The notes under the pieces: generated by a model
What the model was told of the DNA's origin: nothing
Databases searched by the model: none
The model's input: the letters and a program-made list of their open reading frames with translations, nothing else
Shown: one piece after another, positions 1-64,000 of the stretch
Layout: each line of letters opens with the position of its first letter
How positions within the stretch are numbered: position 1 is the stretch's first letter
Position numbers and translations under genes: made by a program
IMG/VR virus record: IMGVR_UViG_3300028558_000016
Span: 342,014 to 406,013 of that record
Direction: 5' to 3' (one strand)
Length of the DNA: 64,000 bases
Origin: a virus

Positions 1-1
1 A

Positions 2-1408
2 GATGCTGAAAAAGGATTTTTAAAATTATACATAAACGGAACTGAATTGGTTCCTAAAAGAATAGATTTAACATCGACTACTTCTGCAATTGATACGAGT
101 GCAGGTGGATCATTAACTGGAATGGCTGTATCTGCGCAAGGAGATGTTCAGTTCCCTAATGGTGTTCCGCTTCCTCAATTTGAATACAGAACTGGAACAT
201 GGAACGTATACAAAACAGATCTCAGCTTGGGATATAACATAGTGGAAATAAAACACGAGATAACACCTTTCAACATTCAAAGCTTAGCTGGTTTTGAAGT
301 TGTTGTTGATGGAGACACAACACTTACTTCATTCAGCAGCGAATCTGTATTTAATCCAATCATGGGTTCTCCTAAGAAATTATCTGGAATAGAATACCAT
401 CAGGCTGGAACAATTCAGTACAACATCAACATTGATAATGCGTACAGAAATACTTATAGCACTTCTGCGACTGCGGTATCACACACAGGAAATTCCAATG
501 GTTATGGAGTTTTATTAACTGCAGCGTCACAAGCACTTGCAGCAAACGGTGGTAACGAAGGATTAACCGTCAGCATTGTAGGAAAAATAGGAACAGTTAG
601 TTCTCCAGGAAAGAGATTAATCAACGAACCTTTAACTCTTACAACTACTGTATTGAGAACAGTTCAAGCAACTGCAACAAGCAGCGGAAGTTCTCTTCTT
701 GGATTTTTAATTGACAACGTTGCAGCATCTTCAACAGCATTGTTGGAGAATTTTGACGATGAGAATTATAGATTAAACACAAACTCAAGTTACAACTTGA
801 TTGCAGATGTTACGACTGTGGGAAATGTATGGGATTCGATTCAATCATTGATTGACGGTTCTGTTGGTCACACAACTGGATTACAAGTCATTGATGGTAA
901 ATTAATATACCCTGGAGTTAATCCAAGTTATCCGTTAGATTTCAGAACAAGTAATATCATTAACGGAAGTACATTCAACAACGGTGGTATCGGTGGTACT
1001 GGAAGAGATTATACTCCAGGAAGTCCTTCGATAATCAGAACTTACATAAGGAAATTCCAACAGATCTCTCCTACAACAGGAAACTTTGTGATGAACATTG
1101 CAGGATCAGGCGGAACATTTGTGCCATTGACTACTTCATTGACAGGAACAAATATTCACGTTGAGGTAAAAGGTCCTTCACAAACCGGATGGATGGATGC
1201 TTACACAGACTTCATCACAGGAAACTGGGCTGATGGTGATGGTGCAAGATCTGCTTCAGGCGGTGTTGGACAAGCATTTGGAACACCATGGGGATTGACT
1301 ATCGGAACTAAGAATACTTCTGCGACTGGAGGATACATGTTAGTGAGAATAAGCGTTGCAGATTCGTTCACTGGTTCTTTTGATGCAATAACATTCTCAT
1401 TTGTATAA
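2..1408 (+). CDS. tail fibre-like structural protein, 5' partial (frame is open to the window edge)
   Basis: No stop codon upstream in frame from position 2. Gly/Ser/Thr/Asn-rich, low in charged residues. Lies in a block with the other fibre-like genes. Confidence 0.5.
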   Translation, partial: DAEKGFLKLYINGTELVPKRIDLTSTTSAIDTSAGGSLTGMAVSAQGDVQFPNGVPLPQFEYRTGTWNVYKTDLSLGYNIVEIKHEITPFNIQSLAGFEVVVDGDTTLTSFSSESVFNPIMGSPKKLSGIEYHQAGTIQYNINIDNAYRNTYSTSATAVSHTGNSNGYGVLLTAASQALAANGGNEGLTVSIVGKIGTVSSPGKRLINEPLTLTTTVLRTVQATATSSGSSLLGFLIDNVAASSTALLENFDDENYRLNTNSSYNLIADVTTVGNVWDSIQSLIDGSVGHTTGLQVIDGKLIYPGVNPSYPLDFRTSNIINGSTFNNGGIGGTGRDYTPGSPSIIRTYIRKFQQISPTTGNFVMNIAGSGGTFVPLTTSLTGTNIHVEVKGPSQTGWMDAYTDFITGNWADGDGARSASGGVGQAFGTPWGLTIGTKNTSATGGYMLVRISVADSFTGSFDAITFSFV

Positions 1409-1430
1409 TGGAAAATAATATATCTAAATA

Positions 1431-4400
1431 ATGTCAGGACTATCTTTAAACACGCAGACCACGATCGCGTTCAAAAACCTTTTGAACAAGTCCAACACGG
1501 ACGTAACGAAAGGTTTGGGAAATGAGGCAGAGGATATTAAATTTAATATCCACTCAGATACAATTTTTGTCAATCCAATATCGGCAACAACTGCTACCGC
1601 AATTGCAGCTGGAGTTGCTGTGTTCGTTCAAGCCAATTTGACTCTTGATGGAACTTCAAACGGTCATGCATATTTTGCAACTTGGCCAGTAACTCCTCCA
1701 ACAGGAACTGACCCTTTCACTGCATTGCCTTACGCTTATGGTTCTGGTGTATTGACAGGAATTTCTGCTGGACAAAGAGTTAAAAATGCAATATCATTTT
1801 CATACGGAACTGCGTATGAGGTAATTCCTTATTCTGGACCTCCGGTAATTGCAAATAGAATATTCGTTAATGATCCACGAAATTGGGTTTATCAATATCA
1901 ATCTGGAATTTTCTTTCAAGAAAATATTGGCGCAGCTCCTCAAATAATAGAAGTATATGCTTACACAGGTCAGATATTAACTGACGTCATAGGTGTTGCT
2001 TCATCTTCAATACCTTTAGCAGGAACAAGTCCAGGATTTCCTGTAACAGGCGATATAGAATTTACTGACGGAGTTAAAATATTTTTAAATACATCTCCGG
2101 CATCTTACATTCAATTTCACTCTGGACTTTCTCCTTCTGTTCCTACTGTTGAGATAGCAGGAAACTTGCTTCTCCTTGGAGACTTAAGTGTTTATGGAAC
2201 AACAACCACAATACACGAAGAGACTGTACAGGTAGAAGACAACAACATAGTAATGAATTTTGGTGGAACTCACACCACAGCAAACGGTGGAGGTATTACA
2301 ATACAAGATGGTATTAGCACTGGAGTTCCTGCTACGTTTGAGATCGACACAAACGGTGATTGGTATTTAAACGGATTCAAATTAAAATTATCTGGAAACT
2401 TAACAACTACCGGATCTTTCAACACTACATTAGTACAACAATTTACTGGTTCAATAACTCTACCTGCTGTTGCAACAACATTGGTAGGAAAAACTGGAAC
2501 TAACGTAACTAATAATGTTACGCTTTGGGCTGATGCAGATCAAGTCACAAGTGCCGCTGCAGGTTATTTAACTTTCGACGGATCATTATTTAAAGTTGGT
2601 CCATCATCTTTGGATTTAATTGCATTTGGTCTTGGCACTGCAGAAACTTTAAACGGTGTTATAGGAATAAATGCAAAAAATATTTCGGCTGGAACTTCTG
2701 CATATTCAGTAATTGCTGCATCTGAAAGTTCAACAAACTATGTTGGAATGTTTAACTACAACGCAAGCAAATCTTCGGTGTATGTCGGAACTTCTATTTC
2801 ATTGGCTTCAACAGGACACATCGCAAGTTCAAATGCCACGTTGGGAGGAAGAGCTTTAGTAATAAACGGACTTCCTATTTATAACATATCAGGAAACACA
2901 AGCACAAATTATGGATCAAGACTTGATGCAGCAGGTTTAAAAATTGATCAAATACAATTTTTACATTTAGCTTCTGCGTTAGCAAAGCTTCACGTGAAAG
3001 ATTCTACAAACAACGGTTCAACAAACACATTGTTGCTTCAGGACTCTGTTGGAACAAACATGGTGACTGTGAATTCTGCAGGAAACGTTAATGTAGGAAA
3101 TCTTGCAGGAGTAGGAAGCAGATTGGTTGAAGCAGATTCAAGCGGAAATTTATTCGCGACCATCTCAGGATCTTCACTTGGACTTTGGGAACTTGTTGGT
3201 TCTGACATTGTGACAAGCGCTTCTCTATTGAGTCCAGCTGTTCCTAATGTTTTACCAGCGTTTAATGACCTACAAGATCTTGGTTCAGTGAGCAATCGTT
3301 GGAGAGATTTATATCTTGGATCTAAAATAGATTTTTCTTCTGTTCTTGATTTTGCTGTAGGAAATTCGCCATTTGATTTGATCGGAAGATTTGAAAATGC
3401 CGGTCTTTCTATGTACAGTCAGAAAGTAATAAAGAGTCAAAATGGTAACGGGCAAATAAATATGGATTATTTTGCTACACCAGGCGTAGTAGCAATATCA
3501 AGTGATGCTGGTGGATTATCGGAATCATTCTTGTTTGTACATCCAGCGCAAATACAATTATATGGAAAAGTAACTTATGTTTCAGCAACAGCAGGTCAAT
3601 TGCAAATGACTGCAACATCGGACGTGGTTATAACCGGTAATGGAACTAATGTGTTGGGTGTTGGAGATTTTGCTGCAGACATTGCAGTGGCCGATGTACA
3701 ATCAACATCTAAATCTAACAACACAGGATACACTCCAGCTCCAGTAATGATTTCTTCTAAATCAGCAACCGCTGCAGTAGGAGTAAACACTTCGGTATTT
3801 CTTGGTGGTGTAGGACATTCAATGTTTAGTTCTGTTTCTCGATCAGCAATAATCGGAGGTTCAAGCAACACAATTCAAACTGCAGTTAATGCAGTATTAA
3901 TTGGTGGTTCAGGAAATACAATTGGAACTGGTTCAACCAACGTAATTGTATTAGGCGGTTCAGGATTCAGCACAGGTTTTGTAAGCAATTCTATATTCCT
4001 TGCAGACAATTCTATTATTGCTTCTACAAAAGTAATAAAGAGCACGAATGGTGGTGGTCAAATCGATCTTGATTATGGTGGAACTGCTTCTTTGATTGCA
4101 TTGACTACAGATAATGGAGCAGCGTTTGGAGCAGCTTTAAAATTACAAGACGGCGCAGTTATATTACAAGATAGTTCTCCTTCGGCTTCAATATTAATAA
4201 ACACTCCGGATACTTTTATACATTTAGATGAGTCTTCACAATTAATTACAATATCGAGCACAACCTTAACTGGACAAATTGATCTGAATGTTTCAGCAAT
4301 GTCATTAAGCATAAGCACGATCGGCGGAACTAAATTTACCGACTCAAGAATTTCACAACAAGGTATCGAATATTTTGCAGATTACTCTGCAACTTATTCT

Positions 4401-5060
4401 GCAAGATCTCTTGTGGACAAAGGATATGTTACTGGATTAATTGCAGGAATGGTGACTGGTACTGGAACAACTTATACACTTCCTCTTTGGACGGATGGAC
4501 CTTCGAGCATTATTGGAGATTCTTTGTTCTTCCAAGACTCTTTAGCAAGAGGAGCAGGAGTTGGAGTTTCAACAGCGGCAGTTGTAAAAAGATACAAAGA
4601 ATTCGTTCACTCATCAGACGACGCAGGTGTTGTTGGTGACGCGCAAGCTTCTGAACAAATTTTGCAAGCATTGACGTTTGATGCAACAGTAACACAAATG
4701 TCGCTTGACTCAGGAGGATTGGAATATCTTTCAATAGGAACGGGATTAGGTGACAATAGAGTAGTAGGTTTTGAAGTTTTTGTTTCTGCTGTTCAAACAG
4801 GAGGAGTTGCTGGAACACCTGGAGATGCAATGATAATGAAATTCAGAGGTGGAATAAAATTCATCGGAGGTTCTGCAACACAAATAGGAAGCACCACACA
4901 AGAAATAGTTGCAGTGGACTCAGGAGCTTCAGCTTGGACAGTCGTTGTTGATTCAGATCCATTAGCAGTTGTTGGTGGAGTTAGAATTAGAGTTACTGGA
5001 GAAATAAACAAGAACATCAAGTGGGTTGCCAAGTGTAATCTAACTGAAGTTGCATACTAA
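1431..5060 (+). CDS. large tail fibre/structural protein (1209 aa) with an internal duplication
   Basis: Long G/S/T/N-rich ORF. Internal repeat KVIKSQNGNGQINMDY / KVIKSTNGGGQIDLDY (around 3410-3540 and 4020-4150). Motif GSRLVEADSSGNL is shared with the 5078 gene. Confidence 0.6.
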   Translation: MSGLSLNTQTTIAFKNLLNKSNTDVTKGLGNEAEDIKFNIHSDTIFVNPISATTATAIAAGVAVFVQANLTLDGTSNGHAYFATWPVTPPTGTDPFTALPYAYGSGVLTGISAGQRVKNAISFSYGTAYEVIPYSGPPVIANRIFVNDPRNWVYQYQSGIFFQENIGAAPQIIEVYAYTGQILTDVIGVASSSIPLAGTSPGFPVTGDIEFTDGVKIFLNTSPASYIQFHSGLSPSVPTVEIAGNLLLLGDLSVYGTTTTIHEETVQVEDNNIVMNFGGTHTTANGGGITIQDGISTGVPATFEIDTNGDWYLNGFKLKLSGNLTTTGSFNTTLVQQFTGSITLPAVATTLVGKTGTNVTNNVTLWADADQVTSAAAGYLTFDGSLFKVGPSSLDLIAFGLGTAETLNGVIGINAKNISAGTSAYSVIAASESSTNYVGMFNYNASKSSVYVGTSISLASTGHIASSNATLGGRALVINGLPIYNISGNTSTNYGSRLDAAGLKIDQIQFLHLASALAKLHVKDSTNNGSTNTLLLQDSVGTNMVTVNSAGNVNVGNLAGVGSRLVEADSSGNLFATISGSSLGLWELVGSDIVTSASLLSPAVPNVLPAFNDLQDLGSVSNRWRDLYLGSKIDFSSVLDFAVGNSPFDLIGRFENAGLSMYSQKVIKSQNGNGQINMDYFATPGVVAISSDAGGLSESFLFVHPAQIQLYGKVTYVSATAGQLQMTATSDVVITGNGTNVLGVGDFAADIAVADVQSTSKSNNTGYTPAPVMISSKSATAAVGVNTSVFLGGVGHSMFSSVSRSAIIGGSSNTIQTAVNAVLIGGSGNTIGTGSTNVIVLGGSGFSTGFVSNSIFLADNSIIASTKVIKSTNGGGQIDLDYGGTASLIALTTDNGAAFGAALKLQDGAVILQDSSPSASILINTPDTFIHLDESSQLITISSTTLTGQIDLNVSAMSLSISTIGGTKFTDSRISQQGIEYFADYSATYSARSLVDKGYVTGLIAGMVTGTGTTYTLPLWTDGPSSIIGDSLFFQDSLARGAGVGVSTAAVVKRYKEFVHSSDDAGVVGDAQASEQILQALTFDATVTQMSLDSGGLEYLSIGTGLGDNRVVGFEVFVSAVQTGGVAGTPGDAMIMKFRGGIKFIGGSATQIGSTTQEIVAVDSGASAWTVVVDSDPLAVVGGVRIRVTGEINKNIKWVAKCNLTEVAY

Positions 5061-5077
5061 AAATAAATAGAGATTAG

Positions 5078-7033
5078 ATGTCTGTATTTCAAATATTAAA
5101 CGTAGAAGGAATTGAAGCCAATTCCGGATTATTCATCGATACATCGGGTCTCGTTGGAGTTGGTGTTACATCTTCTCTTCTTGCAAATCTGCATGTTCGT
5201 GGAACCGGTTCACCTGCAAACGACATTTTAAGAATCGAAGACATTTCCACAAACGTGGTTGTGTATATCGATGATGTTGCAGCAGGCGTTGCGATAGGAA
5301 GCACAAATCTTTCTGGAACTGTTTACACAAATCCGAAATTAATAGTAAACACAGGAAGCGGAATTCCCGGCTTGATGCACTATAATTCATTTGGTGTTGA
5401 ACTTATTACATTCACAAATGTATCAGACTCTTTATTTGGAAATGCGTCAAACCACGATCTATCATTAATAACAAATAACATTGAAGTAGTAAAAATAACT
5501 GCAGGCGGAAATGTTGGTATAAACCACTTGACTCCTCCTGCTAAATTAACTATTGTTGGTTCTGGAAATACAGTAGCGACTCATTCATTGAGAATCGCTA
5601 ATACATCTTCAGACATTATGATGAACATCCAAGATGATGGATTCGTAGGTCTCGGAACTATCACAAGATTAAATGGTTTCGGACTTGGTAACTTTGGATT
5701 AACGATGCCAGCTTTATTTGTTGATATGCAGGACACTACAGCATCAGCAAATTTATCGATAAGAATAGGAAATTTTACTACATCAACTATAATAGGTACT
5801 TATAATTACACTCACGCATTGGATGGAACTAAAGTTGCAGCTATAGAATTTGATGATGCAACTGGTAATGTTTGGTTTGGTGGATATGGCTACTCAGGAC
5901 AAAAATATGATTTCGTATTAAATTATCAAGACGTAGTTTCTGGACAAAGATTTGCTATAGGAAGTGGAAATCACGTTCAAGACAGCGGAGCGAATCTTTG
6001 GTTTTATGGAGCTTCAAATTCAGCTTCAAATTCACAACAAGCTTATGCAAGCATAGAAGCGTTAAAAGAAAATGCGCTTGATGCGAATTTTGCCGCATAT
6101 TTAAAATTTGGAATAAGCGACAGCTCAAGTCCAACTGTTACGACTGAAGCAATGCGTATAACCAGCGCACAACATTTAGCCATCGGTCTGACTGTACCTT
6201 TAGCAAGACTTGATGTAAGAGCAGGAACTACTGGAGATATTTTCAGATTGAACAATTCCAATTTCCTTTTCGCAGATAAAATGTTGATCAACAATGACGG
6301 ATCTTTTTATTCTGGTTCTATAAATGGTTTTGGAGGTTCTGGAACAGGAACATTTAGGACTGATCATCTCGATTATACTTTAAATACTGCATTCAGCACG
6401 TATTTAGCATTTACAAATAATGGATTGGCTGCAAACATTTCTTCTTATGGAATAATTGGCGGACCTATTGGAAGTTCTGACGTTAATTTCAAACTGAAAG
6501 TTCTTAATACCGACGATGGATCTTTAGGAAGCGTAATGAACGTTGTCACAACTGCCAACAGCACGGCAAGTGATGGAACTAATTATGATAATTATTCTAT
6601 AAAAGTTGTTTCAAGCGGAACTCAGACAAATACTGGAGCTGGAACATTTTTCAAAACCGGTTTATATGTTGATGTGACCAATGGTGATGTCAACAAAGCT
6701 ATTGAGACTGTTGGAGGAACTGTTACAATTGGAGACTTAGCCGGAACTGGAAATAGAGTTGTGGAAGCTGATTCAACTGGTAAATTAGTTGCTGGCGCTG
6801 CTGTTATTGGATCTGCCGCTTCAAAGGTTGCATTTACATTTACGCCTGGAACACCTGGATCTCCAAACACAATAACACATGGACTTGGAACTACTGATTT
6901 TTCAGTTACTCTTTGGGATGTTACGGCTGGAGATATAATTTATGCTAAAATTGATAATGCATCTACTACGGCTGTAGATGTAACATTCACTGTAAATCCA
7001 GCTGGAAATGTTAGAATAGTCATAATTGGATAA
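5078..7033 (+). CDS. tail fibre-like protein
   Basis: The N-terminal N[VI]GIG-type motif and DLAGTGNRVVEADSTGKL are shared with neighbouring fibre genes. G/S/T/N-rich composition. Confidence 0.55.
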   Translation: MSVFQILNVEGIEANSGLFIDTSGLVGVGVTSSLLANLHVRGTGSPANDILRIEDISTNVVVYIDDVAAGVAIGSTNLSGTVYTNPKLIVNTGSGIPGLMHYNSFGVELITFTNVSDSLFGNASNHDLSLITNNIEVVKITAGGNVGINHLTPPAKLTIVGSGNTVATHSLRIANTSSDIMMNIQDDGFVGLGTITRLNGFGLGNFGLTMPALFVDMQDTTASANLSIRIGNFTTSTIIGTYNYTHALDGTKVAAIEFDDATGNVWFGGYGYSGQKYDFVLNYQDVVSGQRFAIGSGNHVQDSGANLWFYGASNSASNSQQAYASIEALKENALDANFAAYLKFGISDSSSPTVTTEAMRITSAQHLAIGLTVPLARLDVRAGTTGDIFRLNNSNFLFADKMLINNDGSFYSGSINGFGGSGTGTFRTDHLDYTLNTAFSTYLAFTNNGLAANISSYGIIGGPIGSSDVNFKLKVLNTDDGSLGSVMNVVTTANSTASDGTNYDNYSIKVVSSGTQTNTGAGTFFKTGLYVDVTNGDVNKAIETVGGTVTIGDLAGTGNRVVEADSTGKLVAGAAVIGSAASKVAFTFTPGTPGSPNTITHGLGTTDFSVTLWDVTAGDIIYAKIDNASTTAVDVTFTVNPAGNVRIVIIG

Positions 7034-7050
7034 AATAATTATAATATAAA

Positions 7051-9753
7051 ATGAGCAGAATATTTGATAATTTATTTGTAGAAGGGAATGTTGGAGTTTA
7101 TACGCAAACACCTACCGCAAAATTGCATGTAGCACAAGAAAGCCCATTATTTGTCGGTAATTTATTTACTGCATCAGATTCTGCATTAAGCTTTGAATAT
7201 TTCAAAATAGACACATTAGTTAATGGAGCTGCAAACATAACGGCTTCATTATATGATAGTACATTCTTGGTTAACATAGGAGGATCTATTGGAAAATTTA
7301 AACTTGACCAAGGTAATGGAAATACATTTGAAACAGATAAACCAGGTGGAAATGCTTTCATATACACAGCAGGATCTAATGTTGGATCATCTCTCGAAGC
7401 TGGAGTTTTAATTAATTATTCTGCCGCTTTTACGAGTCCTTATGGTTGGGATGTGTGTGCTAATAGAATTGATGTTGGTTCTACTGGAACTGAAACTGGT
7501 ATTATAAATGGTTTATTGGTAAGACAAAACAATTTCTTAAATACAGCTGCAACTTTTTATCCTGGTATATTTTTAGACGGTAATGTTGGTATTGGTACAC
7601 CTACACCTCTTAATACACTGCAGGTTGGTGGAACTGGTGGAACTGGAACCATGAACATGAATGGTGGTGGTGGTCTTGGTTCTACACTTTCAGTGCGTGG
7701 ACATGCTACATCAGGATACCAATTTGATATGTACACTAAGGATTTTTCAAGAGCCTTCTTCCTGGCACAAACAACCGGAACCGGTCCTGGTACAAATGGA
7801 GAATTACAAATGATGTTTGTTTCTGGAAATGGAGCAGCCATCACAGCATACGATGTTGATGGAAAATTCAGAGTAGGATTTGGAGGACATTATATTGGAG
7901 ACGGAGCTTTATTAAACACAAGACATGACTTTGCTTCAACAGGAACTGATGCTTTATTTTCTTGGACTGATACTCAAAATTACATTCAAATAGATTCTAT
8001 AGTTAAAGGAGCTTTAGCCGAACCATATTTAGAAATGGCTGGTGGTATTGGTGTTGGTTCAGTAGCTTCTGGAACTTTTAGAATATCAACTACACAAAAT
8101 TCTTATTTTGGAGTTCCTCTTGTTGGAACTGTTGGAAACTTAGGTGTTGGAACTTCAACGCCTGGATTCAAACTTGATGTGGTAGGAGCGATTAATACCG
8201 ACAATGGATTTTGGCATAACGGACACAGACTGTTACAAAGTGATACCGTTGATTATGGAAATGTATTTGTTGGATCCTATGGATTTGATGCTACTCCTGG
8301 AAATACAGGAACATCAGTAAGCGCACTTGGTTATAATGCAGCTCAATCGAATACTGGCGATAATGTAATTGGAATTGGAAATTCTTCTGCTCTTGGAAAC
8401 ACAGGATCAAATATTACAGGAATTGGAACACAATCTGCGCAAGGTAATTCAGGAAACAACGTTATCGCGATCGGTTATCAATCTGCAATTGCAAATACTG
8501 GAAATAACATTATAGCTTTAGGTGCATTTGCCGCAGATACAAATGCAATTAACGATGCTGTAATAATAGGTAAGTCAAGAGCCGCAGCTAATGCATTTTT
8601 AGAAATGTGGGTTGGTGTTGGTCCAAACAAGGACGGTACAGAAGCAATGCATCCACATACTATTAGACAAGGAAGTATTGCTTCCGGAGTAACTGACACA
8701 GGCATGACAGGCGTAGATTTAATTTTAGCTGGTGCTGTTGGTACTGGAACTGGTGTTGGTGGAAAAATTAAATTTCAAGTTGCTCCTGCTGGGACAACTG
8801 GTTCAACGCAGAACGCTCTAATAGATGCAGCAATCATTGACCAAGATGGACACATAGGTATAAATACAGCTCCAGTATCATCTTATTTCATGAAGATTGA
8901 TAGTGCTACAGGTGTTGCAAATGGATTGCTTGTAAATAATGATTGGGATAGAGCAATAGTTGGACAGGTAATAACTAATCCAGGATTAATTGCAATACAG
9001 GGTATAGCTAACACTGGTGGAACTGGTGTCGGAGTTCAGGGTTTAACTTCAAATGGATTTGGAATTTATGGATCGGCTTCAACTGGAGTTGCTGCATACG
9101 GATATGCTTCCGGAGCTGGAATAGCTGGACAGTTTGAAGTCAACGACGCAAGTGCATTAATATTTAAAGGTATTGGAATAGGTGGAACAGAAAGATTCAG
9201 AGTTACCGAAAAAGGTGATTGGGGTATTGGATTAATTTCTCCAACTGCCAAAGTTCACATACAAGGTTCTGATACAACTTCATCGAATTTTGCTATTAAA
9301 GTTGATTCATCTACAGCAAATATTTTAACTGTAAGAAACGATCATACTTTATTATTTAGTGGAATTTCATCTGGGTTCACAGGTTCACAGAAATATGAAA
9401 AACAGGATGGCACTCAAACCACATCAAAACCTTTAACAAAAACTATTTCTACTATTTCTACAGCAAGCAATCAAATGGTTATAGTTAAAGGAACCGTTGC
9501 TGGATTTAGAAGTACTTTTGCTGAGTCTTATGGTTCAACATTCTTTGCGGTGTTCTACAATAATGGTGGAACGCTTACACAAGTATCAACTACTGACTTA
9601 AGCGAAAAACACAATTTCGCTGGATTGCCTGCGCCAACTACAACAGTTACTACAAGTGGAACTGACATTATAATACAAGTTACTGGTGTCAGTGGAACTA
9701 CAATAAATTGGGTATCAAGTTATGAATATTCAGCAGTTAATACTAACGCGTAA
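7051..9753 (+). CDS. tail fibre-like protein with Gly-rich repeats
   Basis: N-terminus similar to the 5078 gene (VEGNVGVYT...AKLHV). Repeats of the form GNTGxNxxxIG occur around 8340-8560. Confidence 0.55.
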   Translation: MSRIFDNLFVEGNVGVYTQTPTAKLHVAQESPLFVGNLFTASDSALSFEYFKIDTLVNGAANITASLYDSTFLVNIGGSIGKFKLDQGNGNTFETDKPGGNAFIYTAGSNVGSSLEAGVLINYSAAFTSPYGWDVCANRIDVGSTGTETGIINGLLVRQNNFLNTAATFYPGIFLDGNVGIGTPTPLNTLQVGGTGGTGTMNMNGGGGLGSTLSVRGHATSGYQFDMYTKDFSRAFFLAQTTGTGPGTNGELQMMFVSGNGAAITAYDVDGKFRVGFGGHYIGDGALLNTRHDFASTGTDALFSWTDTQNYIQIDSIVKGALAEPYLEMAGGIGVGSVASGTFRISTTQNSYFGVPLVGTVGNLGVGTSTPGFKLDVVGAINTDNGFWHNGHRLLQSDTVDYGNVFVGSYGFDATPGNTGTSVSALGYNAAQSNTGDNVIGIGNSSALGNTGSNITGIGTQSAQGNSGNNVIAIGYQSAIANTGNNIIALGAFAADTNAINDAVIIGKSRAAANAFLEMWVGVGPNKDGTEAMHPHTIRQGSIASGVTDTGMTGVDLILAGAVGTGTGVGGKIKFQVAPAGTTGSTQNALIDAAIIDQDGHIGINTAPVSSYFMKIDSATGVANGLLVNNDWDRAIVGQVITNPGLIAIQGIANTGGTGVGVQGLTSNGFGIYGSASTGVAAYGYASGAGIAGQFEVNDASALIFKGIGIGGTERFRVTEKGDWGIGLISPTAKVHIQGSDTTSSNFAIKVDSSTANILTVRNDHTLLFSGISSGFTGSQKYEKQDGTQTTSKPLTKTISTISTASNQMVIVKGTVAGFRSTFAESYGSTFFAVFYNNGGTLTQVSTTDLSEKHNFAGLPAPTTTVTTSGTDIIIQVTGVSGTTINWVSSYEYSAVNTNA

Positions 9754-9754
9754 T

Positions 9755-10339
9755 ATGATCACACTTGAAGAATATCGTGGCAAGACAAGGCCGTTAGGAA
9801 TTGTTCCAGTTGAAACTGATGAGAGATATGGTTATTATGAAACCGACCAACGTGTTCTGACTAATTTTATTAACTCACTTTACAATGCTAATTTATTAAA
9901 TAACGAAGTTAAGTTAATAGATGTTGGATGTGGTTTATCGACAACATTATATAATTTTTATTTGCAATTGAAGGAAGATAATAGGTTTAAATTTGAATTG
10001 TTTGGCATAGAGGGAGATCCTATTATTGCAGAAAAATTTGAAAAAGAACTGTTGTCATTTTTCCAAGGAAATTTATCATTTTCTTTTAATGAAGCAGAAA
10101 AAATTAATTATTCAAAATACAATGTTGTGTATTTATACTCACCTATGAAATATGAGGGAATGTGTAGGCTTTATGACAAAATATTTTCTGAAATAAAACC
10201 AGGAACAATTGTTTATGATGCATATCTATATGGAAAAGGATTAAATGATGTTATAGATAGTAGGATTATAAAATTTGGATTAACGAAAATACAACTGGAG
10301 TTTGGTGGGATCAAGCACGAAATACACGTGAAAAAATAA
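9755..10339 (+). CDS. putative SAM-dependent methyltransferase-like protein
   Basis: LIDVGCGLSTTL resembles Rossmann methyltransferase motif I. Start taken at the internal ATG at 9755 to avoid overlap with the upstream gene. Confidence 0.3.
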   Translation: MITLEEYRGKTRPLGIVPVETDERYGYYETDQRVLTNFINSLYNANLLNNEVKLIDVGCGLSTTLYNFYLQLKEDNRFKFELFGIEGDPIIAEKFEKELLSFFQGNLSFSFNEAEKINYSKYNVVYLYSPMKYEGMCRLYDKIFSEIKPGTIVYDAYLYGKGLNDVIDSRIIKFGLTKIQLEFGGIKHEIHVKK

Positions 10340-10354
10340 TAAATGAAGAAATAA

Positions 10355-12067
10355 ATGAAACAGACTAATAATAGTAAATTTTTAGATTCTAATAACATAG
10401 TGTCGATAGATTTAGAACTAAGAAAAATGTATGACGCAACTGGAGCCCAAACATTGGATTGGACTTCTGTTTCATCTGTTCCGTCTTTTGGAACAGCAAG
10501 ATGTGTATATCTCGTCCAAGACACAACAGACCAAACTAAACTCGGAGGAACTGCAAATAGAGTTTATACTACTTTCCAAACTGCTTATGATGCAGCTAAC
10601 GCTTTACAGGTTGCATTGGGAGGTACTAACATCGTTGATCTTGTAGTTGGAAATATGATAACCAACCAAGTTGCTAACACAATAACTCCAGCTGGCGGAG
10701 ACTTAACCTTGTCAGCAAATTTTAATGCACGTGTAAGAATTGTTGGAGCAAGTCCAATAGTTTCAACGCTTGGAAACATTATTGCCAATGGATTCACTAT
10801 TGGAGCAGGAAGCGCAGTAGCTACATTCAGCAATGTATCCATTGGAAATATCACAACAAGCCAAGCCGGAGCTTCTGGTAATGGTGGAAGTATTTCTTTG
10901 AGATTAAATAATGCAAAAATAGGAAATATTGATACATCAATAACAAATGCTGCTAATACAACTGGAAATGGTGGAGGTGTTGGAATTACAACTACTGTTC
11001 AGCTTGGGTCTATTGCACAAGTTGGTTCTATTGTAACATCGTCTAAAGCAACAACTACCACTGCCGGTGGATTATCTTTAACTGGAGGAAATATTACTGT
11101 TGGTGCAGTTACATTGTCAAACAATAATTTGGCAGGATTTTTGCAAATTAGTGGATTAAATAATTCAATATCATCATTCAGCAGTACAGTTACAGATTCA
11201 ACTGGAGGAACTCAGACTATATCAAACTGTTCTTTTGGAGCATTCACATCGTCTATATTTGGAGATACTTTTCCAGGAGATCCTATTTGGAAATTCCAAA
11301 ATTGTAGTTTTGCTGCAGTTACTATAACACAGAATGCTTCAAGCGCAAATCACGTATACGTTATTTTCAATAATTGTTTTCTACAAAATTTTGTAGGAGG
11401 CTCTGATTTTTTAACCACAGTATATGCGTACAATACAACATTTTGGGTAAGAGAAGGAGCAGGTGCTGGTATTTGTCCTATTCAAAACTTAGGAGATGAT
11501 TCTGCATTATTAAGCTGTGTTCTTTCAAAAGAACATCAATTCACTGTGCCGGTCATAAACAATCTTGGAACAGGATGTAAAATAGAAAATTCTTCATTAA
11601 GAGGAGGTTCTGCTTCTATATCAAGCACTTCAGGTGTTACAGTTAAATCTAACAATTCGATTTTTGAAAAAGGAAACATCCACGTAACAATAGAAAAAGA
11701 TGGTGGTGTTGTTAATTTGCCTGATGATGGTGCCGGAAATTTTTTATTTGATGCGTCTTCATATAGACATGCTATCGTAATACTAAATGGAAGTGCTGGT
11801 GGACCAAACACATTAGCGATTAGTAATATCTCCATAGGAGAAACCTATACAGTATTAATAAATAATGCGACAGGCGCTGACACTGTTACTATAGCAGATA
11901 GCAACGGACTTTACAGTTCCTATGTGGAAAGTACTGGTAGCTTAACTCCTGGTGGTGGTGGAGTTTATACACCAACTAACGAAGTTGGATCAATTGATAG
12001 ATTATTAATAACATTTGATGGTGCTAACATATACACTGCCGCTGCTGGTAAAAACTTTATAGCATAA
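10355..12067 (+). CDS. beta-helix tail fibre/tailspike-like protein
   Basis: Repeated N/C-containing short beta-strand motifs (NCSFAAVTITQN, NNCFLQNF). N-terminal segment GGTANRVYTTFQTAYDAANALQV is paralogous to the - strand gene 33707..37630. Confidence 0.5.
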   Translation: MKQTNNSKFLDSNNIVSIDLELRKMYDATGAQTLDWTSVSSVPSFGTARCVYLVQDTTDQTKLGGTANRVYTTFQTAYDAANALQVALGGTNIVDLVVGNMITNQVANTITPAGGDLTLSANFNARVRIVGASPIVSTLGNIIANGFTIGAGSAVATFSNVSIGNITTSQAGASGNGGSISLRLNNAKIGNIDTSITNAANTTGNGGGVGITTTVQLGSIAQVGSIVTSSKATTTTAGGLSLTGGNITVGAVTLSNNNLAGFLQISGLNNSISSFSSTVTDSTGGTQTISNCSFGAFTSSIFGDTFPGDPIWKFQNCSFAAVTITQNASSANHVYVIFNNCFLQNFVGGSDFLTTVYAYNTTFWVREGAGAGICPIQNLGDDSALLSCVLSKEHQFTVPVINNLGTGCKIENSSLRGGSASISSTSGVTVKSNNSIFEKGNIHVTIEKDGGVVNLPDDGAGNFLFDASSYRHAIVILNGSAGGPNTLAISNISIGETYTVLINNATGADTVTIADSNGLYSSYVESTGSLTPGGGGVYTPTNEVGSIDRLLITFDGANIYTAAAGKNFIA

Positions 12068-12202
12068 AATAAACCGAGAAACGAAACAAATCTCGAAAGA
12101 TGTGATAAGACTATCATCGAGAGAATCCGGTGAAGTTTAAGAAAGTTTCATCTTAAAGAAAACTTAAGACAAACATATTACGAACACTATTTGATACTTT
12201 AA

Positions 12203-12222
12203 CCCCGCTCTGCGGGGTTTTT
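12203..12222 (+). terminator. rho-independent terminator
   Basis: ccccgctctgcgggg hairpin followed by ttttt. Confidence 0.55.
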
Positions 12223-12258
12223 AGTTAAACATTATTCAAAGATTTTAATATAACAAAT

Positions 12259-12825
12259 ATGTTCACCATAATCAAAACTTTAGACCCATCGATAACCGAA
12301 GAACTTCTTTCTATCGCCAAGCAAGCCCCACTCAAAGCAGACGTTTCAACCTATGCCAAAGGAAGACAGAGAACTTTTCTTAACATGAATTGGGATTTCA
12401 GAGATCGAAAATTTGATAAGGATTGTTTTCAGAATGAAAGAATGTGGGAAATACTTAAAGGAATTTGGCCTGAAGCAGAAATAGGACTTCTCACATATTC
12501 AGGTGAAGAAAATCCAAAAGGAATAAACTTACACAGAGATGACAGCTATGCTGATTATGAAAGTTGGGGAGTTCAATTATCTGGAACCTGCGAATTTCAT
12601 TATATGGGAGGTTACAAGAATTTCAAATGGGAACAGGAAAGAGATCCAGAGATTGATCAATCATACACATTAAATCCAGGCGATGTTTTCAGGTTCAACT
12701 GCAAGAACAGACATAGCGCAATTCCAAGCATAAACAGATATGCTATAAACCTTTGGAAGATAGCAGAAAAATTCAAAAGAGATTACGACAATTCAATAAA
12801 CACAAAGATAACACCCCTATTTTAA
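12259..12825 (+). CDS. hypothetical protein (possible 2OG-Fe(II) oxygenase-like HxD...H)
   Basis: NLHRDDSY ... NRHSAIPS spacing resembles an HxD...H iron centre. Weak. Confidence 0.35.
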   Translation: MFTIIKTLDPSITEELLSIAKQAPLKADVSTYAKGRQRTFLNMNWDFRDRKFDKDCFQNERMWEILKGIWPEAEIGLLTYSGEENPKGINLHRDDSYADYESWGVQLSGTCEFHYMGGYKNFKWEQERDPEIDQSYTLNPGDVFRFNCKNRHSAIPSINRYAINLWKIAEKFKRDYDNSINTKITPLF

Positions 12826-13233
12826 ATGGAATTAAAAGATTTTATAAAAACCGTATTCGAGAAACCCGAAGAATATTTAGAACTGAGATCTGAAAAGGCA
12901 AAGTTCTTCTTCATGACACAGAGATTCATGAGCATTGCTTTCCCTATTCAGGCACAAGCGTTCAACCATATAAGAATCCCTCAAGCAGAAACAATGGATT
13001 ATTGGCATGAAAGCATGACGAAGCTTTACAAGAAGACTCCACCATGGATATACACTAAAACCAAGAAGGCTGAAAAGAAAAAAGCGAAGGAAGATATGCC
13101 TTCAGATGAAGCTGTCAACTATTACCTTGAAAGGATGAAAATGTCTAAAAGAGAGCTCACCGATGCCATAAAATTATTTGGTGAAGAAGCCATTGAACCC
13201 ATCAGAAGAATAGAAGCTATCATGAAGGAATAG
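12826..13233 (+). CDS. hypothetical protein (TAG stop)
   Basis: ORF begins immediately after the upstream TAA. Ends in TAG with an in-frame TAA two codons later. Confidence 0.4.
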   Translation: MELKDFIKTVFEKPEEYLELRSEKAKFFFMTQRFMSIAFPIQAQAFNHIRIPQAETMDYWHESMTKLYKKTPPWIYTKTKKAEKKKAKEDMPSDEAVNYYLERMKMSKRELTDAIKLFGEEAIEPIRRIEAIMKE

Positions 13234-13262
13234 AATATATAAGAAAAGAATTCTATCATTAA

Positions 13263-13796
13263 ATGTCTAAGAACAATGGTTTTGTAGAAGGTTACGGAAA
13301 ACCACGCTTTATAAAAGGTATAGGTCCGGATGAAATACCTACTACTCCGGTACCGCCATCACAAACAGGTGGATTTACAGAAGGATATGTTGATGGTGGA
13401 GAAAGGGATATTAAACCTTTCAATCCAAATCAGCAAGTCATCGAGGAGATCATAATAGTTCCGCCAGCAGGCGGAAATGGTGGAATTCTTTTCGTTCAAT
13501 ATGTTACGTCAGTAAATGCCACGTTTTCAGATGGAGATTTCATAACATCAGACTCTTTTGCATTCGTGCCAGTAACAAAATCGGATATGTGGATAACCGT
13601 CAATGGTCTTCCGATATATCCAGCAAATGGAGTGACCGAAGTTTCTACAAGCGCATTTTATGTGACTGATTCGACTGGGTCTATAATAAGACCGAAAGGA
13701 ACGTATCAAGTAGGAGACATGTTTAAATGGAATGGCAGCATCGCCAATTATCAAATTGAGACCGACGATGAAATAAAAATTGTATACGAAGTTTAA
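13263..13796 (+). CDS. hypothetical protein
   Basis: Clean ORF. ATGA-type junction with the next gene. Confidence 0.4.
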   Translation: MSKNNGFVEGYGKPRFIKGIGPDEIPTTPVPPSQTGGFTEGYVDGGERDIKPFNPNQQVIEEIIIVPPAGGNGGILFVQYVTSVNATFSDGDFITSDSFAFVPVTKSDMWITVNGLPIYPANGVTEVSTSAFYVTDSTGSIIRPKGTYQVGDMFKWNGSIANYQIETDDEIKIVYEV

Positions 13797-15607
13797 TGTC
13801 AATATACGCTTTAGCATTTACAACAAACAACACTCTTGGCCACATAGGAAGCTATAGGATAATTTCTTATTCCGATGCTTTCTTAAATGTGATTTCTATA
13901 GATGACGTATTTGATTCCGTATCTGGAGAAACAGATGGATATTATGCCAAGAGAAGCTTCAGATATAGCAAGGATGGAAGCAATTGGTCGTTGTGGATAG
14001 ATTTCGTTCCAAGCAATCAGTCTCCAGAAAATATGGCACCAATAAGAAATTTGGTGTTCGATCCCGACCTTCAATATTATTTTGAGTTCAGATACATGGT
14101 GACGGATGTTCCAAACTTCAGTCCTCAGCTTGATCCTGGAGAACAGATTTCTCCAGAAATAACATTAGACACTTTTGACATTGGAATAACATTTAAAAAC
14201 AGAGACCCATTTGCAGGATTCAACATTAGGCCTGTGAATGGATTGTGCTCAGATGAATTTTACACAATTCCAGTTTTATTTCAAAACACTAACTTCACAT
14301 TTGATCCATACAACGTGAACAGAGGAGTTGCGCTCTATCAAGATCTTTCTTTGATGGTGAACAACGTTTTCGGATTCATGGTCAATTATTATAGAGTCAT
14401 TCCACAGTGGAGAGCCAAGGATATTGTGTTGAAAGAATATACTATCAAATCAGTTCAAAGCGAGAAGTGTATTAAGGTTCTTGTTCCAAACAATGAGTTT
14501 CCAGATAATAAGGTAAACTACAATGAATTTGGAATTGATTTTCAACAACCGTTCGAGATTCATATCGACAAAGGATATTGGGAAAGTTTTTACGGAAAAG
14601 GAACCATGCCTCAGAAGAGGGATGTTATTTATTTCCAATTAAACAATAGGTTGTACCAAGTTCAATCAAGCTACATTTACAGAGATTTCATGCAACAGCC
14701 TTTATATTTTAAAGTGCTTCTTGTTAAATACGAAAACTACGCAGACACAATCATACCAGACGACATTCAGTCAACTCTTGACGACATAACTATTTCCACA
14801 GAAGAATTGTTCGGTGAGGACATTCAAAAGGAGATGGATAAGATAACCAAGCCTCAGCAGTATGTCACAATAACATTTGACTCAGATCCTATAAGAGAGA
14901 AAGTATTGAGAGTTCTCCCAATAACAAGATATGATTTCTATGTGAATTGGACTTTGGTGGCAGAACATTTTTATTCCATGAACCAACCATTCTTGCAATT
15001 TGACGGTTCAAACGTTGAAGCAGTTAAATACAGAATTAAATCAAAAGTGCTTGCAAACGAAAATAGGTCGTTTACTTGTTGGTTCCAACCTCAATTGAAT
15101 ACTAAAACTTCTGACAAGACAAGACCTTTATTGAGAGGAATGAATGAGTCAGGTCTTGGTGTTAATATTGATTTGATGTTTTCAAACACGGCTTTAAATG
15201 TTGCACCAAGTCAAATTGTGTTATCATTAAATGCTGATCAATACATATTCAATTTGCAAAAACAATTAAACAAGGATACTTGGTATGCGCTTGTGGTTAA
15301 TTGGAGCAACGAATTTAGTCAAGCGAGTGTAGATCTTTATACACAGCAACAGGCATCTAATCAGTTGTTAAGAATATCACATGAACAGAAGAACATTGTT
15401 TCAGCTGTATTTGATACTGATACTAATTACACGTTGCTTGTGAGTCCGTTGAATTTGACAAACATCAGATTGTTCAACGAGATGCTCGAGGAAGAACATC
15501 ACAACATAGTGTTAAACCAATTAGTTATTAAAGATTCTGAGAAGGCAATAATAATAGATAACGCTAAACCTATATTAAGGCTTCCACGTATTGCTAATCC
15601 TAAATAA
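13796..15607 (+). CDS. hypothetical structural protein (603 aa)
   Basis: Long ORF placed after the fibre genes. Confidence 0.4.
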   Translation: MSIYALAFTTNNTLGHIGSYRIISYSDAFLNVISIDDVFDSVSGETDGYYAKRSFRYSKDGSNWSLWIDFVPSNQSPENMAPIRNLVFDPDLQYYFEFRYMVTDVPNFSPQLDPGEQISPEITLDTFDIGITFKNRDPFAGFNIRPVNGLCSDEFYTIPVLFQNTNFTFDPYNVNRGVALYQDLSLMVNNVFGFMVNYYRVIPQWRAKDIVLKEYTIKSVQSEKCIKVLVPNNEFPDNKVNYNEFGIDFQQPFEIHIDKGYWESFYGKGTMPQKRDVIYFQLNNRLYQVQSSYIYRDFMQQPLYFKVLLVKYENYADTIIPDDIQSTLDDITISTEELFGEDIQKEMDKITKPQQYVTITFDSDPIREKVLRVLPITRYDFYVNWTLVAEHFYSMNQPFLQFDGSNVEAVKYRIKSKVLANENRSFTCWFQPQLNTKTSDKTRPLLRGMNESGLGVNIDLMFSNTALNVAPSQIVLSLNADQYIFNLQKQLNKDTWYALVVNWSNEFSQASVDLYTQQQASNQLLRISHEQKNIVSAVFDTDTNYTLLVSPLNLTNIRLFNEMLEEEHHNIVLNQLVIKDSEKAIIIDNAKPILRLPRIANPK

Positions 15608-15687
15608 TTTTTTTCAATTAGATTATTATTTTGCTATATTTGTATCTGTTAGTCGTATCTGATAATGTTAAACTAAAAAAAAGAAAA

Positions 15688-15942
15688 ATGAACATTTTTG
15701 TAAGCAATCTGAACTTCAAGATGACTGAAGATCAGCTAAGAGAAGAGTTCGAGAAATACGGAGACGTAAGCTCGGCCAAGATCATCAAGGACAGGGATTC
15801 CGGAAGAAGCAAAGGCTTTGGTTTCGTAGAAATGCCTGAAACAGAAGATGCCAATGAGGCAATAAAAGAATTAAACGGAGCAGAGATCAATGGCCGTGCA
15901 ATCGTTGTTAACGAAGCGCGTCCAAAGACAGCATCACGATAA
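15688..15942 (+). CDS. RRM-type RNA-binding protein
   Basis: MNIFVSNLNF (RNP2-like) and KGFGFVEM (RNP1-like) motifs. About 85 aa from the internal ATG at 15688. TAtaTTTG -7 element at 15635-15642. Confidence 0.7.
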   Translation: MNIFVSNLNFKMTEDQLREEFEKYGDVSSAKIIKDRDSGRSKGFGFVEMPETEDANEAIKELNGAEINGRAIVVNEARPKTASR

Positions 15943-15966
15943 TATTCTCTTCGCGAAAAGAACAAG

Positions 15967-16000
15967 AAAACCTCTGTACGAAAGTGCAGAGGTTTTTTTA
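15967..16000. terminator. bidirectional rho-independent terminator
   Basis: cctctg-tacgaaagtg-cagagg hairpin followed by a T run. Sits between the convergent + strand gene and the - strand tRNA. Confidence 0.6.
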
Positions 16001-16005
16001 TTTGC

Positions 16006-16079
16006 AGAACTCCAAGTGGGGATCGAACCCACGACCAAAGGTTTTAGAGACCTACGTTCTACCACTGAACTATTGGAGC
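16006..16079 (-). tRNA. tRNA with anticodon CUA (amber suppressor); G1-U72, U73
   Basis: Reverse complement folds as a cloverleaf. D-stem gttc/gaac, anticodon loop cuCUAaa, T-arm gtggg-ttcgatc-cccac. The 27:43 position is a U-U mismatch. Confidence 0.55.
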
Positions 16080-16080
16080 A

Positions 16081-17094
16081 TTAAGAGAAGATTTCTTTAA
16101 TGTGAGAGTCTAATGTTTTTTCATCGAAATGTGACAGCAATTCTTGTTCTGAGATCATTTTAATCATTCCACCCATTTCAGTTATTTTGGAAATAACATT
16201 TTCGTACCAATAGGCTTCCGTCTGTCCTGTATTTTTAATTTTGAATATTGGACCCTTTGTTTGTTTTGAAAAACCTACAAACTCAAAATCACTTGTGAAG
16301 TTCATCATGAGTCTGTCATCAGCAGGATCTTCAAGACCTACAATGTTTGCATACCACGTTAGGTCTAATATTTTGGTTGCATTTTCAAACGAAGGTGTTT
16401 TGCTTTGTATTTGTAAATTACGTACATTTACTCCGTGCATCGTAGTGTCAAGTTGTAATTTTCCATAGTATATTAATCCGTAAGAATAATTATATCCTTG
16501 CCTATTGCTGCAGGTATCACCTTTGGCAGTGTCTTGACATAAAAATATTTGGCCACCTTCTAATGTTATTTTTCCTTTAGCAGGTTTATAACCGCTTCCG
16601 GCATGATCGATTTCTCCTACGAACATTTGTCCTTGGTAAAAATCTTCTACGACTAATTCTGATTGTGGCTTGTTGATAGGTGAAAATTGTTCAGTCATTT
16701 TAATAGGTTTTTTCGTAAATTTATCTTCCATAACAGATCTCATCAACCATTGTTTTTCTAAAAGATTAGCAGGTCTGCAATTTCTTCCAGTTATCCAAGG
16801 AGTGCATTCATGAATTTTACCTTTGTTATTTGAATCTTTCCTGAATGTTTCTGTTACGTCAGAAGATTCAGTTACATGAGTAATGGTTGACACATAATAA
16901 TGAGAATGTGCACGATCTTTATCGTCGGTATGCTCTTTAAATTTGAACACAATCTCGAGATCCTTTTGTATTCCATCAGCATCATCCAACATTTCGTGAC
17001 AGTGATAAATTTCTCCAGGTACAAGGTCCTCAACCTTAAGCGATTCCATTTTAATCTGTTTAAATGCGTAGCTTAAAACCTCTACCATGAACAT
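16081..17094 (-). CDS. hypothetical protein (337 aa)
   Basis: ORF on the - strand immediately upstream of the suppressor tRNA. Start overlaps the 17060 gene. Confidence 0.45.
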   Translation of the reverse strand: MFMVEVLSYAFKQIKMESLKVEDLVPGEIYHCHEMLDDADGIQKDLEIVFKFKEHTDDKDRAHSHYYVSTITHVTESSDVTETFRKDSNNKGKIHECTPWITGRNCRPANLLEKQWLMRSVMEDKFTKKPIKMTEQFSPINKPQSELVVEDFYQGQMFVGEIDHAGSGYKPAKGKITLEGGQIFLCQDTAKGDTCSNRQGYNYSYGLIYYGKLQLDTTMHGVNVRNLQIQSKTPSFENATKILDLTWYANIVGLEDPADDRLMMNFTSDFEFVGFSKQTKGPIFKIKNTGQTEAYWYENVISKITEMGGMIKMISEQELLSHFDEKTLDSHIKEIFS

Positions 17095-17569
17095 TTAGAA
17101 TTTCAATGCTGCTATCTTGTTTTAAATAAGCTCTCAGCTTTGTAATGTAAACATCCATGCTTCGGCTGTTGTAATAATTGATGTCTCTCCAAATTTCTTT
17201 CAACGCAACATTTCGTTCAAGCTCAGTGTTCATGCAAAGCATTTTGAGTAATTGAGTTTCTTTGTTTGTCAATTTCTTGTCAATTGAATTTAGAGTTAAA
17301 ATTCTCTTGTTTTCATTGAACATGTATTTACCAATTTTGAAATTGACTTCATCATTGGTTCTGATTTTAGTATCAAGACTCATGTCCTTCATCATTGTTT
17401 CCATCATAGACTCTTCGGTCCTGCCATTGAATATCATGACATTCGCGTCGATGTCCTCGATCCCTGCTTCCTTTAAGTTGAACAGTATCGGTTCGTTGTT
17501 TTTAAGCTTCTCGATATTCTTATCGCTCAAGCCTAAAATTATTGTGTTTCCTACTTTTGCTTTTATCAT
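17060..17569 (-). CDS. OmpR/PhoB-family winged-helix DNA-binding protein without a canonical receiver domain
   Basis: C-terminus ALKEIWRDINYYNSRSMDVYITKLRAYL...GRGFKL matches the OmpR effector-domain pattern (RtVDVHI.rLR...vRG.GY). The N-terminal ~95 aa lack receiver-domain motifs. Confidence 0.55.
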   Translation of the reverse strand: MIKAKVGNTIILGLSDKNIEKLKNNEPILFNLKEAGIEDIDANVMIFNGRTEESMMETMMKDMSLDTKIRTNDEVNFKIGKYMFNENKRILTLNSIDKKLTNKETQLLKMLCMNTELERNVALKEIWRDINYYNSRSMDVYITKLRAYLKQDSSIEILNVHGRGFKLRI

Positions 17570-18300
17570 GGTTTTTTGTATAATTCTGGTCTGTCATGTA
17601 ATCCATTGAATTGGATAAATGATTTTGCTATCTTATCAAAGTCCTTGTCATTTTTAATTTCATATCTTTCCACGGCATTAAAAAATCCATCGTCGGCCGT
17701 GCATCCGCCATAACTCTCACCGATGTAAAGAAGATACTGTCCAGGCTTCATGGCATTCCATATCATGTGAGCCAACGGATCCATATAAGGCCAAGACAAC
17801 ACGAACATATCTGCATCTTCTGCCTGCTTGACGAATCTAACCGCATCCTCTTGTTTAACTATTGGAAGAAAATTGTTTGATTTCTTGTAATGGGCCCACG
17901 TCTTATTGTCAACGGCTTCCTTTAATGGTATTCCATATTTTTTCATCCAATGAGAGAACCAGCCTGTTCCGCAACACAATTCGTGCACAACCTTCATCTT
18001 CTTCTTATCACAGAACTTCTTCATGGCAGTAAGCATCTCGTCATTATAAGCGACGAACGAATGTTCGAGATACATCTCTCTAATAACGAAAGGACTCATC
18101 CATTTGTTCTCATCCTTGATTATATCCTTAATGGATTTAATTGACAATAGGTTGTCATACGGGTCTCTTACATGCTGTGTGATTACTTTTCTTGATGGAA
18201 GCTTCTCAGACGACAAATCGAATGTAGAACGGATTGCTTCCGTAACATCCTGGTCGAGGGTTTCTATCAGTGAACCGTATCTTTTTTCAGCCCGTGTCAT
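17566..18300 (-). CDS. putative SAM-dependent methyltransferase
   Basis: VHELCCGTGWFS resembles motif I. LSWPYMD is a possible motif IV. 4-nt overlap with the downstream gene. Confidence 0.4.
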   Translation of the reverse strand: MTRAEKRYGSLIETLDQDVTEAIRSTFDLSSEKLPSRKVITQHVRDPYDNLLSIKSIKDIIKDENKWMSPFVIREMYLEHSFVAYNDEMLTAMKKFCDKKKMKVVHELCCGTGWFSHWMKKYGIPLKEAVDNKTWAHYKKSNNFLPIVKQEDAVRFVKQAEDADMFVLSWPYMDPLAHMIWNAMKPGQYLLYIGESYGGCTADDGFFNAVERYEIKNDKDFDKIAKSFIQFNGLHDRPELYKKP

Positions 18301-18374
18301 TGTAGCAATTTACCAAAAAACCATGAATCTTTTAAAGATATATAGATCAAATACACAAATTAACTAAAATCGCC

Positions 18375-18974
18375 ATGCTTAAGTACGTAAAATTATATGA
18401 GTCTTTTCTTTCTGAGGCACAGGCCGAGGTCACCACGACTAAGACTATCAAGCTGAATAAGGGAATTCAAGAGAAGGTTAAATTGGCAGCAGAATTAAGC
18501 TCCCAATTGAAACATGCTACAGCCGATTACGAGGCAAAGATAAAACCAATGCAAGAGGTTCTTAACAAGTATGATGAAGAGATCTTAAATGCTTTAACGG
18601 CTGTTAATGCTAATCAGGCAAAGGTTGAAGACATCATCGCAAAAGTTATGATGGCCAAAGGAAGAATGACTGACTCTTACAAAACTCTTTGGGAAGAAGC
18701 ATTGAAGAAAATGAATGACGCAACAAGAAAAACAATGTTGGAAATTCAAGCAGCAAACAAGAAGCAAAATCCAGATAAGTACTGGATGGAATATGTTAAG
18801 GAAGAAGCAATGACTAACGAAGGTTTCAAGGACATCCAAGAATGGGGTTCTAAATTGGTTAACAAATTTAAAACTTGGGTTAAAGACGTTTGGTCTAAAG
18901 TTAAGAATGCGATTGGCGAACATGAGAAAGCAGTCGACAATCTCGAAGCAGTTGCAGCAAAACTTCCTAAATAA
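18375..18974 (+). CDS. hypothetical protein (coiled-coil)
   Basis: Charged, helical-looking ORF. Confidence 0.4.
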   Translation: MLKYVKLYESFLSEAQAEVTTTKTIKLNKGIQEKVKLAAELSSQLKHATADYEAKIKPMQEVLNKYDEEILNALTAVNANQAKVEDIIAKVMMAKGRMTDSYKTLWEEALKKMNDATRKTMLEIQAANKKQNPDKYWMEYVKEEAMTNEGFKDIQEWGSKLVNKFKTWVKDVWSKVKNAIGEHEKAVDNLEAVAAKLPK

Positions 18975-19651
18975 TGAAAAACCTTCTCCTCTACGAGAAA
19001 TATATTGCTCCATTTGATTCTTCCATGAAGAAGGCAAAAGGACGTTGGGATGCATTACATGCATCAGATGAATTCGTTGAGAAGGCAGTTGATGCCATGT
19101 ATAAATGGTTCTATGGTGGATTCATGTCAGGCCCTCACAAGCACGACAGTGATTACATTATAGAAATAACTAACGTGTTTAAAAACATAGGAAAAGTTTA
19201 TCACACTCCAGTTGATAAAAGCATGTTTAGAATTGCTCACTTACACATTGAACCTGGAATGGGAACAAAGGAAATAAGAAAGATAAGCAAAACGCAATCA
19301 GGTCCTAAGCAATTACAAAGTTGGTCAACTACAAAGGAAGGTGCTGAATGGTTTTTCAATCATTTTGTGAGAGACCAAAATCAAGATGCAGTGTCACATC
19401 CGTCGAGGACGTGGGTTTTGTTAAGTACTGAAGCAGAGAATCTGAATCAGCTCTTGACATTTGAAGAATGCATGCAGTTTTTATATGACATAGGTCACAT
19501 GGATTCTAATGTGGAAATGCTGGCAGATAGATTAGTTTCCAACGACATGTTGAAATTGCATGAATTGATATGTGATACTCCAAAAGAAGTTCCAGTCAAG
19601 ATAGAAAACATTCTCGTTCCGCCAGTAAAGAAAACAACAAAGAAGAAATAA
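18974..19651 (+). CDS. hypothetical protein
   Basis: ORF with a TAATG junction. Confidence 0.4.
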   Translation: MKNLLLYEKYIAPFDSSMKKAKGRWDALHASDEFVEKAVDAMYKWFYGGFMSGPHKHDSDYIIEITNVFKNIGKVYHTPVDKSMFRIAHLHIEPGMGTKEIRKISKTQSGPKQLQSWSTTKEGAEWFFNHFVRDQNQDAVSHPSRTWVLLSTEAENLNQLLTFEECMQFLYDIGHMDSNVEMLADRLVSNDMLKLHELICDTPKEVPVKIENILVPPVKKTTKKK

Positions 19652-19796
19652 TGGCCTGGATACCACCGAATTATAGAAGTAAATCAGCGTCTAAGGACAG
19701 AGACGAAAACGTTTTCATGTACAAGAAGAAAAAGAAAGGTGCAAAATCAATGGTTAGCTCTTTCAAGGGATTCAAAGAAATAAAGAAAATGAAATA

Positions 19797-20234
19797 ATGA
19801 GCATAAAGAAATTTGAAGATTTCTTCATCAATGAAGATAACAAAACAATAAAGGTAAAAGAAGTTGAACCTTATGGTGGAATGTATTCAGATGAGAACGG
19901 TGATAAATATTATCAAGACGACAAGAAAAACATTTATAAGCAAGTAGATGGAGTATGGCACATTTGCACAGACTCAGGTGAAGCTGAATATCCTGTTCGT
20001 TATACGATTGAAATAGACGAGGCAACTAATGAAGCTAAGATCAATGAAGTTGGTCCAATGAAATTTACAAAGTCGACTGCCGGAATGATTCCTGCGAATA
20101 AAAAGCAAGAATTTAAAACAGACGTTAAGCTAAAGAAATCCGAATGGGATGCAATGTTTGATAAAATAAACAAATTGACTTCAGCTAAACGTGCAGAAAT
20201 AATAAAGAAGCTCCACCAAATGGGGTTGATGTAA
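19797..20234 (+). CDS. hypothetical protein
   Basis: ORF. Confidence 0.4.
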   Translation: MSIKKFEDFFINEDNKTIKVKEVEPYGGMYSDENGDKYYQDDKKNIYKQVDGVWHICTDSGEAEYPVRYTIEIDEATNEAKINEVGPMKFTKSTAGMIPANKKQEFKTDVKLKKSEWDAMFDKINKLTSAKRAEIIKKLHQMGLM

Positions 20235-20235
20235 T

Positions 20236-20481
20236 ATGGAAAACCAAGATCAAGACAGCACAGAAAAACAATTGGATAAGGTAGATAGTTATCTTACCAA
20301 GTTTGGAAACATATTGAAGAAACATTGGGGCAAATTACTTTTGCTTGGATTTGGATATTTAGTTTATTGGTATATGTCTCAACCTGCTGAACAAACAGAA
20401 GCAGATGAACAATATCAAATAGTAGATACTGTTTACGTGGAAGATACGGTTTTCGTGGCTGACACAACAGAAACAGAATAA
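20236..20481 (+). CDS. small membrane protein
   Basis: One hydrophobic helix, GKLLLLGFGYLVYWYM. Confidence 0.35.
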   Translation: MENQDQDSTEKQLDKVDSYLTKFGNILKKHWGKLLLLGFGYLVYWYMSQPAEQTEADEQYQIVDTVYVEDTVFVADTTETE

Positions 20482-20550
20482 TTTTCTAACCCGCTTAAAT
20501 GCGGGACTTAGGACCGGTGAATCGATATTCGCTACATTGATTCACGAAAG

Positions 20551-20580
20551 AGAGGTACCAACGGGTACCTCTTGCTTTTT
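20551..20580 (+). terminator. rho-independent terminator
   Basis: agaggtacc-aacg-ggtacctct hairpin followed by tgcttttt. Confidence 0.55.
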
Positions 20581-21103
20581 AATCCAACGATTTTCTTGTG
20601 CTGTATTGAATCTTGAAGAATTCTCTTCCATCTAAAAGCTCTTTGTTCTTGTCATCAACTTCTTCTATTCGACTGTTCATCTTATTAAAGAGTCTTGTTG
20701 GTTTTAAACTGTAAGCTGTGTTTAATATGGAATTTTTTTGATCATCGTGAGACCACTTTCTGGAAAATCTATTGTCATCCTTTGTTATTGGTTCTTTGAT
20801 CAGGGTTTTCTCCTTGTTGAGCTTTATAAGCATTTTGAATGCTTCATCAGAAACAACGTATCTGTCTGGAATTATTTTTCCAGGATACAAGAACATCAGC
20901 ATAAATTTATACATCAACATTCCATATCCTCGTCCAGCTATCTCAATGATATATGTTCCGTCGAATTTATTAGTTGCCTTTATATAGGCAACAGGTTTGA
21001 AATTTTTTGAAAATACAAACTCCTGAATTTTGTTTCCTTCACAATGAAGTATTCTTAAGTTTTTTGGAAGTGTAAATTCTTCAAATGAATCTATGCGTGT
21101 CAT
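20579..21103 (-). CDS. hypothetical protein
   Basis: ORF. Confidence 0.4.
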   Translation of the reverse strand: MTRIDSFEEFTLPKNLRILHCEGNKIQEFVFSKNFKPVAYIKATNKFDGTYIIEIAGRGYGMLMYKFMLMFLYPGKIIPDRYVVSDEAFKMLIKLNKEKTLIKEPITKDDNRFSRKWSHDDQKNSILNTAYSLKPTRLFNKMNSRIEEVDDKNKELLDGREFFKIQYSTRKSLD

Positions 21104-21117
21104 GAACTATATATCGA

Positions 21118-21567
21118 TCATAAACCTAAAGCATCACTTATTTTTTTCCTGACTTCTCTTAACGGAGTTGTTTCTCCGGCTTTAATCTTAGATGGAATTA
21201 TGAAACCAGTTTCGCGCGTTTCTTCAACGCCATTCATAGTATATGATTCTCCAATAACATCCGTAAAAGTATCTTTAAACAATTCGTCTAATTGAGCAAA
21301 GTATTTTTCTTTAACGAGAAAGAAGAATTGATTCTCGTGCATCATCAAAGAATTGTAATGCCTGAGGAATATTATGTCGCTTCCCCATTCTCCAGCTTCT
21401 TTTCTTGCTTGAACTATTCTTCCAACATACTTATCAACACCATTATTACCGGCCTGTGGACCTGTTATAAGATATTTTCCATGATCAGCATCTGTGAAGT
21501 TTCTGATCATCATTCCCTTGTCATCAACTATTTGATTTAGGAGTTTTGTTATTTCTGATTTTTTCAT
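21118..21567 (-). CDS. hypothetical protein
   Basis: ORF. Overlaps the 3' end of the TerC gene, so the true start may be internal. Confidence 0.35.
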   Translation of the reverse strand: MKKSEITKLLNQIVDDKGMMIRNFTDADHGKYLITGPQAGNNGVDKYVGRIVQARKEAGEWGSDIIFLRHYNSLMMHENQFFFLVKEKYFAQLDELFKDTFTDVIGESYTMNGVEETRETGFIIPSKIKAGETTPLREVRKKISDALGL

Positions 21568-22450
21568 TGTCTCGTATTTCGTTTATTGTTTTCATTTTCA
21601 TTTTCCATTCATCACCTTTCCCCCATTTTTCCCAGGCAACCTTTTCTACTAATTTTCCATACTCACCTGTTGGATTTGCTATAAGCAATGCAGAAAGCTC
21701 ATTCATCGTTTTGGCCTTTATCTCTTCTTCTATTTTATGCAAATCAATATAGGCTTCTTCCATCTTTTCAACATTCTTGTCAAACCTGATGTTAAGAGTT
21801 TCCATTAATATGGCGAACAGCATCATTGAATAGATGTAACCTTTTGGAATGTTTATTCCCATACCGTCTATAAATAAGGAGAAACCTATCATGACAAGGA
21901 ACGCGAGAGCAAGTATCTTAAATGATGGATGTTTCTCTATGAAATTGTTCAATGGGGTAAAGAATAGAAACATGCAGAATATGGCGGTCAATGTTGCAGT
22001 CAATTGGATCCATCGAACATCTGACATTCCAACTGCTGTGATCGTCGAGTCGATGCTGAATATCAAATCAATTGCAGTCATCGTCATAATCATCGACATC
22101 ATTGTTTTTTTCTCAATTGGTTTGTCTGTTCCTTTTTGTTCAATGTTGTGATATAATTCCTTTACGGCTTTGAACACAAGAAAGAAACCTCCACCAACCA
22201 TTATAAGGTCATGCACGTTGTAAGATTTTCCCATGACAGAGAAAAGTTCTTCTTTCATGTTGGCGAGAAATCCAGCACATAGAATCAAGATGGTGTTCAT
22301 GATCATCGAAATAACTATTCCAATTCGTCTTGCTTTCTTTTTAAACGCTGGGTCAAGCTCAGATGTTACTATTGATAGGAATATGACGTTGTCTATCCCG
22401 AGAACTATTTGAAGGGCAGTTAACCCTATTACTGATATAATCAAATCCAT
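21524..22450 (-). CDS. terC: TerC-family integral membrane protein
   Basis: N-terminus ALQIVLGIDNVIFLSIV...KKKARRIGI matches the TerC/Alx hallmark (LEIVLGIDNLIFIAIL...ARLIGL). Multiple TM helices. Confidence 0.65.
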   Translation of the reverse strand: MDLIISVIGLTALQIVLGIDNVIFLSIVTSELDPAFKKKARRIGIVISMIMNTILILCAGFLANMKEELFSVMGKSYNVHDLIMVGGGFFLVFKAVKELYHNIEQKGTDKPIEKKTMMSMIMTMTAIDLIFSIDSTITAVGMSDVRWIQLTATLTAIFCMFLFFTPLNNFIEKHPSFKILALAFLVMIGFSLFIDGMGINIPKGYIYSMMLFAILMETLNIRFDKNVEKMEEAYIDLHKIEEEIKAKTMNELSALLIANPTGEYGKLVEKVAWEKWGKGDEWKMKMKTINEIRDNEKIRNNKTPKSNS

Positions 22451-22535
22451 GATAAGTATGATAAGTTTAATGCAAAAATAAAAAAAATTTCTGAAGAATA
22501 AAAATTATTGGTATATTTGTGCTTATTGATAATTT

Positions 22536-23438
22536 ATGGACAACTTGTATAATAGTAATGGTTTGATTTTTTGGTCAGAAGCGGAGATAAAACTTCGTGA
22601 GATGTTCGAGAACTATTTCGTTCAAAAACTGAAGACCAATCTCAAATCTCAGAACAGAGCATTCGACCTTTATAAGTGCGAAGCTCCATTATTGACTCCG
22701 GTCGATTTAATAAACCCGAATTATACCGAAGAGGATGTTTGGATTCAAGCCAATTTAAGAGGTGCAATGCCGGTTGTTCGTTATGCTGAAAAGAAATCGA
22801 GCATTGACGATGACATGGAAAAATTAATGTCATTGAGCAAAGAACACATGCGTTCCGAAGAGGATAGTTATTACAAACGCATGCTTGAATTGAACGATCA
22901 AATTACAAATGGAAAATTGAATATGGACCTTGCCATTGAAATGGGTGCGGTATATACTGAGATGTATCCTAATCATTCATTAGTATTAAGGCCTGAAACC
23001 ACAATGGGAAGTTATGCTTATGCAAGACATTTGCTTAATCCGCACAATGCAGTTAAGATAATGCCACCATTGGTTGTATATCAACATGGAAAATCATTTA
23101 GAAGAGAACAGGATCAGCCCACAAAATACATGAGGCTTAAGGAATTCTATCAATTGGAATTCCAGATACTATATTCACCTTCTACCAAGAACGACTATTC
23201 TCTAACGTTGATCCCTACAGTAAAACAAATGATAGAGGATATGATTGGTCCGTGTCATGTGGAAGATTCAGACAGACTTCCAAGCTATGCTGAATGGACA
23301 AGAGATGTCATCTGCGATAAAACAGGAATGGAAGTTTGTTCAATGTCAAAAAGAACTGACTACGAGAACATGAACGTCATTGAGGTGGCAATAGGAACCG
23401 ACCGGTGCATATATAATTTCAATTTGAAGAATGGATAA
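22536..23438 (+). CDS. class II aminoacyl-tRNA synthetase-like catalytic core (GlyRS-like), lacks an anticodon-binding domain
   Basis: LRPETTMG, then HGKSFRREQDQP...MRLKEFYQLEFQ, resembles class IIa motif 2 (GKSFRNEI...RVREFtqaE). Only 300 aa. TAtaTTTG at 22512-22519. Confidence 0.5.
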   Translation: MDNLYNSNGLIFWSEAEIKLREMFENYFVQKLKTNLKSQNRAFDLYKCEAPLLTPVDLINPNYTEEDVWIQANLRGAMPVVRYAEKKSSIDDDMEKLMSLSKEHMRSEEDSYYKRMLELNDQITNGKLNMDLAIEMGAVYTEMYPNHSLVLRPETTMGSYAYARHLLNPHNAVKIMPPLVVYQHGKSFRREQDQPTKYMRLKEFYQLEFQILYSPSTKNDYSLTLIPTVKQMIEDMIGPCHVEDSDRLPSYAEWTRDVICDKTGMEVCSMSKRTDYENMNVIEVAIGTDRCIYNFNLKNG

Positions 23439-23787
23439 CGAATATGGAAGCTGCATGTTTTCTATGATGTCATTGAGACATCTTGGACAAACTTTAAAAT
23501 GGGAAGCTTCTGATATTGCTTTGAAACATGTATGTCCATTTTGTAGCGGACAGGCAAAGATAAGAGCTGAACTTAGAGACTTTGGAATTTATGGAGAATC
23601 AATACAGGCATTCTATGCCTGTGTTAAATGCGAGGAAGAGTTTACGACAACGGAAATTGATGAGATAAATATAACGCCTCTTCTTAAAAAGAAGCGTGGA
23701 ACGAGAAAAGTAGTGGAAATAATAAAATCGGTATTAAAACTTAAATTAAAAAACAATGGCACAAGAAGTAACAGACAGCAATCTTGA
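23431..23787 (+). CDS. zinc-finger protein
   Basis: CPFCSG...CVKCEEEF Cys pairs. Confidence 0.35.
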   Translation: MDNEYGSCMFSMMSLRHLGQTLKWEASDIALKHVCPFCSGQAKIRAELRDFGIYGESIQAFYACVKCEEEFTTTEIDEINITPLLKKKRGTRKVVEIIKSVLKLKLKNNGTRSNRQQS

Positions 23788-24070
23788 GGAAACTCTTAAG
23801 ACGGAAAAATTAGTGGTTCTCGATTTTTGGGCACCATGGTGTGGACCTTGCAGGACGATTGGTCCTGTCATAGAAGAACTACACACTGAGTATGGAGAAA
23901 ATGTGGTAATTGGAAAAGTCAACGTTGATGACAATTCTGAAGCTGCCACAAAATACGGAATCAGAAGCATTCCAGCAATTTACTTCATTAAGAATGGAGA
24001 AGTTGTTGACAAGATAATTGGCGCAGCTCCTAAAACGGAGTTTGTGGCAAGGATCGAGGCTAACAAATAA
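23756..24070 (+). CDS. trxA: thioredoxin
   Basis: WCGPC active site in a ~104 aa thioredoxin fold (VLDFWAPWCGPCRTIGPV). Confidence 0.8.
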   Translation: MAQEVTDSNLEETLKTEKLVVLDFWAPWCGPCRTIGPVIEELHTEYGENVVIGKVNVDDNSEAATKYGIRSIPAIYFIKNGEVVDKIIGAAPKTEFVARIEANK

Positions 24071-24071
24071 T

Positions 24072-24623
24072 ATGGCGAACAATAATTTCAAAAGGCCTTA
24101 CAGGCCAATTCAGAAACAAAGGGAACACAAGATCAATGAAGAGATCAGACATCCCAATGTGAGAGTTACAGGTGATGACATTGAGTCACAGGTTGTAACC
24201 ATCCAAGAGGCATTGCGCATGGCAAGGGAAGCTGGAGTTGATCTCGTTGAGATTGCTCCAAGCGCAAACCCACCTGTGTGCAAGATAATCGAATATGGAA
24301 AACTCCTTTACGAGAAAAAGAGAAAAGACAAGGAGAATAAAAAGAACCAAGATCAGGTTGAAATAAAAGAACTTCGATTGACACCAAGCACAGACGAACA
24401 TGATTTGCAATTCAAATGCAACAATGCAATGAAATGGTTAGCTGATGGAAATAAAGTGAAAGCCGTTGTAGTATTCAAAGGAAGAATGATCAAATATAAA
24501 GAGATGGGAGAAATCCTTTTGCTTAAACTTTCTGTGATGCTCGAAGACCATGGAAAAGTTGAACAGCTACCAAAACTCGAAGGCTTCAAAATGACCATGA
24601 TGGTCATTCCAAAAAAGAAGTAA
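24072..24623 (+). CDS. infC: translation initiation factor IF-3
   Basis: REAGVDLVEIAPSANPPVCKIIEYGKLLYEKKRK and the C-domain KAVVVFKGRM...LPKLEG closely follow the IF3 pattern. Start taken at the ATG at 24072 (MANNNF). Confidence 0.8.
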   Translation: MANNNFKRPYRPIQKQREHKINEEIRHPNVRVTGDDIESQVVTIQEALRMAREAGVDLVEIAPSANPPVCKIIEYGKLLYEKKRKDKENKKNQDQVEIKELRLTPSTDEHDLQFKCNNAMKWLADGNKVKAVVVFKGRMIKYKEMGEILLLKLSVMLEDHGKVEQLPKLEGFKMTMMVIPKKK

Positions 24624-24765
24624 AATATTCCATTTACTAAAATTTATTATGCAATCTAACTTATTGACTATCAATAGGTTAGATTTCCATTTATTATTCT
24701 AATTATTTTTATTATTGATATTTATTTAGTAATTTTACTAATGTAAATCAATTAAACAACCAACC

Positions 24766-25185
24766 ATGAAAATTAAACAATTTAACTCAGCAGTAGATTT
24801 TAACCAATTAAGATCTGAAATCAATCAAGCTTTAGAAGGTGTAGGAAAAAAATATGGCGTAAATTTTCAAGCGCGTAATGCCTCATACCTTGATCAAGTT
24901 GCAACCTTCAAACTTGAATTAACAACACTTGGGGAAGGTGGAACCGTAGAAACAAAAGAAGCCAAAGAGTTTAAATCTATGGCAACGTTATATGGAATGA
25001 AACCTGAGGACTTAGGTAAAACTGTTACCATACAAGGACGTAAATTTGAAATCACCGGAATGAAACCTAAAAGCAGAAATTGCATAACAGGAAAAGATTC
25101 AAGTGGTAGAGGTTACAAACTTCCATTAGCTGGAGTAAAACGTTCTCTTGGATATGCAGTTACTGCAATGGATGAAACTTTATAA
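24766..25185 (+). CDS. hypothetical protein
   Basis: ORF preceded by the AACCAACCATG leader. Confidence 0.4.
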   Translation: MKIKQFNSAVDFNQLRSEINQALEGVGKKYGVNFQARNASYLDQVATFKLELTTLGEGGTVETKEAKEFKSMATLYGMKPEDLGKTVTIQGRKFEITGMKPKSRNCITGKDSSGRGYKLPLAGVKRSLGYAVTAMDETL

Positions 25186-25194
25186 ATTAAAATT

Positions 25195-26262
25195 ATGAAA
25201 AAATCTGTAATAAAAGTTTTTTATACAGAAAAACAAGTAAACACTAACGCAAACATAGAAGCTGCATCGAAATCAAAATCACCACTCAAACCGGTTCTTT
25301 TGATGAAAGCTTTAGATGTTCTTGGATATGGAAAAAATCTGGATATTGATCCAGATTTTTTTCCATTTAAAGACGAGGACTTCCTGCTTGCGCACACTAA
25401 AAATTACGTTGAAGCATTTTTCAATGGTGTTCAACCATTGTGTCAAAGTAATTTCTTACCGTGGAGCCAAGAATTGGCAGACTCAGTTCGTTACACTAAT
25501 GCGAGTTTGTATAACGCAATTAGATATGCTTACTTAAATCCTGACCAAGTTACATTAAGTCCTACATCAGGATTCCATCATGCAATGCCTCACAGAGGCG
25601 ATGGATTTTGTACATTCTCAGGACAGGTTATTGCTGCAGAAAAAATGTATCAAGAGTTTGGAGTGTCTGGTGCTGTTCTTGATTTGGATGGTCACACAGG
25701 AAATTCCATAGATGATGCTCGTGGTTTTGCTAAAACAATTGATTTAGCAATTCCGCACGAATATAATTTTGCTCAGCTTAAAGGTAGTGATAAACACTAT
25801 CTCGACTCTCTTTTAGAAGCAATGGATAAAATTGAAACAGGTGTATTGGAAAATAAAATACATTATCTAATGTGGTGCCACGGTGCAGACTCTCACGAGG
25901 ATGATGATTTTGGTGGACAGGTTGACACAGAATATTGGGTTAAATGTTCTGAAGCATTTTATGCTTGGGTGAATCAATTGGATGCTAAATTGATTGCAAT
26001 GGGAAGAAAACCTCTTCCAGTCATTTTAAGTTTATTTGGAGGTTATCGTGATGATGATTATTATTCAGTTATTTCGTTGCACATAAAAGATTTGACAACA
26101 TGTCTTAATCTTCTTTGTGGAGAAAACATAAATTATGATGTGAACGTAAAAGATAAACGTCCAACAATAAAACGTAAACCACCTGAAAAATGGTTTGATG
26201 GAATGCCGCTATCTCTTTTGAATGTTCTTTACCCAGGAAAATATGACGATATAAACACATAG
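25195..26262 (+). CDS. histone deacetylase/acetoin-utilisation (arginase-deacetylase superfamily) protein; TAG stop
   Basis: SGFHHAMPHRGDGFCTFSG and VLDLDGHTGNS resemble the HDAC motifs (GGFHHA..asGFC, DiDvHHGdG). Confidence 0.5.
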   Translation: MKKSVIKVFYTEKQVNTNANIEAASKSKSPLKPVLLMKALDVLGYGKNLDIDPDFFPFKDEDFLLAHTKNYVEAFFNGVQPLCQSNFLPWSQELADSVRYTNASLYNAIRYAYLNPDQVTLSPTSGFHHAMPHRGDGFCTFSGQVIAAEKMYQEFGVSGAVLDLDGHTGNSIDDARGFAKTIDLAIPHEYNFAQLKGSDKHYLDSLLEAMDKIETGVLENKIHYLMWCHGADSHEDDDFGGQVDTEYWVKCSEAFYAWVNQLDAKLIAMGRKPLPVILSLFGGYRDDDYYSVISLHIKDLTTCLNLLCGENINYDVNVKDKRPTIKRKPPEKWFDGMPLSLLNVLYPGKYDDINT

Positions 26263-26264
26263 GG

Positions 26265-26340
26265 CTTGGCCGGAATCAGGGGACTGCGGATTCTAAACCC
26301 GCTGAACCGTGGGTTCGACTCCCACCCAGGCTACCAATTA
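26265..26340 (+). tRNA. degenerate tRNA-like gene with encoded CCA; anticodon-position loop uuCUAaa (CUA)
   Basis: Canonical T-arm gtggg-ttcgact-cccac. Acceptor ggcttgg/ccaggct with A73 and CCA encoded. D-arm short and poorly paired. Anticodon stem has 4 bp plus a mismatch. Confidence 0.4.
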
Positions 26341-26366
26341 AAAAAAGTAAAAAATAAAAACCAACC

Positions 26367-26684
26367 ATGGAAAAAACAACGTTAATAACAGAATTAAAAG
26401 GAATAAGCAAAAGCTTATTTGAGAAAAAAGATTTTCAAAATGCAGGACGAATAAATCTTGCAATTGATGTTCTTGAAGAAGTATTGCCAATCAAAGAAAC
26501 ACCGGCACCAATAAAGACTGGTGATAAAACCAATAAATTTTTAAATGAATGTGAAGAGATGAATTGTGATAATTGCAAAGCAGTCACTGGACATGTATTG
26601 AAAAGAAAAAGACTTGGTGGAACATCAGCAAATTCTGAAAAATCTTGGACATGTTCAATATGTGGAAATCAAAAAATTAAATAA
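26367..26684 (+). CDS. zinc-ribbon protein
   Basis: CDNCK...CSICG. AACCAACCATG leader. Confidence 0.35.
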   Translation: MEKTTLITELKGISKSLFEKKDFQNAGRINLAIDVLEEVLPIKETPAPIKTGDKTNKFLNECEEMNCDNCKAVTGHVLKRKRLGGTSANSEKSWTCSICGNQKIK

Positions 26685-26701
26685 CCTTAACATCATTAAA
26701 T

Positions 26702-27013
26702 ATGTTTGATTTTCACCAAAAAGATACACACGCAACTAATTTCTCTATAGACAAAAAAGATCTATATGAGAAGGCAATGGAAATTTTTAAAAGCTATAAT
26801 CCAAAAATAAAAATATGGATTGAAGATACAGCATTTGATTCTTTCGGAAGACCCTATTATGACCATTTGAGTTTACATACAGATCAAGGTCATAAAGGTA
26901 AAATTAAATGGATAGGATTCTTTTCTACCATCAATAAAAGAAAGCTCCTGGCTGGAGAAATAAAACCAAAACAAACAATCAAAGAAAAACTTAAAGTATT
27001 TTTAAACCTATGA
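26702..27013 (+). CDS. hypothetical protein
   Basis: ORF. Confidence 0.35.
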   Translation: MFDFHQKDTHATNFSIDKKDLYEKAMEIFKSYNPKIKIWIEDTAFDSFGRPYYDHLSLHTDQGHKGKIKWIGFFSTINKRKLLAGEIKPKQTIKEKLKVFLNL

Positions 27014-27951
27014 AAACGTTAACAGAGAACAAGTCCAAAACTTTATCTAAGTTTTTGGAAACCCTAAGGGATAAAAGAGGATTTGACGCTGAAATTTATA
27101 CAGAAAGAAAAGCGTATGCAATAAATAAATTCTTTAGAGAAAATAATCTTGATTGTGCTGTCATTGGACTTTCTGGAGGTGTCGATAGTGCTGTTGCATT
27201 TTCTCTTCTCGAATTTGCTTCTCGCAGACCAGACTCACCTATCAAAAAAATTCTTGCATTAGCAATGCCAATATATGGAAATGGAACAACGAACCAAACT
27301 GATGCTACTAATAAAGCAACGAGGTTCATAACAAATTTTCTTGGTACAAAAAGAAAAAGGTACAATGATAAAGTAGAGTTTGAAATGTTTGATCTTTCGC
27401 ATGCCTACGAATCATATCAATATGGACATGAAACAGACGCATGGTCTAACGGACAATTAGCGAGCATTGTAAGAACTCCGTTTCTATATTATAATGCCGC
27501 ATTGTTACAAACAAAAGGATATAAATCAATTGTGGTTGGAACTACAAATCGTGATGAAGGTTCTTACATTGGCTTCTTTGGAAAAGCTTCTGACGCAATG
27601 GTCGATCTTCAACCGATAGCAGATATACACAAAAGCGAAGTGTATCAGGTTGCAAAACTTTTAGAAGTTAGTGATGAAATAATAAATGCAACTCCGGCTG
27701 GTGACGTTCACGATGGCAGAGTTGATGAAGAAATGATTGGTGCTCCATATTGGTTTCTTGAATTATTCCTTCTTCAAAAACAATACAAAGAGACTGCCAA
27801 GTTAGAAACGTTTGAAGACGGAGAAATTTATGGAAAATATTACGCATCAATAGAAAGCATTCACGAAAAAAATAAACACAAATACCAGGTAGGTTCACCA
27901 GCACATTTTATTGATGTGATGGAACGTAAAATAGAAGGAGGTTGGCAATGA
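27010..27951 (+). CDS. nadE: NH3-dependent NAD+ synthetase (NadE)-like PP-loop ATPase
   Basis: PP-loop GLSGGVDSAV. GTTNRDEGSYIGFFGKASDAMVDLQPIADIHKSEVYQVA matches the NadE tgNksE..vGY.T.yGD...P..dl.KtqV pattern. Confidence 0.6.
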   Translation: MKTLTENKSKTLSKFLETLRDKRGFDAEIYTERKAYAINKFFRENNLDCAVIGLSGGVDSAVAFSLLEFASRRPDSPIKKILALAMPIYGNGTTNQTDATNKATRFITNFLGTKRKRYNDKVEFEMFDLSHAYESYQYGHETDAWSNGQLASIVRTPFLYYNAALLQTKGYKSIVVGTTNRDEGSYIGFFGKASDAMVDLQPIADIHKSEVYQVAKLLEVSDEIINATPAGDVHDGRVDEEMIGAPYWFLELFLLQKQYKETAKLETFEDGEIYGKYYASIESIHEKNKHKYQVGSPAHFIDVMERKIEGGWQ

Positions 27952-28718
27952 TACAAATAGTTAATACAGAAAAACCAGCAATAGAAAAACTTCCAGGCGG
28001 TTGGGAGCCTGATTTCTCAATTCAGCTTAAAGAGACAACTGATTGTAACGAAGAAATGTTCAAGCGAGCATCAGTCTACACGAATTTATTTTCTTCAGAA
28101 GAATGTGATGATATAATAAAAAAATTCATGCAGTCTCCGCGATTTGAAAATGTAACCGTTCAAGGAATAAAAGATGTTCCAGACGATAGAATTGGAAGCA
28201 TAAGAACAACTGCATGGAGCACGAAAATTGCAGATGAGATATGGGAAAAGAAATTCAAATTCTTTATGCAAGACATCGCATGTAGCACAAAAACTCCAAC
28301 TGATTGGTGGCAAGGGGATAACGAAAGAAGATTATGGAAACCAGTTGGCATTTCTCCCATGTTGAGATTCATGAAGTATGAAAACGGTGGACAACATTAT
28401 GCTCATTACGATGCAGGCCACATATACAAGGATGATAAATTCAGAACACTTTGTTCGTTTGTAATGTATTTGACCACCAATGAAAATGGTGGAACCACGA
28501 GGTTCATAGAAGACCAACAGAGTGATCTTAATGAATGGGAAAGAAAACACGAAGATTGGCCGAGAGAATCAAGAGAAGATGAAGTGCTGTTCAGATCTAA
28601 ACCTATAAAAGGAAATGTTCTGGTATTTCCACACAGAATGTGCCATGACGTTGAAAAATATTTTGGGGACACTCCAAGGATTATTATAAGAGGTGATGTT
28701 TTATTTGAAGCAATATGA
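27942..28718 (+). CDS. hypothetical protein (possible 2OG-Fe(II) oxygenase-like)
   Basis: HYDAGH ... PHRMCH spacing. Confidence 0.3.
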   Translation: MAMIQIVNTEKPAIEKLPGGWEPDFSIQLKETTDCNEEMFKRASVYTNLFSSEECDDIIKKFMQSPRFENVTVQGIKDVPDDRIGSIRTTAWSTKIADEIWEKKFKFFMQDIACSTKTPTDWWQGDNERRLWKPVGISPMLRFMKYENGGQHYAHYDAGHIYKDDKFRTLCSFVMYLTTNENGGTTRFIEDQQSDLNEWERKHEDWPRESREDEVLFRSKPIKGNVLVFPHRMCHDVEKYFGDTPRIIIRGDVLFEAI

Positions 28719-28966
28719 ATTGGAAAGTAATATTCTTCAAAGAATATAATGATTGGGTTCCATATCAAAATGAATCTGTATGTGAATGTGTTGAAGAAGC
28801 TTGTCTTAAAAAAGTCTACAATCAATTAAATCCTGGAATTGAAGCTGACCATGATTATAAAATTGAATTTAAAGATGGTGAAATCGTTCATATTCTTTTT
28901 GGAGTAATAGTTTCTGGAAAAATTAAGTTTACTAATAAATTTGCTAATGAATTGGAAAGTAAATAG
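28715..28966 (+). CDS. small hypothetical protein (TAG stop)
   Basis: ORF. Its start context is duplicated at 28944. Confidence 0.25.
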   Translation: MNWKVIFFKEYNDWVPYQNESVCECVEEACLKKVYNQLNPGIEADHDYKIEFKDGEIVHILFGVIVSGKIKFTNKFANELESK

Positions 28967-30410
28967 AGATACATTTTATAAAGAACTTCTTCCAGTCCTT
29001 GGAGAAAAAGGAATTGCTGAAGCCGGTTTCTTTGAGGATGCTGCAACGAAAGACGAAGATGTCTTAAAGACCACAAAGGTTTTGTGCACACCTCTTTCTT
29101 TTTTAAAACCTGCAACAGGACATCCTTGCATATTGCTAACGACTGGTTCTTTTTGTCCATTGCATCCAGGCCACATCAATATGATGGAAAAAGCCAAGGA
29201 GCATCTTGAAAAAAATGGATACAATGTAATTGGTGGTTTCATTTCACCTGGACACGATGAATACATATCTGCCAAGAATAAAGAAAAAGCAATTCCAATA
29301 CACTATAGAATAAGAACCATAACTGAGATGATTAAAAACCACGATTGGCTTTCTGTCGATCCATGGGAAGGAATGTTCTGTAAGGTTGCTGTAAATTTCA
29401 CAGATGTTTATATAAGGCTTGAGGCATACATCAGCGAACACCTAAAGAAAGACATTCCAATATTCTTTGTTAGTGGTGGTGATAATGCGAGATTTGCTTT
29501 GACCTTCATGAAGAAAGGAAATTGTGTGATAGTTAACAGACCTCCGTATGACGATAAATTCGAACATTATAAAAAAGTTTTAAAGGATTGTCCTAACATC
29601 CATTTCGTTGAAGGTGGAATTCCTATATCTTCAACTGAATTAAGAAAGGAAGCTTTTGTTCCAGATGAAAAGAAAAACTTATTAATAAGAGTTGAAAACA
29701 CTGAGAAGAGAGGAGTTCTAAGAATAATGTATAAATATTTCAATAATATAGAAAAGAAGGAACTACACAGTCAGAAAAAACACTTTTATGGAAAGATGTC
29801 TCTTGGCGAGATGATAAGTCTTGACTCACTTCTTAAATCAGTGCACAACTTGAAAATATCAAGATCCTATGACATTTTCGGTGCAAAGAAGATGGGATTC
29901 ACAAATAGACCAGGAACTCCATCATTAGAGGAACAACTGTCTGAAATAGAGAATGGGGAATACACTCTGTTCGATGATGACATCCACAGTGGTTCAACCA
30001 TGAGATTTGCTAAATCGTTAATAGAGGGAACAGGCTCTAAGGTGAAAGAAGTGACATCATTAAACATCTCACCAGATGGTTTTGAGATTCTCGATTCAAG
30101 AGATTTTTTCATAGGAGGAAAGAACAATGGCCTTGTGATTAAAATGCCTGATGGAAAAAACGTCAGAGCTCCTTATGTTTATCCTTATGTTTGTCCGTTT
30201 ATTAGAGGCTCAATAGACAGTCCAATGCAGTTTTCAATAGATATTTGGAAGATGAACATGGATCTATTTGAAAAGACTAATCAAACATTGGGTGACATGC
30301 CATTCCTCCAAGACCTATTCAAAAGAGCTGGATTTAGTTTGACAGATTCAATGTATGACATCTGTAAATGGCATCATGATTATTTGGTTTTGGTACTTTT
30401 CACCAAATAA
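28941..30410 (+). CDS. fused nucleotidyltransferase (NMNAT-like) and type I phosphoribosyltransferase domain protein
   Basis: TGSFCPLHPGH ((H/T)xGH motif) and GGIPISSTELRKE (ISSTxxR) in the N-terminal half. C-terminal YTLFDDDIHSGSTM is a PRPP-binding motif. Confidence 0.55.
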   Translation: MLMNWKVNRDTFYKELLPVLGEKGIAEAGFFEDAATKDEDVLKTTKVLCTPLSFLKPATGHPCILLTTGSFCPLHPGHINMMEKAKEHLEKNGYNVIGGFISPGHDEYISAKNKEKAIPIHYRIRTITEMIKNHDWLSVDPWEGMFCKVAVNFTDVYIRLEAYISEHLKKDIPIFFVSGGDNARFALTFMKKGNCVIVNRPPYDDKFEHYKKVLKDCPNIHFVEGGIPISSTELRKEAFVPDEKKNLLIRVENTEKRGVLRIMYKYFNNIEKKELHSQKKHFYGKMSLGEMISLDSLLKSVHNLKISRSYDIFGAKKMGFTNRPGTPSLEEQLSEIENGEYTLFDDDIHSGSTMRFAKSLIEGTGSKVKEVTSLNISPDGFEILDSRDFFIGGKNNGLVIKMPDGKNVRAPYVYPYVCPFIRGSIDSPMQFSIDIWKMNMDLFEKTNQTLGDMPFLQDLFKRAGFSLTDSMYDICKWHHDYLVLVLFTK

Positions 30411-30489
30411 TTTTTCTATTTCTTTTATATGGCATCATGATTATTTGGTTTTGGTACTTTTCACCAAATAATTTTTCTATTTCTTTTAT
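30368..30489 (+). repeat. perfect 61-bp tandem direct duplication (2 copies)
   Basis: atggcatcatgattatttggttttggtacttttcaccaaataatttttctatttcttttat occurs at 30368-30428 and again at 30429-30489. Copy 1 spans the last codons and stop of the 28941 gene. Confidence 0.9.
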
Positions 30490-30516
30490 TTTGTATTTTA
30501 GCTTAAAATTATCATT

Positions 30517-30801
30517 ATGAGCCAAGGACAGATGAATATGATAGAATGCACAGGATGCAAAGCATTGTTGGACGCATTCACAAGTGCGGATGAAGGAAGC
30601 AATAGTCTTCCGAATGATGAAGATTTAAGTGTGTGCGTATATTGTGGAGCAGTTGGAAAATATATTGAAGGAACAACAAAGATAAAACCATTATCAGAAG
30701 TTGAATTGGCTTACATTAAATTGACTGAACCTGAACTCGCAATGGAATTGGATAAAATATCTGTTGCGGTTTTAATGATGAAAAAAGCAAAAAACAATTG
30801 A
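30517..30801 (+). CDS. zinc-ribbon protein
   Basis: CTGCK...CVYCG. Confidence 0.35.
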   Translation: MSQGQMNMIECTGCKALLDAFTSADEGSNSLPNDEDLSVCVYCGAVGKYIEGTTKIKPLSEVELAYIKLTEPELAMELDKISVAVLMMKKAKNN

Positions 30802-31045
30802 TATATAAATTATGAATGGTGGCGGACGTATTGTTTAATACTGAAAATCAAATAGTTATAACATTTTCACAAATTTTATAATTTAGTTTTAAAAATAAGT
30901 TACTACATTTGTACATCACAAACGAAACAAAGCTGATAAGCGACATATAACAATCATGAAGTAGATTAACACATACCCAAAATTAACCATCGTAACAAGA
31001 CAAGATCTTGCACCTGGTTACCAGTTAGTACAAACGGCCCATGCC

Positions 31046-31336
31046 ATGGCTGATTTTGCAACTTCTTATCCTAAGGAGTTTCAACAATGGCATTCCACCT
31101 CCAATTATTTAGCGTGCCTATCTGTTAAGGATGAAAATTCTTTACAAGCTCTTTCACATAAACTTATGTGTGAAGATATTAAGCACATCACATTCACTGA
31201 ACCCGATCTCGGAAATCAGATCACTGCAATTGCTATTGAGCCAACTGATATGGCTCGAAGAATATGTAGCTCATTTCCATTGGCATTAAAGGAATGCACA
31301 AACGGATTAAACAAACATTCAATAATAAAACAATGA
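31046..31336 (+). CDS. hypothetical protein
   Basis: ORF. Confidence 0.35.
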   Translation: MADFATSYPKEFQQWHSTSNYLACLSVKDENSLQALSHKLMCEDIKHITFTEPDLGNQITAIAIEPTDMARRICSSFPLALKECTNGLNKHSIIKQ

Positions 31337-31650
31337 ACAAGTACGAAAATTTAAAAGAAAACCTTGCAACAAAAGGAACAGGTCAAATGAAATGCTTTGG
31401 CAATTCAATGACTCCTATATTGGAAACTGGAGGTTTGCTAACCTTTGTGAAGCAAGAAACTTACGAGATAGGAGACATCGTCTTCTGTAAAGTAAAAGGT
31501 CGTTACATCGATGCGCACAAGATAACAAAGAAAGATGCGGCAGGAAGATTTCTGATCTCAAACAATCATGGATGGGATAACGGATGGACGAAAACAATTT
31601 ACGGTAAAGCAATAAAAGCAGAATATCCAACTAAAACAAAAATGTTATGA
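31333..31650 (+). CDS. hypothetical protein
   Basis: Start taken at the ATGA overlap with the upstream stop. Confidence 0.35.
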   Translation: MNKYENLKENLATKGTGQMKCFGNSMTPILETGGLLTFVKQETYEIGDIVFCKVKGRYIDAHKITKKDAAGRFLISNNHGWDNGWTKTIYGKAIKAEYPTKTKML

Positions 31651-31703
31651 CTTAGATAGTAAATTGCGAGAAAAAAGATTACATCATCTTTCACTTTAAC
31701 AAG

Positions 31704-31910
31704 ATGCACTTAACTGATCAGACTATTCCAATGTGGACGATCAAACATAAAGGAGAAACATATTATGTTAATCATATAGAAGTTTCTCCAGGAGTTGGGT
31801 TCTCGACGAAAGAAACGCCAGAGAATCCTCATACAAAAGGAAGCTTGAAGTTCAGAGCGAAGTTGAAGATAGAAGAAATTGATGGACAAGTGATGGCGAC
31901 GATATATTGA
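31704..31910 (+). CDS. hypothetical protein
   Basis: Short ORF. Confidence 0.3.
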   Translation: MHLTDQTIPMWTIKHKGETYYVNHIEVSPGVGFSTKETPENPHTKGSLKFRAKLKIEEIDGQVMATIY

Positions 31911-31915
31911 AACAA

Positions 31916-31985
31916 GGCGATGTGACCGAGTGGTAGGTACAGATCCGCAAGATCTGGTACGGGGGTTCGAATCCTTCCATTGCCT
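31916..31985 (+). ncRNA. tRNA-like element with a noncanonical anticodon-position hairpin
   Basis: 7-bp acceptor (ggcgatg/cattgcc). T-arm ggggg-ttcgaat-ccttc. The anticodon position holds a 6-bp stem cagatc/gatctg with a 5-nt loop cgcaa instead of a 7-nt loop. Confidence 0.35.
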
Positions 31986-31990
31986 CAAAT

Positions 31991-32122
31991 GGCCGTTTTG
32001 TCGGTTGGAAGCTTAAGGAAAATGCATGAGTACTTAAGTGATAAAACTACTGGTGACAAAACTCGAAATGCGAAACTGCAGAGTAACATTTCAAGTTAGG
32101 AGTTCGAATCTCTTAACGGCTA
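31991..32122 (+). ncRNA. long tRNA-like element (about 132 nt)
   Basis: Acceptor ggccgtt/aacggct and a canonical T-arm aggag-ttcgaat-ctctt. About 100 nt separate the 5' acceptor from the T-arm and no clear D or anticodon arm is visible. Confidence 0.3.
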
Positions 32123-32189
32123 CAAAAAGTTCTTTAACATGGGAAAGTCTTTAATGATGCAGAGGTGAAAAATCCTTCTTTCCCACCAA

Positions 32190-32260
32190 GGTCCAATAGC
32201 TCAAGTGAAGAGCATCTTTCGCAAGAAAGAAGGTTGGTGGCTCGTTGCCATCTTGGACCA
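32190..32260 (+). ncRNA. degenerate tRNA-like element
   Basis: Acceptor ggtccaa/ttggacc. D-arm gctc/gagc. Anticodon position is tcttt-cgcaag-aaaga (6-nt loop, a GCAA tetraloop closed by C-G). T-loop ctcgttg is noncanonical. Confidence 0.35.
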
Positions 32261-32264
32261 CTAA

Positions 32265-32337
32265 CGCCTCATAGCTCAGTTGGCAGAGCGTCGGTCTCTA
32301 AAACCGATGGTCGTGGGTTCGAACCCCACTGAGGCGG
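32265..32337 (+). tRNA. tRNA with anticodon CUA (amber suppressor); C1-G72, G73
   Basis: Clean cloverleaf. Acceptor cgcctca/tgaggcg. D gctc-agttggca-gagc. Anticodon stem tcggt/accga with loop cuCUAaa. T-arm gtggg-ttcgaac-cccac. Confidence 0.75.
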
Positions 32338-32392
32338 CAAATAAAAAATAAGTAATATGAAAAAGTAGATTAACATCCGAGGTCCTGATGAA

Positions 32393-32854
32393 ATGTTTTT
32401 GAAAGAAGAACAAAAGAAAATTTTATTATTTAACAATCAAAAACAAAAAATCATGGAAATCATGGAAACAAAACAAATCGCGGCTACTAAAGCAAATGTT
32501 GAATTAGCCATCAACAACATTAAGAAATATGCCGAAGGAAAAGGCTATCAAGTAATCGGAGACTTTTCCGATAGAGGACCAGGTGAATTAACGTTCGAGA
32601 GCAAAAGCAAAGAAAAAGTTTGCAGAAAATATCTCTGGCGTTTGGAGAAGAAGATGGGAATGAGCTGTGCAAACAGATTCTTACACTTCCTCTACAAGAA
32701 GGTTTATAAGTTCGACAAAGCTCCTAAGGTTGAATACTCCGAGAAAGAGTTAAAGATCCAACAAGCACGACGAGCTTGGAAGAAGATGCAAATTGAAGCT
32801 GAAAAACTTCAAGCAGCATACAAATTAGAAAAAGGTACTTTCTTTAAATCATAA
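32393..32854 (+). CDS. hypothetical protein
   Basis: Lys-rich ORF. Confidence 0.4.
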   Translation: MFLKEEQKKILLFNNQKQKIMEIMETKQIAATKANVELAINNIKKYAEGKGYQVIGDFSDRGPGELTFESKSKEKVCRKYLWRLEKKMGMSCANRFLHFLYKKVYKFDKAPKVEYSEKELKIQQARRAWKKMQIEAEKLQAAYKLEKGTFFKS

Positions 32855-32968
32855 AATATGGGAGGAGCTGGGAATGTTCGGTCAGGCAAAAGAACCTGAT
32901 ACCAGTAGAAGCCAGCGCTTTATGAGCGACACTAACCAGCTTCTCCCACCATTTTAAAACTTACAAAA

Positions 32969-33487
32969 ATGAAACATTCAGAAATTAAATGTCCATATTG
33001 CCGAATTGGATTCGGTGGTATCAAAGTATCTGTAGAGAAAACTAAAGAGAAATGGTTTCAATCAAGAGCCACAAAGAGAAAGATTAAAGAAGGAGCAAAG
33101 ACTTCTTTCCAGCATCTCGACATCATGTGGTCCTATGAAGCCGGAATGATAAGAGATTGCAAACATCCAGAATACTTAAAAGAGAATCTTATTTCTGTAG
33201 ATGATCATCAAAATCCTGTATTCAATGAAGAGTTTACAAACAAGCTTAAAGAATTAAGGAAAGAGTTTGAGAATAATCCAGTTGACATCAACAAGGATAA
33301 TTTTGACTTTGATGGTTATTACATTGCATTTGTCGAATGCATGAATTATGGAAATGTAGAAGGAGATGATGAAGAGTATAATAGAGAAGAGATGACCGGA
33401 GAAAAGCTGAAAGAGCTTTACGAAAGTGGGACAAATCTCAAAGATGCTTTAAGATCATTCATAAAGAAAACAGAAAGCCAGAGTTAA
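32969..33487 (+). CDS. hypothetical protein (N-terminal CPYC zinc-ribbon-like)
   Basis: ORF. Confidence 0.4.
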   Translation: MKHSEIKCPYCRIGFGGIKVSVEKTKEKWFQSRATKRKIKEGAKTSFQHLDIMWSYEAGMIRDCKHPEYLKENLISVDDHQNPVFNEEFTNKLKELRKEFENNPVDINKDNFDFDGYYIAFVECMNYGNVEGDDEEYNREEMTGEKLKELYESGTNLKDALRSFIKKTESQS

Positions 33488-33706
33488 TCTGGCTTTCCTG
33501 TTTAATGAGAAAGATATGGAGTTACTATAGCTAAAATAGCTGTATTGTCTACATCAGATAATGAAACTGTTTTAGAAGTATACTCATATTGATCACCGGC
33601 TATTAATTCCCTTGTTGATATGGAAATAAGAATAGGAGATGCTTCTAATTCAATGCTTATCGCGATTATTTCTGCTGCCATTGTATATGGTTTGTTTTTT
33701 TAATTG

Positions 33707-36700
33707 TTATTGATCGTGGTGGAACCCTTCTATAGTGAAACTAATCGCTCCAGTAAAAGCATGCGCAAAATATTGAAGGTCTTTTTCTGTAGATAAAGGT
33801 CCTTGAATACCTGTAGGAGATTCTGCAGCTGGATTAGCATTGATAGTTGAACCTACTGCATTCAAGTAAATTGAAGTAGCTCCAGAATAACCAATGTTAT
33901 TAAAGGTAGCATTGGCTAAAGATTGGTCAGAAGAGTATGTAAGTAATCTAAATATGAAACCCTTTGGCAAATTAGTAAAAAAGTAAGGAGTTGGTAATGC
34001 TGCTAAAGTAATTTTACCACTTCTGAAAATAAATTTATCGTTTTCGATAGTTGTATTTCTAAATAAACTTACTGTACCTATTGTTGCTAAAGTAGTATTA
34101 AAATATTTACAATTTGTAAATTCCCATCCTGTACCAACTACCCCACATGAAATAATAGAATTTTCTACATAAGTTTTACTAACCGCAATAGTTTCCCATA
34201 TTCCAATTAAGGCATCATCTGTCCACGAAGAATTAAGTAAAGTATATCCATCATAAGTCATTGAACTTGAAGAAGCTCTTGACTTAAAAGTAGAATTATT
34301 GATCTTTGAATTTTGTAAATACGATCCAGCACCTGCTGTATTATTACTAAACCAAATATTTGAGTTATCAATATCCACAGCTAAAAATTGAATCATAGAT
34401 TGAACACCAGCATAAAAAGTTGTATTGGTAACTTTTGATCCTGTTCCAGGAAATGAAGGATTTCCACTTAAGAAAAAGTCAATAAATAAACCATCAGTAC
34501 TATCTAAATCCTCATTTACAACAACAAAACTGACATAAGAATCTGCAATATAAACACTGGATGCTAACAGAAGCCCAGAAAGACCTAATTCAAAAATACG
34601 AAAATTACTTACTTGAGAATTATTTATTGTATTGCTATTTGATATAGAACATTCACAGGTTTTTAATGTGCTACTATTAATATCTAAATTCTGTAAAGTT
34701 GTTGTTGAAGTACCAAAGATACAATCTCTTAGTTCTGAATTAAAAACACTAAAATTACCAGAACCTACAAATTTACCGAAAGAACAGTTAGGATCAATAT
34801 AAGCCGAGTCCATAGCAAAACCTGAAGTCAGATCTGAACCATTTACTAATAAAATAGTAAAAGTACTATTACTAATCGCTGAAGATGCAAACGAACACCC
34901 TGTGGCTGAAAGTCCATTATTGCTCGCAAGATTTCCTCCTGAATTTATCACAGAATAAAGTACTGAAAATCCACCACCACCATGTGTATTGTTTGAAAGG
35001 AATATTGCACCATTTAAAATACATTGTTCAATATCAAAAAATCCCATTGTTGAAGTACTTTGTAAAGTAATTCCGTTTAAACATTTATTATTAAATATAA
35101 CAGCTCTTGTTGCGGTAACATTATTAAGAACGATAAATTTTCCTACACCCTCATTTCCTGTAATAGTACATGATTGTGTGCCAGTTTGAATATATGTTGT
35201 CAAACTAATTGCGGCAGTACCAGATCCTAAAGATACTGCAGCTGGAGTAGCAGAAGTTCCAAATACAGAATTTGATACTGCTATACCACTTCCTGATTGT
35301 GTAGTAACACTTATATTTCCAGCTTCAACACCGGAGAAACTTATTTGTACGTTACTAATAGCATTTAGTAAAAGATTATTTGAGTTTACGTTTGTAATTT
35401 GACTTTGAGCTCCTAAAAAAACATTGTTTTGATTGGCTCCAGTTCCAAATATAATTCCATCAAATGAAGAAGTAGCAGTAATACTCCAATTTCTCCAAAC
35501 CTGATTAGCGGCAAGTCTAAATGTAACATTTCTATACCCTGATTCTACAAAATTAAAACCGATCAAACGTATATCACCCCATCTAAAGTTTACAATAGGA
35601 TTAAATCCTATTGCAGTAATACGAGCAACTGTAATAGACATTGAACAATTCTTACTGGCATCGGCAGCATAAATAATTCTATCATTAGTTAAATCATAAT
35701 TTGAAATAAGGTTTAAATTATTTGCTGTAAATCCTATAGTTGGATTTTGTTGGTCATTTATCGTAAGTGTCGTAACAGTGACGACCATTGTATGAACAAA
35801 TGCAGTTGTAGTATCTAATGCTTCAATACATATACGTGGAGTATCAAATCCACCAGCAGGTGAAGCAATTACCCAGGCTCTACAACCACTGACTCCGGTG
35901 TTAGCATTAATATTTGCTACAACTAATGTTGCAGTATTATTTCTTGATGTTGTATATGGAATAGAAGCAGTCATTAAGTTTTTTGTTCCTGTCGGCATAA
36001 CAACTGAAATCTGATCTACGGAACCTGATGTACCGCCATTTAAACGAAAACGTCCTTGCGCTGGTAACTTACCAACAAAACTCCAAACTCCATTTCCATT
36101 AATTGTATTCGTTGATGTAGCAAGAACACTTACCGTTCCACCTAAAGCATCTTGTGCATCTGTCACAACGTAAGTTGTACCAATCACTAATTTACTTGCA
36201 CCAATCAAAGCAATTAAAGCGGCTTTAGTTGTTGGAGTATTATTTACATTTGTAATTGTAATAGTCGATTGAGAAATTCCTCTCAAGTAACTACCATTTG
36301 TAATTACAGTAACAGCAGTAGCATTAGTAATACTTGCTAATGGAGTGGCAATATTAGAACCACCTTGTATTGATGTTGTAACAATTTGACATGAAGCTCC
36401 TATTGATTGTATGTTATTATACACGACACAATTAAATAAGAAAGAAGTTGCTGGTAAATTTAGTATAAAATGGAATGAACATCCAGTAAGTTTAACTCTC
36501 GCGTAGTTAACATTTGCAGTATTTGTGAAATTGCAATTACCTCCACCAGCTGCATTACTTAATGCTGAATCATTAGCATTAAAAGTTATAGATCCTAATC
36601 CAGGGACAGTATTTACAACTGTTGTGTTACCAATGTTACAACCTTCTATATTAATATTTGCAGCGCCAGCTATAGAAAGACTTAATGAACTTACTTGTGT

Positions 36701-37630
36701 ATTTATTAGAACCCAATTTGCTCCGGCTATTGCTGATGTAGTTTGATTATATGTAATTGTTCCTATAGAACCATTAGTTATAGAAAAACCATTCACATCA
36801 TCTTTACCAGAAATATTTATTGTATTAGAAAATACTGCTCCGTTAGATGCAACAGCTCCAGCTAAATAACATCCTCCCATTAATCCGGCAGTAGTAGTAG
36901 AAGTTATTGTTCCAATGTAACCAGATCCATTAACATTTATGTAACCAGTTGTTCCAGTGTTTCCAGCATTTGTAAGACTTGTATCAATAGTGTTAACAGC
37001 AAAACCACTTCCACTTAAATCTACACCAGGTCCATCTCCTGTAGGAGTGGTTGCTCTTCCTTTTAATGAATTTACTAATACATTATATAAAGTTATTCCT
37101 TGTACTCCAAATGTATCATCACCAATAATATCTCTAATCTGAGATGTTTGATTGTCAATACCAACTACAGTAACAAAGTTATTCCATCCAGCCGCTACGG
37201 TTATATCTCCAACATCAGCTTGTCTTGTTGAACCTACCATTAACTGAACAAGAGAACCAGCTGGTAGTGATAGTTGTAAAGTATTTGCCGCATTATACGC
37301 TGCTTGTGCGGTAGTATAAACGTTATTGGTAACTCCACCCATTGCAGTTGCAGTGGAAGCATCATTCACTAAATAAACTTGACGAACAATTCCGCCGGGA
37401 GGTGTTCCTCCACCTCCACCTGCTGTTTTAATAATTAAACCAGCATCAGATAAATCTGCTGCCAACCAATGGTATTCTCCTGATCCTGTGATTTGAACTG
37501 TGAGTCCATCAAAACGCAAAGCCAATGGCACTCCAGCTTTTGCTGCAGCCAATGAAACCCAAGGACCATAACGAACATCGACTGATATTGGATTTGTAGG
37601 ATCTATTCCGAAAGGTAATTGCAAACCCAT
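33707..37630 (-). CDS. large beta-helix tail fibre/tailspike-like protein (1307 aa)
   Basis: N-terminal GGVTNNVYTTAQAAYNAANTLQLSL is paralogous to the 10355 gene. Long stretch of short N/C/T/S-rich repeats typical of a parallel beta-helix. Confidence 0.55.
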   Translation of the reverse strand: MGLQLPFGIDPTNPISVDVRYGPWVSLAAAKAGVPLALRFDGLTVQITGSGEYHWLAADLSDAGLIIKTAGGGGGTPPGGIVRQVYLVNDASTATAMGGVTNNVYTTAQAAYNAANTLQLSLPAGSLVQLMVGSTRQADVGDITVAAGWNNFVTVVGIDNQTSQIRDIIGDDTFGVQGITLYNVLVNSLKGRATTPTGDGPGVDLSGSGFAVNTIDTSLTNAGNTGTTGYINVNGSGYIGTITSTTTAGLMGGCYLAGAVASNGAVFSNTINISGKDDVNGFSITNGSIGTITYNQTTSAIAGANWVLINTQVSSLSLSIAGAANINIEGCNIGNTTVVNTVPGLGSITFNANDSALSNAAGGGNCNFTNTANVNYARVKLTGCSFHFILNLPATSFLFNCVVYNNIQSIGASCQIVTTSIQGGSNIATPLASITNATAVTVITNGSYLRGISQSTITITNVNNTPTTKAALIALIGASKLVIGTTYVVTDAQDALGGTVSVLATSTNTINGNGVWSFVGKLPAQGRFRLNGGTSGSVDQISVVMPTGTKNLMTASIPYTTSRNNTATLVVANINANTGVSGCRAWVIASPAGGFDTPRICIEALDTTTAFVHTMVVTVTTLTINDQQNPTIGFTANNLNLISNYDLTNDRIIYAADASKNCSMSITVARITAIGFNPIVNFRWGDIRLIGFNFVESGYRNVTFRLAANQVWRNWSITATSSFDGIIFGTGANQNNVFLGAQSQITNVNSNNLLLNAISNVQISFSGVEAGNISVTTQSGSGIAVSNSVFGTSATPAAVSLGSGTAAISLTTYIQTGTQSCTITGNEGVGKFIVLNNVTATRAVIFNNKCLNGITLQSTSTMGFFDIEQCILNGAIFLSNNTHGGGGFSVLYSVINSGGNLASNNGLSATGCSFASSAISNSTFTILLVNGSDLTSGFAMDSAYIDPNCSFGKFVGSGNFSVFNSELRDCIFGTSTTTLQNLDINSSTLKTCECSISNSNTINNSQVSNFRIFELGLSGLLLASSVYIADSYVSFVVVNEDLDSTDGLFIDFFLSGNPSFPGTGSKVTNTTFYAGVQSMIQFLAVDIDNSNIWFSNNTAGAGSYLQNSKINNSTFKSRASSSSMTYDGYTLLNSSWTDDALIGIWETIAVSKTYVENSIISCGVVGTGWEFTNCKYFNTTLATIGTVSLFRNTTIENDKFIFRSGKITLAALPTPYFFTNLPKGFIFRLLTYSSDQSLANATFNNIGYSGATSIYLNAVGSTINANPAAESPTGIQGPLSTEKDLQYFAHAFTGAISFTIEGFHHDQ

Positions 37631-37631
37631 A

Positions 37632-38777
37632 TTATGATATTGTTATTTGATGTTGGTGACTTGTTCCGTAAGGAACCGCATTCGTCATTGTATAGACTTT
37701 GTAAGATACTGGATTTCCTCCTGCATCATTCACATTGAAAGTAGTCAAAATATAATTAGCTGTTATGTTTGCATTTAATGCGTCAATATCTATTACTGAA
37801 ACCAATGAATGTGTAGCAGGCATTGCAACAGTATAATGTGTATTTGTAGAACCTGTATTTAAAATAAAAGTATTTCCAGCATCCGTAAATCTGTTGTTTG
37901 TTAATGCTCTTACAGCAGCAGATGTTCCTGGAATAGATGAGGAATCACTATAAAATATTTTATATGTTCCAGTTAATAAAACTGAATTGCTTGCAAAAGA
38001 AACTTCGGCAGCTTGAGGCGCATTCACATTTCTTATTAAAGGAGTTCTTGCATCTGGAGTTCCTGAAGGAGAATAATTTTTTATTATTCCAGCTCCATAA
38101 TTTGCATACGCAATAAACGTGATGTTTCCTAAAACATAAGATCCTGAATCCACTTTTACAAACGGAGATGAAACTCCGTTGGGAGTCATGTCTGATCCAT
38201 TCTTTTGAATTCTAATTGCGCTCAATGCTCCAGCATCATTTTGTGTGAATGTTGCTGTCAATGTGTCTGTTGCATAAACAGTTCCAACCTCAGCCTGATT
38301 TGCTAACGTGTCAATTAAAGTTATTGTAGCTGGAGTATATGTAGGAGCAATATCTTCTATTGCCACCAAGTTCAATACTTGTTCAGGAGTTAAACCGGTA
38401 GAAGGAATTGTTTGGCCGTCTGTATATTTTCCAAAAGTTTTTCCTCCAGATAAAGATACGAGAATGTCTGCTGCAAAAGTTCCACCGCCACCTCCTCCAA
38501 CCGGAGCAACAACTCCAGATGAATTCTTTGTTTTTAATGTATTGTCCAAGTCTACAGCCAACAACATTGTTCCCACCGTTGGGTTTGGCAACAAGGTCAT
38601 GTCAGTAATCGTGAACGTTAAGCTTAATCTCGAAAGAGGTTCAGCCAATAATGTGATGTTACCGGATGAATCCTTTTGTTTGGACTCACCGTCGACATCT
38701 ATTCCAATCACAACAGTGCCTGCTGGTGGATTTGGAATTGCGGACATATTTACTTGGCTTAATCTTACGGTTCCCAT
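37632..38777 (-). CDS. tail fibre-like protein
   Basis: G/S/T/N-rich. 1-nt gap to the downstream large fibre gene. Confidence 0.45.
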   Translation of the reverse strand: MGTVRLSQVNMSAIPNPPAGTVVIGIDVDGESKQKDSSGNITLLAEPLSRLSLTFTITDMTLLPNPTVGTMLLAVDLDNTLKTKNSSGVVAPVGGGGGGTFAADILVSLSGGKTFGKYTDGQTIPSTGLTPEQVLNLVAIEDIAPTYTPATITLIDTLANQAEVGTVYATDTLTATFTQNDAGALSAIRIQKNGSDMTPNGVSSPFVKVDSGSYVLGNITFIAYANYGAGIIKNYSPSGTPDARTPLIRNVNAPQAAEVSFASNSVLLTGTYKIFYSDSSSIPGTSAAVRALTNNRFTDAGNTFILNTGSTNTHYTVAMPATHSLVSVIDIDALNANITANYILTTFNVNDAGGNPVSYKVYTMTNAVPYGTSHQHQITIS

Positions 38778-38783
38778 ATTGGC

Positions 38784-39182
38784 TTATATATTTTTTGTTA
38801 TGTCTTTCTCTTTATCATCCACTCTTTTTCCAACAAATTTAAGAAGTTTTACTATTCCATCTATGAATACTGAAGCAAATACCACTACGAGAAACCAGGA
38901 CCTTAGCATGACAGCAACATATTCCCAGCTAACTCCAGGATCTGCTTCAAGCGCTTTGAAGATGCAGAAAACTATTCCGGTTAAAATTCCAACAATCCAT
39001 GTCGTGAATTTTGTCACCTTGAACTTCTTTAGGATGTCATTGAACCAATCGAACTCAGTTTTATATGTGACACCATACAGGATGATCGTATACATGATTA
39101 TGAATGTCCAGTTCAATCCACCGAAGAAGGAGTGAAGCTCCGGAGCCATGTCCTTCCATATCGTGTCAAGTATTTCATTCAT
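38784..39182 (-). CDS. small multi-pass membrane protein (holin-like size and topology)
   Basis: Three or four hydrophobic helices in 132 aa. Sits at the head of the - strand fibre cluster. Confidence 0.35.
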   Translation of the reverse strand: MNEILDTIWKDMAPELHSFFGGLNWTFIIMYTIILYGVTYKTEFDWFNDILKKFKVTKFTTWIVGILTGIVFCIFKALEADPGVSWEYVAVMLRSWFLVVVFASVFIDGIVKLLKFVGKRVDDKEKDITKNI

Positions 39183-39197
39183 TAGAATATATATCCC

Positions 39198-39695
39198 ATG
39201 GGGAAGATAAAGAAGTTCAAGGAATTCAACGAGAAGGAATCTGAGTATACCGTTTATTCAAATAAGAAAGGTGGAAAATTCTGGGGTGACCAGGGTGCTG
39301 GTGTTCTTCCCATTTGCAGAAAAACAGGAAGAATTCTTGTTGCCATGAGAGGTGAACAGGTAAATGAGCCTCACACGTGGGGAATTTTTGGAGGAGCGAT
39401 GGACGAAGGAGAAACTCCAGAAGAATCTGCAAAAAGAGAATTAGTTGAAGAATCAGGATATACTGGAAAATTTGAAATCATTCCAGCTTTCATATATGTG
39501 TCTCTGGATCAAAAGTTCACATACAATAATTTCATAGGGATAGTCGACGAGGAATTCCAACCGGAATATGATTGGGAAACTGAATATGCTAAATGGATGA
39601 CTCTCGATGAATTGCTTAGTGCAAAGCCAAAACATTTCGGCTTAAAGAAGCTCTTGGACAAGAGCATGGATATAATCAAGAAATTTGCAAAGTAG
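39198..39695 (+). CDS. Nudix hydrolase (TAG stop followed directly by TAA)
   Basis: Nudix box GIFGGAMDEGETPEESAKRELVEESGY (Gx5Ex7REUxEExGU). Confidence 0.7.
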   Translation: MGKIKKFKEFNEKESEYTVYSNKKGGKFWGDQGAGVLPICRKTGRILVAMRGEQVNEPHTWGIFGGAMDEGETPEESAKRELVEESGYTGKFEIIPAFIYVSLDQKFTYNNFIGIVDEEFQPEYDWETEYAKWMTLDELLSAKPKHFGLKKLLDKSMDIIKKFAK

Positions 39696-39699
39696 TAAA

Positions 39700-40300
39700 A
39701 ACTATGAGCCGCCAGAACTTAAGATCGGTGATGAAAGTTTTTGTGGCGTTTCATAGACTTAGGTCATAGACTTGCGAAGAATCCCCTAAGGGCGTTAGTC
39801 TTGCAGAGGATTTCGACTTCCGCTAAGAAGTCCTCAGTCGTGCCAGTGTCAGTATACACTTAAAGCGTTCCATCAATCTCAAGCCTGACGGCTCTCATTT
39901 TGATTCTTTTTCTTGGTTTGTGTTTGTTGTCGACACAGGTAGACAAACCTCGCTAAAAACCTACACTAATGGGTTCGTGCAGAACCACGGAATTTTAATT
40001 TATGGCTCATAATGGTAAAAGCCTGATGCTGATCTTCCGCCAACAACTATCTGGTTTTTCTAACTCCAGAAAAATATCAGGTTTAAAGTCCCTGAGGGTG
40101 ACTACAGGTTTTTATGCGCAAAGACCTTGTGTGAAAACAACGTCCGTATATCGGTCTACGGCAGACAGGCCACTCTATATGATCCTGAAGATCAGTCGGT
40201 GACGCGACATGGCTAAAGTAATAATTTTTCTAATTCTGCTATAAAATAAATAAAAAATATTTTTAGTATATTTGAACTATTACCCATATCACTGATATAA
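39700..40300. other. GC-enriched non-coding region, candidate structured RNA
   Basis: About 600 bp with no ORF of plausible size and visibly higher GC than the flanks. Many local complementary segments. Ends with TAtaTTTG at 40267-40274. Confidence 0.3.
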
Positions 40301-40305
40301 CTATC

Positions 40306-40713
40306 ATGAAGTTCAGAAGAAGAAGAAAATGGGTCATATTTAAGAAATGGCTTGCGAGCAAGTTTGATCCTGGTGAAACACTATTAAGTACGGAACAAGA
40401 AAAGGCATATAAAATAGCAAAGAAGTTAATCGTTGATGCTGATAGTGTTTTATATGCAGACGTGTCCGGTGAAGCAAGGTACATCATCGTCAATGGAGAA
40501 AGATTTGTCAGGATGACAAGTGGCAAGATACGAATAATTGACGGCCCATACAAATATGACGTGACGTTTGATCCAAGAAGATTGGATGAATTGAGACGCT
40601 TGTTTGCAAAAAATCTCGAACACAGGCACGATAGGTTAGAAGCTGAAATAGGAATGAGAGTGGAAAAAAGTTTGGATCATATTTTAAAAGAAATAGAAAA
40701 TGATAACAATTGA
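40306..40713 (+). CDS. hypothetical protein
   Basis: ORF. Confidence 0.35.
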   Translation: MKFRRRRKWVIFKKWLASKFDPGETLLSTEQEKAYKIAKKLIVDADSVLYADVSGEARYIIVNGERFVRMTSGKIRIIDGPYKYDVTFDPRRLDELRRLFAKNLEHRHDRLEAEIGMRVEKSLDHILKEIENDNN

Positions 40714-41503
40714 TTTAGAAAAGAGCTTGGTCAGAAACAAAAGAAAGTTGTTGACCAACGAAGAAATCATGGTCCTCGATAAAATGGAAAAAATCGAGAA
40801 CAACAAGGAGATAGAAGAACTCCGTTCAAAGCTTGGCATCTGGTCAGACAATGCTAAAACAGCAAGCAATGCTAAATCTAAAATTCTTATTTATAACAAG
40901 TATCCAGCTGACAGAATTTATTCTGAGTCTGACATCAGAAGCCTGTGTCTAAAATACGGCCTCAGATTTTTACCGAGCCATTATTTCAATGGTGAATTGG
41001 ACACTGAACTTCCTGGAAAAATTAAACAATTTGAACAGAAATACCACCATGGTTGTTCAGGCGTGACAAAATACAATTCATTCATCGCAGCTCCGGCGGA
41101 AAGTTTTAAACTTCAAAAGAGACCTAAAGATCCTTTGTTCTTCGTTGAGGTGGAAAGAGTTGGATACATCTCTGAACAAAACGAGAAGCATTATTTCTTA
41201 TTACATAAATGGGGAAATGATATTTCCATAACAAGATGGATCGCGAATCTCCCAATGAGAACCACTGCTTTGGCAAATGGGCTTTTATTATCTCTTGGAT
41301 TTTTGCTTGGAATGTTCACATCAATATTTTATAACAATCAACCGGTTGGTCTTTCTTTGATGTTTGGATTATTGGGAACAGTATTGATGTTACTGGTTAT
41401 CATGCTTGTTGGAATATTCTTAGACATGATAAGTGACGATTCGAGAATGGATATATTCGTCACAGGAAACGATGAAAAGTGGAACAGCCCATACATAAAT
41501 TAA
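40700..41503 (+). CDS. hypothetical protein with a C-terminal membrane segment
   Basis: C-terminal hydrophobic helices (LLLSLGFLLGMF..., VLMLLVIMLVGIFL). Confidence 0.4.
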   Translation: MITIDLEKSLVRNKRKLLTNEEIMVLDKMEKIENNKEIEELRSKLGIWSDNAKTASNAKSKILIYNKYPADRIYSESDIRSLCLKYGLRFLPSHYFNGELDTELPGKIKQFEQKYHHGCSGVTKYNSFIAAPAESFKLQKRPKDPLFFVEVERVGYISEQNEKHYFLLHKWGNDISITRWIANLPMRTTALANGLLLSLGFLLGMFTSIFYNNQPVGLSLMFGLLGTVLMLLVIMLVGIFLDMISDDSRMDIFVTGNDEKWNSPYIN

Positions 41504-41504
41504 A

Positions 41505-41702
41505 ATGGAAAAATACAACGAGGCAAATTACTTCGCGATAAGTTTTTATAACGGAATCCTGTTCGGATTTTCGATAATAAAATATCCAGAGGAGAATCAG
41601 ATGACTGAGCTTGCATTGCACATCATTCCCTTTGTGAAGATTTCTTGGATAAAACAGATGATGGATGATAAGGAGGCAGAAGAATTTTTAAACAAAGAAT
41701 AA
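41505..41702 (+). CDS. hypothetical protein
   Basis: Short ORF. Confidence 0.3.
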   Translation: MEKYNEANYFAISFYNGILFGFSIIKYPEENQMTELALHIIPFVKISWIKQMMDDKEAEEFLNKE

Positions 41703-42214
41703 TGGAAAGAATACCATACGACAAAACCAAAGAAGAGAATTCAGTGGAAGTTCTCTTTGCGTCAAAATTTGAATCTCTTAAAAGACACCCAATGACCGAT
41801 GAGGTTGCAAAAATACTCATAACTCTTTCATTGGCACCAATTCCAGAAGATGACAAGGAAGCCAATGAGCAATTCCTTTGTAAAATTATCGAGCAGCGTT
41901 TCAAGGCTCTTGGTTACACGATGGACATCAAGGGAAGAATATTTTTAGCATACATGACCAATTCTCCAGGAATGGCTGTTATGTATTGCCACTATCTTGC
42001 TTACTATTGCAAGAAAAACCACATCCTTAGTTTAACGTTTACGGACTTATGCATGGATGTTTTTCCATTTGGTTTTCCATCTGAGGAAGATCTTCATAAG
42101 CTTTGGGACGAACAGAAGGTTCACAGAGAACAAGATCAACCAGGAACTGACAATCTTCTTGATTATTTTGGAGCATCAAAATCCATAATGGCTGTAACAG
42201 AAACAGATATATAA
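41702..42214 (+). CDS. hypothetical protein
   Basis: ORF. Confidence 0.35.
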   Translation: MERIPYDKTKEENSVEVLFASKFESLKRHPMTDEVAKILITLSLAPIPEDDKEANEQFLCKIIEQRFKALGYTMDIKGRIFLAYMTNSPGMAVMYCHYLAYYCKKNHILSLTFTDLCMDVFPFGFPSEEDLHKLWDEQKVHREQDQPGTDNLLDYFGASKSIMAVTETDI

Positions 42215-42235
42215 AGAAAATATCGGTTTCAACCA

Positions 42236-42601
42236 ATGGCAAAGATTAAAGACTTCAAAGATTATTTAAACGAACAAAGCGAAGAAGACCTTAAAAAGGA
42301 ATGGCTTCCATCTGATTTTGATTTCAGACAATACGTAGATGATAATCTTCCAACATTAGCTAAGCGAGTATTGGTTCCCAACCAAATAGATCACGTCGCA
42401 CACCTTTTGGAAAGGCTTGCAAAAGCTTATTCAGGAGAAAAAGAAGACGATGATTTTCTCGAATTCATGATCCAAGAAAAATACGATAAAGCTTTAATGA
42501 CTGCAGATGACGTGAACAAGATAGCATTCTGTGTTTATGTTGTATTCCAGATCAACAAGGTTCCATTAATGCTAAGAGAGAAAAACAAGGTAGTTAATTG
42601 A
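42236..42601 (+). CDS. hypothetical protein (in frame with the next gene across a single TGA)
   Basis: ORF. Confidence 0.35.
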   Translation: MAKIKDFKDYLNEQSEEDLKKEWLPSDFDFRQYVDDNLPTLAKRVLVPNQIDHVAHLLERLAKAYSGEKEDDDFLEFMIQEKYDKALMTADDVNKIAFCVYVVFQINKVPLMLREKNKVVN

Positions 42602-43270
42602 TTGAAGCATATTTCTCCATACTATCCGTTCGACGAGAACACATACAAGGATTTTTTTGAAAAAGAATATACCTGTCAGCTTGGAGCGGTCACGTTCGAC
42701 GAGGCTAAAGTTATTTTCAATGGATTCAGATTGGTTCCAAAGAAGCTAATAAAGAAATTAATAAACATCATAGAGTTTGATCCGTCTCTTGGATCATCAA
42801 AAAAGTTTTATCCTAACCATGGAAGGTGGGAAGACAACTTCAGCACCATGTTTCTAAATAGAAGCGTTATAGACCTTGAACCAATGGAATCTGTTCATTT
42901 AATAATACATGAAATTGGTCATGCATTGGATCATAGACTTGGCGACATAACTAAAACACCAGATTGGTTGAACTTAAGCGGTTGGACGTTAGACCCTCCA
43001 GGAATTAGTCAGGTTCAAAAAACAGATAAGAATTTCATTCATGGTGGAGAATATAGCAGATTGAAAATACAAGAAAAAGGAATGTATTCTGTTTCAGATT
43101 GGTGGTACAAGGAAAATGCAAACTTCGTCAGATGGTATGCAAAAAGAAACCCACAGGAAGACTTTTGTGAGTCGTTCGCATATCTTGTAATGGAAGAAAT
43201 TAACAGATTCAAAGGTTGTGAGGACAAGGCAAAGTTCATCAAGGACAATGTTTTGGTATACGGAAATTAA
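42602..43270 (+). CDS. zinc metallopeptidase-like protein (HExxH)
   Basis: LIIHEIGHALDH zincin motif. Apparent TTG start directly after the in-frame TGA. Confidence 0.45.
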   Translation: MKHISPYYPFDENTYKDFFEKEYTCQLGAVTFDEAKVIFNGFRLVPKKLIKKLINIIEFDPSLGSSKKFYPNHGRWEDNFSTMFLNRSVIDLEPMESVHLIIHEIGHALDHRLGDITKTPDWLNLSGWTLDPPGISQVQKTDKNFIHGGEYSRLKIQEKGMYSVSDWWYKENANFVRWYAKRNPQEDFCESFAYLVMEEINRFKGCEDKAKFIKDNVLVYGN

Positions 43271-43280
43271 TATATAGAAT

Positions 43281-43997
43281 ATGAAAAACTTCGACGAATT
43301 CTCAAACAGCATAAGGATCAATGAATCCGAAATCAAATTCTTAAATGAAGATGAAACAGAGCTTAATCAGCTTGGAATAGAACTTACCAATTACATGGAA
43401 GATCAAGGAATTAAGTTTCCTGCATTCGACATTAAAAATGGAGTTCTTACATTAGATATGGCTGGAGAAGAGATTCACATAAAACCAGAACGTCAGGAAT
43501 ATAGCACTGGACATGGAACTCATCCAGGTTACGTTGTTTCAATGAAGCACAATCCCGATGAAAAGGTTGAAGACATTTTTGGATGGTTAGCAAGACACGT
43601 TTCTGCGTACCAACACGGTGAAGGAGAATATCATCACGAGACTTGGGTTGAAAAAATGAGAGACAAATTTGCAAGTCAGGCTGGAATGGATGAAGGAATA
43701 GGATTGCTTCCAGATGAAGGACCATTCAAAGGAAAAACACCTGCAGAAAGAGTAAAGAACTATGCCAAGACATTGAACAAGAATAAGGTTGACAGAAAGG
43801 ATGCAGAAGATTTTAATACTCTTTTGGGAATGATTGCTAAAAAAGATTCTGCAGCACAGGATTTCTTTTGGAATTTAGACACTTCGGTTAGGGATACTTT
43901 TGCGTCCGCTTATATTAATAGAGCAGATGGTAAGATCCTTGATATGGATGCCAAGAAAGAACTTTCTTCTTTATTAAAAGTAAGTATTTCAAAATAA
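43281..43997 (+). CDS. hypothetical protein
   Basis: ORF. Confidence 0.4.
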   Translation: MKNFDEFSNSIRINESEIKFLNEDETELNQLGIELTNYMEDQGIKFPAFDIKNGVLTLDMAGEEIHIKPERQEYSTGHGTHPGYVVSMKHNPDEKVEDIFGWLARHVSAYQHGEGEYHHETWVEKMRDKFASQAGMDEGIGLLPDEGPFKGKTPAERVKNYAKTLNKNKVDRKDAEDFNTLLGMIAKKDSAAQDFFWNLDTSVRDTFASAYINRADGKILDMDAKKELSSLLKVSISK

Positions 43998-44293
43998 ATT
44001 TTTTAGTTTCAAATATAGTGCCTATATTTGCATTGTAAATAAAACTGAAACAAAGAAAGATATATAGAATAGAAGTAGAGATTGTGACGCTACCCTTTGA
44101 CAAATGATTAAGTAGAGTACGGGGTTTAATCTGAAAAAGCAAACCAATCGAAACTTCAAACATAATAACGAACATGAGATTTAATAATAATAATCAGCAA
44201 CAGTATCAACAGAATAATTATTCTGGTTGCGTGTTATTATTTTCTCCTGTCTCTGTTGATTGACAGTTAAGATTTTAAGAGAATAACACGCAA

Positions 44294-44320
44294 CCCGAAC
44301 CGAAACGTTCGGGTTTTTTA
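44294..44320 (+). terminator. rho-independent terminator
   Basis: cccgaac-cgaaac-gttcggg hairpin followed by tttttt. Confidence 0.6.
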
Positions 44321-44341
44321 TTTTCAAAAAAATCAAAAGTC

Positions 44342-44578
44342 ATGAAAACACCTCAGTGGTATAAACGAAAAATCAAGGAGGTCAAGAAACAGAAAAGAGA
44401 ATTGACCTCTACAGAAATAGGCACGTTCTTCAATGGAGTAACCCTCACTAACAAGAGGAGGAAAGAAATGAAGGAAGATCTTAAGAAAGAAAAAAGATCT
44501 TACAAGCGTGCAGAAAAACAGGATCTCAAAAAGTCTATAGACGAAGAGATCCAAGATTGGAAAAGGAAGAAGCATTAA
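44342..44578 (+). CDS. small highly basic protein
   Basis: K/R/E-rich 78 aa ORF. Confidence 0.35.
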   Translation: MKTPQWYKRKIKEVKKQKRELTSTEIGTFFNGVTLTNKRRKEMKEDLKKEKRSYKRAEKQDLKKSIDEEIQDWKRKKH

Positions 44579-44591
44579 GCTTCTTCCACAA

Positions 44592-44678
44592 GGGTAAGTT
44601 GCCGTAGTGGCCGAACGGTCCAGACTGTTAATCTGGTGAGAGCAATCTCCGTCGTGGGTTCGAATCCCACCTCGCCCT
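44592..44678 (+). tRNA. type II (long variable arm) tRNA with anticodon loop cuGUUaa; unusual combination
   Basis: Acceptor gggtaag/ctcgccc (one A-C mismatch). Long D-loop. Anticodon stem ccaga/tctgg. 17-nt variable arm. T-arm gtggg-ttcgaat-cccac. U73. Confidence 0.45.
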
Positions 44679-44685
44679 CAACTTT

Positions 44686-44758
44686 TGGAGATTAGCTCAG
44701 TTGGTAGAGCTGCTGGTTGTTAGCCAGATGGTCGCGGGTTCGATCCCTGCATCTCCAG
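44686..44758 (+). tRNA. tRNA-Asn(GUU)
   Basis: Cloverleaf with D gctc/gagc, anticodon loop uuGUUag, T gcggg-ttcgatc-cctgc. Confidence 0.65.
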
Positions 44759-44763
44759 CAAAT

Positions 44764-44835
44764 GCGCAAATAGCTCAGCGGTAGAGCAACCGGCTGTTAA
44801 CCGGTAGGTCGCAGGTTCGATCCCTGCTTTGCGCG
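44764..44835 (+). tRNA. tRNA-Asn(GUU)
   Basis: Acceptor gcgcaaa/tttgcgc. Anticodon stem accgg/ccggt with loop cuGUUaa. T gcagg-ttcgatc-cctgc. Confidence 0.7.
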
Positions 44836-45098
44836 CAAAAATAAAAGTAATGGAAACAAAAACATTTGGTGAATGGTTAGAATTTCTGCCATCAGAACAA
44901 TATCAAAGATTATCTTATGACGATAAGATGATTGCAACTATGAAATTGTTATTTGAGAAGGGTGAAAGAAACCCAAGTGCAATCACAGCAAAACTGTGGT
45001 ACTTGGGATTCAAGGAAGGAAGATTCACTGACATAAGAAAACTTGCTGAGCATCAATTCAAATTGTACTCACAAGCACAAGCAGAGAAAGTAAGATAA
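44829..45098 (+). CDS. hypothetical protein
   Basis: ORF lying between the two tRNA clusters. Confidence 0.35.
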   Translation: MRAKIKVMETKTFGEWLEFLPSEQYQRLSYDDKMIATMKLLFEKGERNPSAITAKLWYLGFKEGRFTDIRKLAEHQFKLYSQAQAEKVR

Positions 45099-45102
45099 AA
45101 AT

Positions 45103-45175
45103 TGTCCTGTGGTGTAACTGGCAACACGTGTGATTTTGGCTCATAAGAGTGCAGGTTCGAGCCCTGCCGGGACAA
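45103..45175 (+). tRNA. tRNA-Gln(UUG)
   Basis: U1-A72. D gtgt/acac. Anticodon stem tgtga/tcata with loop uuUUGgc. T gcagg-ttcgagc-cctgc. Confidence 0.65.
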
Positions 45176-45195
45176 CAGTTGAAATGGAAATATAT

Positions 45196-45279
45196 TGGGG
45201 ATCGCCGGAGTTGGAGAGCCGGGACAGTCTGTAAAACTGTTGACTTCGGTCTGAGTGGGTTCGAATCCCATGTCCCCAA
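45196..45279 (+). tRNA. tRNA-Tyr(GUA), type II
   Basis: Anticodon stem acagt/actgt with loop cuGUAaa. Variable arm with a gac/gtc stem. T gtggg-ttcgaat-cccat. A73. Confidence 0.65.
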
Positions 45280-45302
45280 CAGTTCTTTGAAAATAAATTT
45301 AT

Positions 45303-45417
45303 GGGGAAGTAGCTCAGTTGGCAGAGCAATAGAAAAAAGCGTATTCTGCCCAAGAATATTTACAGCAACACAAAAGTAAATCTGTGTGCGGCCGTTCGAA
45401 TCGGTCCTTCCCCACCA
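45303..45417 (+). ncRNA. tRNA-like gene with an insertion of about 40 nt and encoded CCA
   Basis: Acceptor ggggaag/cttcccc, then A and CCA. Canonical D-arm (gctc-agttggca-gagc) and T-arm (ggccg-ttcgaat-cggtc). The central 62 nt contain the hairpin tattct-gccca-agaata and no clean anticodon arm. Confidence 0.4.
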
Positions 45418-45418
45418 T

Positions 45419-45492
45419 GGGACATTCCATACTAATTGGTAAGTCACTCGGTTGTAACCCGAGAAATGGGGGTTCGAGTCCCTCATGTCCCA
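45419..45492 (+). tRNA. type I tRNA-like with anticodon loop uuGUAac (GUA) and a weak D-stem
   Basis: Perfect acceptor gggacat/atgtccc with A73. Anticodon stem ctcgg/ccgag. T ggggg-ttcgagt-ccctc. D-stem poorly paired. Confidence 0.45.
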
Positions 45493-45493
45493 C

Positions 45494-45577
45494 TGTACAG
45501 TATGCAAATTGGCGAAGCGAACAGATTTTGGATCTGTTGGAGTAATCCCGCTGCAGGTTCGAGCCCTGCCTGTATAA
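45494..45577 (+). tRNA. type II (Leu-like body, A73) tRNA with anticodon loop uuUUGga (UUG); unusual combination
   Basis: Acceptor tgtacag/ctgtata. D-loop aaattggcgaa. Anticodon stem acaga/tctgt. 15-nt variable arm with a gga/tcc stem. T gcagg-ttcgagc-cctgc. Confidence 0.45.
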
Positions 45578-45591
45578 CTAAAATTAAAAAC

Positions 45592-46656
45592 ATGGAACAA
45601 TTTCCACATAACGAAGAAGTAGACTTTAATAAAAAGTTGAATGTAAAATTTGGAATAGATCCAACTGCAGATAGATTGCATTTGGGACATTTGATACCTT
45701 TGCGATTTGCGAAGAAGATGTTAGACAATGGACATAACCTTGACATAGTGTTAGGAACGTTCACTGCGCAGCTTGGAGATCCTTCTGGAAAAGATTCAAT
45801 GAGACCTATATTGGACTCTGAAACTACTAAAGACAATGCAATTGCATTATTGCCTATCATCAGAAGGATTTTAAAGAAAGATTTTAATCTTCATTTCAAT
45901 CATGAATGGTTCAAAAGAATGAATGCGATTGATATGATCAACATTCTTTCTAAGTTTACAGCAAATCAATTGTTGTCGAGAGACTCTTTTCAAAAAAGAA
46001 TTTCAAATGAAGATGGAATTGGTATGCATGAATTAACTGTTCCTATTTTGCAAGGATTTGATTCTGTTCATTTGAAAACAGATCTCGAAATAGGAGGCAA
46101 CGATCAATTGTTTAACTTTAAAATAACAAGAGATCTGCAAAGAGCATTTAATCAAAAGCCGGAGATTTGCATGTTGATGCCAATAATCAATGGAACTGAT
46201 GGGAGAAAAATGAGCAAGACGTTTAAGAATTGCATTTTTCTCGATGACAGTCCCGTAGATGTTTTTGGGAAAACGATGTCCATATCTGATGAGTTGATGA
46301 AAGAATGGTTCATGGTTTTTATGGATGAATCAATAGGTCATCCAATGGAAGCAAAGAAAAAACTCGCATTTCAAATAACAAAAGAAGTGTGGGACGAAGA
46401 TAATGCTAAAATTGCATTGGAACATTTTGAAAGAGTAATACAAAAGAAGAATGTACCGGTAGAAATTAAGGACATTAAAGACACAGATATTTTAAAAGTC
46501 ATTATGGAATTACGTAAATGTTCTGCCACAGAAGCAAGAAGATTATTGTCGCAAGGAGCAGTTAAAGTCAATGATGAAAAAGCATTAGAAGAAAAGACCT
46601 TATCATCTGGAGACATTGTAAAGGTTGGTAAGCTGAACTTTGCTAAGATAATGTAA
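45592..46656 (+). CDS. tyrS: tyrosyl-tRNA synthetase
   Basis: FGIDPTADRLHLGHLIPL (HIGH region of the TyrRS type). KMSKT motif. C-terminal S4-like segment LLSQGAVKVNDEK...GDIVKVGK. Start taken at the ATG at 45592; the longer ORF overlaps the tRNAs. Confidence 0.75.
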   Translation: MEQFPHNEEVDFNKKLNVKFGIDPTADRLHLGHLIPLRFAKKMLDNGHNLDIVLGTFTAQLGDPSGKDSMRPILDSETTKDNAIALLPIIRRILKKDFNLHFNHEWFKRMNAIDMINILSKFTANQLLSRDSFQKRISNEDGIGMHELTVPILQGFDSVHLKTDLEIGGNDQLFNFKITRDLQRAFNQKPEICMLMPIINGTDGRKMSKTFKNCIFLDDSPVDVFGKTMSISDELMKEWFMVFMDESIGHPMEAKKKLAFQITKEVWDEDNAKIALEHFERVIQKKNVPVEIKDIKDTDILKVIMELRKCSATEARRLLSQGAVKVNDEKALEEKTLSSGDIVKVGKLNFAKIM

Positions 46657-46676
46657 AAAGAATTTTGTATATTTAC

Positions 46677-46749
46677 TGTCTCGTAGCGCAACTGGCAGAG
46701 CGCCTGATTCTGGATCAGGAGGTTGGAGGTTCGAGCCCTCCCGAGACAA
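46677..46749 (+). tRNA. tRNA-Gln(CUG)
   Basis: U1-A72 acceptor tgtctcg/cgagaca. Anticodon stem cctga/tcagg with loop uuCUGga. T ggagg-ttcgagc-cctcc. Confidence 0.65.
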
Positions 46750-46768
46750 CAATTAAAACATAAATAAT

Positions 46769-48328
46769 ATGTCAAGAAAAGTAAGAGTAAGATTTGCCCC
46801 GTCACCGACAGGGCCACTTCACATGGGTGGCGTAAGAACCGCCTTGTATAATTATCTCTTTGCTAAAAAGCACGGAGGTGATTTCATTTTAAGAATAGAA
46901 GATACAGACAAAGACAGATTTGTTCCTGGCGCAGAAGCTTACATCATTGAAGCTTTGAATTGGTGTGGAATAACTCCTAACGAAGGAATAGATGGAAATT
47001 CTGTTCTTGATACATACAAGCAATCAAAAAGAAATGAGGCTGGAATATACAATCCTTATGTTGCAAAATTAATTGCAGAAGGAAATGCATATTACGCATT
47101 TGATACTAAAGAAGATCTTGACGCATTGAGAACTTCTGTTTCTGAAAAAAGAAAAGCAGGATTAAAAGTAAGAGAATTCGCTTATGGTGTTTTCACAAGA
47201 GAATTATTGAACAACAGCTTGAACATGACTGCCGATGAATTGAAAGCAAGATTGGATGCTGGAATTCCTTATGTCATTCGTTTGAAGATGCCTAAGGAAG
47301 TTGAAATTAAATTCGTTGATTTGATCAGAGGTGCTGTCACTGTAAAAAGTCACACCATCGATGATAAGGTTATATTCAAGAGCGATGGACTTCCAACATA
47401 CCATTTGGCAAATGTTGTTGACGATCACTTGATGGACATTTCTCACGTCATTAGAGGTGAGGAGTGGTTGCCATCGGCACCGTTGCACGTCATGCTATAC
47501 AAGATGTTAGGTTGGGAAGATACCATGCCTGAGTTTGCACACCTTCCTTTGATCATGGGACCAAGCGGTAAATTGAGCAAGAGAGATGGAGATACATTGG
47601 GATTTCCTGTATATCCTTTAAAGTATACAGATCCAAAAACATCTGAGACATCGAGCGGTTACCGTGAGAATGGTTTCTTGCCAAGTGCATTCAATAACAT
47701 GGTTGCATTTCTTGGTTGGAATCCAGGTGGCACCGATGAGGTATTCACAATGGATGAAATGATCGATAAATTCTCTTTGGATAGAGTAGGAAAATCAGGA
47801 GCTAAATTCGATTTGAAGAAGGCTAATTGGTTCAATCACCAACACATGATGAAGTCTGATAATGATGACTTGGCAAAATTATGGATCAGCAATGGAGGAT
47901 TATACAATGGAGCCATGGGTGTTTGGTCTACTGATGCGACAAAACAACGTGTTGATTCATTTGAATATGTTTCAAAGGTTTGTGGATTGCTTAAAGAGAA
48001 GGTTTCTAACATCAATGATTTTTGGAATTCTGGAAAATATTTCTTTATTGCGCCTGAGCCAAGTCTTGGAACAGAACATTCTTCGTTCTTGGCAGAAGTA
48101 ATTGCAAACATAACTAAGGATGAAGTGTTCAATCACGATTCTTTAAGAGCTGTGTTTGATGCTTCAGTTAAGGCAACCGGTGTTGACGCAAGAGAGGCTG
48201 GAATGGTTTTAAGGATTGCTGTAACAGGAATGAAAGTTGGTCCACCTTTATTTGATGCAATGGAATTGATAGGTAAAAATGAATCAATAAACAGAATAGC
48301 ATCTAACGTGGTAGTCAATCATGAGTAA
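46769..48328 (+). CDS. gltX: glutamyl-tRNA synthetase
   Basis: VRFAPSPTGPLHMGGVRTALYNYLFAKKHGG (HIGH region). KLSKR motif. 519 aa, typical GluRS architecture. Confidence 0.75.
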   Translation: MSRKVRVRFAPSPTGPLHMGGVRTALYNYLFAKKHGGDFILRIEDTDKDRFVPGAEAYIIEALNWCGITPNEGIDGNSVLDTYKQSKRNEAGIYNPYVAKLIAEGNAYYAFDTKEDLDALRTSVSEKRKAGLKVREFAYGVFTRELLNNSLNMTADELKARLDAGIPYVIRLKMPKEVEIKFVDLIRGAVTVKSHTIDDKVIFKSDGLPTYHLANVVDDHLMDISHVIRGEEWLPSAPLHVMLYKMLGWEDTMPEFAHLPLIMGPSGKLSKRDGDTLGFPVYPLKYTDPKTSETSSGYRENGFLPSAFNNMVAFLGWNPGGTDEVFTMDEMIDKFSLDRVGKSGAKFDLKKANWFNHQHMMKSDNDDLAKLWISNGGLYNGAMGVWSTDATKQRVDSFEYVSKVCGLLKEKVSNINDFWNSGKYFFIAPEPSLGTEHSSFLAEVIANITKDEVFNHDSLRAVFDASVKATGVDAREAGMVLRIAVTGMKVGPPLFDAMELIGKNESINRIASNVVVNHE

Positions 48329-49385
48329 TATGCCAATAGGAATCCAAGCAATGGGTCCAGCCGAAGTAATAACGGAAATGTTTCTTCGTCCTGGATCCAT
48401 TTCTGCTTATAGAGAGCAGATGGATCTGCTTGATAAAAACAAGGAACATATTTCTGTTCACGATGGATTTTCTATAATAACTTTCTGGGAACCTGCAACG
48501 AAGGCTTTCAATGCCGGCTGGAAGATGAGAGTTGTTTATGGCGAAGTAAAAGAAAAGAAATATTTTGTAAAAGATAATTGGAAAAACAAAACAGTTTATT
48601 CTGGTGCAAGGCCTGAATGCGAAAAATACGTTCAGGGAAATAACACATATCAATTAAATTATTCTCGTTTGACAATCGAAATTAATTCAACTCTCGATGA
48701 TAAGTTGGATGAATTAAAAAAGATTATTTCTGACTCAACAAAGCCAGATGAGAACGAATTGCGTTTTGCAAAGGCTACATCTAATTGGATCAAGGGTCCT
48801 GTCATGGGTTGGTTGAATGATAACAAGCTTGATTTCACCACTCGTTCTAAACCATCTCATCATAAATCATTAGTCACTGGAAATCTTTTCGACTATGAAA
48901 AATATTCTGCCATTGATGAAGAGAAGTGGTGGCCTAAAGATTCTCCTGATGCAAAACTTTATTTGCCTCTTCCTAAAGACGAATATCCTTACACAGTCGT
49001 GTATTCTGAAGAGGAGAGTAATTTTCCAATAAAATCTGAACATTTAAAAGAATTAATAAGCTTGGTTGAATTTACAGATCTTATTAGTTTCTCTACTGCT
49101 TCCAAAACTGTTTTTCCTGAGATGATCAAAAATCCAGATGAAAAACCTTGGGATATAATTCAAAGATTAAATTTGATGCAAAGCAATGATGATGATGCCA
49201 TCAAACAAATGGCCAAAGATGCTTTAGCAAAATATCCCGACAAGGTTGAAGAATATAGGAAAGGAAAGAAGGGAGTTCTCAGCCTGTTCATGGGCGAAGT
49301 AATGAAAGCCGGTAAAGGAAAAGTAAATCCGCAAATGGCTTCAGAAATAGTAAAAAATCTTTTGGAAGAAAAGGAGGGAGCATAA
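48321..49385 (+). CDS. protein with a C-terminal GatB/YqeY-like domain
   Basis: C-terminus EEYRKGKKGVLSLFMGEVMKAGKGKVNPQMASEIVKNLL matches the GatB/YqeY pattern (GkekalgfLvGqvMk.tkGkanP..v.e.l). The N-terminal ~280 aa are unrecognised. Confidence 0.5.
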   Translation: MSNMPIGIQAMGPAEVITEMFLRPGSISAYREQMDLLDKNKEHISVHDGFSIITFWEPATKAFNAGWKMRVVYGEVKEKKYFVKDNWKNKTVYSGARPECEKYVQGNNTYQLNYSRLTIEINSTLDDKLDELKKIISDSTKPDENELRFAKATSNWIKGPVMGWLNDNKLDFTTRSKPSHHKSLVTGNLFDYEKYSAIDEEKWWPKDSPDAKLYLPLPKDEYPYTVVYSEEESNFPIKSEHLKELISLVEFTDLISFSTASKTVFPEMIKNPDEKPWDIIQRLNLMQSNDDDAIKQMAKDALAKYPDKVEEYRKGKKGVLSLFMGEVMKAGKGKVNPQMASEIVKNLLEEKEGA

Positions 49386-49399
49386 CTGCTCCCACTTTC

Positions 49400-49588
49400 T
49401 TATTTAACTGTAGATGTTGCAACAACTGTAGGAGTTGCAATCACTGAAGCAGCTTCAACTGCTTTACAAGTATCAACACACGCTTTCGTTGTGTCACAAA
49501 CTTCATTAACAACTTCAACTTCCGTTTTAGGAGTTCCACATGCAGCAAACATCGTCGTTGCAATAATTAAAAGTACAATCTTTTTCAT
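49400..49588 (-). CDS. small lipoprotein/secreted peptide
   Basis: Signal peptide MKKIVLLIIATTMFAACG with a lipobox-like Cys. Confidence 0.4.
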   Translation of the reverse strand: MKKIVLLIIATTMFAACGTPKTEVEVVNEVCDTTKACVDTCKAVEAASVIATPTVVATSTVK

Positions 49589-49703
49589 AGATTTTGTTGG
49601 GTTTTTAGTTTAGTTCCATATTAAACCGGGTCACGGTCAGGCTATATATAAATCACTGAGAAGTTAGTTTCAATCGATATATACAGCACCACAATCATTT
49701 CCA

Positions 49704-49901
49704 TTGAAGCCAAAATTTAAAATCGGACAAACCATTTATTACATGTATCTCAATTGGATATGCAAATCTAAAGTGAAAAATCATTATGAAAAAGATGGGA
49801 AGATCTTTTATTCTGATGACAGAAATGATGAAATATTAGAAAAATTCGTATTTGATAATAAGCCCGAACTGATTGATTTTCATATAAATAGAACAAAATA
49901 A
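49704..49901 (+). CDS. hypothetical protein
   Basis: Short ORF. Confidence 0.3.
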   Translation: MKPKFKIGQTIYYMYLNWICKSKVKNHYEKDGKIFYSDDRNDEILEKFVFDNKPELIDFHINRTK

Positions 49902-49961
49902 ATAAATAATTTTTCTGGTTTAAAAATAAGTGCCTATATTTGTATTCAAGTTGAAAATCTT

Positions 49962-50160
49962 TAAGGGTTGCATTCAGCATAACAAATCATCTACAAAATG
50001 AAACCAAAAGCAATCTGAAGAATTTCAATGAAACAAAAAAGAAAAAAGATATATAACATAAGATATTAAAAAAAGGATGCGTTCAGCATAACAAACTTAC
50101 AATTGAAAAGTAAACCAAGGCATCCTGAAAAATTTTAAAGAAATGAAAAAAGTAAATAAC
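49962..50160 (+). repeat. imperfect tandem direct repeat of about 110 bp (2 copies) in non-coding DNA
   Basis: Units g(c/t)attcagcataacaaa ... aaaccaa ... tgaa.aattt.aa.gaaa ... aaaaaag start near 49965 and again near 50075. Confidence 0.5.
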
Positions 50161-50257
50161 ATAATCCCGCAGTTTCAGTTTGTGGTGCCGTTTAGCGGTT
50201 CCAACGGGCGTGTTATGTACTTTGACGATTTGTAAAAGAAAACGTTAGACAACAGAA

Positions 50258-50287
50258 AGCCCGGTGGAAACATCGGGCTTTTTTTAT
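50258..50287 (+). terminator. rho-independent terminator
   Basis: agcccg-gtggaaacat-cgggct hairpin followed by tttttttt. Confidence 0.6.
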
Positions 50288-50298
50288 TTGCAAAATTT

Positions 50299-50371
50299 CG
50301 GGGTGTAGCGCAGTTGGTAGCGCGCGTGGTTTGGGGCCATGAGGTCGTCGGTTCGAGCCCGGCTACCCCGA
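50299..50371 (+). tRNA. tRNA-Pro(UGG)
   Basis: C1-G72 acceptor cggggtg/taccccg with A73. D gcgc/gcgc. Anticodon stem cgtgg/ccatg with loop uuUGGgg. Confidence 0.65.
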
Positions 50372-50498
50372 CAGAAAAAGTCCTGTGATTGACAAGAGTG
50401 TGTAAACCTTACAGGAAACGCACGGCTCCGCAGAGGAGTTAGAACTGGAATTGAGGGATACCAGATTGTTGATCGAATGGAAAATTGTTCTTTGAAAT

Positions 50499-50572
50499 GT
50501 GGGAGTAGCTGAGTTGGTTCAAGCGCCAGACTGAAAATCTGGAGTAGATCGGTTCGAGACCGATGTCTCACA
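50499..50572 (+). tRNA. tRNA-Phe(GAA)
   Basis: Anticodon stem ccaga/tctgg with loop cuGAAaa. T atcgg-ttcgaga-ccgat. A73. Confidence 0.6.
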
Positions 50573-50620
50573 CGAGTTTTGTTTTTCCAAGGTTTTGTTT
50601 TTCACAAATCAAAACCACCA

Positions 50621-50693
50621 CGAGGTGTGGCGAAGTTGGTATCGCGCCTGGTTTGGGACCAGGAGATCGCAGGTTCGAGCCCTGTCACCTCGA
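50621..50693 (+). tRNA. tRNA-Pro(UGG)
   Basis: Acceptor cgaggtg/cacctcg (C1-G72) with A73. Anticodon stem cctgg/ccagg with loop uuUGGga. Confidence 0.7.
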
Positions 50694-50704
50694 CAAATGG
50701 AAAT

Positions 50705-50777
50705 GTGGATGTAGCTCAGTTGGTAGAGCACTGCCCTGAAGAGGCAGGTGTCGGGGGTTCGAATCCCTCCATCCACA
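50705..50777 (+). tRNA. tRNA-Phe(GAA)
   Basis: Acceptor gtggatg/catccac. D gctc/gagc. Anticodon stem ctgcc/ggcag with loop cuGAAga. Confidence 0.7.
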
Positions 50778-50784
50778 CGGCGCT

Positions 50785-50803
50785 GTCCCATGAGGGACTT
50801 TTC
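50785..50803 (+). terminator. short hairpin terminator after the tRNA cluster
   Basis: gtccc-atga-gggac hairpin followed by ttttcg. Confidence 0.4.
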
Positions 50804-51042
50804 GTTGAGTATCTGCGGTTGAAATACCGATACAGTCAGACGTGACTTCAAGATGAAACTAAACAGAAAAATGGAAACACTACGGTAAAAGTCCGGGAGG
50901 CAGCGGCAGAATTAAATAGGAAACACCAACAACAGACTAAAAGTTGTTTTGTACGAAGCCCGCTTAAGAAGCGTCGTAGCAATGTCAAGGTGAGTTACAA
51001 AAGAGTCCGTGGGGACACAAAAAACTTTTCCTATTTTAAAAT

Positions 51043-51117
51043 TGACGCATAGCTCAGTTGGTTCAGAGCATCTGCCTTACAAGCAGAGGGTCGGGGGTTC
51101 GAATCCCTCTGCGTCAA
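51043..51117 (+). tRNA. tRNA-Val(UAC)
   Basis: Acceptor tgacgca/tgcgtca. Anticodon stem tctgc/gcaga with loop cuUACaa. T ggggg-ttcgaat-ccctc. Confidence 0.7.
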
Positions 51118-51118
51118 C

Positions 51119-51436
51119 ATGGAAAAGAAATTACAGGACAGCTTGGATGCCTTTAAAAATTTAATGGATAACATGTCTGAGGAAGAATTAGCAGAAATAA
51201 AAGCAAAGTATTTCACAGAAGATGAAATACCAGAAGGCTGGGTTGACATTGAAGAACATTTGCCAATGGTTACATGTCAAGATTTTCTCGACAACGATGC
51301 AATAGTGAAATTCATCAAGGTCAAGGATAAAGACGGAAATATTTTTGATGATCAAGTTGGAGACCATCACATGTGGTACTACAGAGCAAAGGAAGCTGGA
51401 ATAACACATTGGTGGAATGAAGTTGAAGAAGAATAA
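51119..51436 (+). CDS. hypothetical acidic protein
   Basis: ORF starts 2 nt after the tRNA-Val. Confidence 0.4.
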   Translation: MEKKLQDSLDAFKNLMDNMSEEELAEIKAKYFTEDEIPEGWVDIEEHLPMVTCQDFLDNDAIVKFIKVKDKDGNIFDDQVGDHHMWYYRAKEAGITHWWNEVEEE

Positions 51437-51441
51437 AACAT

Positions 51442-51517
51442 TGCCCTATCGCTTAGTTGGTTTTAAAGCGTCTCGCTTACAACGAGAAGATCATCGGTTC
51501 GACTCCGGTTAGGGCAA
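51442..51517 (+). tRNA. tRNA-Val(UAC)
   Basis: Acceptor tgcccta/tagggca. Anticodon stem tctcg/cgaga with loop cuUACaa. T atcgg-ttcgact-ccggt. Confidence 0.7.
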
Positions 51518-51518
51518 C

Positions 51519-51776
51519 ATGAAAGATGAAAGTAAAATAACAACTCAGCAATTCAAATTTATTTCTGAATTGCTTTGGGGTGGAGTTCCCGTTGACCGGG
51601 TACAAGCTGAAGAGTCTGCGATGTTCAAAGCGAACGCGCCAAAAATATTAGAGGAATATCCTCTATTGGATAAATCATTTTTTGAAAAACATAGTAAAAA
51701 CAAAGGTTATGAAATTGTCAAAAGTAAAAATATACAAGATGAACAAGGTAGGCAAGGAGAAATTGTCGACGGCTGA
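51519..51776 (+). CDS. hypothetical protein
   Basis: ORF. Confidence 0.35.
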   Translation: MKDESKITTQQFKFISELLWGGVPVDRVQAEESAMFKANAPKILEEYPLLDKSFFEKHSKNKGYEIVKSKNIQDEQGRQGEIVDG

Positions 51777-52839
51777 TTTATTGGAAAGAACCGGCTACAT
51801 AAAACAAGTCTCATCTGGATTGTTCGTTCAGATGCACTTTATGAAGTTGGTGATGAATAACATCGAAAAGATCGTTAGAGAAGAACTAAACAAAATAAGC
51901 GCCTTGGAAATTGGATTGAACCAGTTACAAGGCGCTGAAGTTTGGAAGCAAACCGGTCGCTATAATGATTATGGCGCTGAGATGTTCAAGCTCAAGGATC
52001 GTTCAGATAAGGAGATGGTGTTCACAGGAACAAACGAAGAACTCGTGACTGTTGTTGCAAGAGAATATGTGGAGTCATATAGAGATTTGTCTTTCACATT
52101 CTATCAGATAAACAATAAGTTCAGAGATGAAATTCGCTGTAACACAGGTCTGATTAGATGTAAAGAGTTTCTCATGATGGATGCATATTCATTTCATGTT
52201 AACAAAGAAGATCTCGAAATTAGATATAATGAAATAAGAAATTGTTATATTGCCATATTCGATCGACTCAAACTGAAATACAGAATTGAAACTGCAGATT
52301 CAGGAGAGATTGGCGGATCTGTTTCAGAGGAATTCATAGTTGAAACAAGTGATGGAGATATTGAGATAGGACACATTTTCCAATTAGACACAAAATACTC
52401 GTCCAAGCTTGAAGCACAATTCATAGATGAAAAAGGCGAAAAGCAGGACATAGTGATGGGATGTTATGGAATAGGAATTTCTCGATTGGCCCAGGTTCTT
52501 GCAGACATTAACAGAGATGGAAATAATCTCAATTGGTCAAGAGAACTTGCAGCATACAGTCATGCAATCATTGTGGCAGATGTGAGGAACGAAGAACAAA
52601 TGAGGATTGCTGAAAAGATATACGATGAATTGAAAAGAAAAAAGAAGAACGTATATCTCGATGACAGAAATCTTCGTGTTGGCGAAAAGCTTACCGAAGC
52701 TGACATCCTTGGTTCTGCGAATAAAATTTTAATAGGTAAAAATATAAGTGAAAATAATTTTGAGGTGAAGAAAAATTCAAACGATGCATGGGAAAAAATG
52801 TCCATGGAAAGCTTGGATTACTTCTTGGAACTTCAGTAA
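51682..52839 (+). CDS. proS: prolyl-tRNA synthetase (compact form without an editing/insertion domain); start uncertain (51682, 51709 or 51739)
   Basis: YQINNKFRDEIRCNTGLIRCKEFLMMDAYSFH matches ProRS motif 2 (YQIQTKFRDEvRPRfGvmRsREFLMKDAYSFH). C-terminal class II anticodon-binding-like region. Confidence 0.65.
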   Translation: MKNIVKTKVMKLSKVKIYKMNKVGKEKLSTADLLERTGYIKQVSSGLFVQMHFMKLVMNNIEKIVREELNKISALEIGLNQLQGAEVWKQTGRYNDYGAEMFKLKDRSDKEMVFTGTNEELVTVVAREYVESYRDLSFTFYQINNKFRDEIRCNTGLIRCKEFLMMDAYSFHVNKEDLEIRYNEIRNCYIAIFDRLKLKYRIETADSGEIGGSVSEEFIVETSDGDIEIGHIFQLDTKYSSKLEAQFIDEKGEKQDIVMGCYGIGISRLAQVLADINRDGNNLNWSRELAAYSHAIIVADVRNEEQMRIAEKIYDELKRKKKNVYLDDRNLRVGEKLTEADILGSANKILIGKNISENNFEVKKNSNDAWEKMSMESLDYFLELQ

Positions 52840-52851
52840 AAAGTAGAAATA

Positions 52852-53391
52852 ATGAAAGCAGTTTATATTGGCGAATACGTCAAAGAAAAAATGTTCGATA
52901 GGTTATTGAACGAAGTGGCCTGGGCCAATAAGGAAGCTCCAAGAGACGAATGCTTTATGGCATTGGAATCTTTGGAATATACTTATGGAAAAGGATTCAC
53001 AAGAACGTACACTTCTTTAGAAATGCACGTTGAAGTGTTGGGCATCATGAAAAAGATGAACGACGAAATGGGAACCGAGTATAACGTTTGCTTCTTGAAT
53101 TATTACAAGAGCGAAAAAGAACACTTAGGTTGGCATGCAGATGATTCTCCTGAAATGGATGAGACACACCCAATAGGTGTTGTATCATTTGGAGCTGAGA
53201 GATACATTTGGACGAAAAATAAGGACTACAGGGGAAACATTCCTGATGAAGATAAGTATTTATTAGGGGATGGTTCTTTGTTTATCATGCCTGCAGGTTT
53301 CCAAAAGGATAACTTGCACAAGATACCAAAGAATGACAAACCTTGTGGAGGAAGAATTAGTTTAACATTTAGAAAATTCATAAACAAATGA
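52852..53391 (+). CDS. AlkB-like 2OG-Fe(II) dioxygenase
   Basis: LGWHADDSPE...PIGVVSFG...GDGSLFIMPAG...H...GRISLTFRKF follows the AlkB pattern HxD...H...RxSxTFR. Confidence 0.55.
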   Translation: MKAVYIGEYVKEKMFDRLLNEVAWANKEAPRDECFMALESLEYTYGKGFTRTYTSLEMHVEVLGIMKKMNDEMGTEYNVCFLNYYKSEKEHLGWHADDSPEMDETHPIGVVSFGAERYIWTKNKDYRGNIPDEDKYLLGDGSLFIMPAGFQKDNLHKIPKNDKPCGGRISLTFRKFINK

Positions 53392-54032
53392 GAAGATTTA
53401 AAATAAAACAAACAGAAGACCAGCGGGTCTATTACACGTCGGACACCCATTATGCGCACGCGAATATGTGTCGCGGAGTTTCGCAATGGGGCGACCTGGA
53501 TAACAGCACGAGGAACTTCAAAACTCTAATAGAGATGAACAACGAACTTGTGAATGCGATCAATAGAACCGTTAGGCCCAAAGACATACTCTTCCATTGT
53601 GGAGACTGGTCGTTTGGAAACGTGAGCAACGTTGCGGAGTTCAGGAGAAGAATACATTGCGAGAATGTGCACATCATATACGGAAACCATGATGATCACA
53701 TAGAAGACGATGAGACCCTACATGGGCATTTCTCTTCTGTACAACATTACAAGGAATTGGCAATCGATGGAGATATGCTTTGCTTGTTTCACTACAAGCA
53801 GACTATATGGAATAAAAGTCATCGTGATGCTTATCACTTGTATGGTCACTCGCACGCAGGTGCTGAACACATGGTTAACGGAAGATCCATGGATGTTGGA
53901 GTTGACAACGCTTACAAGTTGCTTGGAGAATACAGACCTTTTTCTCACGAGGAAGTTTTGTACTTCTTGAAAGGAAGAAAACAGAAAGCCATAGATCACC
54001 ATGGCGCTAAAGGTACTGAGTCACACAAATGA
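53388..54032 (+). CDS. calcineurin-like metallophosphoesterase
   Basis: YYTSDTHYAH, HCGDWSFG and YGNHDDH resemble the phosphoesterase signature motifs. Confidence 0.55.
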   Translation: MRRFKIKQTEDQRVYYTSDTHYAHANMCRGVSQWGDLDNSTRNFKTLIEMNNELVNAINRTVRPKDILFHCGDWSFGNVSNVAEFRRRIHCENVHIIYGNHDDHIEDDETLHGHFSSVQHYKELAIDGDMLCLFHYKQTIWNKSHRDAYHLYGHSHAGAEHMVNGRSMDVGVDNAYKLLGEYRPFSHEEVLYFLKGRKQKAIDHHGAKGTESHK

Positions 54033-54652
54033 AACAGTATCCGTCCATATCCCATTATGATGATTCGATGATCGGAACACCGATGCTCGCATTCAACAAG
54101 ATTGACGGAAGCAATCTGCGGTTTGAGTGGAGCAAGAAGAAGGGATGGAATAAATTCGGAACAAGAAGAACCATACTAAATGAAAAAGATCCACTCTACA
54201 TCGGAGTGGATCTTTTCTTATATAAATATGCTAACAAGCTTGAGGAGATATTCAAGGACGATAAAGATTTCAGAGGAATAAGAGAAGTTGTTGTATTCTG
54301 TGAGTTCTTTGGGCCAAACAGCTTTTATGGACAGCATGATTTCATTGACATGGATGTCGTCTTGTTGGACGTCAATCCAATGACAAAGGGATTCATAAAT
54401 CCAAGAGAGTTCGTAAAGAAGTTTGGAAAGCTTGGAATTCCTGAAATAGTTTTTGACGGAATATTAACGGCTGAGATGGTTGATGAGATCAGAAATTCTG
54501 ATTTAAAAGAAGGTGTGGTGTGCAAGTGGAACAACAACAGACATCTGCATACGGCAAAGATCAAAACTTATAAATGGCTCAATGAATTAAAAGCAAGATA
54601 TGGGCAGGAAGCATTGGACGAAGAATTTGGAAACATTAAATTAATATCATGA
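54029..54652 (+). CDS. nucleotidyltransferase-type polynucleotide (RNA) ligase-like protein
   Basis: FNKIDGSNLRFEW (motif I, KxDG) and LKEGVVCKW (motif IV/V-like). 207 aa is small for a ligase. Confidence 0.45.
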   Translation: MKQYPSISHYDDSMIGTPMLAFNKIDGSNLRFEWSKKKGWNKFGTRRTILNEKDPLYIGVDLFLYKYANKLEEIFKDDKDFRGIREVVVFCEFFGPNSFYGQHDFIDMDVVLLDVNPMTKGFINPREFVKKFGKLGIPEIVFDGILTAEMVDEIRNSDLKEGVVCKWNNNRHLHTAKIKTYKWLNELKARYGQEALDEEFGNIKLIS

Positions 54653-54990
54653 CAAAAACTACAAAGAAGGTTAAATCAAAAACCAAAAAGAAAGCAACGA
54701 GAACTTTAAAATCTCATCCATTGGAAAAGAAGTCAGTTGTTAAGAAAGTGGAAAAAGTGATGAAAGATATAAAGAATGGATTGAAGGTAGGAGGAAAGAT
54801 TGACATGGCATTTCACGGAGCTGGAGTCACCTCGCACGAAAATAAAACAATCGCAAATTACGATGACAATTTCATCTGGATTGATTGCGAGAACACAGAA
54901 GGTGAATTTTATAAGTTCAACAGAAAGACTGGTAAATGCGTCAATGACAATACATTCGGAGGTTTCTCGAGAACAATAAAACCTCAATAA
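54649..54990 (+). CDS. hypothetical basic protein
   Basis: ORF. Confidence 0.35.
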   Translation: MTKTTKKVKSKTKKKATRTLKSHPLEKKSVVKKVEKVMKDIKNGLKVGGKIDMAFHGAGVTSHENKTIANYDDNFIWIDCENTEGEFYKFNRKTGKCVNDNTFGGFSRTIKPQ

Positions 54991-55178
54991 TTTTGCGTAT
55001 ATTGCACTTGTCTCATTGAAAGATAGCACAACGTGGGAGCGGGCTTTAAAAAGCTCCTTTTCAGAAACGATCCATAAATTAGTGCGTCAATAGCAAGCCA
55101 ATAAAGATTCGGATGCATGGACCGAAAGATTGGAGGTGGGGTGGAGAATCGGGAATCCCCCTTTCAATGAAGACACAA

Positions 55179-55252
55179 GACTGCGTAGCTCAGTTGGTTA
55201 GAGTGCTTCCTTGACATGGAAGAGGTCAGCGGTTCGAATCCGCTCGTGGTCA
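55179..55252 (+). tRNA. tRNA-Val(GAC)
   Basis: Acceptor gactgcg/cgtggtc (2 G-U pairs). D gctc/gagt. Anticodon stem cttcc/ggaag with loop uuGACau. T agcgg-ttcgaat-ccgct. Confidence 0.55.
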
Positions 55253-55265
55253 CTAAAATAAAAAT

Positions 55266-55728
55266 AATGTTTTGGTTTAATTTCGCTTTAACAGCATGGT
55301 TTACGTTGGTGCTCATCAACGCTTTATTTATTTTCGATGTTGACATCCTTTTCAAGTTTGTCTGGTCAGACAATCACGGGTTCATCCCCATAAGCAAAAT
55401 AAGTGGAAAATTTGGACAAGGAATGATTGGACTTACCAATGAATATAAAGATTCAAAATACAGACTCAAACCATATTTAAGAATTCGTTGTAAACAAAGA
55501 TATTATAGAGCAATAGAAAAGAGCAATAAGGATGAAATACTTATTATAAATACAATAGCTGGAAGAAAGGAATACAAAGGATATTCTGAATTATGGAAAG
55601 ATTCTTCTTTTAAGGAAGCAAGTCACTCCGAGAGAATAGAAACATCTTATATAAATCCAAACTTTATTCAATTTACATTAACTTGGCCCAAATGGGAGGA
55701 AGATAAAACTCCTACTTTAGAAGAATAA
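55266..55728 (+). CDS. hypothetical protein with an N-terminal TM helix
   Basis: Start taken at the ATG downstream of the tRNA (MFWFNFALTAWFTLVLINALFIF). Confidence 0.35.
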
Positions 55729-55823
55729 CGAATATTTTTCATTTTTGTTAACGAGATGGTGCTAATAACACCATTTTTATTTTATGAGAAAATTGATTAT
55801 ATTTGTAATAATGTAAATCTGAT

Positions 55824-56564
55824 ATGAGAGTCTTCATTCCAAAAGGTAAAAATGGTTTATTCATTTCTAATGAAATAATAACGGAATGCACCTATGCAGC
55901 ATTCTTTGGTTTTTCCACAATGGGATGGGAAGTGGAATTTTACGAAGGAGATCCTCCAACAGGTTTATCAAGAGATGACGTTGTCATCGGTTGGATAACA
56001 GGAGTTAAGATGGCAGTTAAGAATTTAGGAATTGAACCTCCAACGGAAATAGATTATCCCGAAGAACTCAATGAATACCTTGGAAGAAAAATATGGCAGA
56101 GCAATCTCCATAAAGTTTATACAGATGATTCAATGTGGCCAGTGTTCGTTAAACCTGTAAAAGGAAAACAATTTGATGGAAAACTTGTAACAAGCCTAAA
56201 GGATTTAGTTGGCCTTGGTTCACAGGAAGACCGAAAGATTTGGTGTTCTGAACCTATTAAGTTTATTTCCGAGTGGAGATGCTTTGTACGATATGGAAAA
56301 ATGATCGACAGCAAAAACTACAAAGGTGATTTTAAAGTTCAACCAAACTTTCACATTATTGAAGCTTGCATAAAAGATTACGTTAGCCAGCCGGTAGCAT
56401 TCACCATAGATTTTGGAGTTACCGATGATGGAAAAACTCTATTAATAGAAGTAAATGATGGTTATGCTTTCGGTACTTATGGATTATCTCCATTAAACAC
56501 TGCAAAAATGCTATCTGCTCGTTGGAGTGAGATGGTAGGAATTCCTGACCCTTGTCAATTTTAA
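55824..56564 (+). CDS. hypothetical protein
   Basis: ORF. Confidence 0.4.
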   Translation: MRVFIPKGKNGLFISNEIITECTYAAFFGFSTMGWEVEFYEGDPPTGLSRDDVVIGWITGVKMAVKNLGIEPPTEIDYPEELNEYLGRKIWQSNLHKVYTDDSMWPVFVKPVKGKQFDGKLVTSLKDLVGLGSQEDRKIWCSEPIKFISEWRCFVRYGKMIDSKNYKGDFKVQPNFHIIEACIKDYVSQPVAFTIDFGVTDDGKTLLIEVNDGYAFGTYGLSPLNTAKMLSARWSEMVGIPDPCQF

Positions 56565-56565
56565 T

Positions 56566-57171
56566 ATGAAAAACTGGAAGAAAGTAGAAATACCTGAATT
56601 GATGAAAGATCTTCAGGTGGACAGAAGAGGATTTCCTGCTCCGTTCATTGTGCTGCGTGACAAGAATAATGTTCCGCAATTCATCATGAATGATGACACT
56701 AAAGTGGAACAGTGCATAGCAGAAGATCTATGTTCTATTTGTGGAAAGAAGATGCATGATGACAAGTGGATGATAGGTGGACCGATGTCTGCATTCCATC
56801 CACAAGGAGCTTATGTCGATGTTCCAGTCCACAAGGTATGTGGAGAATATGCATTACAGGTTTGTCCATATCTTGCTGTTTCAGTTTATAATGGAAAACA
56901 AACTATGGATGACATTGATGCTGGAAAATTCAGTGTTGATGATGACAAAAGAATGATATTTATAAATCCAACACAAAGTCAAGATAGAGTTCCATTCTTT
57001 GTGTTCAGTAAGATAACAGGATTTGATGTGCAAAGAAGAGGATTAAATCGTTACATTAAACCAACAAGGCCATATCTGGAAATAGAATTCTGGAATGATG
57101 GAGAGAAGATAAGTGAGGAAGAAGCTATAAGGTTGGCAAAGGAAAAGAATTCAATTAAGTCGAACCAATAA
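56566..57171 (+). CDS. hypothetical protein
   Basis: ORF. Confidence 0.4.
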   Translation: MKNWKKVEIPELMKDLQVDRRGFPAPFIVLRDKNNVPQFIMNDDTKVEQCIAEDLCSICGKKMHDDKWMIGGPMSAFHPQGAYVDVPVHKVCGEYALQVCPYLAVSVYNGKQTMDDIDAGKFSVDDDKRMIFINPTQSQDRVPFFVFSKITGFDVQRRGLNRYIKPTRPYLEIEFWNDGEKISEEEAIRLAKEKNSIKSNQ

Positions 57172-57311
57172 CAACACCATGAGAAATGAGCAAATGGAAA
57201 CTAATCCTCTTCGTGAAGAGGGTATGGGCGAAGATCCGCCCAAAGAAGGAAGCTTGCAGGGAGTATGTTCCAGAGGATCACCTCGGAATATAGCCCTGGA
57301 AACGGCCCAGA

Positions 57312-57360
57312 AATGGCCCGGGATTGTCTCATAGCAAGACTTCCGGGCCATTTTTATTTT
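57312..57360 (+). terminator. strong hairpin terminator
   Basis: 10-bp perfect inverted repeat aatggcccgg/ccgggccatt with a 21-nt loop, followed by tttttatttt. Confidence 0.55.
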
Positions 57361-57407
57361 AGGTATATTATTAGTATATTTGTACTGAAAATATAACTAA
57401 ACCAACC

Positions 57408-57827
57408 ATGAACGAATCAGTATTACAATTAGAATCGGAAATCGCATCATACGTGAATACCGACAATAAGAGCAACTGTACAATCCATTTTGAATATGGA
57501 ACAGAAACAGAGAGCAAAGGAACATTCAACAATCCTGTGCATGTTGCTTCAGCTTTCACAGTGAATCCTGTTTCAAGAGAAACTTTTCTTTTGAAGCAAG
57601 AAGAAGGAAAAACCAAAGAAGCCGCTCTCAAAAAAATTCTTGAATATGTAAAGAATAAGCTTGGACAAAGCTCATTCACTGTACTGTGGATGAAAAAAGG
57701 AGATGCAAAAATGAATACATCTTATTTCTACTGCCACGATGTATTAGATGTTGTGGAAAAATTCTTTCATGGAAAGAATATTCCAGATTACACAGTGCAT
57801 GAAATAAGATTAAATCCAATTGCATAA
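57408..57827 (+). CDS. hypothetical protein
   Basis: TAtaTTTG at 57375-57382 and the AACCAACCATG leader. Confidence 0.4.
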   Translation: MNESVLQLESEIASYVNTDNKSNCTIHFEYGTETESKGTFNNPVHVASAFTVNPVSRETFLLKQEEGKTKEAALKKILEYVKNKLGQSSFTVLWMKKGDAKMNTSYFYCHDVLDVVEKFFHGKNIPDYTVHEIRLNPIA

Positions 57828-57829
57828 TT

Positions 57830-58111
57830 ATGGAAACAAAATTATGCATACATTGCGGACAGCCAATTCCTGAGGGACGTTTGAAAGCTCTCAAAGGAAA
57901 AACCGACACTTGCACACCGTGTAGCACGGTTGATAAAGTTGCAGGACATCCATTGATTACTGGAAAGACTGAATATTCAGCCATTGAAATAGTTTCTGCT
58001 GAGACTGCAAAAAGATTGGCTAAAGCGCAGGACAGAAAAGGATATGGAGTCGCTGAAGGAGTTAAGTTTGACTCAGATAAAAAAGGAGAATCTAACGGAT
58101 ACGGATTATAA
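57830..58111 (+). CDS. TraR/DksA-family C4 zinc-finger protein
   Basis: CIHCGQPIPEGRLKALKGKTDTCTPCS has the CxxC-x17-CxxC spacing typical of TraR/DksA. Confidence 0.5.
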   Translation: METKLCIHCGQPIPEGRLKALKGKTDTCTPCSTVDKVAGHPLITGKTEYSAIEIVSAETAKRLAKAQDRKGYGVAEGVKFDSDKKGESNGYGL

Positions 58112-58271
58112 CTATGGAACTAATACAAGCAGTAATAGCATTGATTGGTCTTGGAGCTTATATGGAAGCACACCACCTCAACAAGAACAACATTAGGCAT
58201 GATGAAAGGATTTGGTATTTCATATCTGCTGCATGCTTGGTGGGATTGCTAATAACATTTTTGATAAAGTA

Positions 58272-59015
58272 ATGGAACTTAAAACGGAATATATCAATGA
58301 GCTTAAAGCGAAACTCCCGAAGGAAAGCGGAAGCAGATTGAATATTCCCCAAAGAGAAGAACTTTCAAAGGAAAAAATAAGCAACCTTGTCAAGGCCAAA
58401 GGTTATAAATCAATCATAAGCAAAAAGGCTCTTGAATTTTTCATGAACAGGTCTTTCTCTTATGAACTTAAAAATGGAGATCTTTTTATAGTGAAGGTGG
58501 ATGAGGTGAAGAAAACTTCTCGCTCAATAGATGTCATCACATCAAACTGTTTGATTTATTCGTTCAAAACAAAAGGTGGTACGATATATGCAACCAAGAA
58601 ACAAAGTGGAAATTACTTTTGTTGGACCGCACATTTCTTTGATCGCTACATTGCAAGAACTAAATTGAACATGACGAGAAAGGAAGCCATCAAGCATTAT
58701 TTTAAAACATACTTGATGAATGGAAGTATATGCGACATCGATAAGCTTGACAAAGGAGTATTCAGACAAATAAACAAAGAAGGAGTTGACCTCGCTGAAA
58801 TACACTCATTCGATGAAACATCCAGCTTAGATATAGTTTTGTTTAAAACGTTCATCGATAATTCAATGCTAAACTCAGAACAATTGAGAGCATTTAAGAA
58901 AAGCATTTTAGATGTAAAACAAAATATTGATCTGCCTGGAATGCAGAATGAGAAGAAGCTATTAAAGAGATTAATGGAAGATGATGAATTTCAAGAACTA
59001 TTGAAAATAAAATGA
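58272..59015 (+). CDS. hypothetical protein
   Basis: ORF. Start taken at the internal ATG at 58272. Confidence 0.35.
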   Translation: MELKTEYINELKAKLPKESGSRLNIPQREELSKEKISNLVKAKGYKSIISKKALEFFMNRSFSYELKNGDLFIVKVDEVKKTSRSIDVITSNCLIYSFKTKGGTIYATKKQSGNYFCWTAHFFDRYIARTKLNMTRKEAIKHYFKTYLMNGSICDIDKLDKGVFRQINKEGVDLAEIHSFDETSSLDIVLFKTFIDNSMLNSEQLRAFKKSILDVKQNIDLPGMQNEKKLLKRLMEDDEFQELLKIK

Positions 59016-59428
59016 AGAACAAGACATTAATAAAATACGCGAGAACCCTTTTGAAAGAATTGCTTGCTAAATGCTCTGAGCCGCAACAGTTGTTATTTAA
59101 GAGAATGTACAATCATAAGAATTTGGAAGCGCCAATCAATGAAGCAGTTGATCAGATGGAACCCGATAAACTGGATTGGGCTGTGACTCAGGTAGAAGAA
59201 ACGATTAAAAAGAACAATAGATTTTTAACTTGCAAAAAAGATTTGTTTAAATCAACATACCAATCTAATGCTTTCATAGATGGAAAAATATATGAAGTTT
59301 CCTTTGATAAGAACTACGAGGAAAATGAAAATGAAATTTGGATAAAAGATGAAACAGGCAGACCGTTCACATTCACGAAAGTAAATTCATTTGGAATGTA
59401 TAAAGTCGAAGATTATTTTGAATTATGA
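59012..59428 (+). CDS. hypothetical protein
   Basis: ORF. Confidence 0.35.
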   Translation: MKNKTLIKYARTLLKELLAKCSEPQQLLFKRMYNHKNLEAPINEAVDQMEPDKLDWAVTQVEETIKKNNRFLTCKKDLFKSTYQSNAFIDGKIYEVSFDKNYEENENEIWIKDETGRPFTFTKVNSFGMYKVEDYFEL

Positions 59429-60831
59429 GTTACGATAAATACATATCAACAACACTTCCATACGCGAACTCTGTTCCGCACATGGGTCATGCTCTTGAAC
59501 TAATTCAAGGGGATGCGCTCAAGCATTTTTTCGAATCTATAAAGAATGAAAAAGTATTCTTCAATATAGGTGTTGACGAACATGGATTAAAGGTCTATAC
59601 AAAGGCACAAGAACTTGGAATTGACACCAAGCTTTATTTGAATGAACTGACGCATAAATGGCAGGACTTTTGTAAGTTGTTCCAAATTGATTATGACAAC
59701 TTCTATAGAACAACGAGTCTTGTTCACATAGCAAGAACCCAAAGATTTTGGACTAAGTGTCTCGAGAGAGGAGATCTTTACAAGAAGAAGTATTCTGGAA
59801 AATATTGCGCTGGATGTGAATCATTTAAAACTGAAGCAGATCTCGTAGATGGAAAATGCCCAGACCATAATATCGAACCCTCTATAATAGAAGAAGAGAA
59901 TTGGTTCTTTAGAATTTCTAAGCATAAAGGATTATTATATGGATGGTTGAAGAGCAATCCTGATTTTTTATCGCCAAGGTCTAAAACTTCCGAACTTGAA
60001 AACATAATACTTCAATCTGAAGATATTTCAGTTTCTCGTTTAAAGGTAAATGTTCCATGGGGAGTTGGAGTTCCAAATGATGAAGATCAAGTCATTTATG
60101 TTTGGTTTGAAGCTCTTCTTAATTATATCTTCGCTGTGGATGATTTTAATGATCAATACTTCATACAAATATGTGGTCCAGACAATTTAAGATTTCAGGG
60201 ATCATTATTCCAAAATATTTTGATTTCTGCAAATATTCCAAACACCAAGAAATTATTGGTTCATGGAACTGTTCTCGATGCCGAAGGTAAAAAGATGTCC
60301 AAGTCACTTGGTAACGTGGTTGATCCAATTGATCAATTAAACAAATATGGATTGGATGCTGTAAGATATTACACGCTTGCAGGTTTATCCACCTATGGTG
60401 ATGGAGCGTGGTCTGAAAAGGATTTAATAAAAACCTACAATTCTGAATTGGCAGATACTTATGGAAATTTATTGGCAAGGGTTCTTCATTTGATAGACAC
60501 CAAGAATGTTGATGTAATTCCACCAACAGCAGAACATAAGAGACACGTTGATTCAATAGTGTATTCAGTTCACACCAATTGGGAATTCTATGAAATCCAA
60601 AAAGCAATAAAGGAAACTGGCTGGATAATCAATTTCGGAAATAAGTACATGAATGATGAAAAACCGTGGGAAAAAGATAAAGATTACGTGCAAATTCTAA
60701 GCAATCTGTACTATTCTTTATGTGAAGCAAATAAGTTATATTTACCTGTTTTATCATCTAAAACGTGGTCACTGATAGAAGAAGCATTGAAGATAAAAAA
60801 GAAAGTAATAATATTTCAGAAAATAGTATAA
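59425..60831 (+). CDS. metG: methionyl-tRNA synthetase (compact)
   Basis: PYANSVPHMGHA (HIGH-like, cf. PYANGSIHLGH). Zn knuckle CAGCESF...CPDH. KMSKSLGNVVDP. Confidence 0.7.
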   Translation: MSYDKYISTTLPYANSVPHMGHALELIQGDALKHFFESIKNEKVFFNIGVDEHGLKVYTKAQELGIDTKLYLNELTHKWQDFCKLFQIDYDNFYRTTSLVHIARTQRFWTKCLERGDLYKKKYSGKYCAGCESFKTEADLVDGKCPDHNIEPSIIEEENWFFRISKHKGLLYGWLKSNPDFLSPRSKTSELENIILQSEDISVSRLKVNVPWGVGVPNDEDQVIYVWFEALLNYIFAVDDFNDQYFIQICGPDNLRFQGSLFQNILISANIPNTKKLLVHGTVLDAEGKKMSKSLGNVVDPIDQLNKYGLDAVRYYTLAGLSTYGDGAWSEKDLIKTYNSELADTYGNLLARVLHLIDTKNVDVIPPTAEHKRHVDSIVYSVHTNWEFYEIQKAIKETGWIINFGNKYMNDEKPWEKDKDYVQILSNLYYSLCEANKLYLPVLSSKTWSLIEEALKIKKKVIIFQKIV

Positions 60832-61373
60832 TGGCAAAAAAACAAAACAATATGGCAAACGCAGAAGAAACAGCGATCAAATGGGGAAAGTATTTAGGAA
60901 TTCCATTTGTGGTAATTTTATTCCTTGCACTAATGTTCAGATTATTATGTGTAACATTCATCGATAATTATGAATTCGGTTATAAATATGATTATGCTAC
61001 GGGCGAAATGAAATCGGTAAACAGGCAAGGTTATATTATTGCTGCGCCATGGGTGAGCATTCACACAATTGATCTAAGACCAACACAAGTTTGCATAAAT
61101 GCAAATTCAAGAGTTCTCAATTGTAAGCTTGTACAATTCGATACAACTGGATGGAGAACATTTGTCGCATGGCATGGAAGAGACAACTACGAAAATTCAA
61201 CATATCACTCAGAAGGTGGAGGTTCATCTTCTGGATTAAATGGAATTTTGTTAAGCTATGCGTATGATGGTTCCGGAAAAGCTTATCCTTTTCTGAAGGT
61301 CATACGAGAATTAAAACCTGACGATCAACCTAAAGTTACTCAATCAATAACTCCAACAGATACTACTAAATAA
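60831..61373 (+). CDS. membrane-anchored protein, paralogue of the 61373 gene
   Basis: Shares the IDLRP..VCI...C.LV.FD...W..FV motif block with the next gene. N-terminal TM helix. Confidence 0.4.
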   Translation: MAKKQNNMANAEETAIKWGKYLGIPFVVILFLALMFRLLCVTFIDNYEFGYKYDYATGEMKSVNRQGYIIAAPWVSIHTIDLRPTQVCINANSRVLNCKLVQFDTTGWRTFVAWHGRDNYENSTYHSEGGGSSSGLNGILLSYAYDGSGKAYPFLKVIRELKPDDQPKVTQSITPTDTTK

Positions 61374-61903
61374 TGCCATTTGCTACTTGGATAAACGAAA
61401 GGACTGTTCCTAAAATAAATGCAGCAATAGATCGATTTAAGACGAAACTGTTGAACATGCCACGCTCCGTAAAAAGAATACTTTACGGAGCTTTGCTCAT
61501 TAAGGTATTTTATTTTATGTGTGTTTATCATATAGAACCAAATGAAATGGGAATAGCGTGGAATCCATTTACTGGAAAATTAAGAGGAGATACCGTGTCT
61601 GGATTTTATATTTCTCCACCATGGGATTTTGTTAGCAACATCGATCTAAGACCAAAAAGAGTTTGCATAACATCAACAGCAAATAGTTACAGTTGTCTGC
61701 TTGTCACATTTGATAAAAGATATTGGAAAGAATTTGTGGATGTACAAGGATTTGGATATTATTGGTGGCGCAACAGGTTTTCATTTAATTCAGGTTACAA
61801 AGAAGAATACAGAGGATTTAAAGATGTTATGCGCGGATATGCATTTGGAAATAAGAAATACAAGTTTATAGTAATAACTGAAGATTTATCTACACAATAC
61901 TAA
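61373..61903 (+). CDS. membrane-anchored protein, paralogue of the 60831 gene
   Basis: See the 60831 gene. Confidence 0.4.
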   Translation: MPFATWINERTVPKINAAIDRFKTKLLNMPRSVKRILYGALLIKVFYFMCVYHIEPNEMGIAWNPFTGKLRGDTVSGFYISPPWDFVSNIDLRPKRVCITSTANSYSCLLVTFDKRYWKEFVDVQGFGYYWWRNRFSFNSGYKEEYRGFKDVMRGYAFGNKKYKFIVITEDLSTQY

Positions 61904-62403
61904 TGATCATAAATGGAATAGAAAGAACCTTCATCGTTCATGATGAAAATAACATCAAGGGATTCTTTGGTGATTATCGCTATTTGTCTAACTTTGAAGT
62001 GTGCGATGTTTATTTTGAGGGAGTCAAATATGCTTCCACCGAAGCTGCATATCAAGCTGCAAAGAGTTTGGATCCTGAAGTTAGAGCATCTTTCCATGGA
62101 TTGACGCCTGGGGAAACAAAGAAGCTTGGAAGACAGATCAAGGTAAGAGAAGATTGGAAGGACGTCAAGTATGATGTCATGTCTTCAATAGTGTTTGATA
62201 AATTCTACAGACACTTGCATTTAAGAAAAGCTTTATTGGACACCGGAGATAAGTACATCGAAGAAACCAATTATTGGAAGGACGTATATTGGGGAGTATG
62301 TGATGAAAAAGGAGAAAACAATCTTGGCAAGATATTGATGGCCATTAGAGAATTTTGGAAAGCCAAGGATAAAGGAAAAGATAAAGTAACACCATTATTT
62401 TAA
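61903..62403 (+). CDS. NADAR (YbiA/DUF1768) family protein
   Basis: FFGDYRYLSNFEVCDVYFEGVKYASTEAAYQAAK...REDWKDVKYDVMSSIVFDKF...LLDTG...WGV...G.NNLGKILMAIR follows the NADAR pattern. Confidence 0.65.
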   Translation: MIINGIERTFIVHDENNIKGFFGDYRYLSNFEVCDVYFEGVKYASTEAAYQAAKSLDPEVRASFHGLTPGETKKLGRQIKVREDWKDVKYDVMSSIVFDKFYRHLHLRKALLDTGDKYIEETNYWKDVYWGVCDEKGENNLGKILMAIREFWKAKDKGKDKVTPLF

Positions 62404-62421
62404 AAACAAAAACAACATAAA

Positions 62422-63093
62422 ATGGAAACAGGCGAATATCAGATCGGAATAAATCCGAAAAAAGAAAGGACTGGCAAAGGAAACGCAGTCAGAATTATTA
62501 AAGTTAAAAGCGTGATCAAGGCTACCGAAGAACACGAAGAGGATCAGGATGTGAATCTCTTTTATGCTTTAGGGAAGAACATGCGAGTTTACAAGGTTGA
62601 AGAAAAAGATTTTCAAAAACCTGGATACAAGGATGAAACAGTTGAAGCTTTCAAAGCCAAGGGAGAAGGAAAAGGAAAGTATCAATCTTACCTTGGATAT
62701 GATTTTGGCGAAATCATTCCAACAAATGTTAATGGTTACAAGAACATGGTGGCTGAGATAATCGGAGATAATCCAGAGGACATCAGCGATGAAACATTAG
62801 AAGAAGGACATCTCGTGTTTATGGGAATGGAACCTAACGAAGATGATCCTGATTCCGAAGAATTGGTTCGTATATGCTGGGTCCTTAAGGAAGAAGATTC
62901 AGATGCAAATCCAATGAGTGAAGAAGTTTTCTACAGACAGGATTTCGTGAAATACATGCTTGTTCCAATGGAAGCTCCAAAGAGAATGACCATTCACTAC
63001 ATCAACAAAGAAGGTGAAAAAACAGAAATGGCAGTAAACAATGAGAGCGAGATCAAGGACATGGACCGTGAATTATACAGAATGAATAACTAA
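62422..63093 (+). CDS. hypothetical acidic protein
   Basis: ORF. Confidence 0.35.
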   Translation: METGEYQIGINPKKERTGKGNAVRIIKVKSVIKATEEHEEDQDVNLFYALGKNMRVYKVEEKDFQKPGYKDETVEAFKAKGEGKGKYQSYLGYDFGEIIPTNVNGYKNMVAEIIGDNPEDISDETLEEGHLVFMGMEPNEDDPDSEELVRICWVLKEEDSDANPMSEEVFYRQDFVKYMLVPMEAPKRMTIHYINKEGEKTEMAVNNESEIKDMDRELYRMNN

Positions 63094-63578
63094 TGAAAAA
63101 GGAATTCAATATAACATCGTATGAAAAATACGATAAGGACATCCTCGTTGAAGGCCCAAATGAACTACGGGTTAAAGTAGATTTTGATGATGTGGACAGA
63201 ACTTCCGTGGAAAAGGATATGAAGAAGATGATCAAAATATTAAATGATCATTGGAACGATCCTAAATATGCGGAGAATGCCCATGACTTATTTCTGTTGA
63301 GCTTAGAAAAAGCTTTTGTTAAGATCTTCAACAAGGTAATGGAAGATGAAAGTAACGGAGAGAGCATAGATGAGATAGAAGTAAAAATGAAAGGAAAAGA
63401 CATTATCATCGAATATGCTGTCGATGGTGATGATTATGGAATTCATCGTGGAAATACTGTAACAATAAAAGAAAACGGCAAGATAAGTTATGGGTATACA
63501 GAATTCATGGAATCAAGAAGCGGCATTAGTGAATTGGAAGAAAAATTTGCAGAGTGGTTAAAAACAAATAAGAAATAA
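63093..63578 (+). CDS. hypothetical protein
   Basis: ORF. Confidence 0.35.
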   Translation: MKKEFNITSYEKYDKDILVEGPNELRVKVDFDDVDRTSVEKDMKKMIKILNDHWNDPKYAENAHDLFLLSLEKAFVKIFNKVMEDESNGESIDEIEVKMKGKDIIIEYAVDGDDYGIHRGNTVTIKENGKISYGYTEFMESRSGISELEEKFAEWLKTNKK

Positions 63579-64000
63579 TGGAAAGAATAAGCAAGCAGGT
63601 GATAGTGATGCGAAAGAAATTTGTCGTGGATGGCAAGGAAGTTTCTATGCGCAAAGGAAAGATGATTGCTCAAGGTTCACATGCTTGTTTGAAAGCTGTT
63701 TTAGATCTTATGGAAACTCAATATGACGATAACAATCAACGTGTGTTGCGTTTACCAAATGGTTCTGCTTTACAGGATTGGATAAAAGGAAGATTTACGA
63801 AGATTTGTGTTTCTGTCGACACAGAGGAAGAATTAATGGCAGTGTATAATAAAGCAAAAGAAAAAGGGCTGATTTGTTCTCTAATTACGGATGCAGGCTT
63901 GACCGAGTTCAATGGAGTTCCAACAGTGACGTGCTGTGCGATAGGTCCCGCATGGTCGGATGATGTAGATGAAATAACTGGAAAATTACAATTATTATGA
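63578..64000 (+). CDS. peptidyl-tRNA hydrolase, PTH2 family (3' partial at window edge)
   Basis: MRKGKMIAQGSHACLKAV (PTH2 core, cf. GKGKIAAQCSHAA) and PTVTCCAIGP. No stop codon before the window end. Confidence 0.55.
   Translation: MERISKQVIVMRKKFVVDGKEVSMRKGKMIAQGSHACLKAVLDLMETQYDDNNQRVLRLPNGSALQDWIKGRFTKICVSVDTEEELMAVYNKAKEKGLICSLITDAGLTEFNGVPTVTCCAIGPAWSDDVDEITGKLQLL

Follow-up and report, generated by a model that had tools for sequence, protein, structure and literature searches.

A tRNA whose anticodon, CUA, pairs with the amber codon raises the question of whether the genome that encodes it reads UAG as an amino acid and, when the gene lies at the end of an apparent operon that includes a putative regulator, whether such decoding is under control. 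The window analyzed here, a stretch of DNA of 64,000 nucleotides, contains a tRNA gene of this kind on the minus strand. The window corresponds to approximately positions 308,606-372,605 of the 482,059-bp metagenomic contig ena:ERZ27245401:k141_1209612, whose source sample was sequenced in run SRR8464961, and encodes 18 tRNAs recognized by ARAGORN, three of which have the anticodon CUA (starting at 16007, 26263 and 32265; Table 1). It also encodes several aminoacyl-tRNA synthetases, namely TyrRS, a bacterial-type GluRS, ProRS, MetRS and a 300-aa GlyRS-like catalytic core, as well as the initiation factor IF3, a protein whose tail is a GatB/YqeY domain, enzymes of NAD salvage and genes of the RNA-repair type (RNA ligase, AlkB-like oxygenase, metallophosphatase). 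No close relatives were found among the GenBank phages in megablast searches with 14-20 kb of sequence or in a tblastn search with a 900-aa protein, and none was found in IMG/VR using an exact 47-nt pattern of the tRNA, the protein encoded by the adjacent ORF (hereafter X) or a profile of the neighboring methyltransferase. The source is a huge phage of approximately 482 kb that carries its own translation toolkit and belongs to an undescribed lineage; huge phages equipped in this way were reportedly described by Al-Shayeb et al. in 2020. The RprY-like domain of a winged-helix protein encoded next to the tRNA suggests that the host belongs to the Bacteroidota.

The tRNA gene in question was called by ARAGORN in the 64-kb window and aligns end to end, from 16008 to 16079 on the minus strand, with the Rfam tRNA model RF00005 (E values of 1.4e-12 for the whole window and 6.7e-14 in a local scan). 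The covariance-model fold, on which the sequence-only reading of this DNA had staked beforehand its identification of a minus-strand CUA tRNA, scores 67.7 bits, above the gathering score of 29, in agreement with ARAGORN. The arms proposed in that reading, including G1·U72, the D arm, the CUCUAAA loop and the T arm, were recovered in an independent parse. The tRNA is 72 nt long up to the discriminator U73, with the CCA not encoded, and forms a cloverleaf with stems of 7, 4, 5 and 5 bp. The acceptor arm (GCTCCAA/TTGGAGT) contains the G1·U72 and C2-G71 pairs, the D arm (GTTC-AGTGGTA-GAAC) has a canonical loop, the anticodon arm (TAGGT-CTCTAAA-ACCTT) includes the unpaired U27·U43, the variable loop (TGGTC) consists of 5 nt, and the T arm (GTGGG-TTCGATC-CCCAC) again has a canonical loop. 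The CUA triplet, located at 16045-16047, occupies positions 34-36 of a standard 7-nt loop that retains U33 and A37. The canonical tertiary positions are all intact, with U8, A14, G18G19, U33, G53-T54-psi55-C56, A58 and C61 present.

Table 1. Features of the window that are discussed in the text.
Feature	Coordinates	Strand	Basis and remarks
RRM-type RNA-binding protein gene, convergent	15688..15942	+	Pfam RRM_1, 2.4e-25; uses the same terminator
Bidirectional intrinsic-terminator-like hairpin	15961..16002	.	Between the tRNA (-) and the convergent RRM gene (+)
tRNA, anticodon CUA	16007..16079	-	ARAGORN, Rfam, arm-by-arm parse, orthologues
ORF X, 337 aa	16081..17094	-	ORF call; 335 aa from 17088 in the public assembly
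OmpR/PhoB-type winged-helix protein, 169 aa	17060..17569	-	DNA-binding domain at residues ~99-167
Class I SAM-methyltransferase-like protein, 244 aa	17566..18300	-	PHROG, tblastn; first gene of the block
GlyRS-like catalytic core, 300 aa, without anticodon-binding domain	22536..23438		NCBIfam, fold match
CUA_b tRNA-like gene	26263..26336	+	ARAGORN only; short atypical D region, G1·U72, A73, encoded CCA
CUA_c tRNA	32265..32338	+	ARAGORN, Rfam; C1-G72, G73

Homologues of X led to three related loci, one of which, L003, matches 21 kb of the window with 100% identity, represents the same phage and was not counted as independent. In the two others, L004 and L005, a CUA tRNA is found at exactly the same site, followed by the terminator hairpin and the RRM gene. 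These tRNAs are 92% (L004) and 72% (L005) identical to the window copy, a divergence similar to that of the flanking genes, and the L005 copy encodes CCA after U73. Across the three orthologues, 98.4% of the cells are paired and 6 pairs are doubly changed, that is, compensatory; these values were matched by one of 500 shuffles, and slid controls dropped to 35-49% paired. The G1·U72 and C2-G71 pairs, U73 and the entire anticodon loop are invariant in the three orthologues, among which the acceptor pairs 3:70, 4:69, 6:67 and 7:66 have changed. The 27:43 mismatch, regarded in the sequence-only reading as a weakness of the fold, turns out to be the single unpaired cell among the three orthologues, and the same position is a G·U wobble in most members of the family. 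Ten phage CUA tRNAs with the same body show compensatory changes in 10 of 21 pairs, and the CUCUAAA loop is invariant in all orthologues and family members. Judged from its sequence, the tRNA is a real, conserved gene with an anticodon suited to reading UAG, and purifying selection on the cloverleaf, the anticodon loop and the acceptor end marks it as a maintained and, by prediction, functional tRNA gene. This pattern of selection, together with the intact tertiary positions, argues against the possibility that the tRNA has no role in decoding and is instead a duplicate undergoing decay, acts as a decoy for tRNA-targeting nucleases of the host or marks a site of recombination. Such an explanation, in favor of which the presence or absence of the tRNA among relatives and the RNA-repair-type genes of the phage can be cited, is considered extremely improbable.

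The tRNA directly follows a block of three minus-strand ORFs that overlap or abut, X being the last, as the sequence-only reading had it, and the 5' end of the tRNA lies 1 nt past the TAA stop codon of X. Given this 1-nt spacer, the simplest reading is that the tRNA would be co-transcribed with X. The domain assignments made earlier by eye for the other two ORFs were borne out by profile and homology searches. The winged-helix protein matches Pfam Trans_reg_C (4.6e-11), and its best match is the Bacteroides RprY model of NCBIfam (1.2e-33), which aligns with the C-terminal domain only (~70 residues); no receiver domain was detected in the 169-aa protein by Pfam or NCBIfam. The methyltransferase-like protein matches phrog_19090 (3e-08) and the DNA methyltransferase family phrog_363 (0.003), and in tblastn searches class I SAM-dependent methyltransferases of jumbo phages. 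X itself has no match by sequence in Pfam, PHROG, NCBIfam or PDB. It belongs to a modular family with 57 representatives, in which the sole functional hint is a ribosomal L7/L12 C-terminal domain fused to X in 4 of 39 relatives; an AF2 model built from a three-sequence alignment (pLDDT 40) is unusable. Downstream of the tRNA, the bidirectional terminator recognized in the sequence-only reading is a hairpin of -16.2 kcal/mol (z = -5.6, with none of 200 shuffles as stable) that is preceded by an A-tract and followed by a U-tract and was overlooked by a simple terminator scan because of an internal mismatch. The convergent RRM gene, called as 84 aa in L003, is kept beside the tRNA in L004 and L005. 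In a search for promoters of the cassette, sigma-70-like matches occurred at chance level and the Bacteroidetes -7 motif TAnnTTTG was not enriched.

The composition of the cassette varies among the relatives. L004 encodes an X protein that is 74% identical to that of the window and retains the winged-helix gene. In L005, where the methyltransferase is 78% identical, the winged-helix gene is absent and X is shorter (201 aa), so that the arrangement is methyltransferase-X-tRNA. L027 (methyltransferase 58% identical) has the methyltransferase and X, here a 580-aa protein with the L7/L12 C-terminal domain, and no tRNA; in L028 (methyltransferase 47% identical) the methyltransferase-X cassette likewise has no tRNA at this site. 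This distribution makes the tRNA a lineage-specific passenger, carried at the 3' end of a cassette whose content varies, and its position beside the regulator gene is incidental as far as the comparison indicates. The CUA tRNA at 26263 also starts directly behind a stop codon, so riding on the transcript of a neighbor would not be special to the tRNA at 16007. The sequence-only reading had proposed regulated stop-codon readthrough, with the winged-helix regulator controlling the co-transcribed suppressor. In both the window and L004, the regulator and the tRNA do seem to share a transcription unit, but the tRNA is kept in L005 without the regulator, the cassette occurs without the tRNA in L027 and L028, no promoter or operator was found, and a TAG-interrupted target gene is missing from the 105 genes surveyed below. 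Control of this kind is therefore regarded as very improbable.

The closest match of the tRNA is CUA_c, with 57 of 72 positions identical: the two share the anticodon and variable loops, differ at one loop base of the T arm and have different acceptor ends. An orthologue of CUA_c, adjoining tRNA-Cys and keeping C1-G72 and G73, is present in L028, the most distant relative. In both lineages that can be traced in relatives the acceptor signature is thus kept, G1·U72/U73 in that of 16007 and C1-G72/G73 in that of 32265. Because CUA_c is nearest in sequence and has an orthologue in L028, the 16007 tRNA is probably a young paralogue that arose by duplication of the older CUA_c and then acquired the new acceptor end G1·U72, C2-G71, U73. 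The third gene, CUA_b, begins right after the TAG stop codon of a deacetylase-like gene; it was not reported by Rfam at the gathering score, and at E<=1 only a 20.5-bit match to the tmRNA clan was obtained. The discriminators of the three CUA tRNAs are all different (U, A and G for 16007, CUA_b and CUA_c, respectively). Two pattern scans of the genomes of 185,579 species with the tRNA body and a free anticodon yielded no match, and a tRNA-Trp-like ancestry, expected from the tRNA-Trp of B. subtilis, was dropped; a BLAST comparison with phage tRNAs returned mixed isotypes (suppressor, Trp, Lys, Met and Thr).

The use of UAG was assessed in 80 kb, made up of the window, 8.5 kb on its upstream side (L006) and 7.5 kb on its downstream side (L001), or ~17% of the 482-kb contig. 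Under the standard code, this region contains 105 genes with a coding density of 92%. The sequence-only reading had proposed a search for TAG-interrupted genes elsewhere in the genome; none of the 105 genes has an in-frame TAG, and the TAGs inside TAG-as-sense reading frames all precede the start codon or coincide with the end of the gene. The TAG-free genes include those for six unannotated proteins of 570-1209 aa, which, by their size and one weak PHROG match, are probably virion components. The orthologues of window genes in L004, L005 and L027-L029 have no in-frame TAG either, and the sole TAG aligned inside any match comes from the unrelated contig L011, where the match is 37% identical. 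Among the stop codons of the 105 genes, TAA is used 72 times, TGA 27 times and TAG 6 times; the six genes that still end in TAG were counted against a suppressor or recoding account. The next stop follows within 0-8 codons in 5 of the 6 TAG-ending genes, which could be taken for a backup stop; this candidate signal was rejected, the distance being the same as that after TGA (median 4.5 vs 4 codons). Readthrough of the TAG-terminated deacetylase-like gene into CUA_b was also considered; the 40 codons that it would add show no homology to the orthologue in L028, which is longer, and this TAG is accordingly taken as the true stop. TAG is rare as a stop across the phage group, including loci without a CUA tRNA within 10 kb. 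The window genes that were scanned include no release factor; possible accessories of a code change in the window are the GluRS, the GatB-tail protein and the GlyRS-like core, for which no link to the CUA tRNAs was seen. With respect to the hallmarks of TAG recoding (code 15), suppressor tRNAs and depletion of TAG stops are present, and in-frame TAG is absent from the 80 kb.

Several groups of phages provide points of comparison. CUA suppressors are the means of TAG-to-Gln recoding in phages, in which the recoded codons are mostly found in structural and lysis genes, and are strongly associated with this recoding. Relatives of recoded phages that use the standard code have them as well, and there they have been proposed to represent a first step on the way to recoding that follows TAG depletion (Borges et al. 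preprint). The same association of suppressor tRNAs with TAG recoding was found in a survey of jumbo phages, and the recoded phage phAss-1 has three CUA tRNAs (PMC10607447). The phage analyzed here resembles the code-15 gut phages (crAss-like, Lak, Garnet, Amethyst and Sapphire; Borges et al.) and phAss-1 in that it is a low-GC phage with a CUA tRNA and few TAG stops; it has, like phAss-1, three suppressor copies in the genome; its host probably belongs to standard-code Bacteroidota, and the region near other translation genes uses the standard code, as in the code-15 gut phages. Unlike these, it has no in-frame TAG in the 80 kb, and the acceptor end of its tRNA (G1·U72, U73) is unusual. A second likeness, in large genomes and many tRNAs, is to the suppressors of standard-code relatives and of the Sinorhizobium phages Phosso and phiM12 and the Pectobacterium phage CBB. 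The tRNAs of these cultured phages have the same body (D arm, CUCUAAA loop and a GTGGG-TTCGA-CCCAC T arm), that of Phosso (469 kb) being the closest match of the tRNA in GenBank (81.8% identical over 65 nt), but they differ in having A73 and an encoded CCA and come from unrelated phages of Proteobacteria. Contigs of IMG/VR and JGI also contain this body, joined to other acceptor ends, most of which have A73 and some G73.

The reading preferred here, to which somewhat better than even chances are given, is that the gene at 16007, transcribed at the tail of the cassette and derived as a young paralogue from CUA_c, supplies a functional amber suppressor tRNA to a huge phage of ~482 kb that probably infects Bacteroidota. 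The tRNA would be made as the end of a minus-strand methyltransferase/winged-helix/X transcript that stops at the bidirectional hairpin; RNase P would cut 1 nt beyond the X stop codon, the 3' trailer would be trimmed, and CCA would be added, since it is not encoded in the window copy. Once charged, the tRNA would compete with release factor 1 and insert an amino acid at UAG. The setting would be that of TAG-recoded phages, where TAG is a rare stop and suppressors make UAG readable, typically as Gln, in late genes; the recoded genes, if the genome has any, would lie outside the 80 kb that were read. The main competing explanation, possible and yet rather unlikely, holds that the standard code applies throughout and that the suppressors either insure against, or help to tolerate, TAG nonsense mutations, as in the stage before recoding put forward by Borges et al., or else damage termination at UAG in the host at takeover, the phage for its part largely avoiding TAG as a stop. 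It would account for the lack of in-frame TAG in any of the genes read, for the scarcity of TAG stops and the second stop that closely follows most of them, and for the rarity of TAG across the group even at loci with no CUA tRNA nearby. It also fits the presence or absence of the 16007 tRNA among close relatives, from which the tRNA appears to be dispensable, and the documented occurrence of suppressor tRNAs in standard-code relatives (Borges et al. preprint). What weighs against it is that three different CUA tRNAs are the pattern reported for a recoded phage (PMC10607447), that the post-TAG stops are no closer than those after TGA, and that the other 83% of the genome is outside the count.

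The preferred reading of the tRNA as a suppressor leaves the amino acid to be considered, and here glutamine is best treated as a precedent and not a result, because U73 is otherwise limited, in this phage group, to Gly and Cys tRNAs among those with a short variable arm. The identity of tRNA-Gln in E. coli depends on U35, a weak 1:72 pair, G10, G73, G2-C71 and G3-C70, and U35 combined with a weakened 1:72 pair makes amber suppressors insert Gln in this bacterium (PMC9976931). The tRNA has U35, the weak G1·U72 pair and G10-C25, and lacks G73 (U), G2-C71 (C-G) and G3-C70 (U-A or C-G); G1·U72 is not diagnostic, since it is also found in Val and Met tRNAs of related phages. A module consisting of the GluRS encoded at 46769-48328, tRNA-Gln(CUG) and the GatB-tail protein, located 30 kb from the tRNA, was counted in favor of Gln. 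The identity elements of bacterial tRNA-Gly are U73, G1-C72, C2-G71, G3-C70, C35 and C36, of which U73 helps to specify both Gly and Cys, and C2-G71 helps to specify Gly, and the activity of tRNAGly amber suppressors in vivo depends partly on U73 (PMC9976931). By these rules, U73 and C2-G71 are present and conserved in the tRNA, the 1:72 pair is G·U, and 3:70, C35 and C36 do not agree. In a set of 71 tRNAs taken from this phage and related phage loci, the short-variable-arm tRNAs that carry U73 are those for Gly (6 of 6), those for Cys (3 of 3) and the 16007 lineage, with no others.

These observations bear on an alternative in which the tRNA is not a Gln suppressor but a Gly-type (or Cys-type) acceptor, charged with Gly by the host GlyRS or by the GlyRS-like core of the phage, and the three suppressors insert different amino acids. 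The retention of U73 and C2-G71 in three orthologues whose acceptor stems otherwise diverge, the otherwise exclusive occurrence of U73 in the short-arm Gly and Cys tRNAs of the group, the place of both elements in bacterial Gly identity and the three different discriminators of the CUA tRNAs are all compatible with it. So is the GlyRS-like core, which retains motif 2 (GKSFRRE...KEFYQLE) and the G-x-D-R motif 3 and has a confident structural model (pLDDT 86.8) with GlyRS as the top PDB folds. The alternative is nevertheless unlikely, given the mismatches to the Gly rules at 1:72, 3:70, 35 and 36 and the fact that TAG to Gln is the sole reassignment observed in TAG-recoding phages (Borges et al. 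preprint). Moreover, the GlyRS-like core is one of more than 1,600 members of its family, and two related huge phages have the gene close to ordinary tRNA-Gly genes and lack a CUA tRNA within 10 kb; a dedicated pairing of the GlyRS-like core with the 16007 suppressor has a low probability. An elaboration in which the three CUA tRNAs would be non-redundant and the 16007 tRNA would be a neo-functionalised U73 paralogue, charged with Gly by the host GlyRS or by the phage enzyme that lacks an anticodon domain, so that UAG would be read as an amino acid other than Gln or ambiguously, is similarly doubtful. If true, it would represent a natural pair of an anticodon-blind synthetase and a suppressor tRNA outside the Pyl and Sec systems.

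Phage suppressor tRNA genes are already known from large gut phages, and what is new here is a well-supported example in an undescribed huge-phage lineage. Such tRNAs are a proposed switch from the standard to an alternative genetic code during infection. With the natural presence and absence of the tRNA among close relatives, and three suppressors with different acceptor ends beside phage synthetases, the locus is reasonably well suited to studying which enzymes charge the suppressors of phages; by itself, it leaves the current picture unchanged.

Two further types of CUA tRNA were compared with that at 16007. The gut-phage suppressors associated with theta (HDV-like) ribozymes (PMC10879173) are likewise phage suppressor tRNAs for which the maturation of the 3' end is at issue; unlike in these, the 3' flank of the 16007 tRNA is a plain terminator hairpin. 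An Rfam scan of 15400-18500 at E<=1 gave no match to any ribozyme family and reported only the tRNA and a chance-level leader match on the terminator. The pyrrolysine tRNA, tRNA-Pyl, is characterized by a 3-nt variable loop, a short D loop without G18G19, a 6-bp anticodon stem and acceptor and D stems that are separated by just one base. Only the CUA anticodon is common to tRNA-Pyl and the 16007 tRNA, and the assignment is ruled out by the G18G19/T-psi-C elbow, the 5-nt variable loop, the 5-bp anticodon stem and the two bases between the acceptor and D stems of the latter. No PylRS or pyl biosynthesis genes were found among the window proteins scanned. ARAGORN labels any CUA tRNA as tRNA-Pyl, and the suppressors of Phosso, phiM12 and CBB are annotated as 'tRNA-Pyl' or 'tRNA-TERM'.

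The X family, to which the 337-aa protein encoded directly upstream of the amber suppressor tRNA (16007-16079, minus strand) belongs, is modular, with a repeated middle domain of ~90 aa flanked on either side by conserved N- and C-terminal domains; a further member is encoded in the related huge-phage contig L027. In 4 of 39 family members, the ribosomal L7/L12 C-terminal domain is fused to these modules, which hints at a connection with the ribosome or with translation GTPases. The adjacent winged-helix gene encodes an orphan DNA-binding domain that matches the model of the Bacteroides response regulator RprY far better than any other response regulator (E-value 1.2e-33 vs 6.8e-9 for the next-best model). 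This domain may have been captured from a host and could act as an RprY mimic on host promoters; no other feature points as clearly to a host among the Bacteroidota.

Features discussed in the text, in window coordinates unless a contig is named
Feature	Position	Strand	Remarks
Orphan OmpR-type DNA-binding domain protein	17060-17569	-	no receiver domain detected
X-family member	L027 4522-6264	-	
Class II synthetase catalytic core, 300 aa, most like dimeric GlyRS	22536-23438	+	motifs 2 and 3
CUA-anticodon tRNA-like gene, atypical	26263-26336	+	shortened D region, anticodon at position 31
Spacer with tRNA-like pieces	31990-32260	+	
Odd tRNAs 5' of TyrRS	44592-44679, 45494-45578, 45421-45490	+	
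tRNA-Gln(CUG), bacterial-type GluRS, 354-aa protein	46677-49385	+	in this order
AlkB-like 2OG oxygenase, metallophosphatase, RNA ligase (PF09414)	52852-54652	+	RNA-repair/rescue-type gene run
Peptidyl-tRNA hydrolase PTH2	L001 (downstream flank) 4173-4565		just beyond window end

The atypical CUA tRNA-like gene has a G1·U72 acceptor end with A73 and an encoded CCA, and directly follows a histone-deacetylase-like gene (25195-26262) that ends in TAG. It scored below the Rfam gathering threshold and was not reported; at E<=1, the only match was to the tmRNA clan (20.5 bits), over the 3' part of the gene. TAG stops are few in all, and at two of them (13231-13233 and 39693-39695) TAA follows after 2 and 0 codons, respectively; were the suppressors active, such closely spaced TAA codons would limit readthrough, the sample being too small to distinguish this arrangement from chance. 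The CUA tRNA at 32265 is separated from tRNA-Cys by a 280-nt spacer, in which T-arm-like and acceptor-like pieces, e.g. GGTCCAATAGCTCAAG...TTGGACCA, can be discerned by eye and look like decayed tRNA copies. A search of the spacer against Rfam yielded nothing beyond a chance-level Y-RNA-like match, and in the related contig L028 the two tRNA genes are only 3 nt apart.

Components of tRNA aminoacylation are also encoded in the window. The GlyRS-like core (AF2 model pLDDT 86.8) retains GKSFRRE...KEFYQLE (motif 2) and GTDR (motif 3) and lacks the anticodon-binding domain. Its family comprises 1,673 homologues, many from contigs of 460-492 kb, and is represented in GenBank by the huge phages LR756504 (636 kb), Phosso (469 kb), XbC2 and Caulobacter giant phages. 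The bacterial-type GluRS gene begins 19 nt 3' of tRNA-Gln(CUG) and is followed by an overlapping gene for the 354-aa protein, the sole recognisable part of which is a tRNA-binding GatB/YqeY tail; no tRNA-Glu was found within the window. The block has the look of a module, carried by the phage, that makes Gln-tRNA(Gln) by the indirect route or otherwise handles tRNA-Gln.

The RNA-repair/rescue-type gene run, together with PTH2, would fit a role in countering host nucleases that attack tRNAs.

The tRNA cluster upstream of TyrRS includes two members (88 and 85 nt) with long variable arms, yet with Asn (GUU) and Gln (UUG) anticodons, and a 70-nt tRNA, detected by Rfam only, that combines a Tyr (GUA) anticodon with a short variable arm. 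The long-arm Asn tRNA carries U73, like some Ser tRNAs of related loci. These odd tRNAs could result from mis-called anticodons or introns, or could be mistranslating tRNAs; two further loci, L007 and L009, have comparable “Gln(UUG)” tRNAs with a long variable arm and U73.

Follow-up and report, generated by a model that had tools for sequence, protein, structure and literature searches.

At positions 32265–32337 (+) of the stretch analysed here, a 64,000-nucleotide window from IMG/VR virus record IMGVR_UViG_3300028558_000016, lies a tRNA gene with the anticodon CUA (Sup1), which we are somewhat inclined to interpret as a functional elongator-type tRNA that decodes UAG and acts as a suppressor in a phage of ~482 kb with a large translation kit. 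Some phages switch genetic code in the middle of an infection by means of amber suppressors that they encode themselves, and what purpose such tRNAs serve in standard-code jumbo phages is a question that has stood since XacN1 (2018). In the DNA visible to us no TAG is used as a sense codon and few ORFs stop at one (6/106), so that Sup1 would act there as a suppressor and not as an adaptor for a sense codon, in line with the cases of XacN1 and RsoM2USA.

The integrity of the gene and its anticodon can be read directly from the alignments. The Rfam tRNA model RF00005 matched Sup1 with 71.6 bits (gathering score 29; E = 1.2e-13 over the whole window) across model positions 1–71, with zero non-canonical pairs flagged, and ARAGORN called a 74-nt tRNA with a CTA anticodon at position 34. 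In the covariance alignment CUCUAAA forms the 7-nt anticodon loop with CUA at positions 34–36, between U33 and A37: the canonical cloverleaf with a CUA anticodon described in the initial annotation is therefore confirmed, and the covariance fold yielded no different anticodon or loop register. All four stems are perfectly paired, these being a 7-bp acceptor stem (CGCCUCA/UGAGGCG, with C1-G72), a D stem GCUC/GAGC, a 5-bp anticodon stem UCGGU/ACCGA and the T arm GUGGG-UUCGAAC-CCCAC; two bases separate the acceptor and D stems. The discriminator is G73, CCA is not encoded and the 3' trailer begins CAAAUA. The core positions U8, A14, G18G19, U33, G53-U54-U55-C56, A58 and C61 are all present (cmscan: UAGCUCAGUUGG..., GGUUCGAA), and the covariance alignment places U33, A37 and A38 in the anticodon loop, which are features of an efficient A36-type decoder. 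When folded in isolation, Sup1 reached a minimum free energy of -32.7 kcal/mol (z = -4.0); this fold shows the acceptor, anticodon and T arms as in the cloverleaf and the D arm shortened and re-paired, so that the full cloverleaf is taken from the Rfam and ARAGORN alignments. Sup1 is a real, well-formed tRNA gene and almost certainly a functional one.

The window holds 18–19 tRNA genes in all (ARAGORN, Rfam), amongst them a second strong CUA tRNA (Sup2) and an aberrant third (Sup3), both of which had been missed initially. Sup2 (16008–16079, -; Rfam 67.7 bits, also called by ARAGORN) is 79% identical to Sup1: the two have the anticodon loop, the three loop-proximal pairs of its stem (GGU/ACC), the variable loop and the T arm in common, and differ in the acceptor stem, which is GCUCCAA/UUGGAGU in Sup2, and in the discriminator, which is U73. 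Sup2 starts 2 nt past the stop codon of the ORF at 16081–17094 (-) and is followed just downstream, at 15961–15999 (-), by a hairpin with a U-rich tract (AAACCUCUGCAC-UUUC-GUACAGAGGUUUUCUUGUU; RNAfold -16.2 kcal/mol) that looks like an intrinsic terminator closing an operon that ends with Sup2. Our consensus terminator scan made no call at this hairpin because of an internal mismatch in the stem, and the consensus promoter and terminator scans of the DNA, which do not extend to Bacteroidota-type promoters, were uninformative in general. Such flanking, with a stop codon on one side and the terminator-like hairpin on the other, suggests that Sup2 is expressed as the last gene of an operon. Sup3 (26263–26336, +), called by ARAGORN only, directly abuts the TAG stop of the ORF at 25195–26262 and has a good acceptor stem, in which G-U pairs occur, the perfectly paired T arm GUGGG/CCCAC, the loop UUCUAAA, A73 and an encoded CCA, together with a broken D arm and an A-C mismatch in the anticodon stem. 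The Rfam tRNA model did not match Sup3 even at E <= 10, and its fold is no better than that of shuffles (z = -0.25); Sup3 may be either a paralogue in decay or a tRNA-like RNA of non-canonical type. Two or three amber tRNAs exceed the apparent need of a casual suppressor, an observation that counts against the suppressor reading.

Sup1 is also a member of a wider family. In GenBank phages its best BLAST matches are the tRNA(cta) gene of Phosso, a Sinorhizobium phage (92% identity over positions 6–67), the two tRNA-Sup genes that Xanthomonas phage XacN1 carries, a CUA tRNA from Ralstonia phage RsoM2USA and the tRNA-Trp(CCA) of Agrobacterium phage Atu_ph07; the CUA tRNAs of the first three phages are 77–92% identical to Sup1 (blastn), and the last is its nearest non-suppressor phage relative, with 87% identity. 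The core shared by Sup1 and Sup2, GGUCUCUAAAACC-NN-UGGUCGUGGGUUCGA-N-CCCCAC, was found on 3 JGI metagenome contigs ranging in GC content from 34% to 62%. Whilst an exact 37-mer of Sup1 had no match in IMG/VR, the looser body pattern CUCUAAA-N6-GGUCGUGGGUUCGA returned 28 IMG/VR loci, many on contigs of 150–390 kb, and 3 matches in 185,579 bacterial/archaeal species (one genome each), all of these on MAG contigs; by this distribution the family is virus-specific. Its bodies are conserved and its acceptor stems hypervariable, and the discriminators of 44 members are A (20), G (16) and U (8), never C. Several genomes carry two CUA tRNAs with near-identical bodies, unrelated acceptor stems and different discriminators, XacN1 being the clearest case. 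Around family members, coding density is high with code 11, and a switch to code 15 adds little.

The size of the phage genome (~482 kb) follows from a public contig, 482,156 bp long, on which one of the window's proteins is also encoded. Readable DNA amounts to ~80 kb or ~17% of this genome, namely the window and, from other assemblies, 8.6 kb upstream and 7.6 kb downstream. The window has a GC content of 36.5% and a coding density of 91.7% (code 11), and resembles known phages in databases hardly at all, in nucleotide as in protein sequence: a 15-kb megablast query had no match amongst 50,697 phage records, PHROGs returned almost nothing for the large ORFs, a homologue search with a window protein returned the protein itself and one 33%-identical fragment, and a related-locus search of IMG/VR with the 1306-aa neighbour protein returned none. 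No syntenic relative of full length emerged from these searches, which left the phage unplaced. The translation kit includes TyrRS, bacterial-type GluRS, ProRS and MetRS, with a GatB/YqeY-domain protein encoded after GluRS; the class I E/Q enzyme of the readable DNA is of the gltX type (E = 1e-126). IF3, PTH2 and NAD-metabolism genes are encoded as well, as is an RNA-repair-like set consisting of an AlkB-like oxygenase, a metallophosphoesterase and an RNA ligase. Because a Bacteroides-type RprY-like regulator and a lipoprotein signal peptide are also encoded, the host is probably a member of the Bacteroidota. Several very large ORFs in succession (1209, 651, 900, 570 and 603 aa) may represent virion genes; one of them gave a weak head-closure match.

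The question of which genetic code applies is central to the interpretation of Sup1. With greedy ORF calling under code 11, the 85 ORFs of the window end in TAA (55), TGA (25) or TAG (5), and the 106 ORFs of the 80-kb stretch in TAA (72), TGA (28) or TAG (6). Amongst 19,580 in-frame codons in the window ORFs, 562 are Gln codons and none is TAG, and across the whole 80 kb, 17% of the genome, in-frame TAG was found in 0 of the 106 ORFs. The sole candidate for TAG as sense, an ORF at 49386–49901, was rejected: its first segment is the antisense of the lipoprotein-signal ORF at 49400–49588 (-). TAG terminates genes with Pfam domain support, a NUDIX gene (39198–39695) and a deacetylase-like gene (25195–26262). 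Since TAG occurs as a stop and never in frame, this stretch is standard-coded. The initial statement that the large ORFs of the window are intact under the standard code holds, no convincing TAG-interrupted ORF having emerged; the broader statement that the genome otherwise uses the standard code stands for the ~80 of 482 kb in which it can be checked. Backup stops behind TAG were not significantly closer than those behind other stop codons (n = 6), so that the sequence gives no sign of selection against readthrough.

An alternative that we regard as possible, if rather doubtful, is that the CUA tRNAs are sense adaptors of a genome partly recoded at TAG in the style of code 15. Early and auxiliary genes, amongst them those of the window, would then use the standard code, in-frame TAG would occur in late, structural or lysis genes elsewhere in the genome, and the CUA tRNAs would bring about a code switch late in infection. 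Gut phages of Bacteroidota provide well-documented examples of this (preprint 10.1101/2021.08.26.457843; PMC13037316), and the phage combines low GC with TAG as the rarest stop (~6%), a proposed precondition for recoding, and carries multiple CUA tRNA copies; the 83% of the genome beyond the visible DNA could hold recoded genes. Against this, the ORFs free of in-frame TAG include the very large virion-like ones, TAG is the genuine stop of domain-supported genes, and the closest tRNA relatives of Sup1 sit in cultured standard-code phages. Furthermore, six-frame translation of the 80 kb contains no release factor with a GGQ motif (RF2 type), and GlnRS was not found in the same DNA, which encodes the bacterial-type GluRS instead. 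The two possibilities originally named for the tRNA, readthrough of TAG stops or service to recoded genes elsewhere, are still the correct pair.

Sup1 is the last member of an RNA cluster that runs in the order tRNA-Cys, element B, element C, element D and Sup1. The cluster opens with a tRNA-Cys(GCA) with discriminator U73 (31916–31985, +; Rfam 46 bits, also called by ARAGORN). Element B (31991–32122, +) is a 132-nt tRNA-like RNA (fold z = -2.8) with a 7-bp acceptor stem, the T arm AGGAG-UUCGAAU-CUCUU and discriminator A, in which a large conserved insert with the hairpin loop GAAAAUGCAUGAGUA replaces the D and anticodon arms. Element C (32141–32188, +), which lies directly 5' of element D, is a folded 48-nt minihelix, GGGAAAG...CUUUCCC, that ends in ACCA. 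Element D (32190–32260, +; fold z = -4.2) is a tRNA-like cloverleaf with the variant T loop CUCGUUG, discriminator A and, in place of the anticodon loop, a GNRA tetraloop (GCAA) that caps a 6–7-bp stem. Rfam, including its ribozymes, returned no family for elements B, C and D even at E <= 10; a YrlA match in the cluster (E = 0.08) was discarded as spurious, since it spans two separate elements, and a low-threshold ARAGORN tmRNA call across the cluster as an artefact that borrows the T arm of Sup1.

A distantly related IMG/VR contig (L036; 34.7 kb, 31% GC), ~55% identical to the window at the amino acid level in the flanking PTH2-like and small ORFs, carries these elements in the order minihelix, tRNA-Cys, tRNA-CUA, B, minihelix, D (GUAA), minihelix, D (GAAA), so that its tRNA-Cys(GCA) also adjoins the CUA tRNA. 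The L036 homologue of element B (9009–9160) keeps the common internal motifs, whilst its acceptor stem has been wholly replaced through compensatory changes. Three similar minihelices ending in ACCA occur on this contig, each ahead of a tRNA or tRNA-like gene, and the two homologues of element D have the tetraloops GUAA and GAAA. In the three copies of element D, 23/23 pairs hold and 6 pairs have changed on both sides, a number that was reached by 0/500 shuffles, with slid controls giving 0–2. A covariance model built on the three copies scored these at 95–104 bits, as expected by construction, and all other matches, including ordinary tRNAs, at <= 60 bits. An IMG/VR scan with a 23-mer of element D gave L036 as the sole match; a 14-mer of element B was saturated by chance matches, and its second motif was present in no returned locus. 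In the cassette, RNAs of the element B kind measure 130–150 nt and minihelices of the element C kind roughly 48 nt. The initial annotation had placed the tRNA in a cluster with three degenerate tRNA-like elements: the cluster stands, whereas degenerate does not apply, given a tRNA-Cys at 46 bits and other members that are conserved with compensatory changes in L036. On this comparative evidence, elements B, C and D are conserved structured RNAs linked to an amber tRNA in at least two lineages. The cluster is preceded by a small ORF (31046–31336, +) with weak similarity to PTH2, a peptidyl-tRNA hydrolase (PF01981, E = 4e-4, below the curated cut-off), that is kept beside the CUA tRNAs of L036 and of a further locus, L007 (tblastx, ~52–55% aa identity).

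A more speculative extension, which we put forward tentatively and consider improbable, is that the amber tRNA forms part of a conserved cassette with tRNA-Cys and elements B, C and D beside the PTH2-like gene, and that this cassette, as something more than a plain suppressor, rewires termination or tRNA metabolism of the infected cell; examples could be ambiguous decoding of UAG by multiple amino acids or the titration of host tRNA-directed defences. This reading also draws on the number of CUA tRNAs and on the differences between them, in the acceptor stem as well as in the discriminator (G73, U73, A73). A step further lies the proposal, to which we give little credence, that Sup1 together with elements B, C and D is a module mainly not for decoding, its members serving as decoys, sponges or substrates for host tRNA-directed enzymes. 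Examples of such enzymes would be anticodon or acceptor-end nucleases, toxin nucleotidyl- or acetyltransferases, and synthetases, and the CUA anticodon would have been chosen as one that matches no host tRNA. Conservation of the cassette through compensatory changes at ~55% protein identity and in a different element order is in keeping with such a role, as are the hypervariable acceptor stems and conserved bodies of the family, and the RNA-repair-like set and PTH2 suggest pressure on the tRNA pool. However, Sup1 is fully canonical and would decode efficiently, and other phages carry family members but not the cassette, which was not found around the CUA tRNAs of XacN1, RsoM2USA and Phosso in the stretches searched (element D model and blastn); in addition, the cassette has no homology to known defence or counter-defence systems, and the argument for this role is one from context alone. 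That Sup1 is a non-functional relic or a chance cloverleaf, i.e. a CUA-mutated tRNA in the course of being lost, is highly improbable: pseudogenes do occur in phage tRNA arrays, as in that of XacN1, and Sup3 looks degraded, but Sup1 combines 71.6 bits with perfectly paired stems and the complete set of conserved tertiary positions, its paralogue Sup2 keeps CUA, and anticodon and body are kept across dozens of unrelated phage contigs.

For Sup1 as a functional suppressor tRNA, the following course of events can be proposed. Sup1 would be transcribed as one cluster with tRNA-Cys and the three tRNA-like RNAs. Host RNase P and 3' processing enzymes would then trim it, and a CCA-adding enzyme would have to supply the CCA, for which the gene does not code. 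The tRNA would next be aminoacylated by a synthetase keyed on U35, which for a tRNA with G73 and an anticodon arm like that of tRNA-Trp(C35U) is most likely GlnRS, as with su+7 of E. coli, and the charged tRNA would compete with RF1 at UAG. The phage proteome would be little affected by this, whilst UAG-terminated genes of the host or of competitors would be read through. We know of no standard-code phage in which a benefit of suppression has been demonstrated.

In order to assign an amino acid to Sup1, we compared it with E. coli tRNAs, the sequences of tRNA-Trp and tRNA-Gln(CUG) having been confirmed in annotated genomes. The anticodon loop had been described initially as the same as that of supE-type suppressors, which is incorrect: Sup1 has CUCUAAA and supE has UUCUAAU, a difference at positions 32 and 38, the loop of E. 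coli tRNA-Gln(CUG) being UUCUGAU. Rather, the 13-nt anticodon arm of Sup1 (GGUCUCUAAAACC) is that of E. coli tRNA-Trp (GGUCUCCAAAACC) with C35U, as in su+7. In E. coli, tRNA-Trp(CUA) loses recognition by TrpRS and is charged by GlnRS (PMC2965240), and CUA tRNAs are generally captured by GlnRS or LysRS via U35, G73 being an identity element for Gln and A73 one for Lys (PMC1483225). Of the 10 Gln identity elements listed, Sup1 has 6 (G2-C71, G10, C34, U35, A37 and G73) and is missing U1-A72, G3-C70, G36 and U38, with C1-G72 and C3-G70 at the respective acceptor stem positions; its identity to the phage's own tRNA-Gln(CUG) is 64%. Our best guess for the amino acid carried by Sup1, with its G73, would thus be glutamine, an assignment made by the identity rules of E. 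coli, which may not be those of the host. Sup1, Sup2 and Sup3 may not all carry the same amino acid.

The body of Sup1 was also compared across isotypes. With the anticodon masked, it is generic and equally close to Lys, Met and Trp tRNAs; the nearest isotypes of the 44 CUA family members were Lys (15), Met (12) and Trp (8), and of the first 126 tRNAs in IMG/VR that share the variable loop and T arm of Sup1, 56 were Lys and 2 Trp. Descent from a tRNA-Trp would be one possibility: it is favoured by the anticodon arm and by the relative in Atu_ph07, but not by the family-wide nearest-neighbour analysis.

Our findings extend the family of Sup1 to a very divergent phage of ~482 kb with a probable Bacteroidota host. 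If the rest of the genome is standard-coded, the argument gains strength that amber suppression serves something besides recoding, for instance host takeover, competition or nonsense insurance; if it is recoded, the phage is one more, very large, code-15 phage. Both the multiple CUA tRNAs with different discriminators and the conserved tRNA-like RNA cassette deserve follow-up, and it is the cassette of anticodon-less tRNA-like RNAs beside Sup1 that is most likely to yield something new.

Comparison with known systems can begin with tRNA-Pyl, to which the sole likeness of Sup1 is the CUA anticodon, ARAGORN printing a Pyl label for any CUA tRNA. Pyrrolysine tRNAs have a 6-bp anticodon stem, a 3-nt variable loop and a small D loop, are without G18G19 and T-psi-C, and are accompanied by pylS and pylBCD genes. 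The canonical D loop of Sup1 with G18G19, its GUUCGAA T loop and its 5-nt variable loop rule out this assignment, and none of the Pfam/NCBIfam matches listed for the 65 scanned proteins belongs to a pyl family. As in su+7 of E. coli, the anticodon arm of Sup1 is that of tRNA-Trp with C35U and the discriminator is G73; unlike su+7, Sup1 differs from tRNA-Trp in acceptor stem, variable loop and T arm. With E. coli supE (glnV44), Sup1 shares amber reading, G73 and, probably, the insertion of glutamine, but it does not have the U1-A72 and G3-C70 pairs or the loop UUCUAAU.

Amongst gut phages, Borges et al. tied suppressor tRNAs to recoding of TAG and TGA and noted that standard-code relatives of recoded phages can carry suppressors as well, a possible step to recoding (preprint 10.1101/2021.08.26.457843); in those of Bacteroidota, suppressor tRNAs and code-change genes are themselves standard-coded (preprint 10.1101/2021.08.26.457843; PMC13037316). 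The phage described here resembles the code-15 gut phages (crAss-like, Lak and others) in its CUA tRNA, low GC and probable Bacteroidota host, and in the location of this tRNA in a standard-coded region with translation genes. It differs from them in that 80 kb are without in-frame TAG, RF2 and GlnRS, and in that TAG is still a stop.

The closest parallels are found in other large phages. XacN1 has two suppressor tRNA genes with the anticodon CUA and a pseudogene in its tRNA array, and in-silico readthrough of its 18 amber stops gave no extension with database similarity (PMC5852040); RsoM2USA has one CUA suppressor (PMC8504454), Atu_ph07 has a UCA suppressor (PMC6102473), and sup-tRNAs are mentioned in surveys of gut and other jumbo phages (PMC11662467; PMC13037316). 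The present phage differs from XacN1, RsoM2USA and Phosso in its probable Bacteroidota host and 36.5% GC, those phages having Proteobacteria as hosts and 42–52% GC, and Sup1, unlike their CUA tRNAs, is without an encoded CCA. As with XacN1 and RsoM2USA, recoded target genes are not known. The likenesses are that Sup1 and the CUA tRNAs of these three phages have the same loop, CUCUAAA, and a near-identical variable loop and T arm (GGUCGUGGGUUCGA), that all are large phages with large tRNA sets (340–470 kb for those three), and that, as in XacN1, two copies occur with different acceptor stems and discriminators. CUA suppressors in standard-code jumbo phages have thus already been published, and Sup1 is a further member of their tRNA family.

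Several phages carry two tRNA genes with the amber-reading CUA anticodon: the pair is found in Xanthomonas phage XacN1 (L012 16048-16206), in the phage loci L005, L027 and L035, and in the window itself, where it comprises Sup1 and Sup2. In these pairs the tRNA bodies are identical or near-identical, while the 7-bp acceptor stems are wholly unlike and the discriminator bases also differ (A/G, G/U). The XacN1 pair displays this most plainly, with a 55-nt body of 100% identity and a difference at every acceptor position. This contrast between body and acceptor stem is not the product of neutral divergence.

CCA is encoded by none of the canonical tRNAs in the window, but 14 of their 16 3' trailers start with C, most of them with CA, as in Sup1 (G73-CAAAUA). 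Unlike these canonical tRNAs, the aberrant CUA-loop element Sup3 and the 48-nt minihelix (element C) encode ACCA. Odd tRNA-like genes are present at other CUA tRNA loci as well (L024, L020, L039 and L031). The gene at L024 (1897-1978, minus strand) is a relative of element D, the tRNA-like cloverleaf of the window with a GCAA tetraloop in place of its anticodon loop, and exhibits a GCAA-capped extended arm; the remaining genes (L020 4782-4863, minus strand; L039 4860-4943, plus strand; L031 6231-6317, minus strand) form cloverleaves whose 9-10-nt "anticodon" loops include CUAAAAA or CUUAAAAAA.

Long variable arms are normally confined to Leu, Ser and Tyr tRNAs. Two tRNAs of 84-85 nt in the window exhibit such arms (44593-44677 and 45494-45577; Rfam scores of 38 and 46 bits) together with the anticodons GUU (Asn) and UUG (Gln), and charging via the long arm, if it occurs, would lead to mistranslation of Asn or Gln codons. 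Between the tRNA-Tyr gene and the next tRNA lie two additional tRNA-like signals, both weak: a 115-nt match to the cloverleaf model (45303-45417), possibly an interrupted tRNA, and a 70-nt tRNA (45421-45490) detected by Rfam only, at 33 bits.

The phage also encodes its own translation genes, namely TyrRS, GluRS, ProRS, MetRS, IF3, PTH2 and a YqeY-domain protein (45466-49385, 51709-52839, 59425-60831, 24072-24623 and 63608-64000), amongst which tRNA genes of corresponding specificity (those for Tyr, Gln and Pro) are interspersed. The GluRS is of the bacterial type, and the gene directly after it encodes a protein of 354 aa that bears a GatB/YqeY tRNA-binding domain; since GluRS and the YqeY-domain protein, rather than GlnRS, adjoin the tRNA-Gln genes, this arrangement suggests an indirect or assisted path to Gln-tRNA in the phage.

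In three other phage contigs, the immediate RNA-gene neighbour of the CUA tRNA is a phage-encoded tmRNA (XacN1, L010 3914-5488; L005 7388-8740; L006 5228-6369), permuted in two of the three, and because of this adjacency amber suppression may be linked to the rescue of ribosomes reading through to mRNA ends. A search for tmRNA in the window found none. XacN1 also carries a GOLLD RNA (L010 6437-6850; 227 bits) within its tRNA array, ~2.4 kb from the suppressor tRNAs. In the window, neither GOLLD nor any other large ornate RNA was detected.

Phages employ RNA/tRNA repair modules against anticodon nucleases, and consecutive genes for an AlkB-like 2OG-Fe(II) oxygenase, a calcineurin-like metallophosphoesterase and an RNA ligase (52852-54652) look like such a module. 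A NAD-related gene set (window 27010-30410 and 61903-62403; L001 6762-7745) comprises NAD synthase, a cytidylyltransferase-like (NMNAT-type) protein, a NADAR domain protein and an ADP-ribosyl glycohydrolase, and agrees with the NAD+ modules described in jumbo phages from the gut (PMC11662467).

Follow-up and report, generated by a model that had tools for sequence, protein, structure and literature searches.

Introduction

The N-terminal tRNA-binding domain of eukaryotic glutaminyl-tRNA synthetase (GlnRS) resembles GatB. In Deinococcus radiodurans, GlnRS is fused to a YqeY domain, and such a domain raises the affinity of an enzyme of the GlxRS family for tRNA-Gln (PMC1865053). Small phage proteins that consist of the tail module only have also been described, namely gp65 of Pseudomonas phage pf16, located beside tRNA clusters (PMC5587285), a protein of zeta-crAss phage Lera (PMC12386605), and the 'putative Glu-tRNA amidotransferase subunit B' of Rhizobium phage P10VF. 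All three lie in tRNA-related gene blocks, where their function has only been speculated upon. Islands of tRNA and synthetase genes are already known from huge phages, whose GluRS genes were placed close to Bacteroidetes GluRS (PMC7162821). The notion of a semi-autonomous decoding subsystem, offered in a first-pass annotation of the DNA analysed here, had already been published for these phages (PMC7162821).

Results

Organization of the synthetase block

In the 64-kb stretch of DNA that was analysed (hereafter the window), the genes for tyrosyl-tRNA synthetase (TyrRS), tRNA-Gln(CUG), glutamyl-tRNA synthetase (GluRS) and a protein with a GatB/YqeY domain (ORF3) follow each other head to tail on the + strand, precisely as the first-pass annotation had placed them (Table 1). 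They constitute a real co-oriented unit, situated in the translation island of a huge phage of Bacteroidota type whose genome measures ~482 kb. Two terminator-like hairpins flank the tRNA/synthetase unit and are likely its upstream and downstream boundaries, and the block is probably co-transcribed. The ATG of ORF3 at 48321 creates an 8-nt overlap with GluRS, whose stop codon occupies 48326-48328; a second candidate ATG is found at 48330. Because the genes overlap, ORF3 would be made together with GluRS. Also, the other synthetases of the island adjoin their cognate tRNAs (TyrRS with tRNA-Tyr, ProRS with tRNA-Pro), and the tRNA-Tyr genes lie just upstream of TyrRS.

The sequence TAtaTTTa upstream of tRNA-Gln(CUG), to which a promoter-like role had been ascribed, does not stand out from chance. 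It mismatches the Bacteroidota -7 consensus TAnnTTTG, this consensus shows no enrichment across the window (85 matches versus 79.6 ± 8.9 expected), and sigma-70-like sites in the window occur at chance level as well.

Table 1. Positions of the features of the translation island discussed in the text.
Feature	Position	Strand	Basis or remarks
Terminator-like two-way hairpin	44292..44315	.	9-bp stem, 5 G-C pairs, then T run
Class II-shaped (long variable arm) 88-nt tRNA, Asn anticodon GUU	44592..44679	+	ARAGORN; Rfam 38 bits
Two ordinary class I tRNA-Asn(GUU), 44686-44759 and 44764-44836	44686..44836	+	ARAGORN, Rfam, fold
tRNA-Gln(UUG), class I, U1-A72, A73	45103..45176	+	ARAGORN, Rfam
tRNA-Tyr(GUA), class II (bacterial type), U1-A72, A73	45196..45280	+	ARAGORN
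tRNA-like gene, encoded CCA	45303..45417	+	Direct sequence reading and fold
Class I-shaped tRNA, Tyr anticodon GUA, G1-C72, A73	45419..45493	+	Rfam 33.4 bits
tRNA-Gln(UUG), class II shape	45494..45578	+	ARAGORN, Rfam, fold
TyrRS, bacterial type, C-terminal S4 domain, 354 aa	45592..46656	+	Pfam and NCBIfam
tRNA-Gln(CUG), 18 nt upstream of GluRS start codon	46677..46750	+	ARAGORN; Rfam tRNA 59.8 bits
GluRS, Bacteroidota type, 519 aa	46769..48328	+	Pfam and NCBIfam
ORF3, 354 aa, GatB_Yqey C-terminus	48321..49385	+	Pfam
ORF3 residues 1-144, lineage-specific N-terminal region	48321..48752	+	Partly common to closest relatives only
ORF3 residues 145-171, start of GatB-type helical domain, motif AxxNWxxGP	48753..48833	+	hhalign
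ORF3 residues 172-231, phage-specific beta module (~57 aa)	48834..49013	+	Absent from GatB
ORF3 residues 232-354, remaining helical domain and YqeY-type tail	49014..49385	+	Profile and structure matches
Terminator-like two-way hairpin, overlaps ORF3 stop codon	49376..49393	.	

tRNA genes of the island

The phage tRNA-Gln species show the cloverleaf, the CUG or UUG anticodon and the U1-A72 pair of bacterial tRNA-Gln. Compared with the identity set for GlnRS of E. coli (PMC3927822), they differ by A73 in place of G73, U3-A70 and G37; U1-A72 and A73 are also found in tRNA-Gln(CUG). Unorthodox tRNAs do adjoin the synthetases, as had been noted earlier. In the long-armed tRNA with an Asn anticodon, 13 of 25 pairs show compensatory changes among four phage lineages, which preserve both the cloverleaf and the helix of the variable arm. 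The class I-shaped tRNA with a Tyr anticodon has homologues called tRNA-Tyr in L090 and L004, with compensatory changes in 10 of 21 pairs, and in L005 a homologous body bears GUU. TyrRS had been described as sitting beside Tyr and Tyr-like tRNAs, and the adjacent tRNA-Tyr agrees with this; however, the supposedly Tyr-like gene at 45494-45578 has the acceptor stem (UGU..., U1-A72, A73) and T arm of a tRNA-Gln, combined with a long variable arm, and was rejected as such. Here compensatory changes affect 12 of 22 pairs over four lineages. The acceptor, D and T arms of the tRNA-like gene are normal, but its anticodon region is ~40 nt longer than usual; neither ARAGORN nor Rfam called this gene.

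Both synthetases are of bacterial type

TyrRS matches the Pfam families tRNA-synt_1b (4.6e-57) and S4 (5e-06) and scores 291.6 bits with the NCBIfam model tyrS (TIGR00234; cut-off 113.8), as expected for a bacterial TyrRS. Similarly, the profile check proposed for GluRS gave tRNA-synt_1c at 1e-85 and Anticodon_2 at 1e-20 (Pfam), and 423.5 bits were obtained with gltX_bact (TIGR00464; cut-off 290), which places the enzyme among the bacterial gltX proteins. It contains the class I signature motifs PLHMGG and KLSKR, its R8 aligns with the Glu-binding R5 of the Thermus thermophilus enzyme, and it is 50-53% identical to Bacteroidota GluRS. Fusions of GluRS with the tail were not found; the two long GluRS proteins proved to be assembly duplications.

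ORF3 is a truncated, non-catalytic GatB

The assignment of ORF3 to GatB/YqeY held in profile and in fold comparisons. Residues 233-348 match GatB_Yqey (PF02637) at 7.5e-32, scoring 110.7 bits (gathering threshold 27). When the ORF3 family profile was compared with GatB by hhalign, only GatB ~313-486 was covered (100% probability, E = 2.3e-47). The best solved-structure matches were GatB chains followed by D. radiodurans GlnRS, and in the Foldseek ranking GatB came ahead of the tRNA-binding domain of yeast GlnRS, with YqeY after both. The structural match to 1NG6 is weak (E = 0.59) and the YqeY family PF09424 (Bacillus subtilis YqeY type) gave no match at E ≤ 0.01, that is, ORF3 as a whole does not qualify as a stand-alone YqeY protein. 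Pfam detected no cradle domain GatB_N (PF02934), which bears the kinase/transamidase site, and scores with all GatB equivalog models stayed at or below 89 bits (cut-offs 314-680). ORF3 as an amidotransferase, i.e., a catalytic GatB, was rejected since the cradle is absent and only the helical and tail part is matched.

The N-terminal region (residues 1-144) has no Pfam or PHROG match, and in the AlphaFold2 model (mean pLDDT 69) the first 140 residues are uninterpretable, with mean values per 10-residue block below 50 over residues 1-80 and of 47-72 over residues 81-140. Within AxxNWxxGP, residues A152, N155, W156, G159 and P160 are invariant in the family. The beta module, with the motif ...KSLxTGNxF...IDEEKW...LPLPxDEYPYT, is modelled as five strands (mean pLDDT 72-90 per 10-residue block), and L176 and P0014 carry the same module N-terminally. 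The tail keeps the basic motif (RKGKK) and the hydrophobic D-loop pocket segment (FMGEVMKAGKGKVNP), both as defined previously (PMC2811023). RKGKK aligns with KNGKGK of Staphylococcus aureus, the pocket segment V/M452/G457/A459/P461 has its aligned counterpart in M324, M328, G333, V335 and P337, and G315, K316, F323, G325, K334 and P337 are invariant across the family. The tail is most similar to the C-termini of Bacteroidota GatB (47-50% identity), which makes GatCAB-bearing lineages plausible donors or hosts. ORF3 is a non-catalytic GatB derivative in which only the helical and YqeY-tail module is left and which has gained a movable beta module. ORF3 likely binds tRNA.

Amidotransferase supply and the type of GluRS

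The earlier statement that no amidotransferase catalytic domain is visible in the block was borne out by Pfam, the equivalog models and hhalign alike. Beyond the block, neither GatA, GatC, a GatB cradle nor GlnRS was found in the 64-kb window (60 ORFs) or in ~10 kb on either side, covering ~84 of 482 kb, and no member of the Amidase or GatC families occurs among the 60 ORFs or the called genes of these flanks. The module cannot by itself convert Glu to Gln.

Lys411 of the window GluRS occupies the position of T. thermophilus Arg358, a discriminating-type determinant for C36. This position holds Lys in 18 of 18 phage-clade GluRSs, whereas in cellular Bacteroidota enzymes (n = 72) Arg was found 66 times (~92%), Lys 4 times (6%) and Ser twice. 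The uniform Lys would fit the non-discriminating route to Gln-tRNA(Gln) proposed in the first-pass annotation; however, Lys is a conservative replacement for Arg, and no amidotransferase to complete the route was found in the window or its flanks. The role of Arg358 varies by lineage (PMC3927822). The non-discriminating route may be regarded as plausible.

The trio is maintained in diverged phages

The pairing of tRNA-Gln with GluRS is stronger than the window alone reveals. The trio tRNA-Gln(CUG)-GluRS-GatB-tail occurs in at least five diverged phage lineages with different flanking genes, the upstream neighbour being TyrRS, Pyr_excise or AlkB-like. GluRS lies immediately 5' of the tail gene (overlap or ≤22 nt) in the window, L090/L091, a JGI contig, L005-L007, L176 and L177, and probably in a seventh lineage besides these six. 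Across the six, GluRS identity to the window enzyme drops as low as 56-58%. In each of the five lineages whose DNA was examined (window, L090, L005, L176, L177), a tRNA-Gln(CUG) gene lies ahead of GluRS; in L004 this tRNA gene stands immediately 5' of the tail gene itself. Four lineages (L004, L008/L009, L092, L093) have the tail protein next to RNA-repair or other genes, with no GluRS adjacent, and no recognisable tail gene was found downstream of the phage-clade GluRS of P0052. Synteny among related phages is partly inherited and is not fully independent evidence.

Discussion

A working model for ORF3

The module probably helps the phage to charge its own tRNAs. That ORF3 works with GluRS, as the gene arrangement suggests, we hold to be about an even call, and just as evenly balanced is our preferred, fuller reading, in which ORF3 lacks catalysis of its own and serves the phage GluRS as a cofactor that binds tRNA, probably tRNA-Gln. 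The helical and YqeY-tail module that was kept is the part that grips the D-loop/elbow of tRNA-Gln and tRNA-Asn in GatCAB, and the lost cradle is the part that does the chemistry and binds GatA/GatC. According to the model, ORF3, as a separate protein, would raise the affinity or selectivity of GluRS for a phage tRNA, in all probability the tRNA-Gln whose gene directly precedes that of the enzyme, and might be an in-trans counterpart of the YqeY domain of Deinococcus GlnRS. The latter domain is effective only in cis, within the same polypeptide (PMC1865053), which counts against a cofactor acting in trans. More tentatively, and somewhat against our expectation, GluRS might make Glu-tRNA(Gln), whose completion would require host GatCAB.

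A bolder version, which we regard as quite unlikely, would combine the Lys411 GluRS and the GatB-tail protein into a phage-specific 'pseudo-transamidosome' dedicated to phage tRNA-Gln. The pair would belong to a wider orthogonal set that comprises synthetases and structurally re-engineered tRNAs. If true, this set (long-arm tRNA-Gln and tRNA-Asn, short-arm tRNA-Tyr) would keep phage translation insulated from host defences that target tRNAs, and the Glu-tRNA(Gln) formed would pass to host GatCAB or be deliberately used unconverted.

Alternative explanations

GluRS could be an ordinary discriminating enzyme for tRNA-Glu only, the tail a generic tRNA chaperone or cofactor, and the tRNA-Gln adjacency an inherited island layout. 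The gltX_bact score, the kinship with Bacteroidota GluRS and the positive charge preserved by Lys would fit such an enzyme, and among surveyed Bacteroidota, GlnRS without gatCAB is the usual state (12 of 14 genomes; PMC3927822). Also, the window uses Glu codons twice as often as Gln codons (59 versus 28 per 1000), and the tail proteins lacking an adjacent GluRS are in agreement with a generic helper. We nevertheless consider this explanation unlikely: the trio is kept while its surroundings rearrange, none of the compared phage islands contains a tRNA-Glu, Lys is universal in the phage enzymes and rare in cellular ones, and the GatB tail evolved to take tRNA-Gln and tRNA-Asn and to refuse tRNA-Glu (PMC2811023).

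An anti-defence role in tRNA protection or repair seems improbable. Here, the tail would bind Asn, Gln and Tyr tRNAs, whether from phage or host, at the elbow and shield them from host nucleases that attack tRNA, or present cleaved tRNAs to RNA-repair enzymes of the phage. Defences directed at tRNAs are known to be countered by tRNAs that phages encode (PMC10264068, PMC11555353), the island encodes structurally altered Asn, Tyr and Gln tRNAs, and homologues of the tail adjoin RtcB, RNA ligase, Macro, NUDIX and R2K genes, while in the window and in L177 the block is closely followed by AlkB-like, Metallophos, RNA ligase and R2K genes. However, the tight, overlapping coupling is with GluRS and not with the repair genes, ORF3 has no nuclease-inhibitor or repair domain, and a repair role is not known for any GatB/YqeY module.

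The complete loss of the cradle and of the GatA/GatC interface, together with the closeness of the tail to Bacteroidota GatB, would suit a decoy, a dead GatB tail that competes for the D-loop of tRNA-Gln and tRNA-Asn and blocks or redirects the indirect pathway of the host during takeover; this is very improbable, as the phage encodes its own tRNA-Gln and tRNA-Asn and itself needs Gln/Asn decoding, and the coupling to GluRS would be left unexplained. Finally, it is hardly credible that GluRS and the tail charge the amber-suppressor tRNA(CUA) species of the phage and thereby let Gln or Glu be inserted at TAG. Although the window has three tRNA(CUA) genes, few stop codons are TAG (3 of 60 curated ORFs), and TAG-recoded phages are known whose synthetases have rarely been identified (bioRxiv 10.1101/2021.08.26.457843), no long ORF with an in-frame TAG occurs in the window or flanks, the tRNA(CUA) genes lie 14-30 kb from the block, and they are unlike the phage tRNA-Gln, with different acceptor stems and anticodon loops and with other tRNAs as nearest relatives.

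Comparison with known systems

The cofactor reading can be set against five described systems. In D. radiodurans GlnRS-YqeY (PDB 2HZ7; PMC1865053) a tail module is likewise found with a synthetase of the GlxRS family, and ORF3 matches this GlnRS chain (E = 1e-08) as well as, over its tail, the NCBIfam fusion model NF011291. In contrast to the fusion, ORF3 is a separate polypeptide with GluRS and not GlnRS as partner; in addition, it possesses the beta module and an N-terminal region that varies. With GatCAB and the glutamine transamidosome (PDB 3IP4, 3AL0; PMC2811023), ORF3 shares its homology to GatB, the conserved basic motif and pocket, and an association with a GluRS and tRNA-Gln, known here from the genes. 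Of GatB, however, the phage unit encodes just the part that senses tRNA; with no cradle, GatA or GatC, ORF3 has no amidotransferase chemistry and is unable to join GatA/GatC through the usual interface. The N-terminal domain of eukaryotic GlnRS (PDB 3TL4), the fourth structural match to ORF3, is also a tRNA sensor recruited to a GlxRS enzyme, but it is fused in cis and eukaryotic, and the match is weak (E = 0.35).

The stand-alone proteins of pf16, P10VF and Lera resemble ORF3 in general design and are remote from it in sequence, with no PHROG match and no IMG/VR relative; they lack the beta module and any reported coupling to GluRS and tRNA-Gln. Like the huge-phage islands (PMC7162821), the island studied here has many tRNAs, several synthetases and IF3, and its GluRS is 46% identical to that of a 735-kb phage (PMC7162821). 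Whereas the huge-phage genomes of that study show no tRNA-Gln or tail gene adjoining GluRS, here the three genes stand together, and the trio is specific to this phage lineage.

Organization of the synthetase block

On the densely coding plus strand of the window, whose G+C content is 36.5%, profile searches and tRNA calls confirmed the contiguous block of TyrRS, tRNA-Gln(CUG), GluRS and GatB/YqeY-domain protein that the first-pass annotation had described, each of the four lying where it had been placed. The ORF3 start codon and the GluRS stop codon lie in an 8-nt overlap, and the unit between two terminator-like hairpins comprises a tRNA array, TyrRS, tRNA-Gln, GluRS and ORF3. A promoter-like motif had also been claimed upstream of the tRNA-Gln gene; TAnnTTTG and sigma-70-like sites, however, occur at chance frequency. 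Large ORFs of the window are devoid of Pfam hits, and one ORF weakly matches a head-closure PHROG. Contigs of 482,059 and 482,156 bp encode proteins identical to those of the window. Given these features and the similarity of its GluRS to that of a 735-kb phage, the window most reasonably derives from a huge phage. A small ORF convergent to ORF3 encodes a lipoprotein-like N-terminus and weakly matches an Rz-like spanin PHROG (E = 3e-04).

Features of the synthetase block and of related regions in the window
Feature	Position	Strand	Remarks
Terminator-like hairpin	44292-44315
Class II-shaped tRNA, Asn anticodon (GUU)	44592-44679		compensatory pairs 13/25
tRNA-like gene	45303-45417
Class I-shaped tRNA, Tyr anticodon (GUA)	45419-45493		compensatory pairs 10/21
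Class II-shaped tRNA-Gln(UUG)	45494-45578		compensatory pairs 12/22
TyrRS	45592-46656	+	tRNA-synt_1b 4.6e-57 plus S4; tyrS equivalog model passed
tRNA-Gln(CUG)	46677-46750
GluRS	46769-48328	+	tRNA-synt_1c 1e-85 plus Anticodon_2; gltX_bact model passed
ORF3	48321-49385	+	GatB_Yqey 7.5e-32, residues 233-348
Beta module of ORF3	48834-49013		residues 172-231
Terminator-like hairpin	49376-49393
Small convergent ORF	49400-49588	-
tRNA, amber anticodon CUA	16007-16079	-
ORF with TAG stop	25195-26262
tRNA, amber anticodon CUA	26263-26336	+
tRNA, amber anticodon CUA	32265-32338	+
Duplicated tRNA genes	50299-51518
IF3, class II synthetase-like protein, ProRS, MetRS	22536-23438, 24018-24623, 51682-52839, 59425-60831
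AlkB-like to R2K run	52852-56564

ORF3 corresponds to the C-terminal part of GatB

The GatB/YqeY assignment of the last protein was upheld by sequence, profile and fold. Among solved structures it is closest to GatB chains, at their C-termini, and next closest to the YqeY tail carried by GlnRS of D. radiodurans, and Foldseek ranked GatB first for the AlphaFold2 model, then the yeast GlnRS tRNA-binding domain and B. subtilis YqeY. Mean pLDDT is 69 for the whole model; averaged in 10-residue blocks, it is 72-93 within residues ~150-350 and stays under 50 within residues 1-80. A profile of 17 tail-family members aligned solely to GatB residues ~313-486 (100% probability, E = 2.3e-47) and nothing of it aligned to the cradle, the N-terminal catalytic domain of GatB; all GatB equivalog models scored ORF3 far below their cut-off. 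Since sequence, profile and fold evidence agree, ORF3 is the tRNA-sensing half of an amidotransferase subunit and not such a subunit itself. It is through its tail that GatB distinguishes tRNA-Gln and tRNA-Asn from tRNA-Glu and tRNA-Asp.

Two features to which D-loop and variable-loop contacts were assigned by Nakamura et al. (PMC2811023), a basic motif and the segment of the hydrophobic pocket, are retained and nearly invariant across the tail family. In the profile alignment, a segment of ~57 residues lacks a GatB counterpart; for this segment AlphaFold2 predicts a small beta module of five strands. The same module is N-terminal in two relatives (P0014 and the protein at 8541-9350 of contig L176), compared to its location within the helical domain in the window, indicating that it behaves as an independent, retained unit. 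This 'LPLPxDEYPYT' module has thus moved within one small family: some members have it at the N-terminus, others within the helical domain. Residues 1-140 of ORF3 had no match in Pfam, PHROG or NCBIfam, did not align to the GatB cradle and were modeled with low confidence.

We propose that ORF3 acts as a non-catalytic tRNA-binding cofactor that would be made together with the phage GluRS and act with it, and we consider the chances of such a partnership to be about even. ORF3 would then most probably direct the GluRS to the tRNA-Gln encoded upstream, and this extension to tRNA-Gln and an indirect route is put forward more tentatively. The beta module would be a candidate docking element.

The phage GluRS carries a fixed lysine at the Arg358 position

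The window GluRS is a Bacteroidota-type enzyme; among solved structures, the GluRS in PDB 6B1Z and 6BRL comes closest to it (2e-142), entries which we take to be Elizabethkingia enzymes. The window GluRS shares 50-53% identity with many Bacteroidota enzymes and 46% with the GluRS of the 735-kb phage LR756501, and it retains the arginine that binds the glutamate side chain. In T. thermophilus GluRS, Arg358 reads C36 of tRNA-Glu. Lys411 of the window enzyme aligns with this residue, and lysine is found there in 18/18 enzymes of the phage clade, whereas 72 cleanly extracted cellular Bacteroidota enzymes have Arg (66), Lys (4) or Ser (2). An origin of the phage enzymes from one particular cellular clade was tested with a rough neighbour-joining tree, in which they are monophyletic and do not group with the small number of cellular enzymes of the Lys type. 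Two Chitinophagales enzymes with Ser at this position (L159, L168) form a long-branch clade and may be cellular GluRSs of other tRNA specificity; relatives in that order encode GatB.

Judged from the alignment, the fixed Lys versus Arg difference at a key position is real, yet it is a conservative change, and the role of the Arg358 position is known to vary by lineage (PMC3927822). The foremost alternative to the proposed partnership is that the GluRS is an ordinary discriminating enzyme and the tail protein a generic helper. Neither GatA, GatC, the GatB cradle nor GlnRS was found in the 60 ORFs of the window or among genes called ~10 kb to either side, and the earlier remark that no amidotransferase catalytic domain is visible thus holds for this region in profile searches.

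Gene neighbourhoods in relatives

In the window, L090/L091, one JGI contig, L005-L007, L176 and L177, the tail gene directly follows GluRS, and a further pair is probably represented by GluRS P0047 and tail protein P0007, each from a 2,957-nt contig. In every lineage for which DNA sequence was examined, tRNA-Gln(CUG) is located just 5' of GluRS, while the surroundings of the trio vary by lineage (TyrRS, Pyr_excise, AlkB-like). Contig L004 is without GluRS and has a long-arm tRNA-Gln(CUG) immediately before the tail gene. No recognisable tail gene followed GluRS in one case within the phage clade, and neither tRNA-Gln nor tail gene was found near GluRS of LR756501, LR756504 and LR745206, huge phages of Al-Shayeb et al. 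Apparent GluRS-tail fusions, the 770-residue P0045 and the 642-residue P0057, were rejected as internal assembly duplications.

In four lineages the tail gene lies elsewhere, beside genes for RtcB, RNA ligase, Macro, NUDIX, R2K or MetRS; a second alternative is that the tail protein serves in tRNA protection or repair. Separately, an AlkB-like 2OG-Fe(II) oxygenase, Metallophos_2, RNA ligase and R2K ATP-grasp gene 3' of the synthetase block suggest an RNA repair or modification run, whose order is conserved in relative L177 (7031-9898).

Distribution and origin of the tail family

A search of 5.8 billion clusters yielded 15 close family members of ORF3, and a profile search gave 47 matches below 1e-30, most of them short stand-alone proteins. 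PHROG contained no match and an IMG/VR scan no relative of ORF3; a metagenome scan returned almost exclusively bacterial gatB, besides three short phage-like contigs, and a BFVD structure search gave weak matches only, to small phage tail-like proteins. The closest similarity of the tail, 47-50% identity, is to GatB from Bacteroidota, for example Chitinophagaceae and Schleiferiaceae. Since the tail derives from Bacteroidota GatB, GatCAB lineages exist among possible hosts, and the tail protein might alternatively be a decoy against host GatCAB. Among 14 surveyed Bacteroidetes genomes, 12 have GlnRS and lack gatCAB, and one, Fluviicola, which lacks GlnRS and has GatCAB, uses the indirect route (PMC3927822).

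Unusual tRNAs and the wider translation island

In our view, the most curious feature of the block is its tRNAs. They had been called partly unorthodox, and three odd types are indeed conserved in four diverged lineages with compensatory helix changes. Several tRNAs have switched shape class: bodies with long variable arms bear the anticodons of Asn (GUU) and Gln (UUG/CUG), and a short-arm body bears that of Tyr (GUA), with homologues of the switched tRNAs in L090, L004, L005, L176 and L177. The short-arm body carries the Asn anticodon (GUU) in L005 and GUA in three other lineages. The gene at 45494-45578, initially labelled Tyr-like, is not of that kind: both its acceptor stem and its T arm are those found in tRNA-Gln(UUG) of the phage. 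A further tRNA-like gene, not called by any tRNA finder, is canonical in its acceptor, D and T arms and encodes the CCA end, but ~40 extra nt separate plausible anticodon-stem halves (ATAGA/TCTGT) and may include a small intron.

Two of three tRNA(CUA) genes have strong Rfam scores and are mutually 80% identical, and the third is an ARAGORN call only. TAG stops occur in just 3/60 ORFs, one of them directly abutting a tRNA(CUA) gene. A role of the module in charging amber suppressor tRNAs is the least likely alternative, and these tRNAs were rejected as GluRS substrates, because they are unlike the tRNA-Gln genes of the phage and in-frame TAG is absent from all long ORFs.

Two clearly different copies each of tRNA-Pro(UGG), tRNA-Phe(GAA) and tRNA-Val(UAC) are present; in relative L010 one tRNA-Pro copy measures 87 nt. 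The wider island includes a short class II synthetase-like protein with weak GlyRS/HisRS matches and a 385-residue ProRS without the middle of the profile, and a PTH2 peptidyl-tRNA hydrolase is encoded just outside the window (locus L094, 4173-4565).

Significance and comparison with known systems

GatB tails have been fused to GlnRS at least twice in evolution. A free-standing GatB tail travelling with GluRS and tRNA-Gln would be a natural experiment on how a separately supplied tRNA-sensing domain can retune synthetase specificity, and the block would show viral handling of the Glu/Gln decoding branch without encoded amidotransferase chemistry. With the class-switched tRNAs included, the block offers a compact, clonable set of parts for testing partly orthogonal synthetase/tRNA pairs in huge phages, relevant to phage-host conflict over tRNAs and to engineering of orthogonal translation. 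Should the GluRS turn out to be an ordinary discriminating enzyme, the finding would shrink to another accessory tRNA-binding protein in a known kind of island. The mechanism of the module is directly testable.

A precedent for ORF3 is Deinococcus GlnRS, in which the YqeY domain increases affinity for tRNA-Gln (PMC1865053). That domain, however, was effective in cis only (PMC1865053), whereas ORF3 is a separate protein, and simple action of ORF3 in trans is therefore less favoured. Huge phages are already known to encode tRNAs, synthetases and initiation factors, including a GluRS near Bacteroidetes GluRS (PMC7162821), and small YqeY/GatB-tail proteins have been noted in phage tRNA blocks (PMC5587285, PMC12386605). 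New here are the conserved tRNA-Gln-GluRS-GatB-tail module, the beta module of the tail protein and the fixed lysine at the Arg358 position of the phage GluRS.
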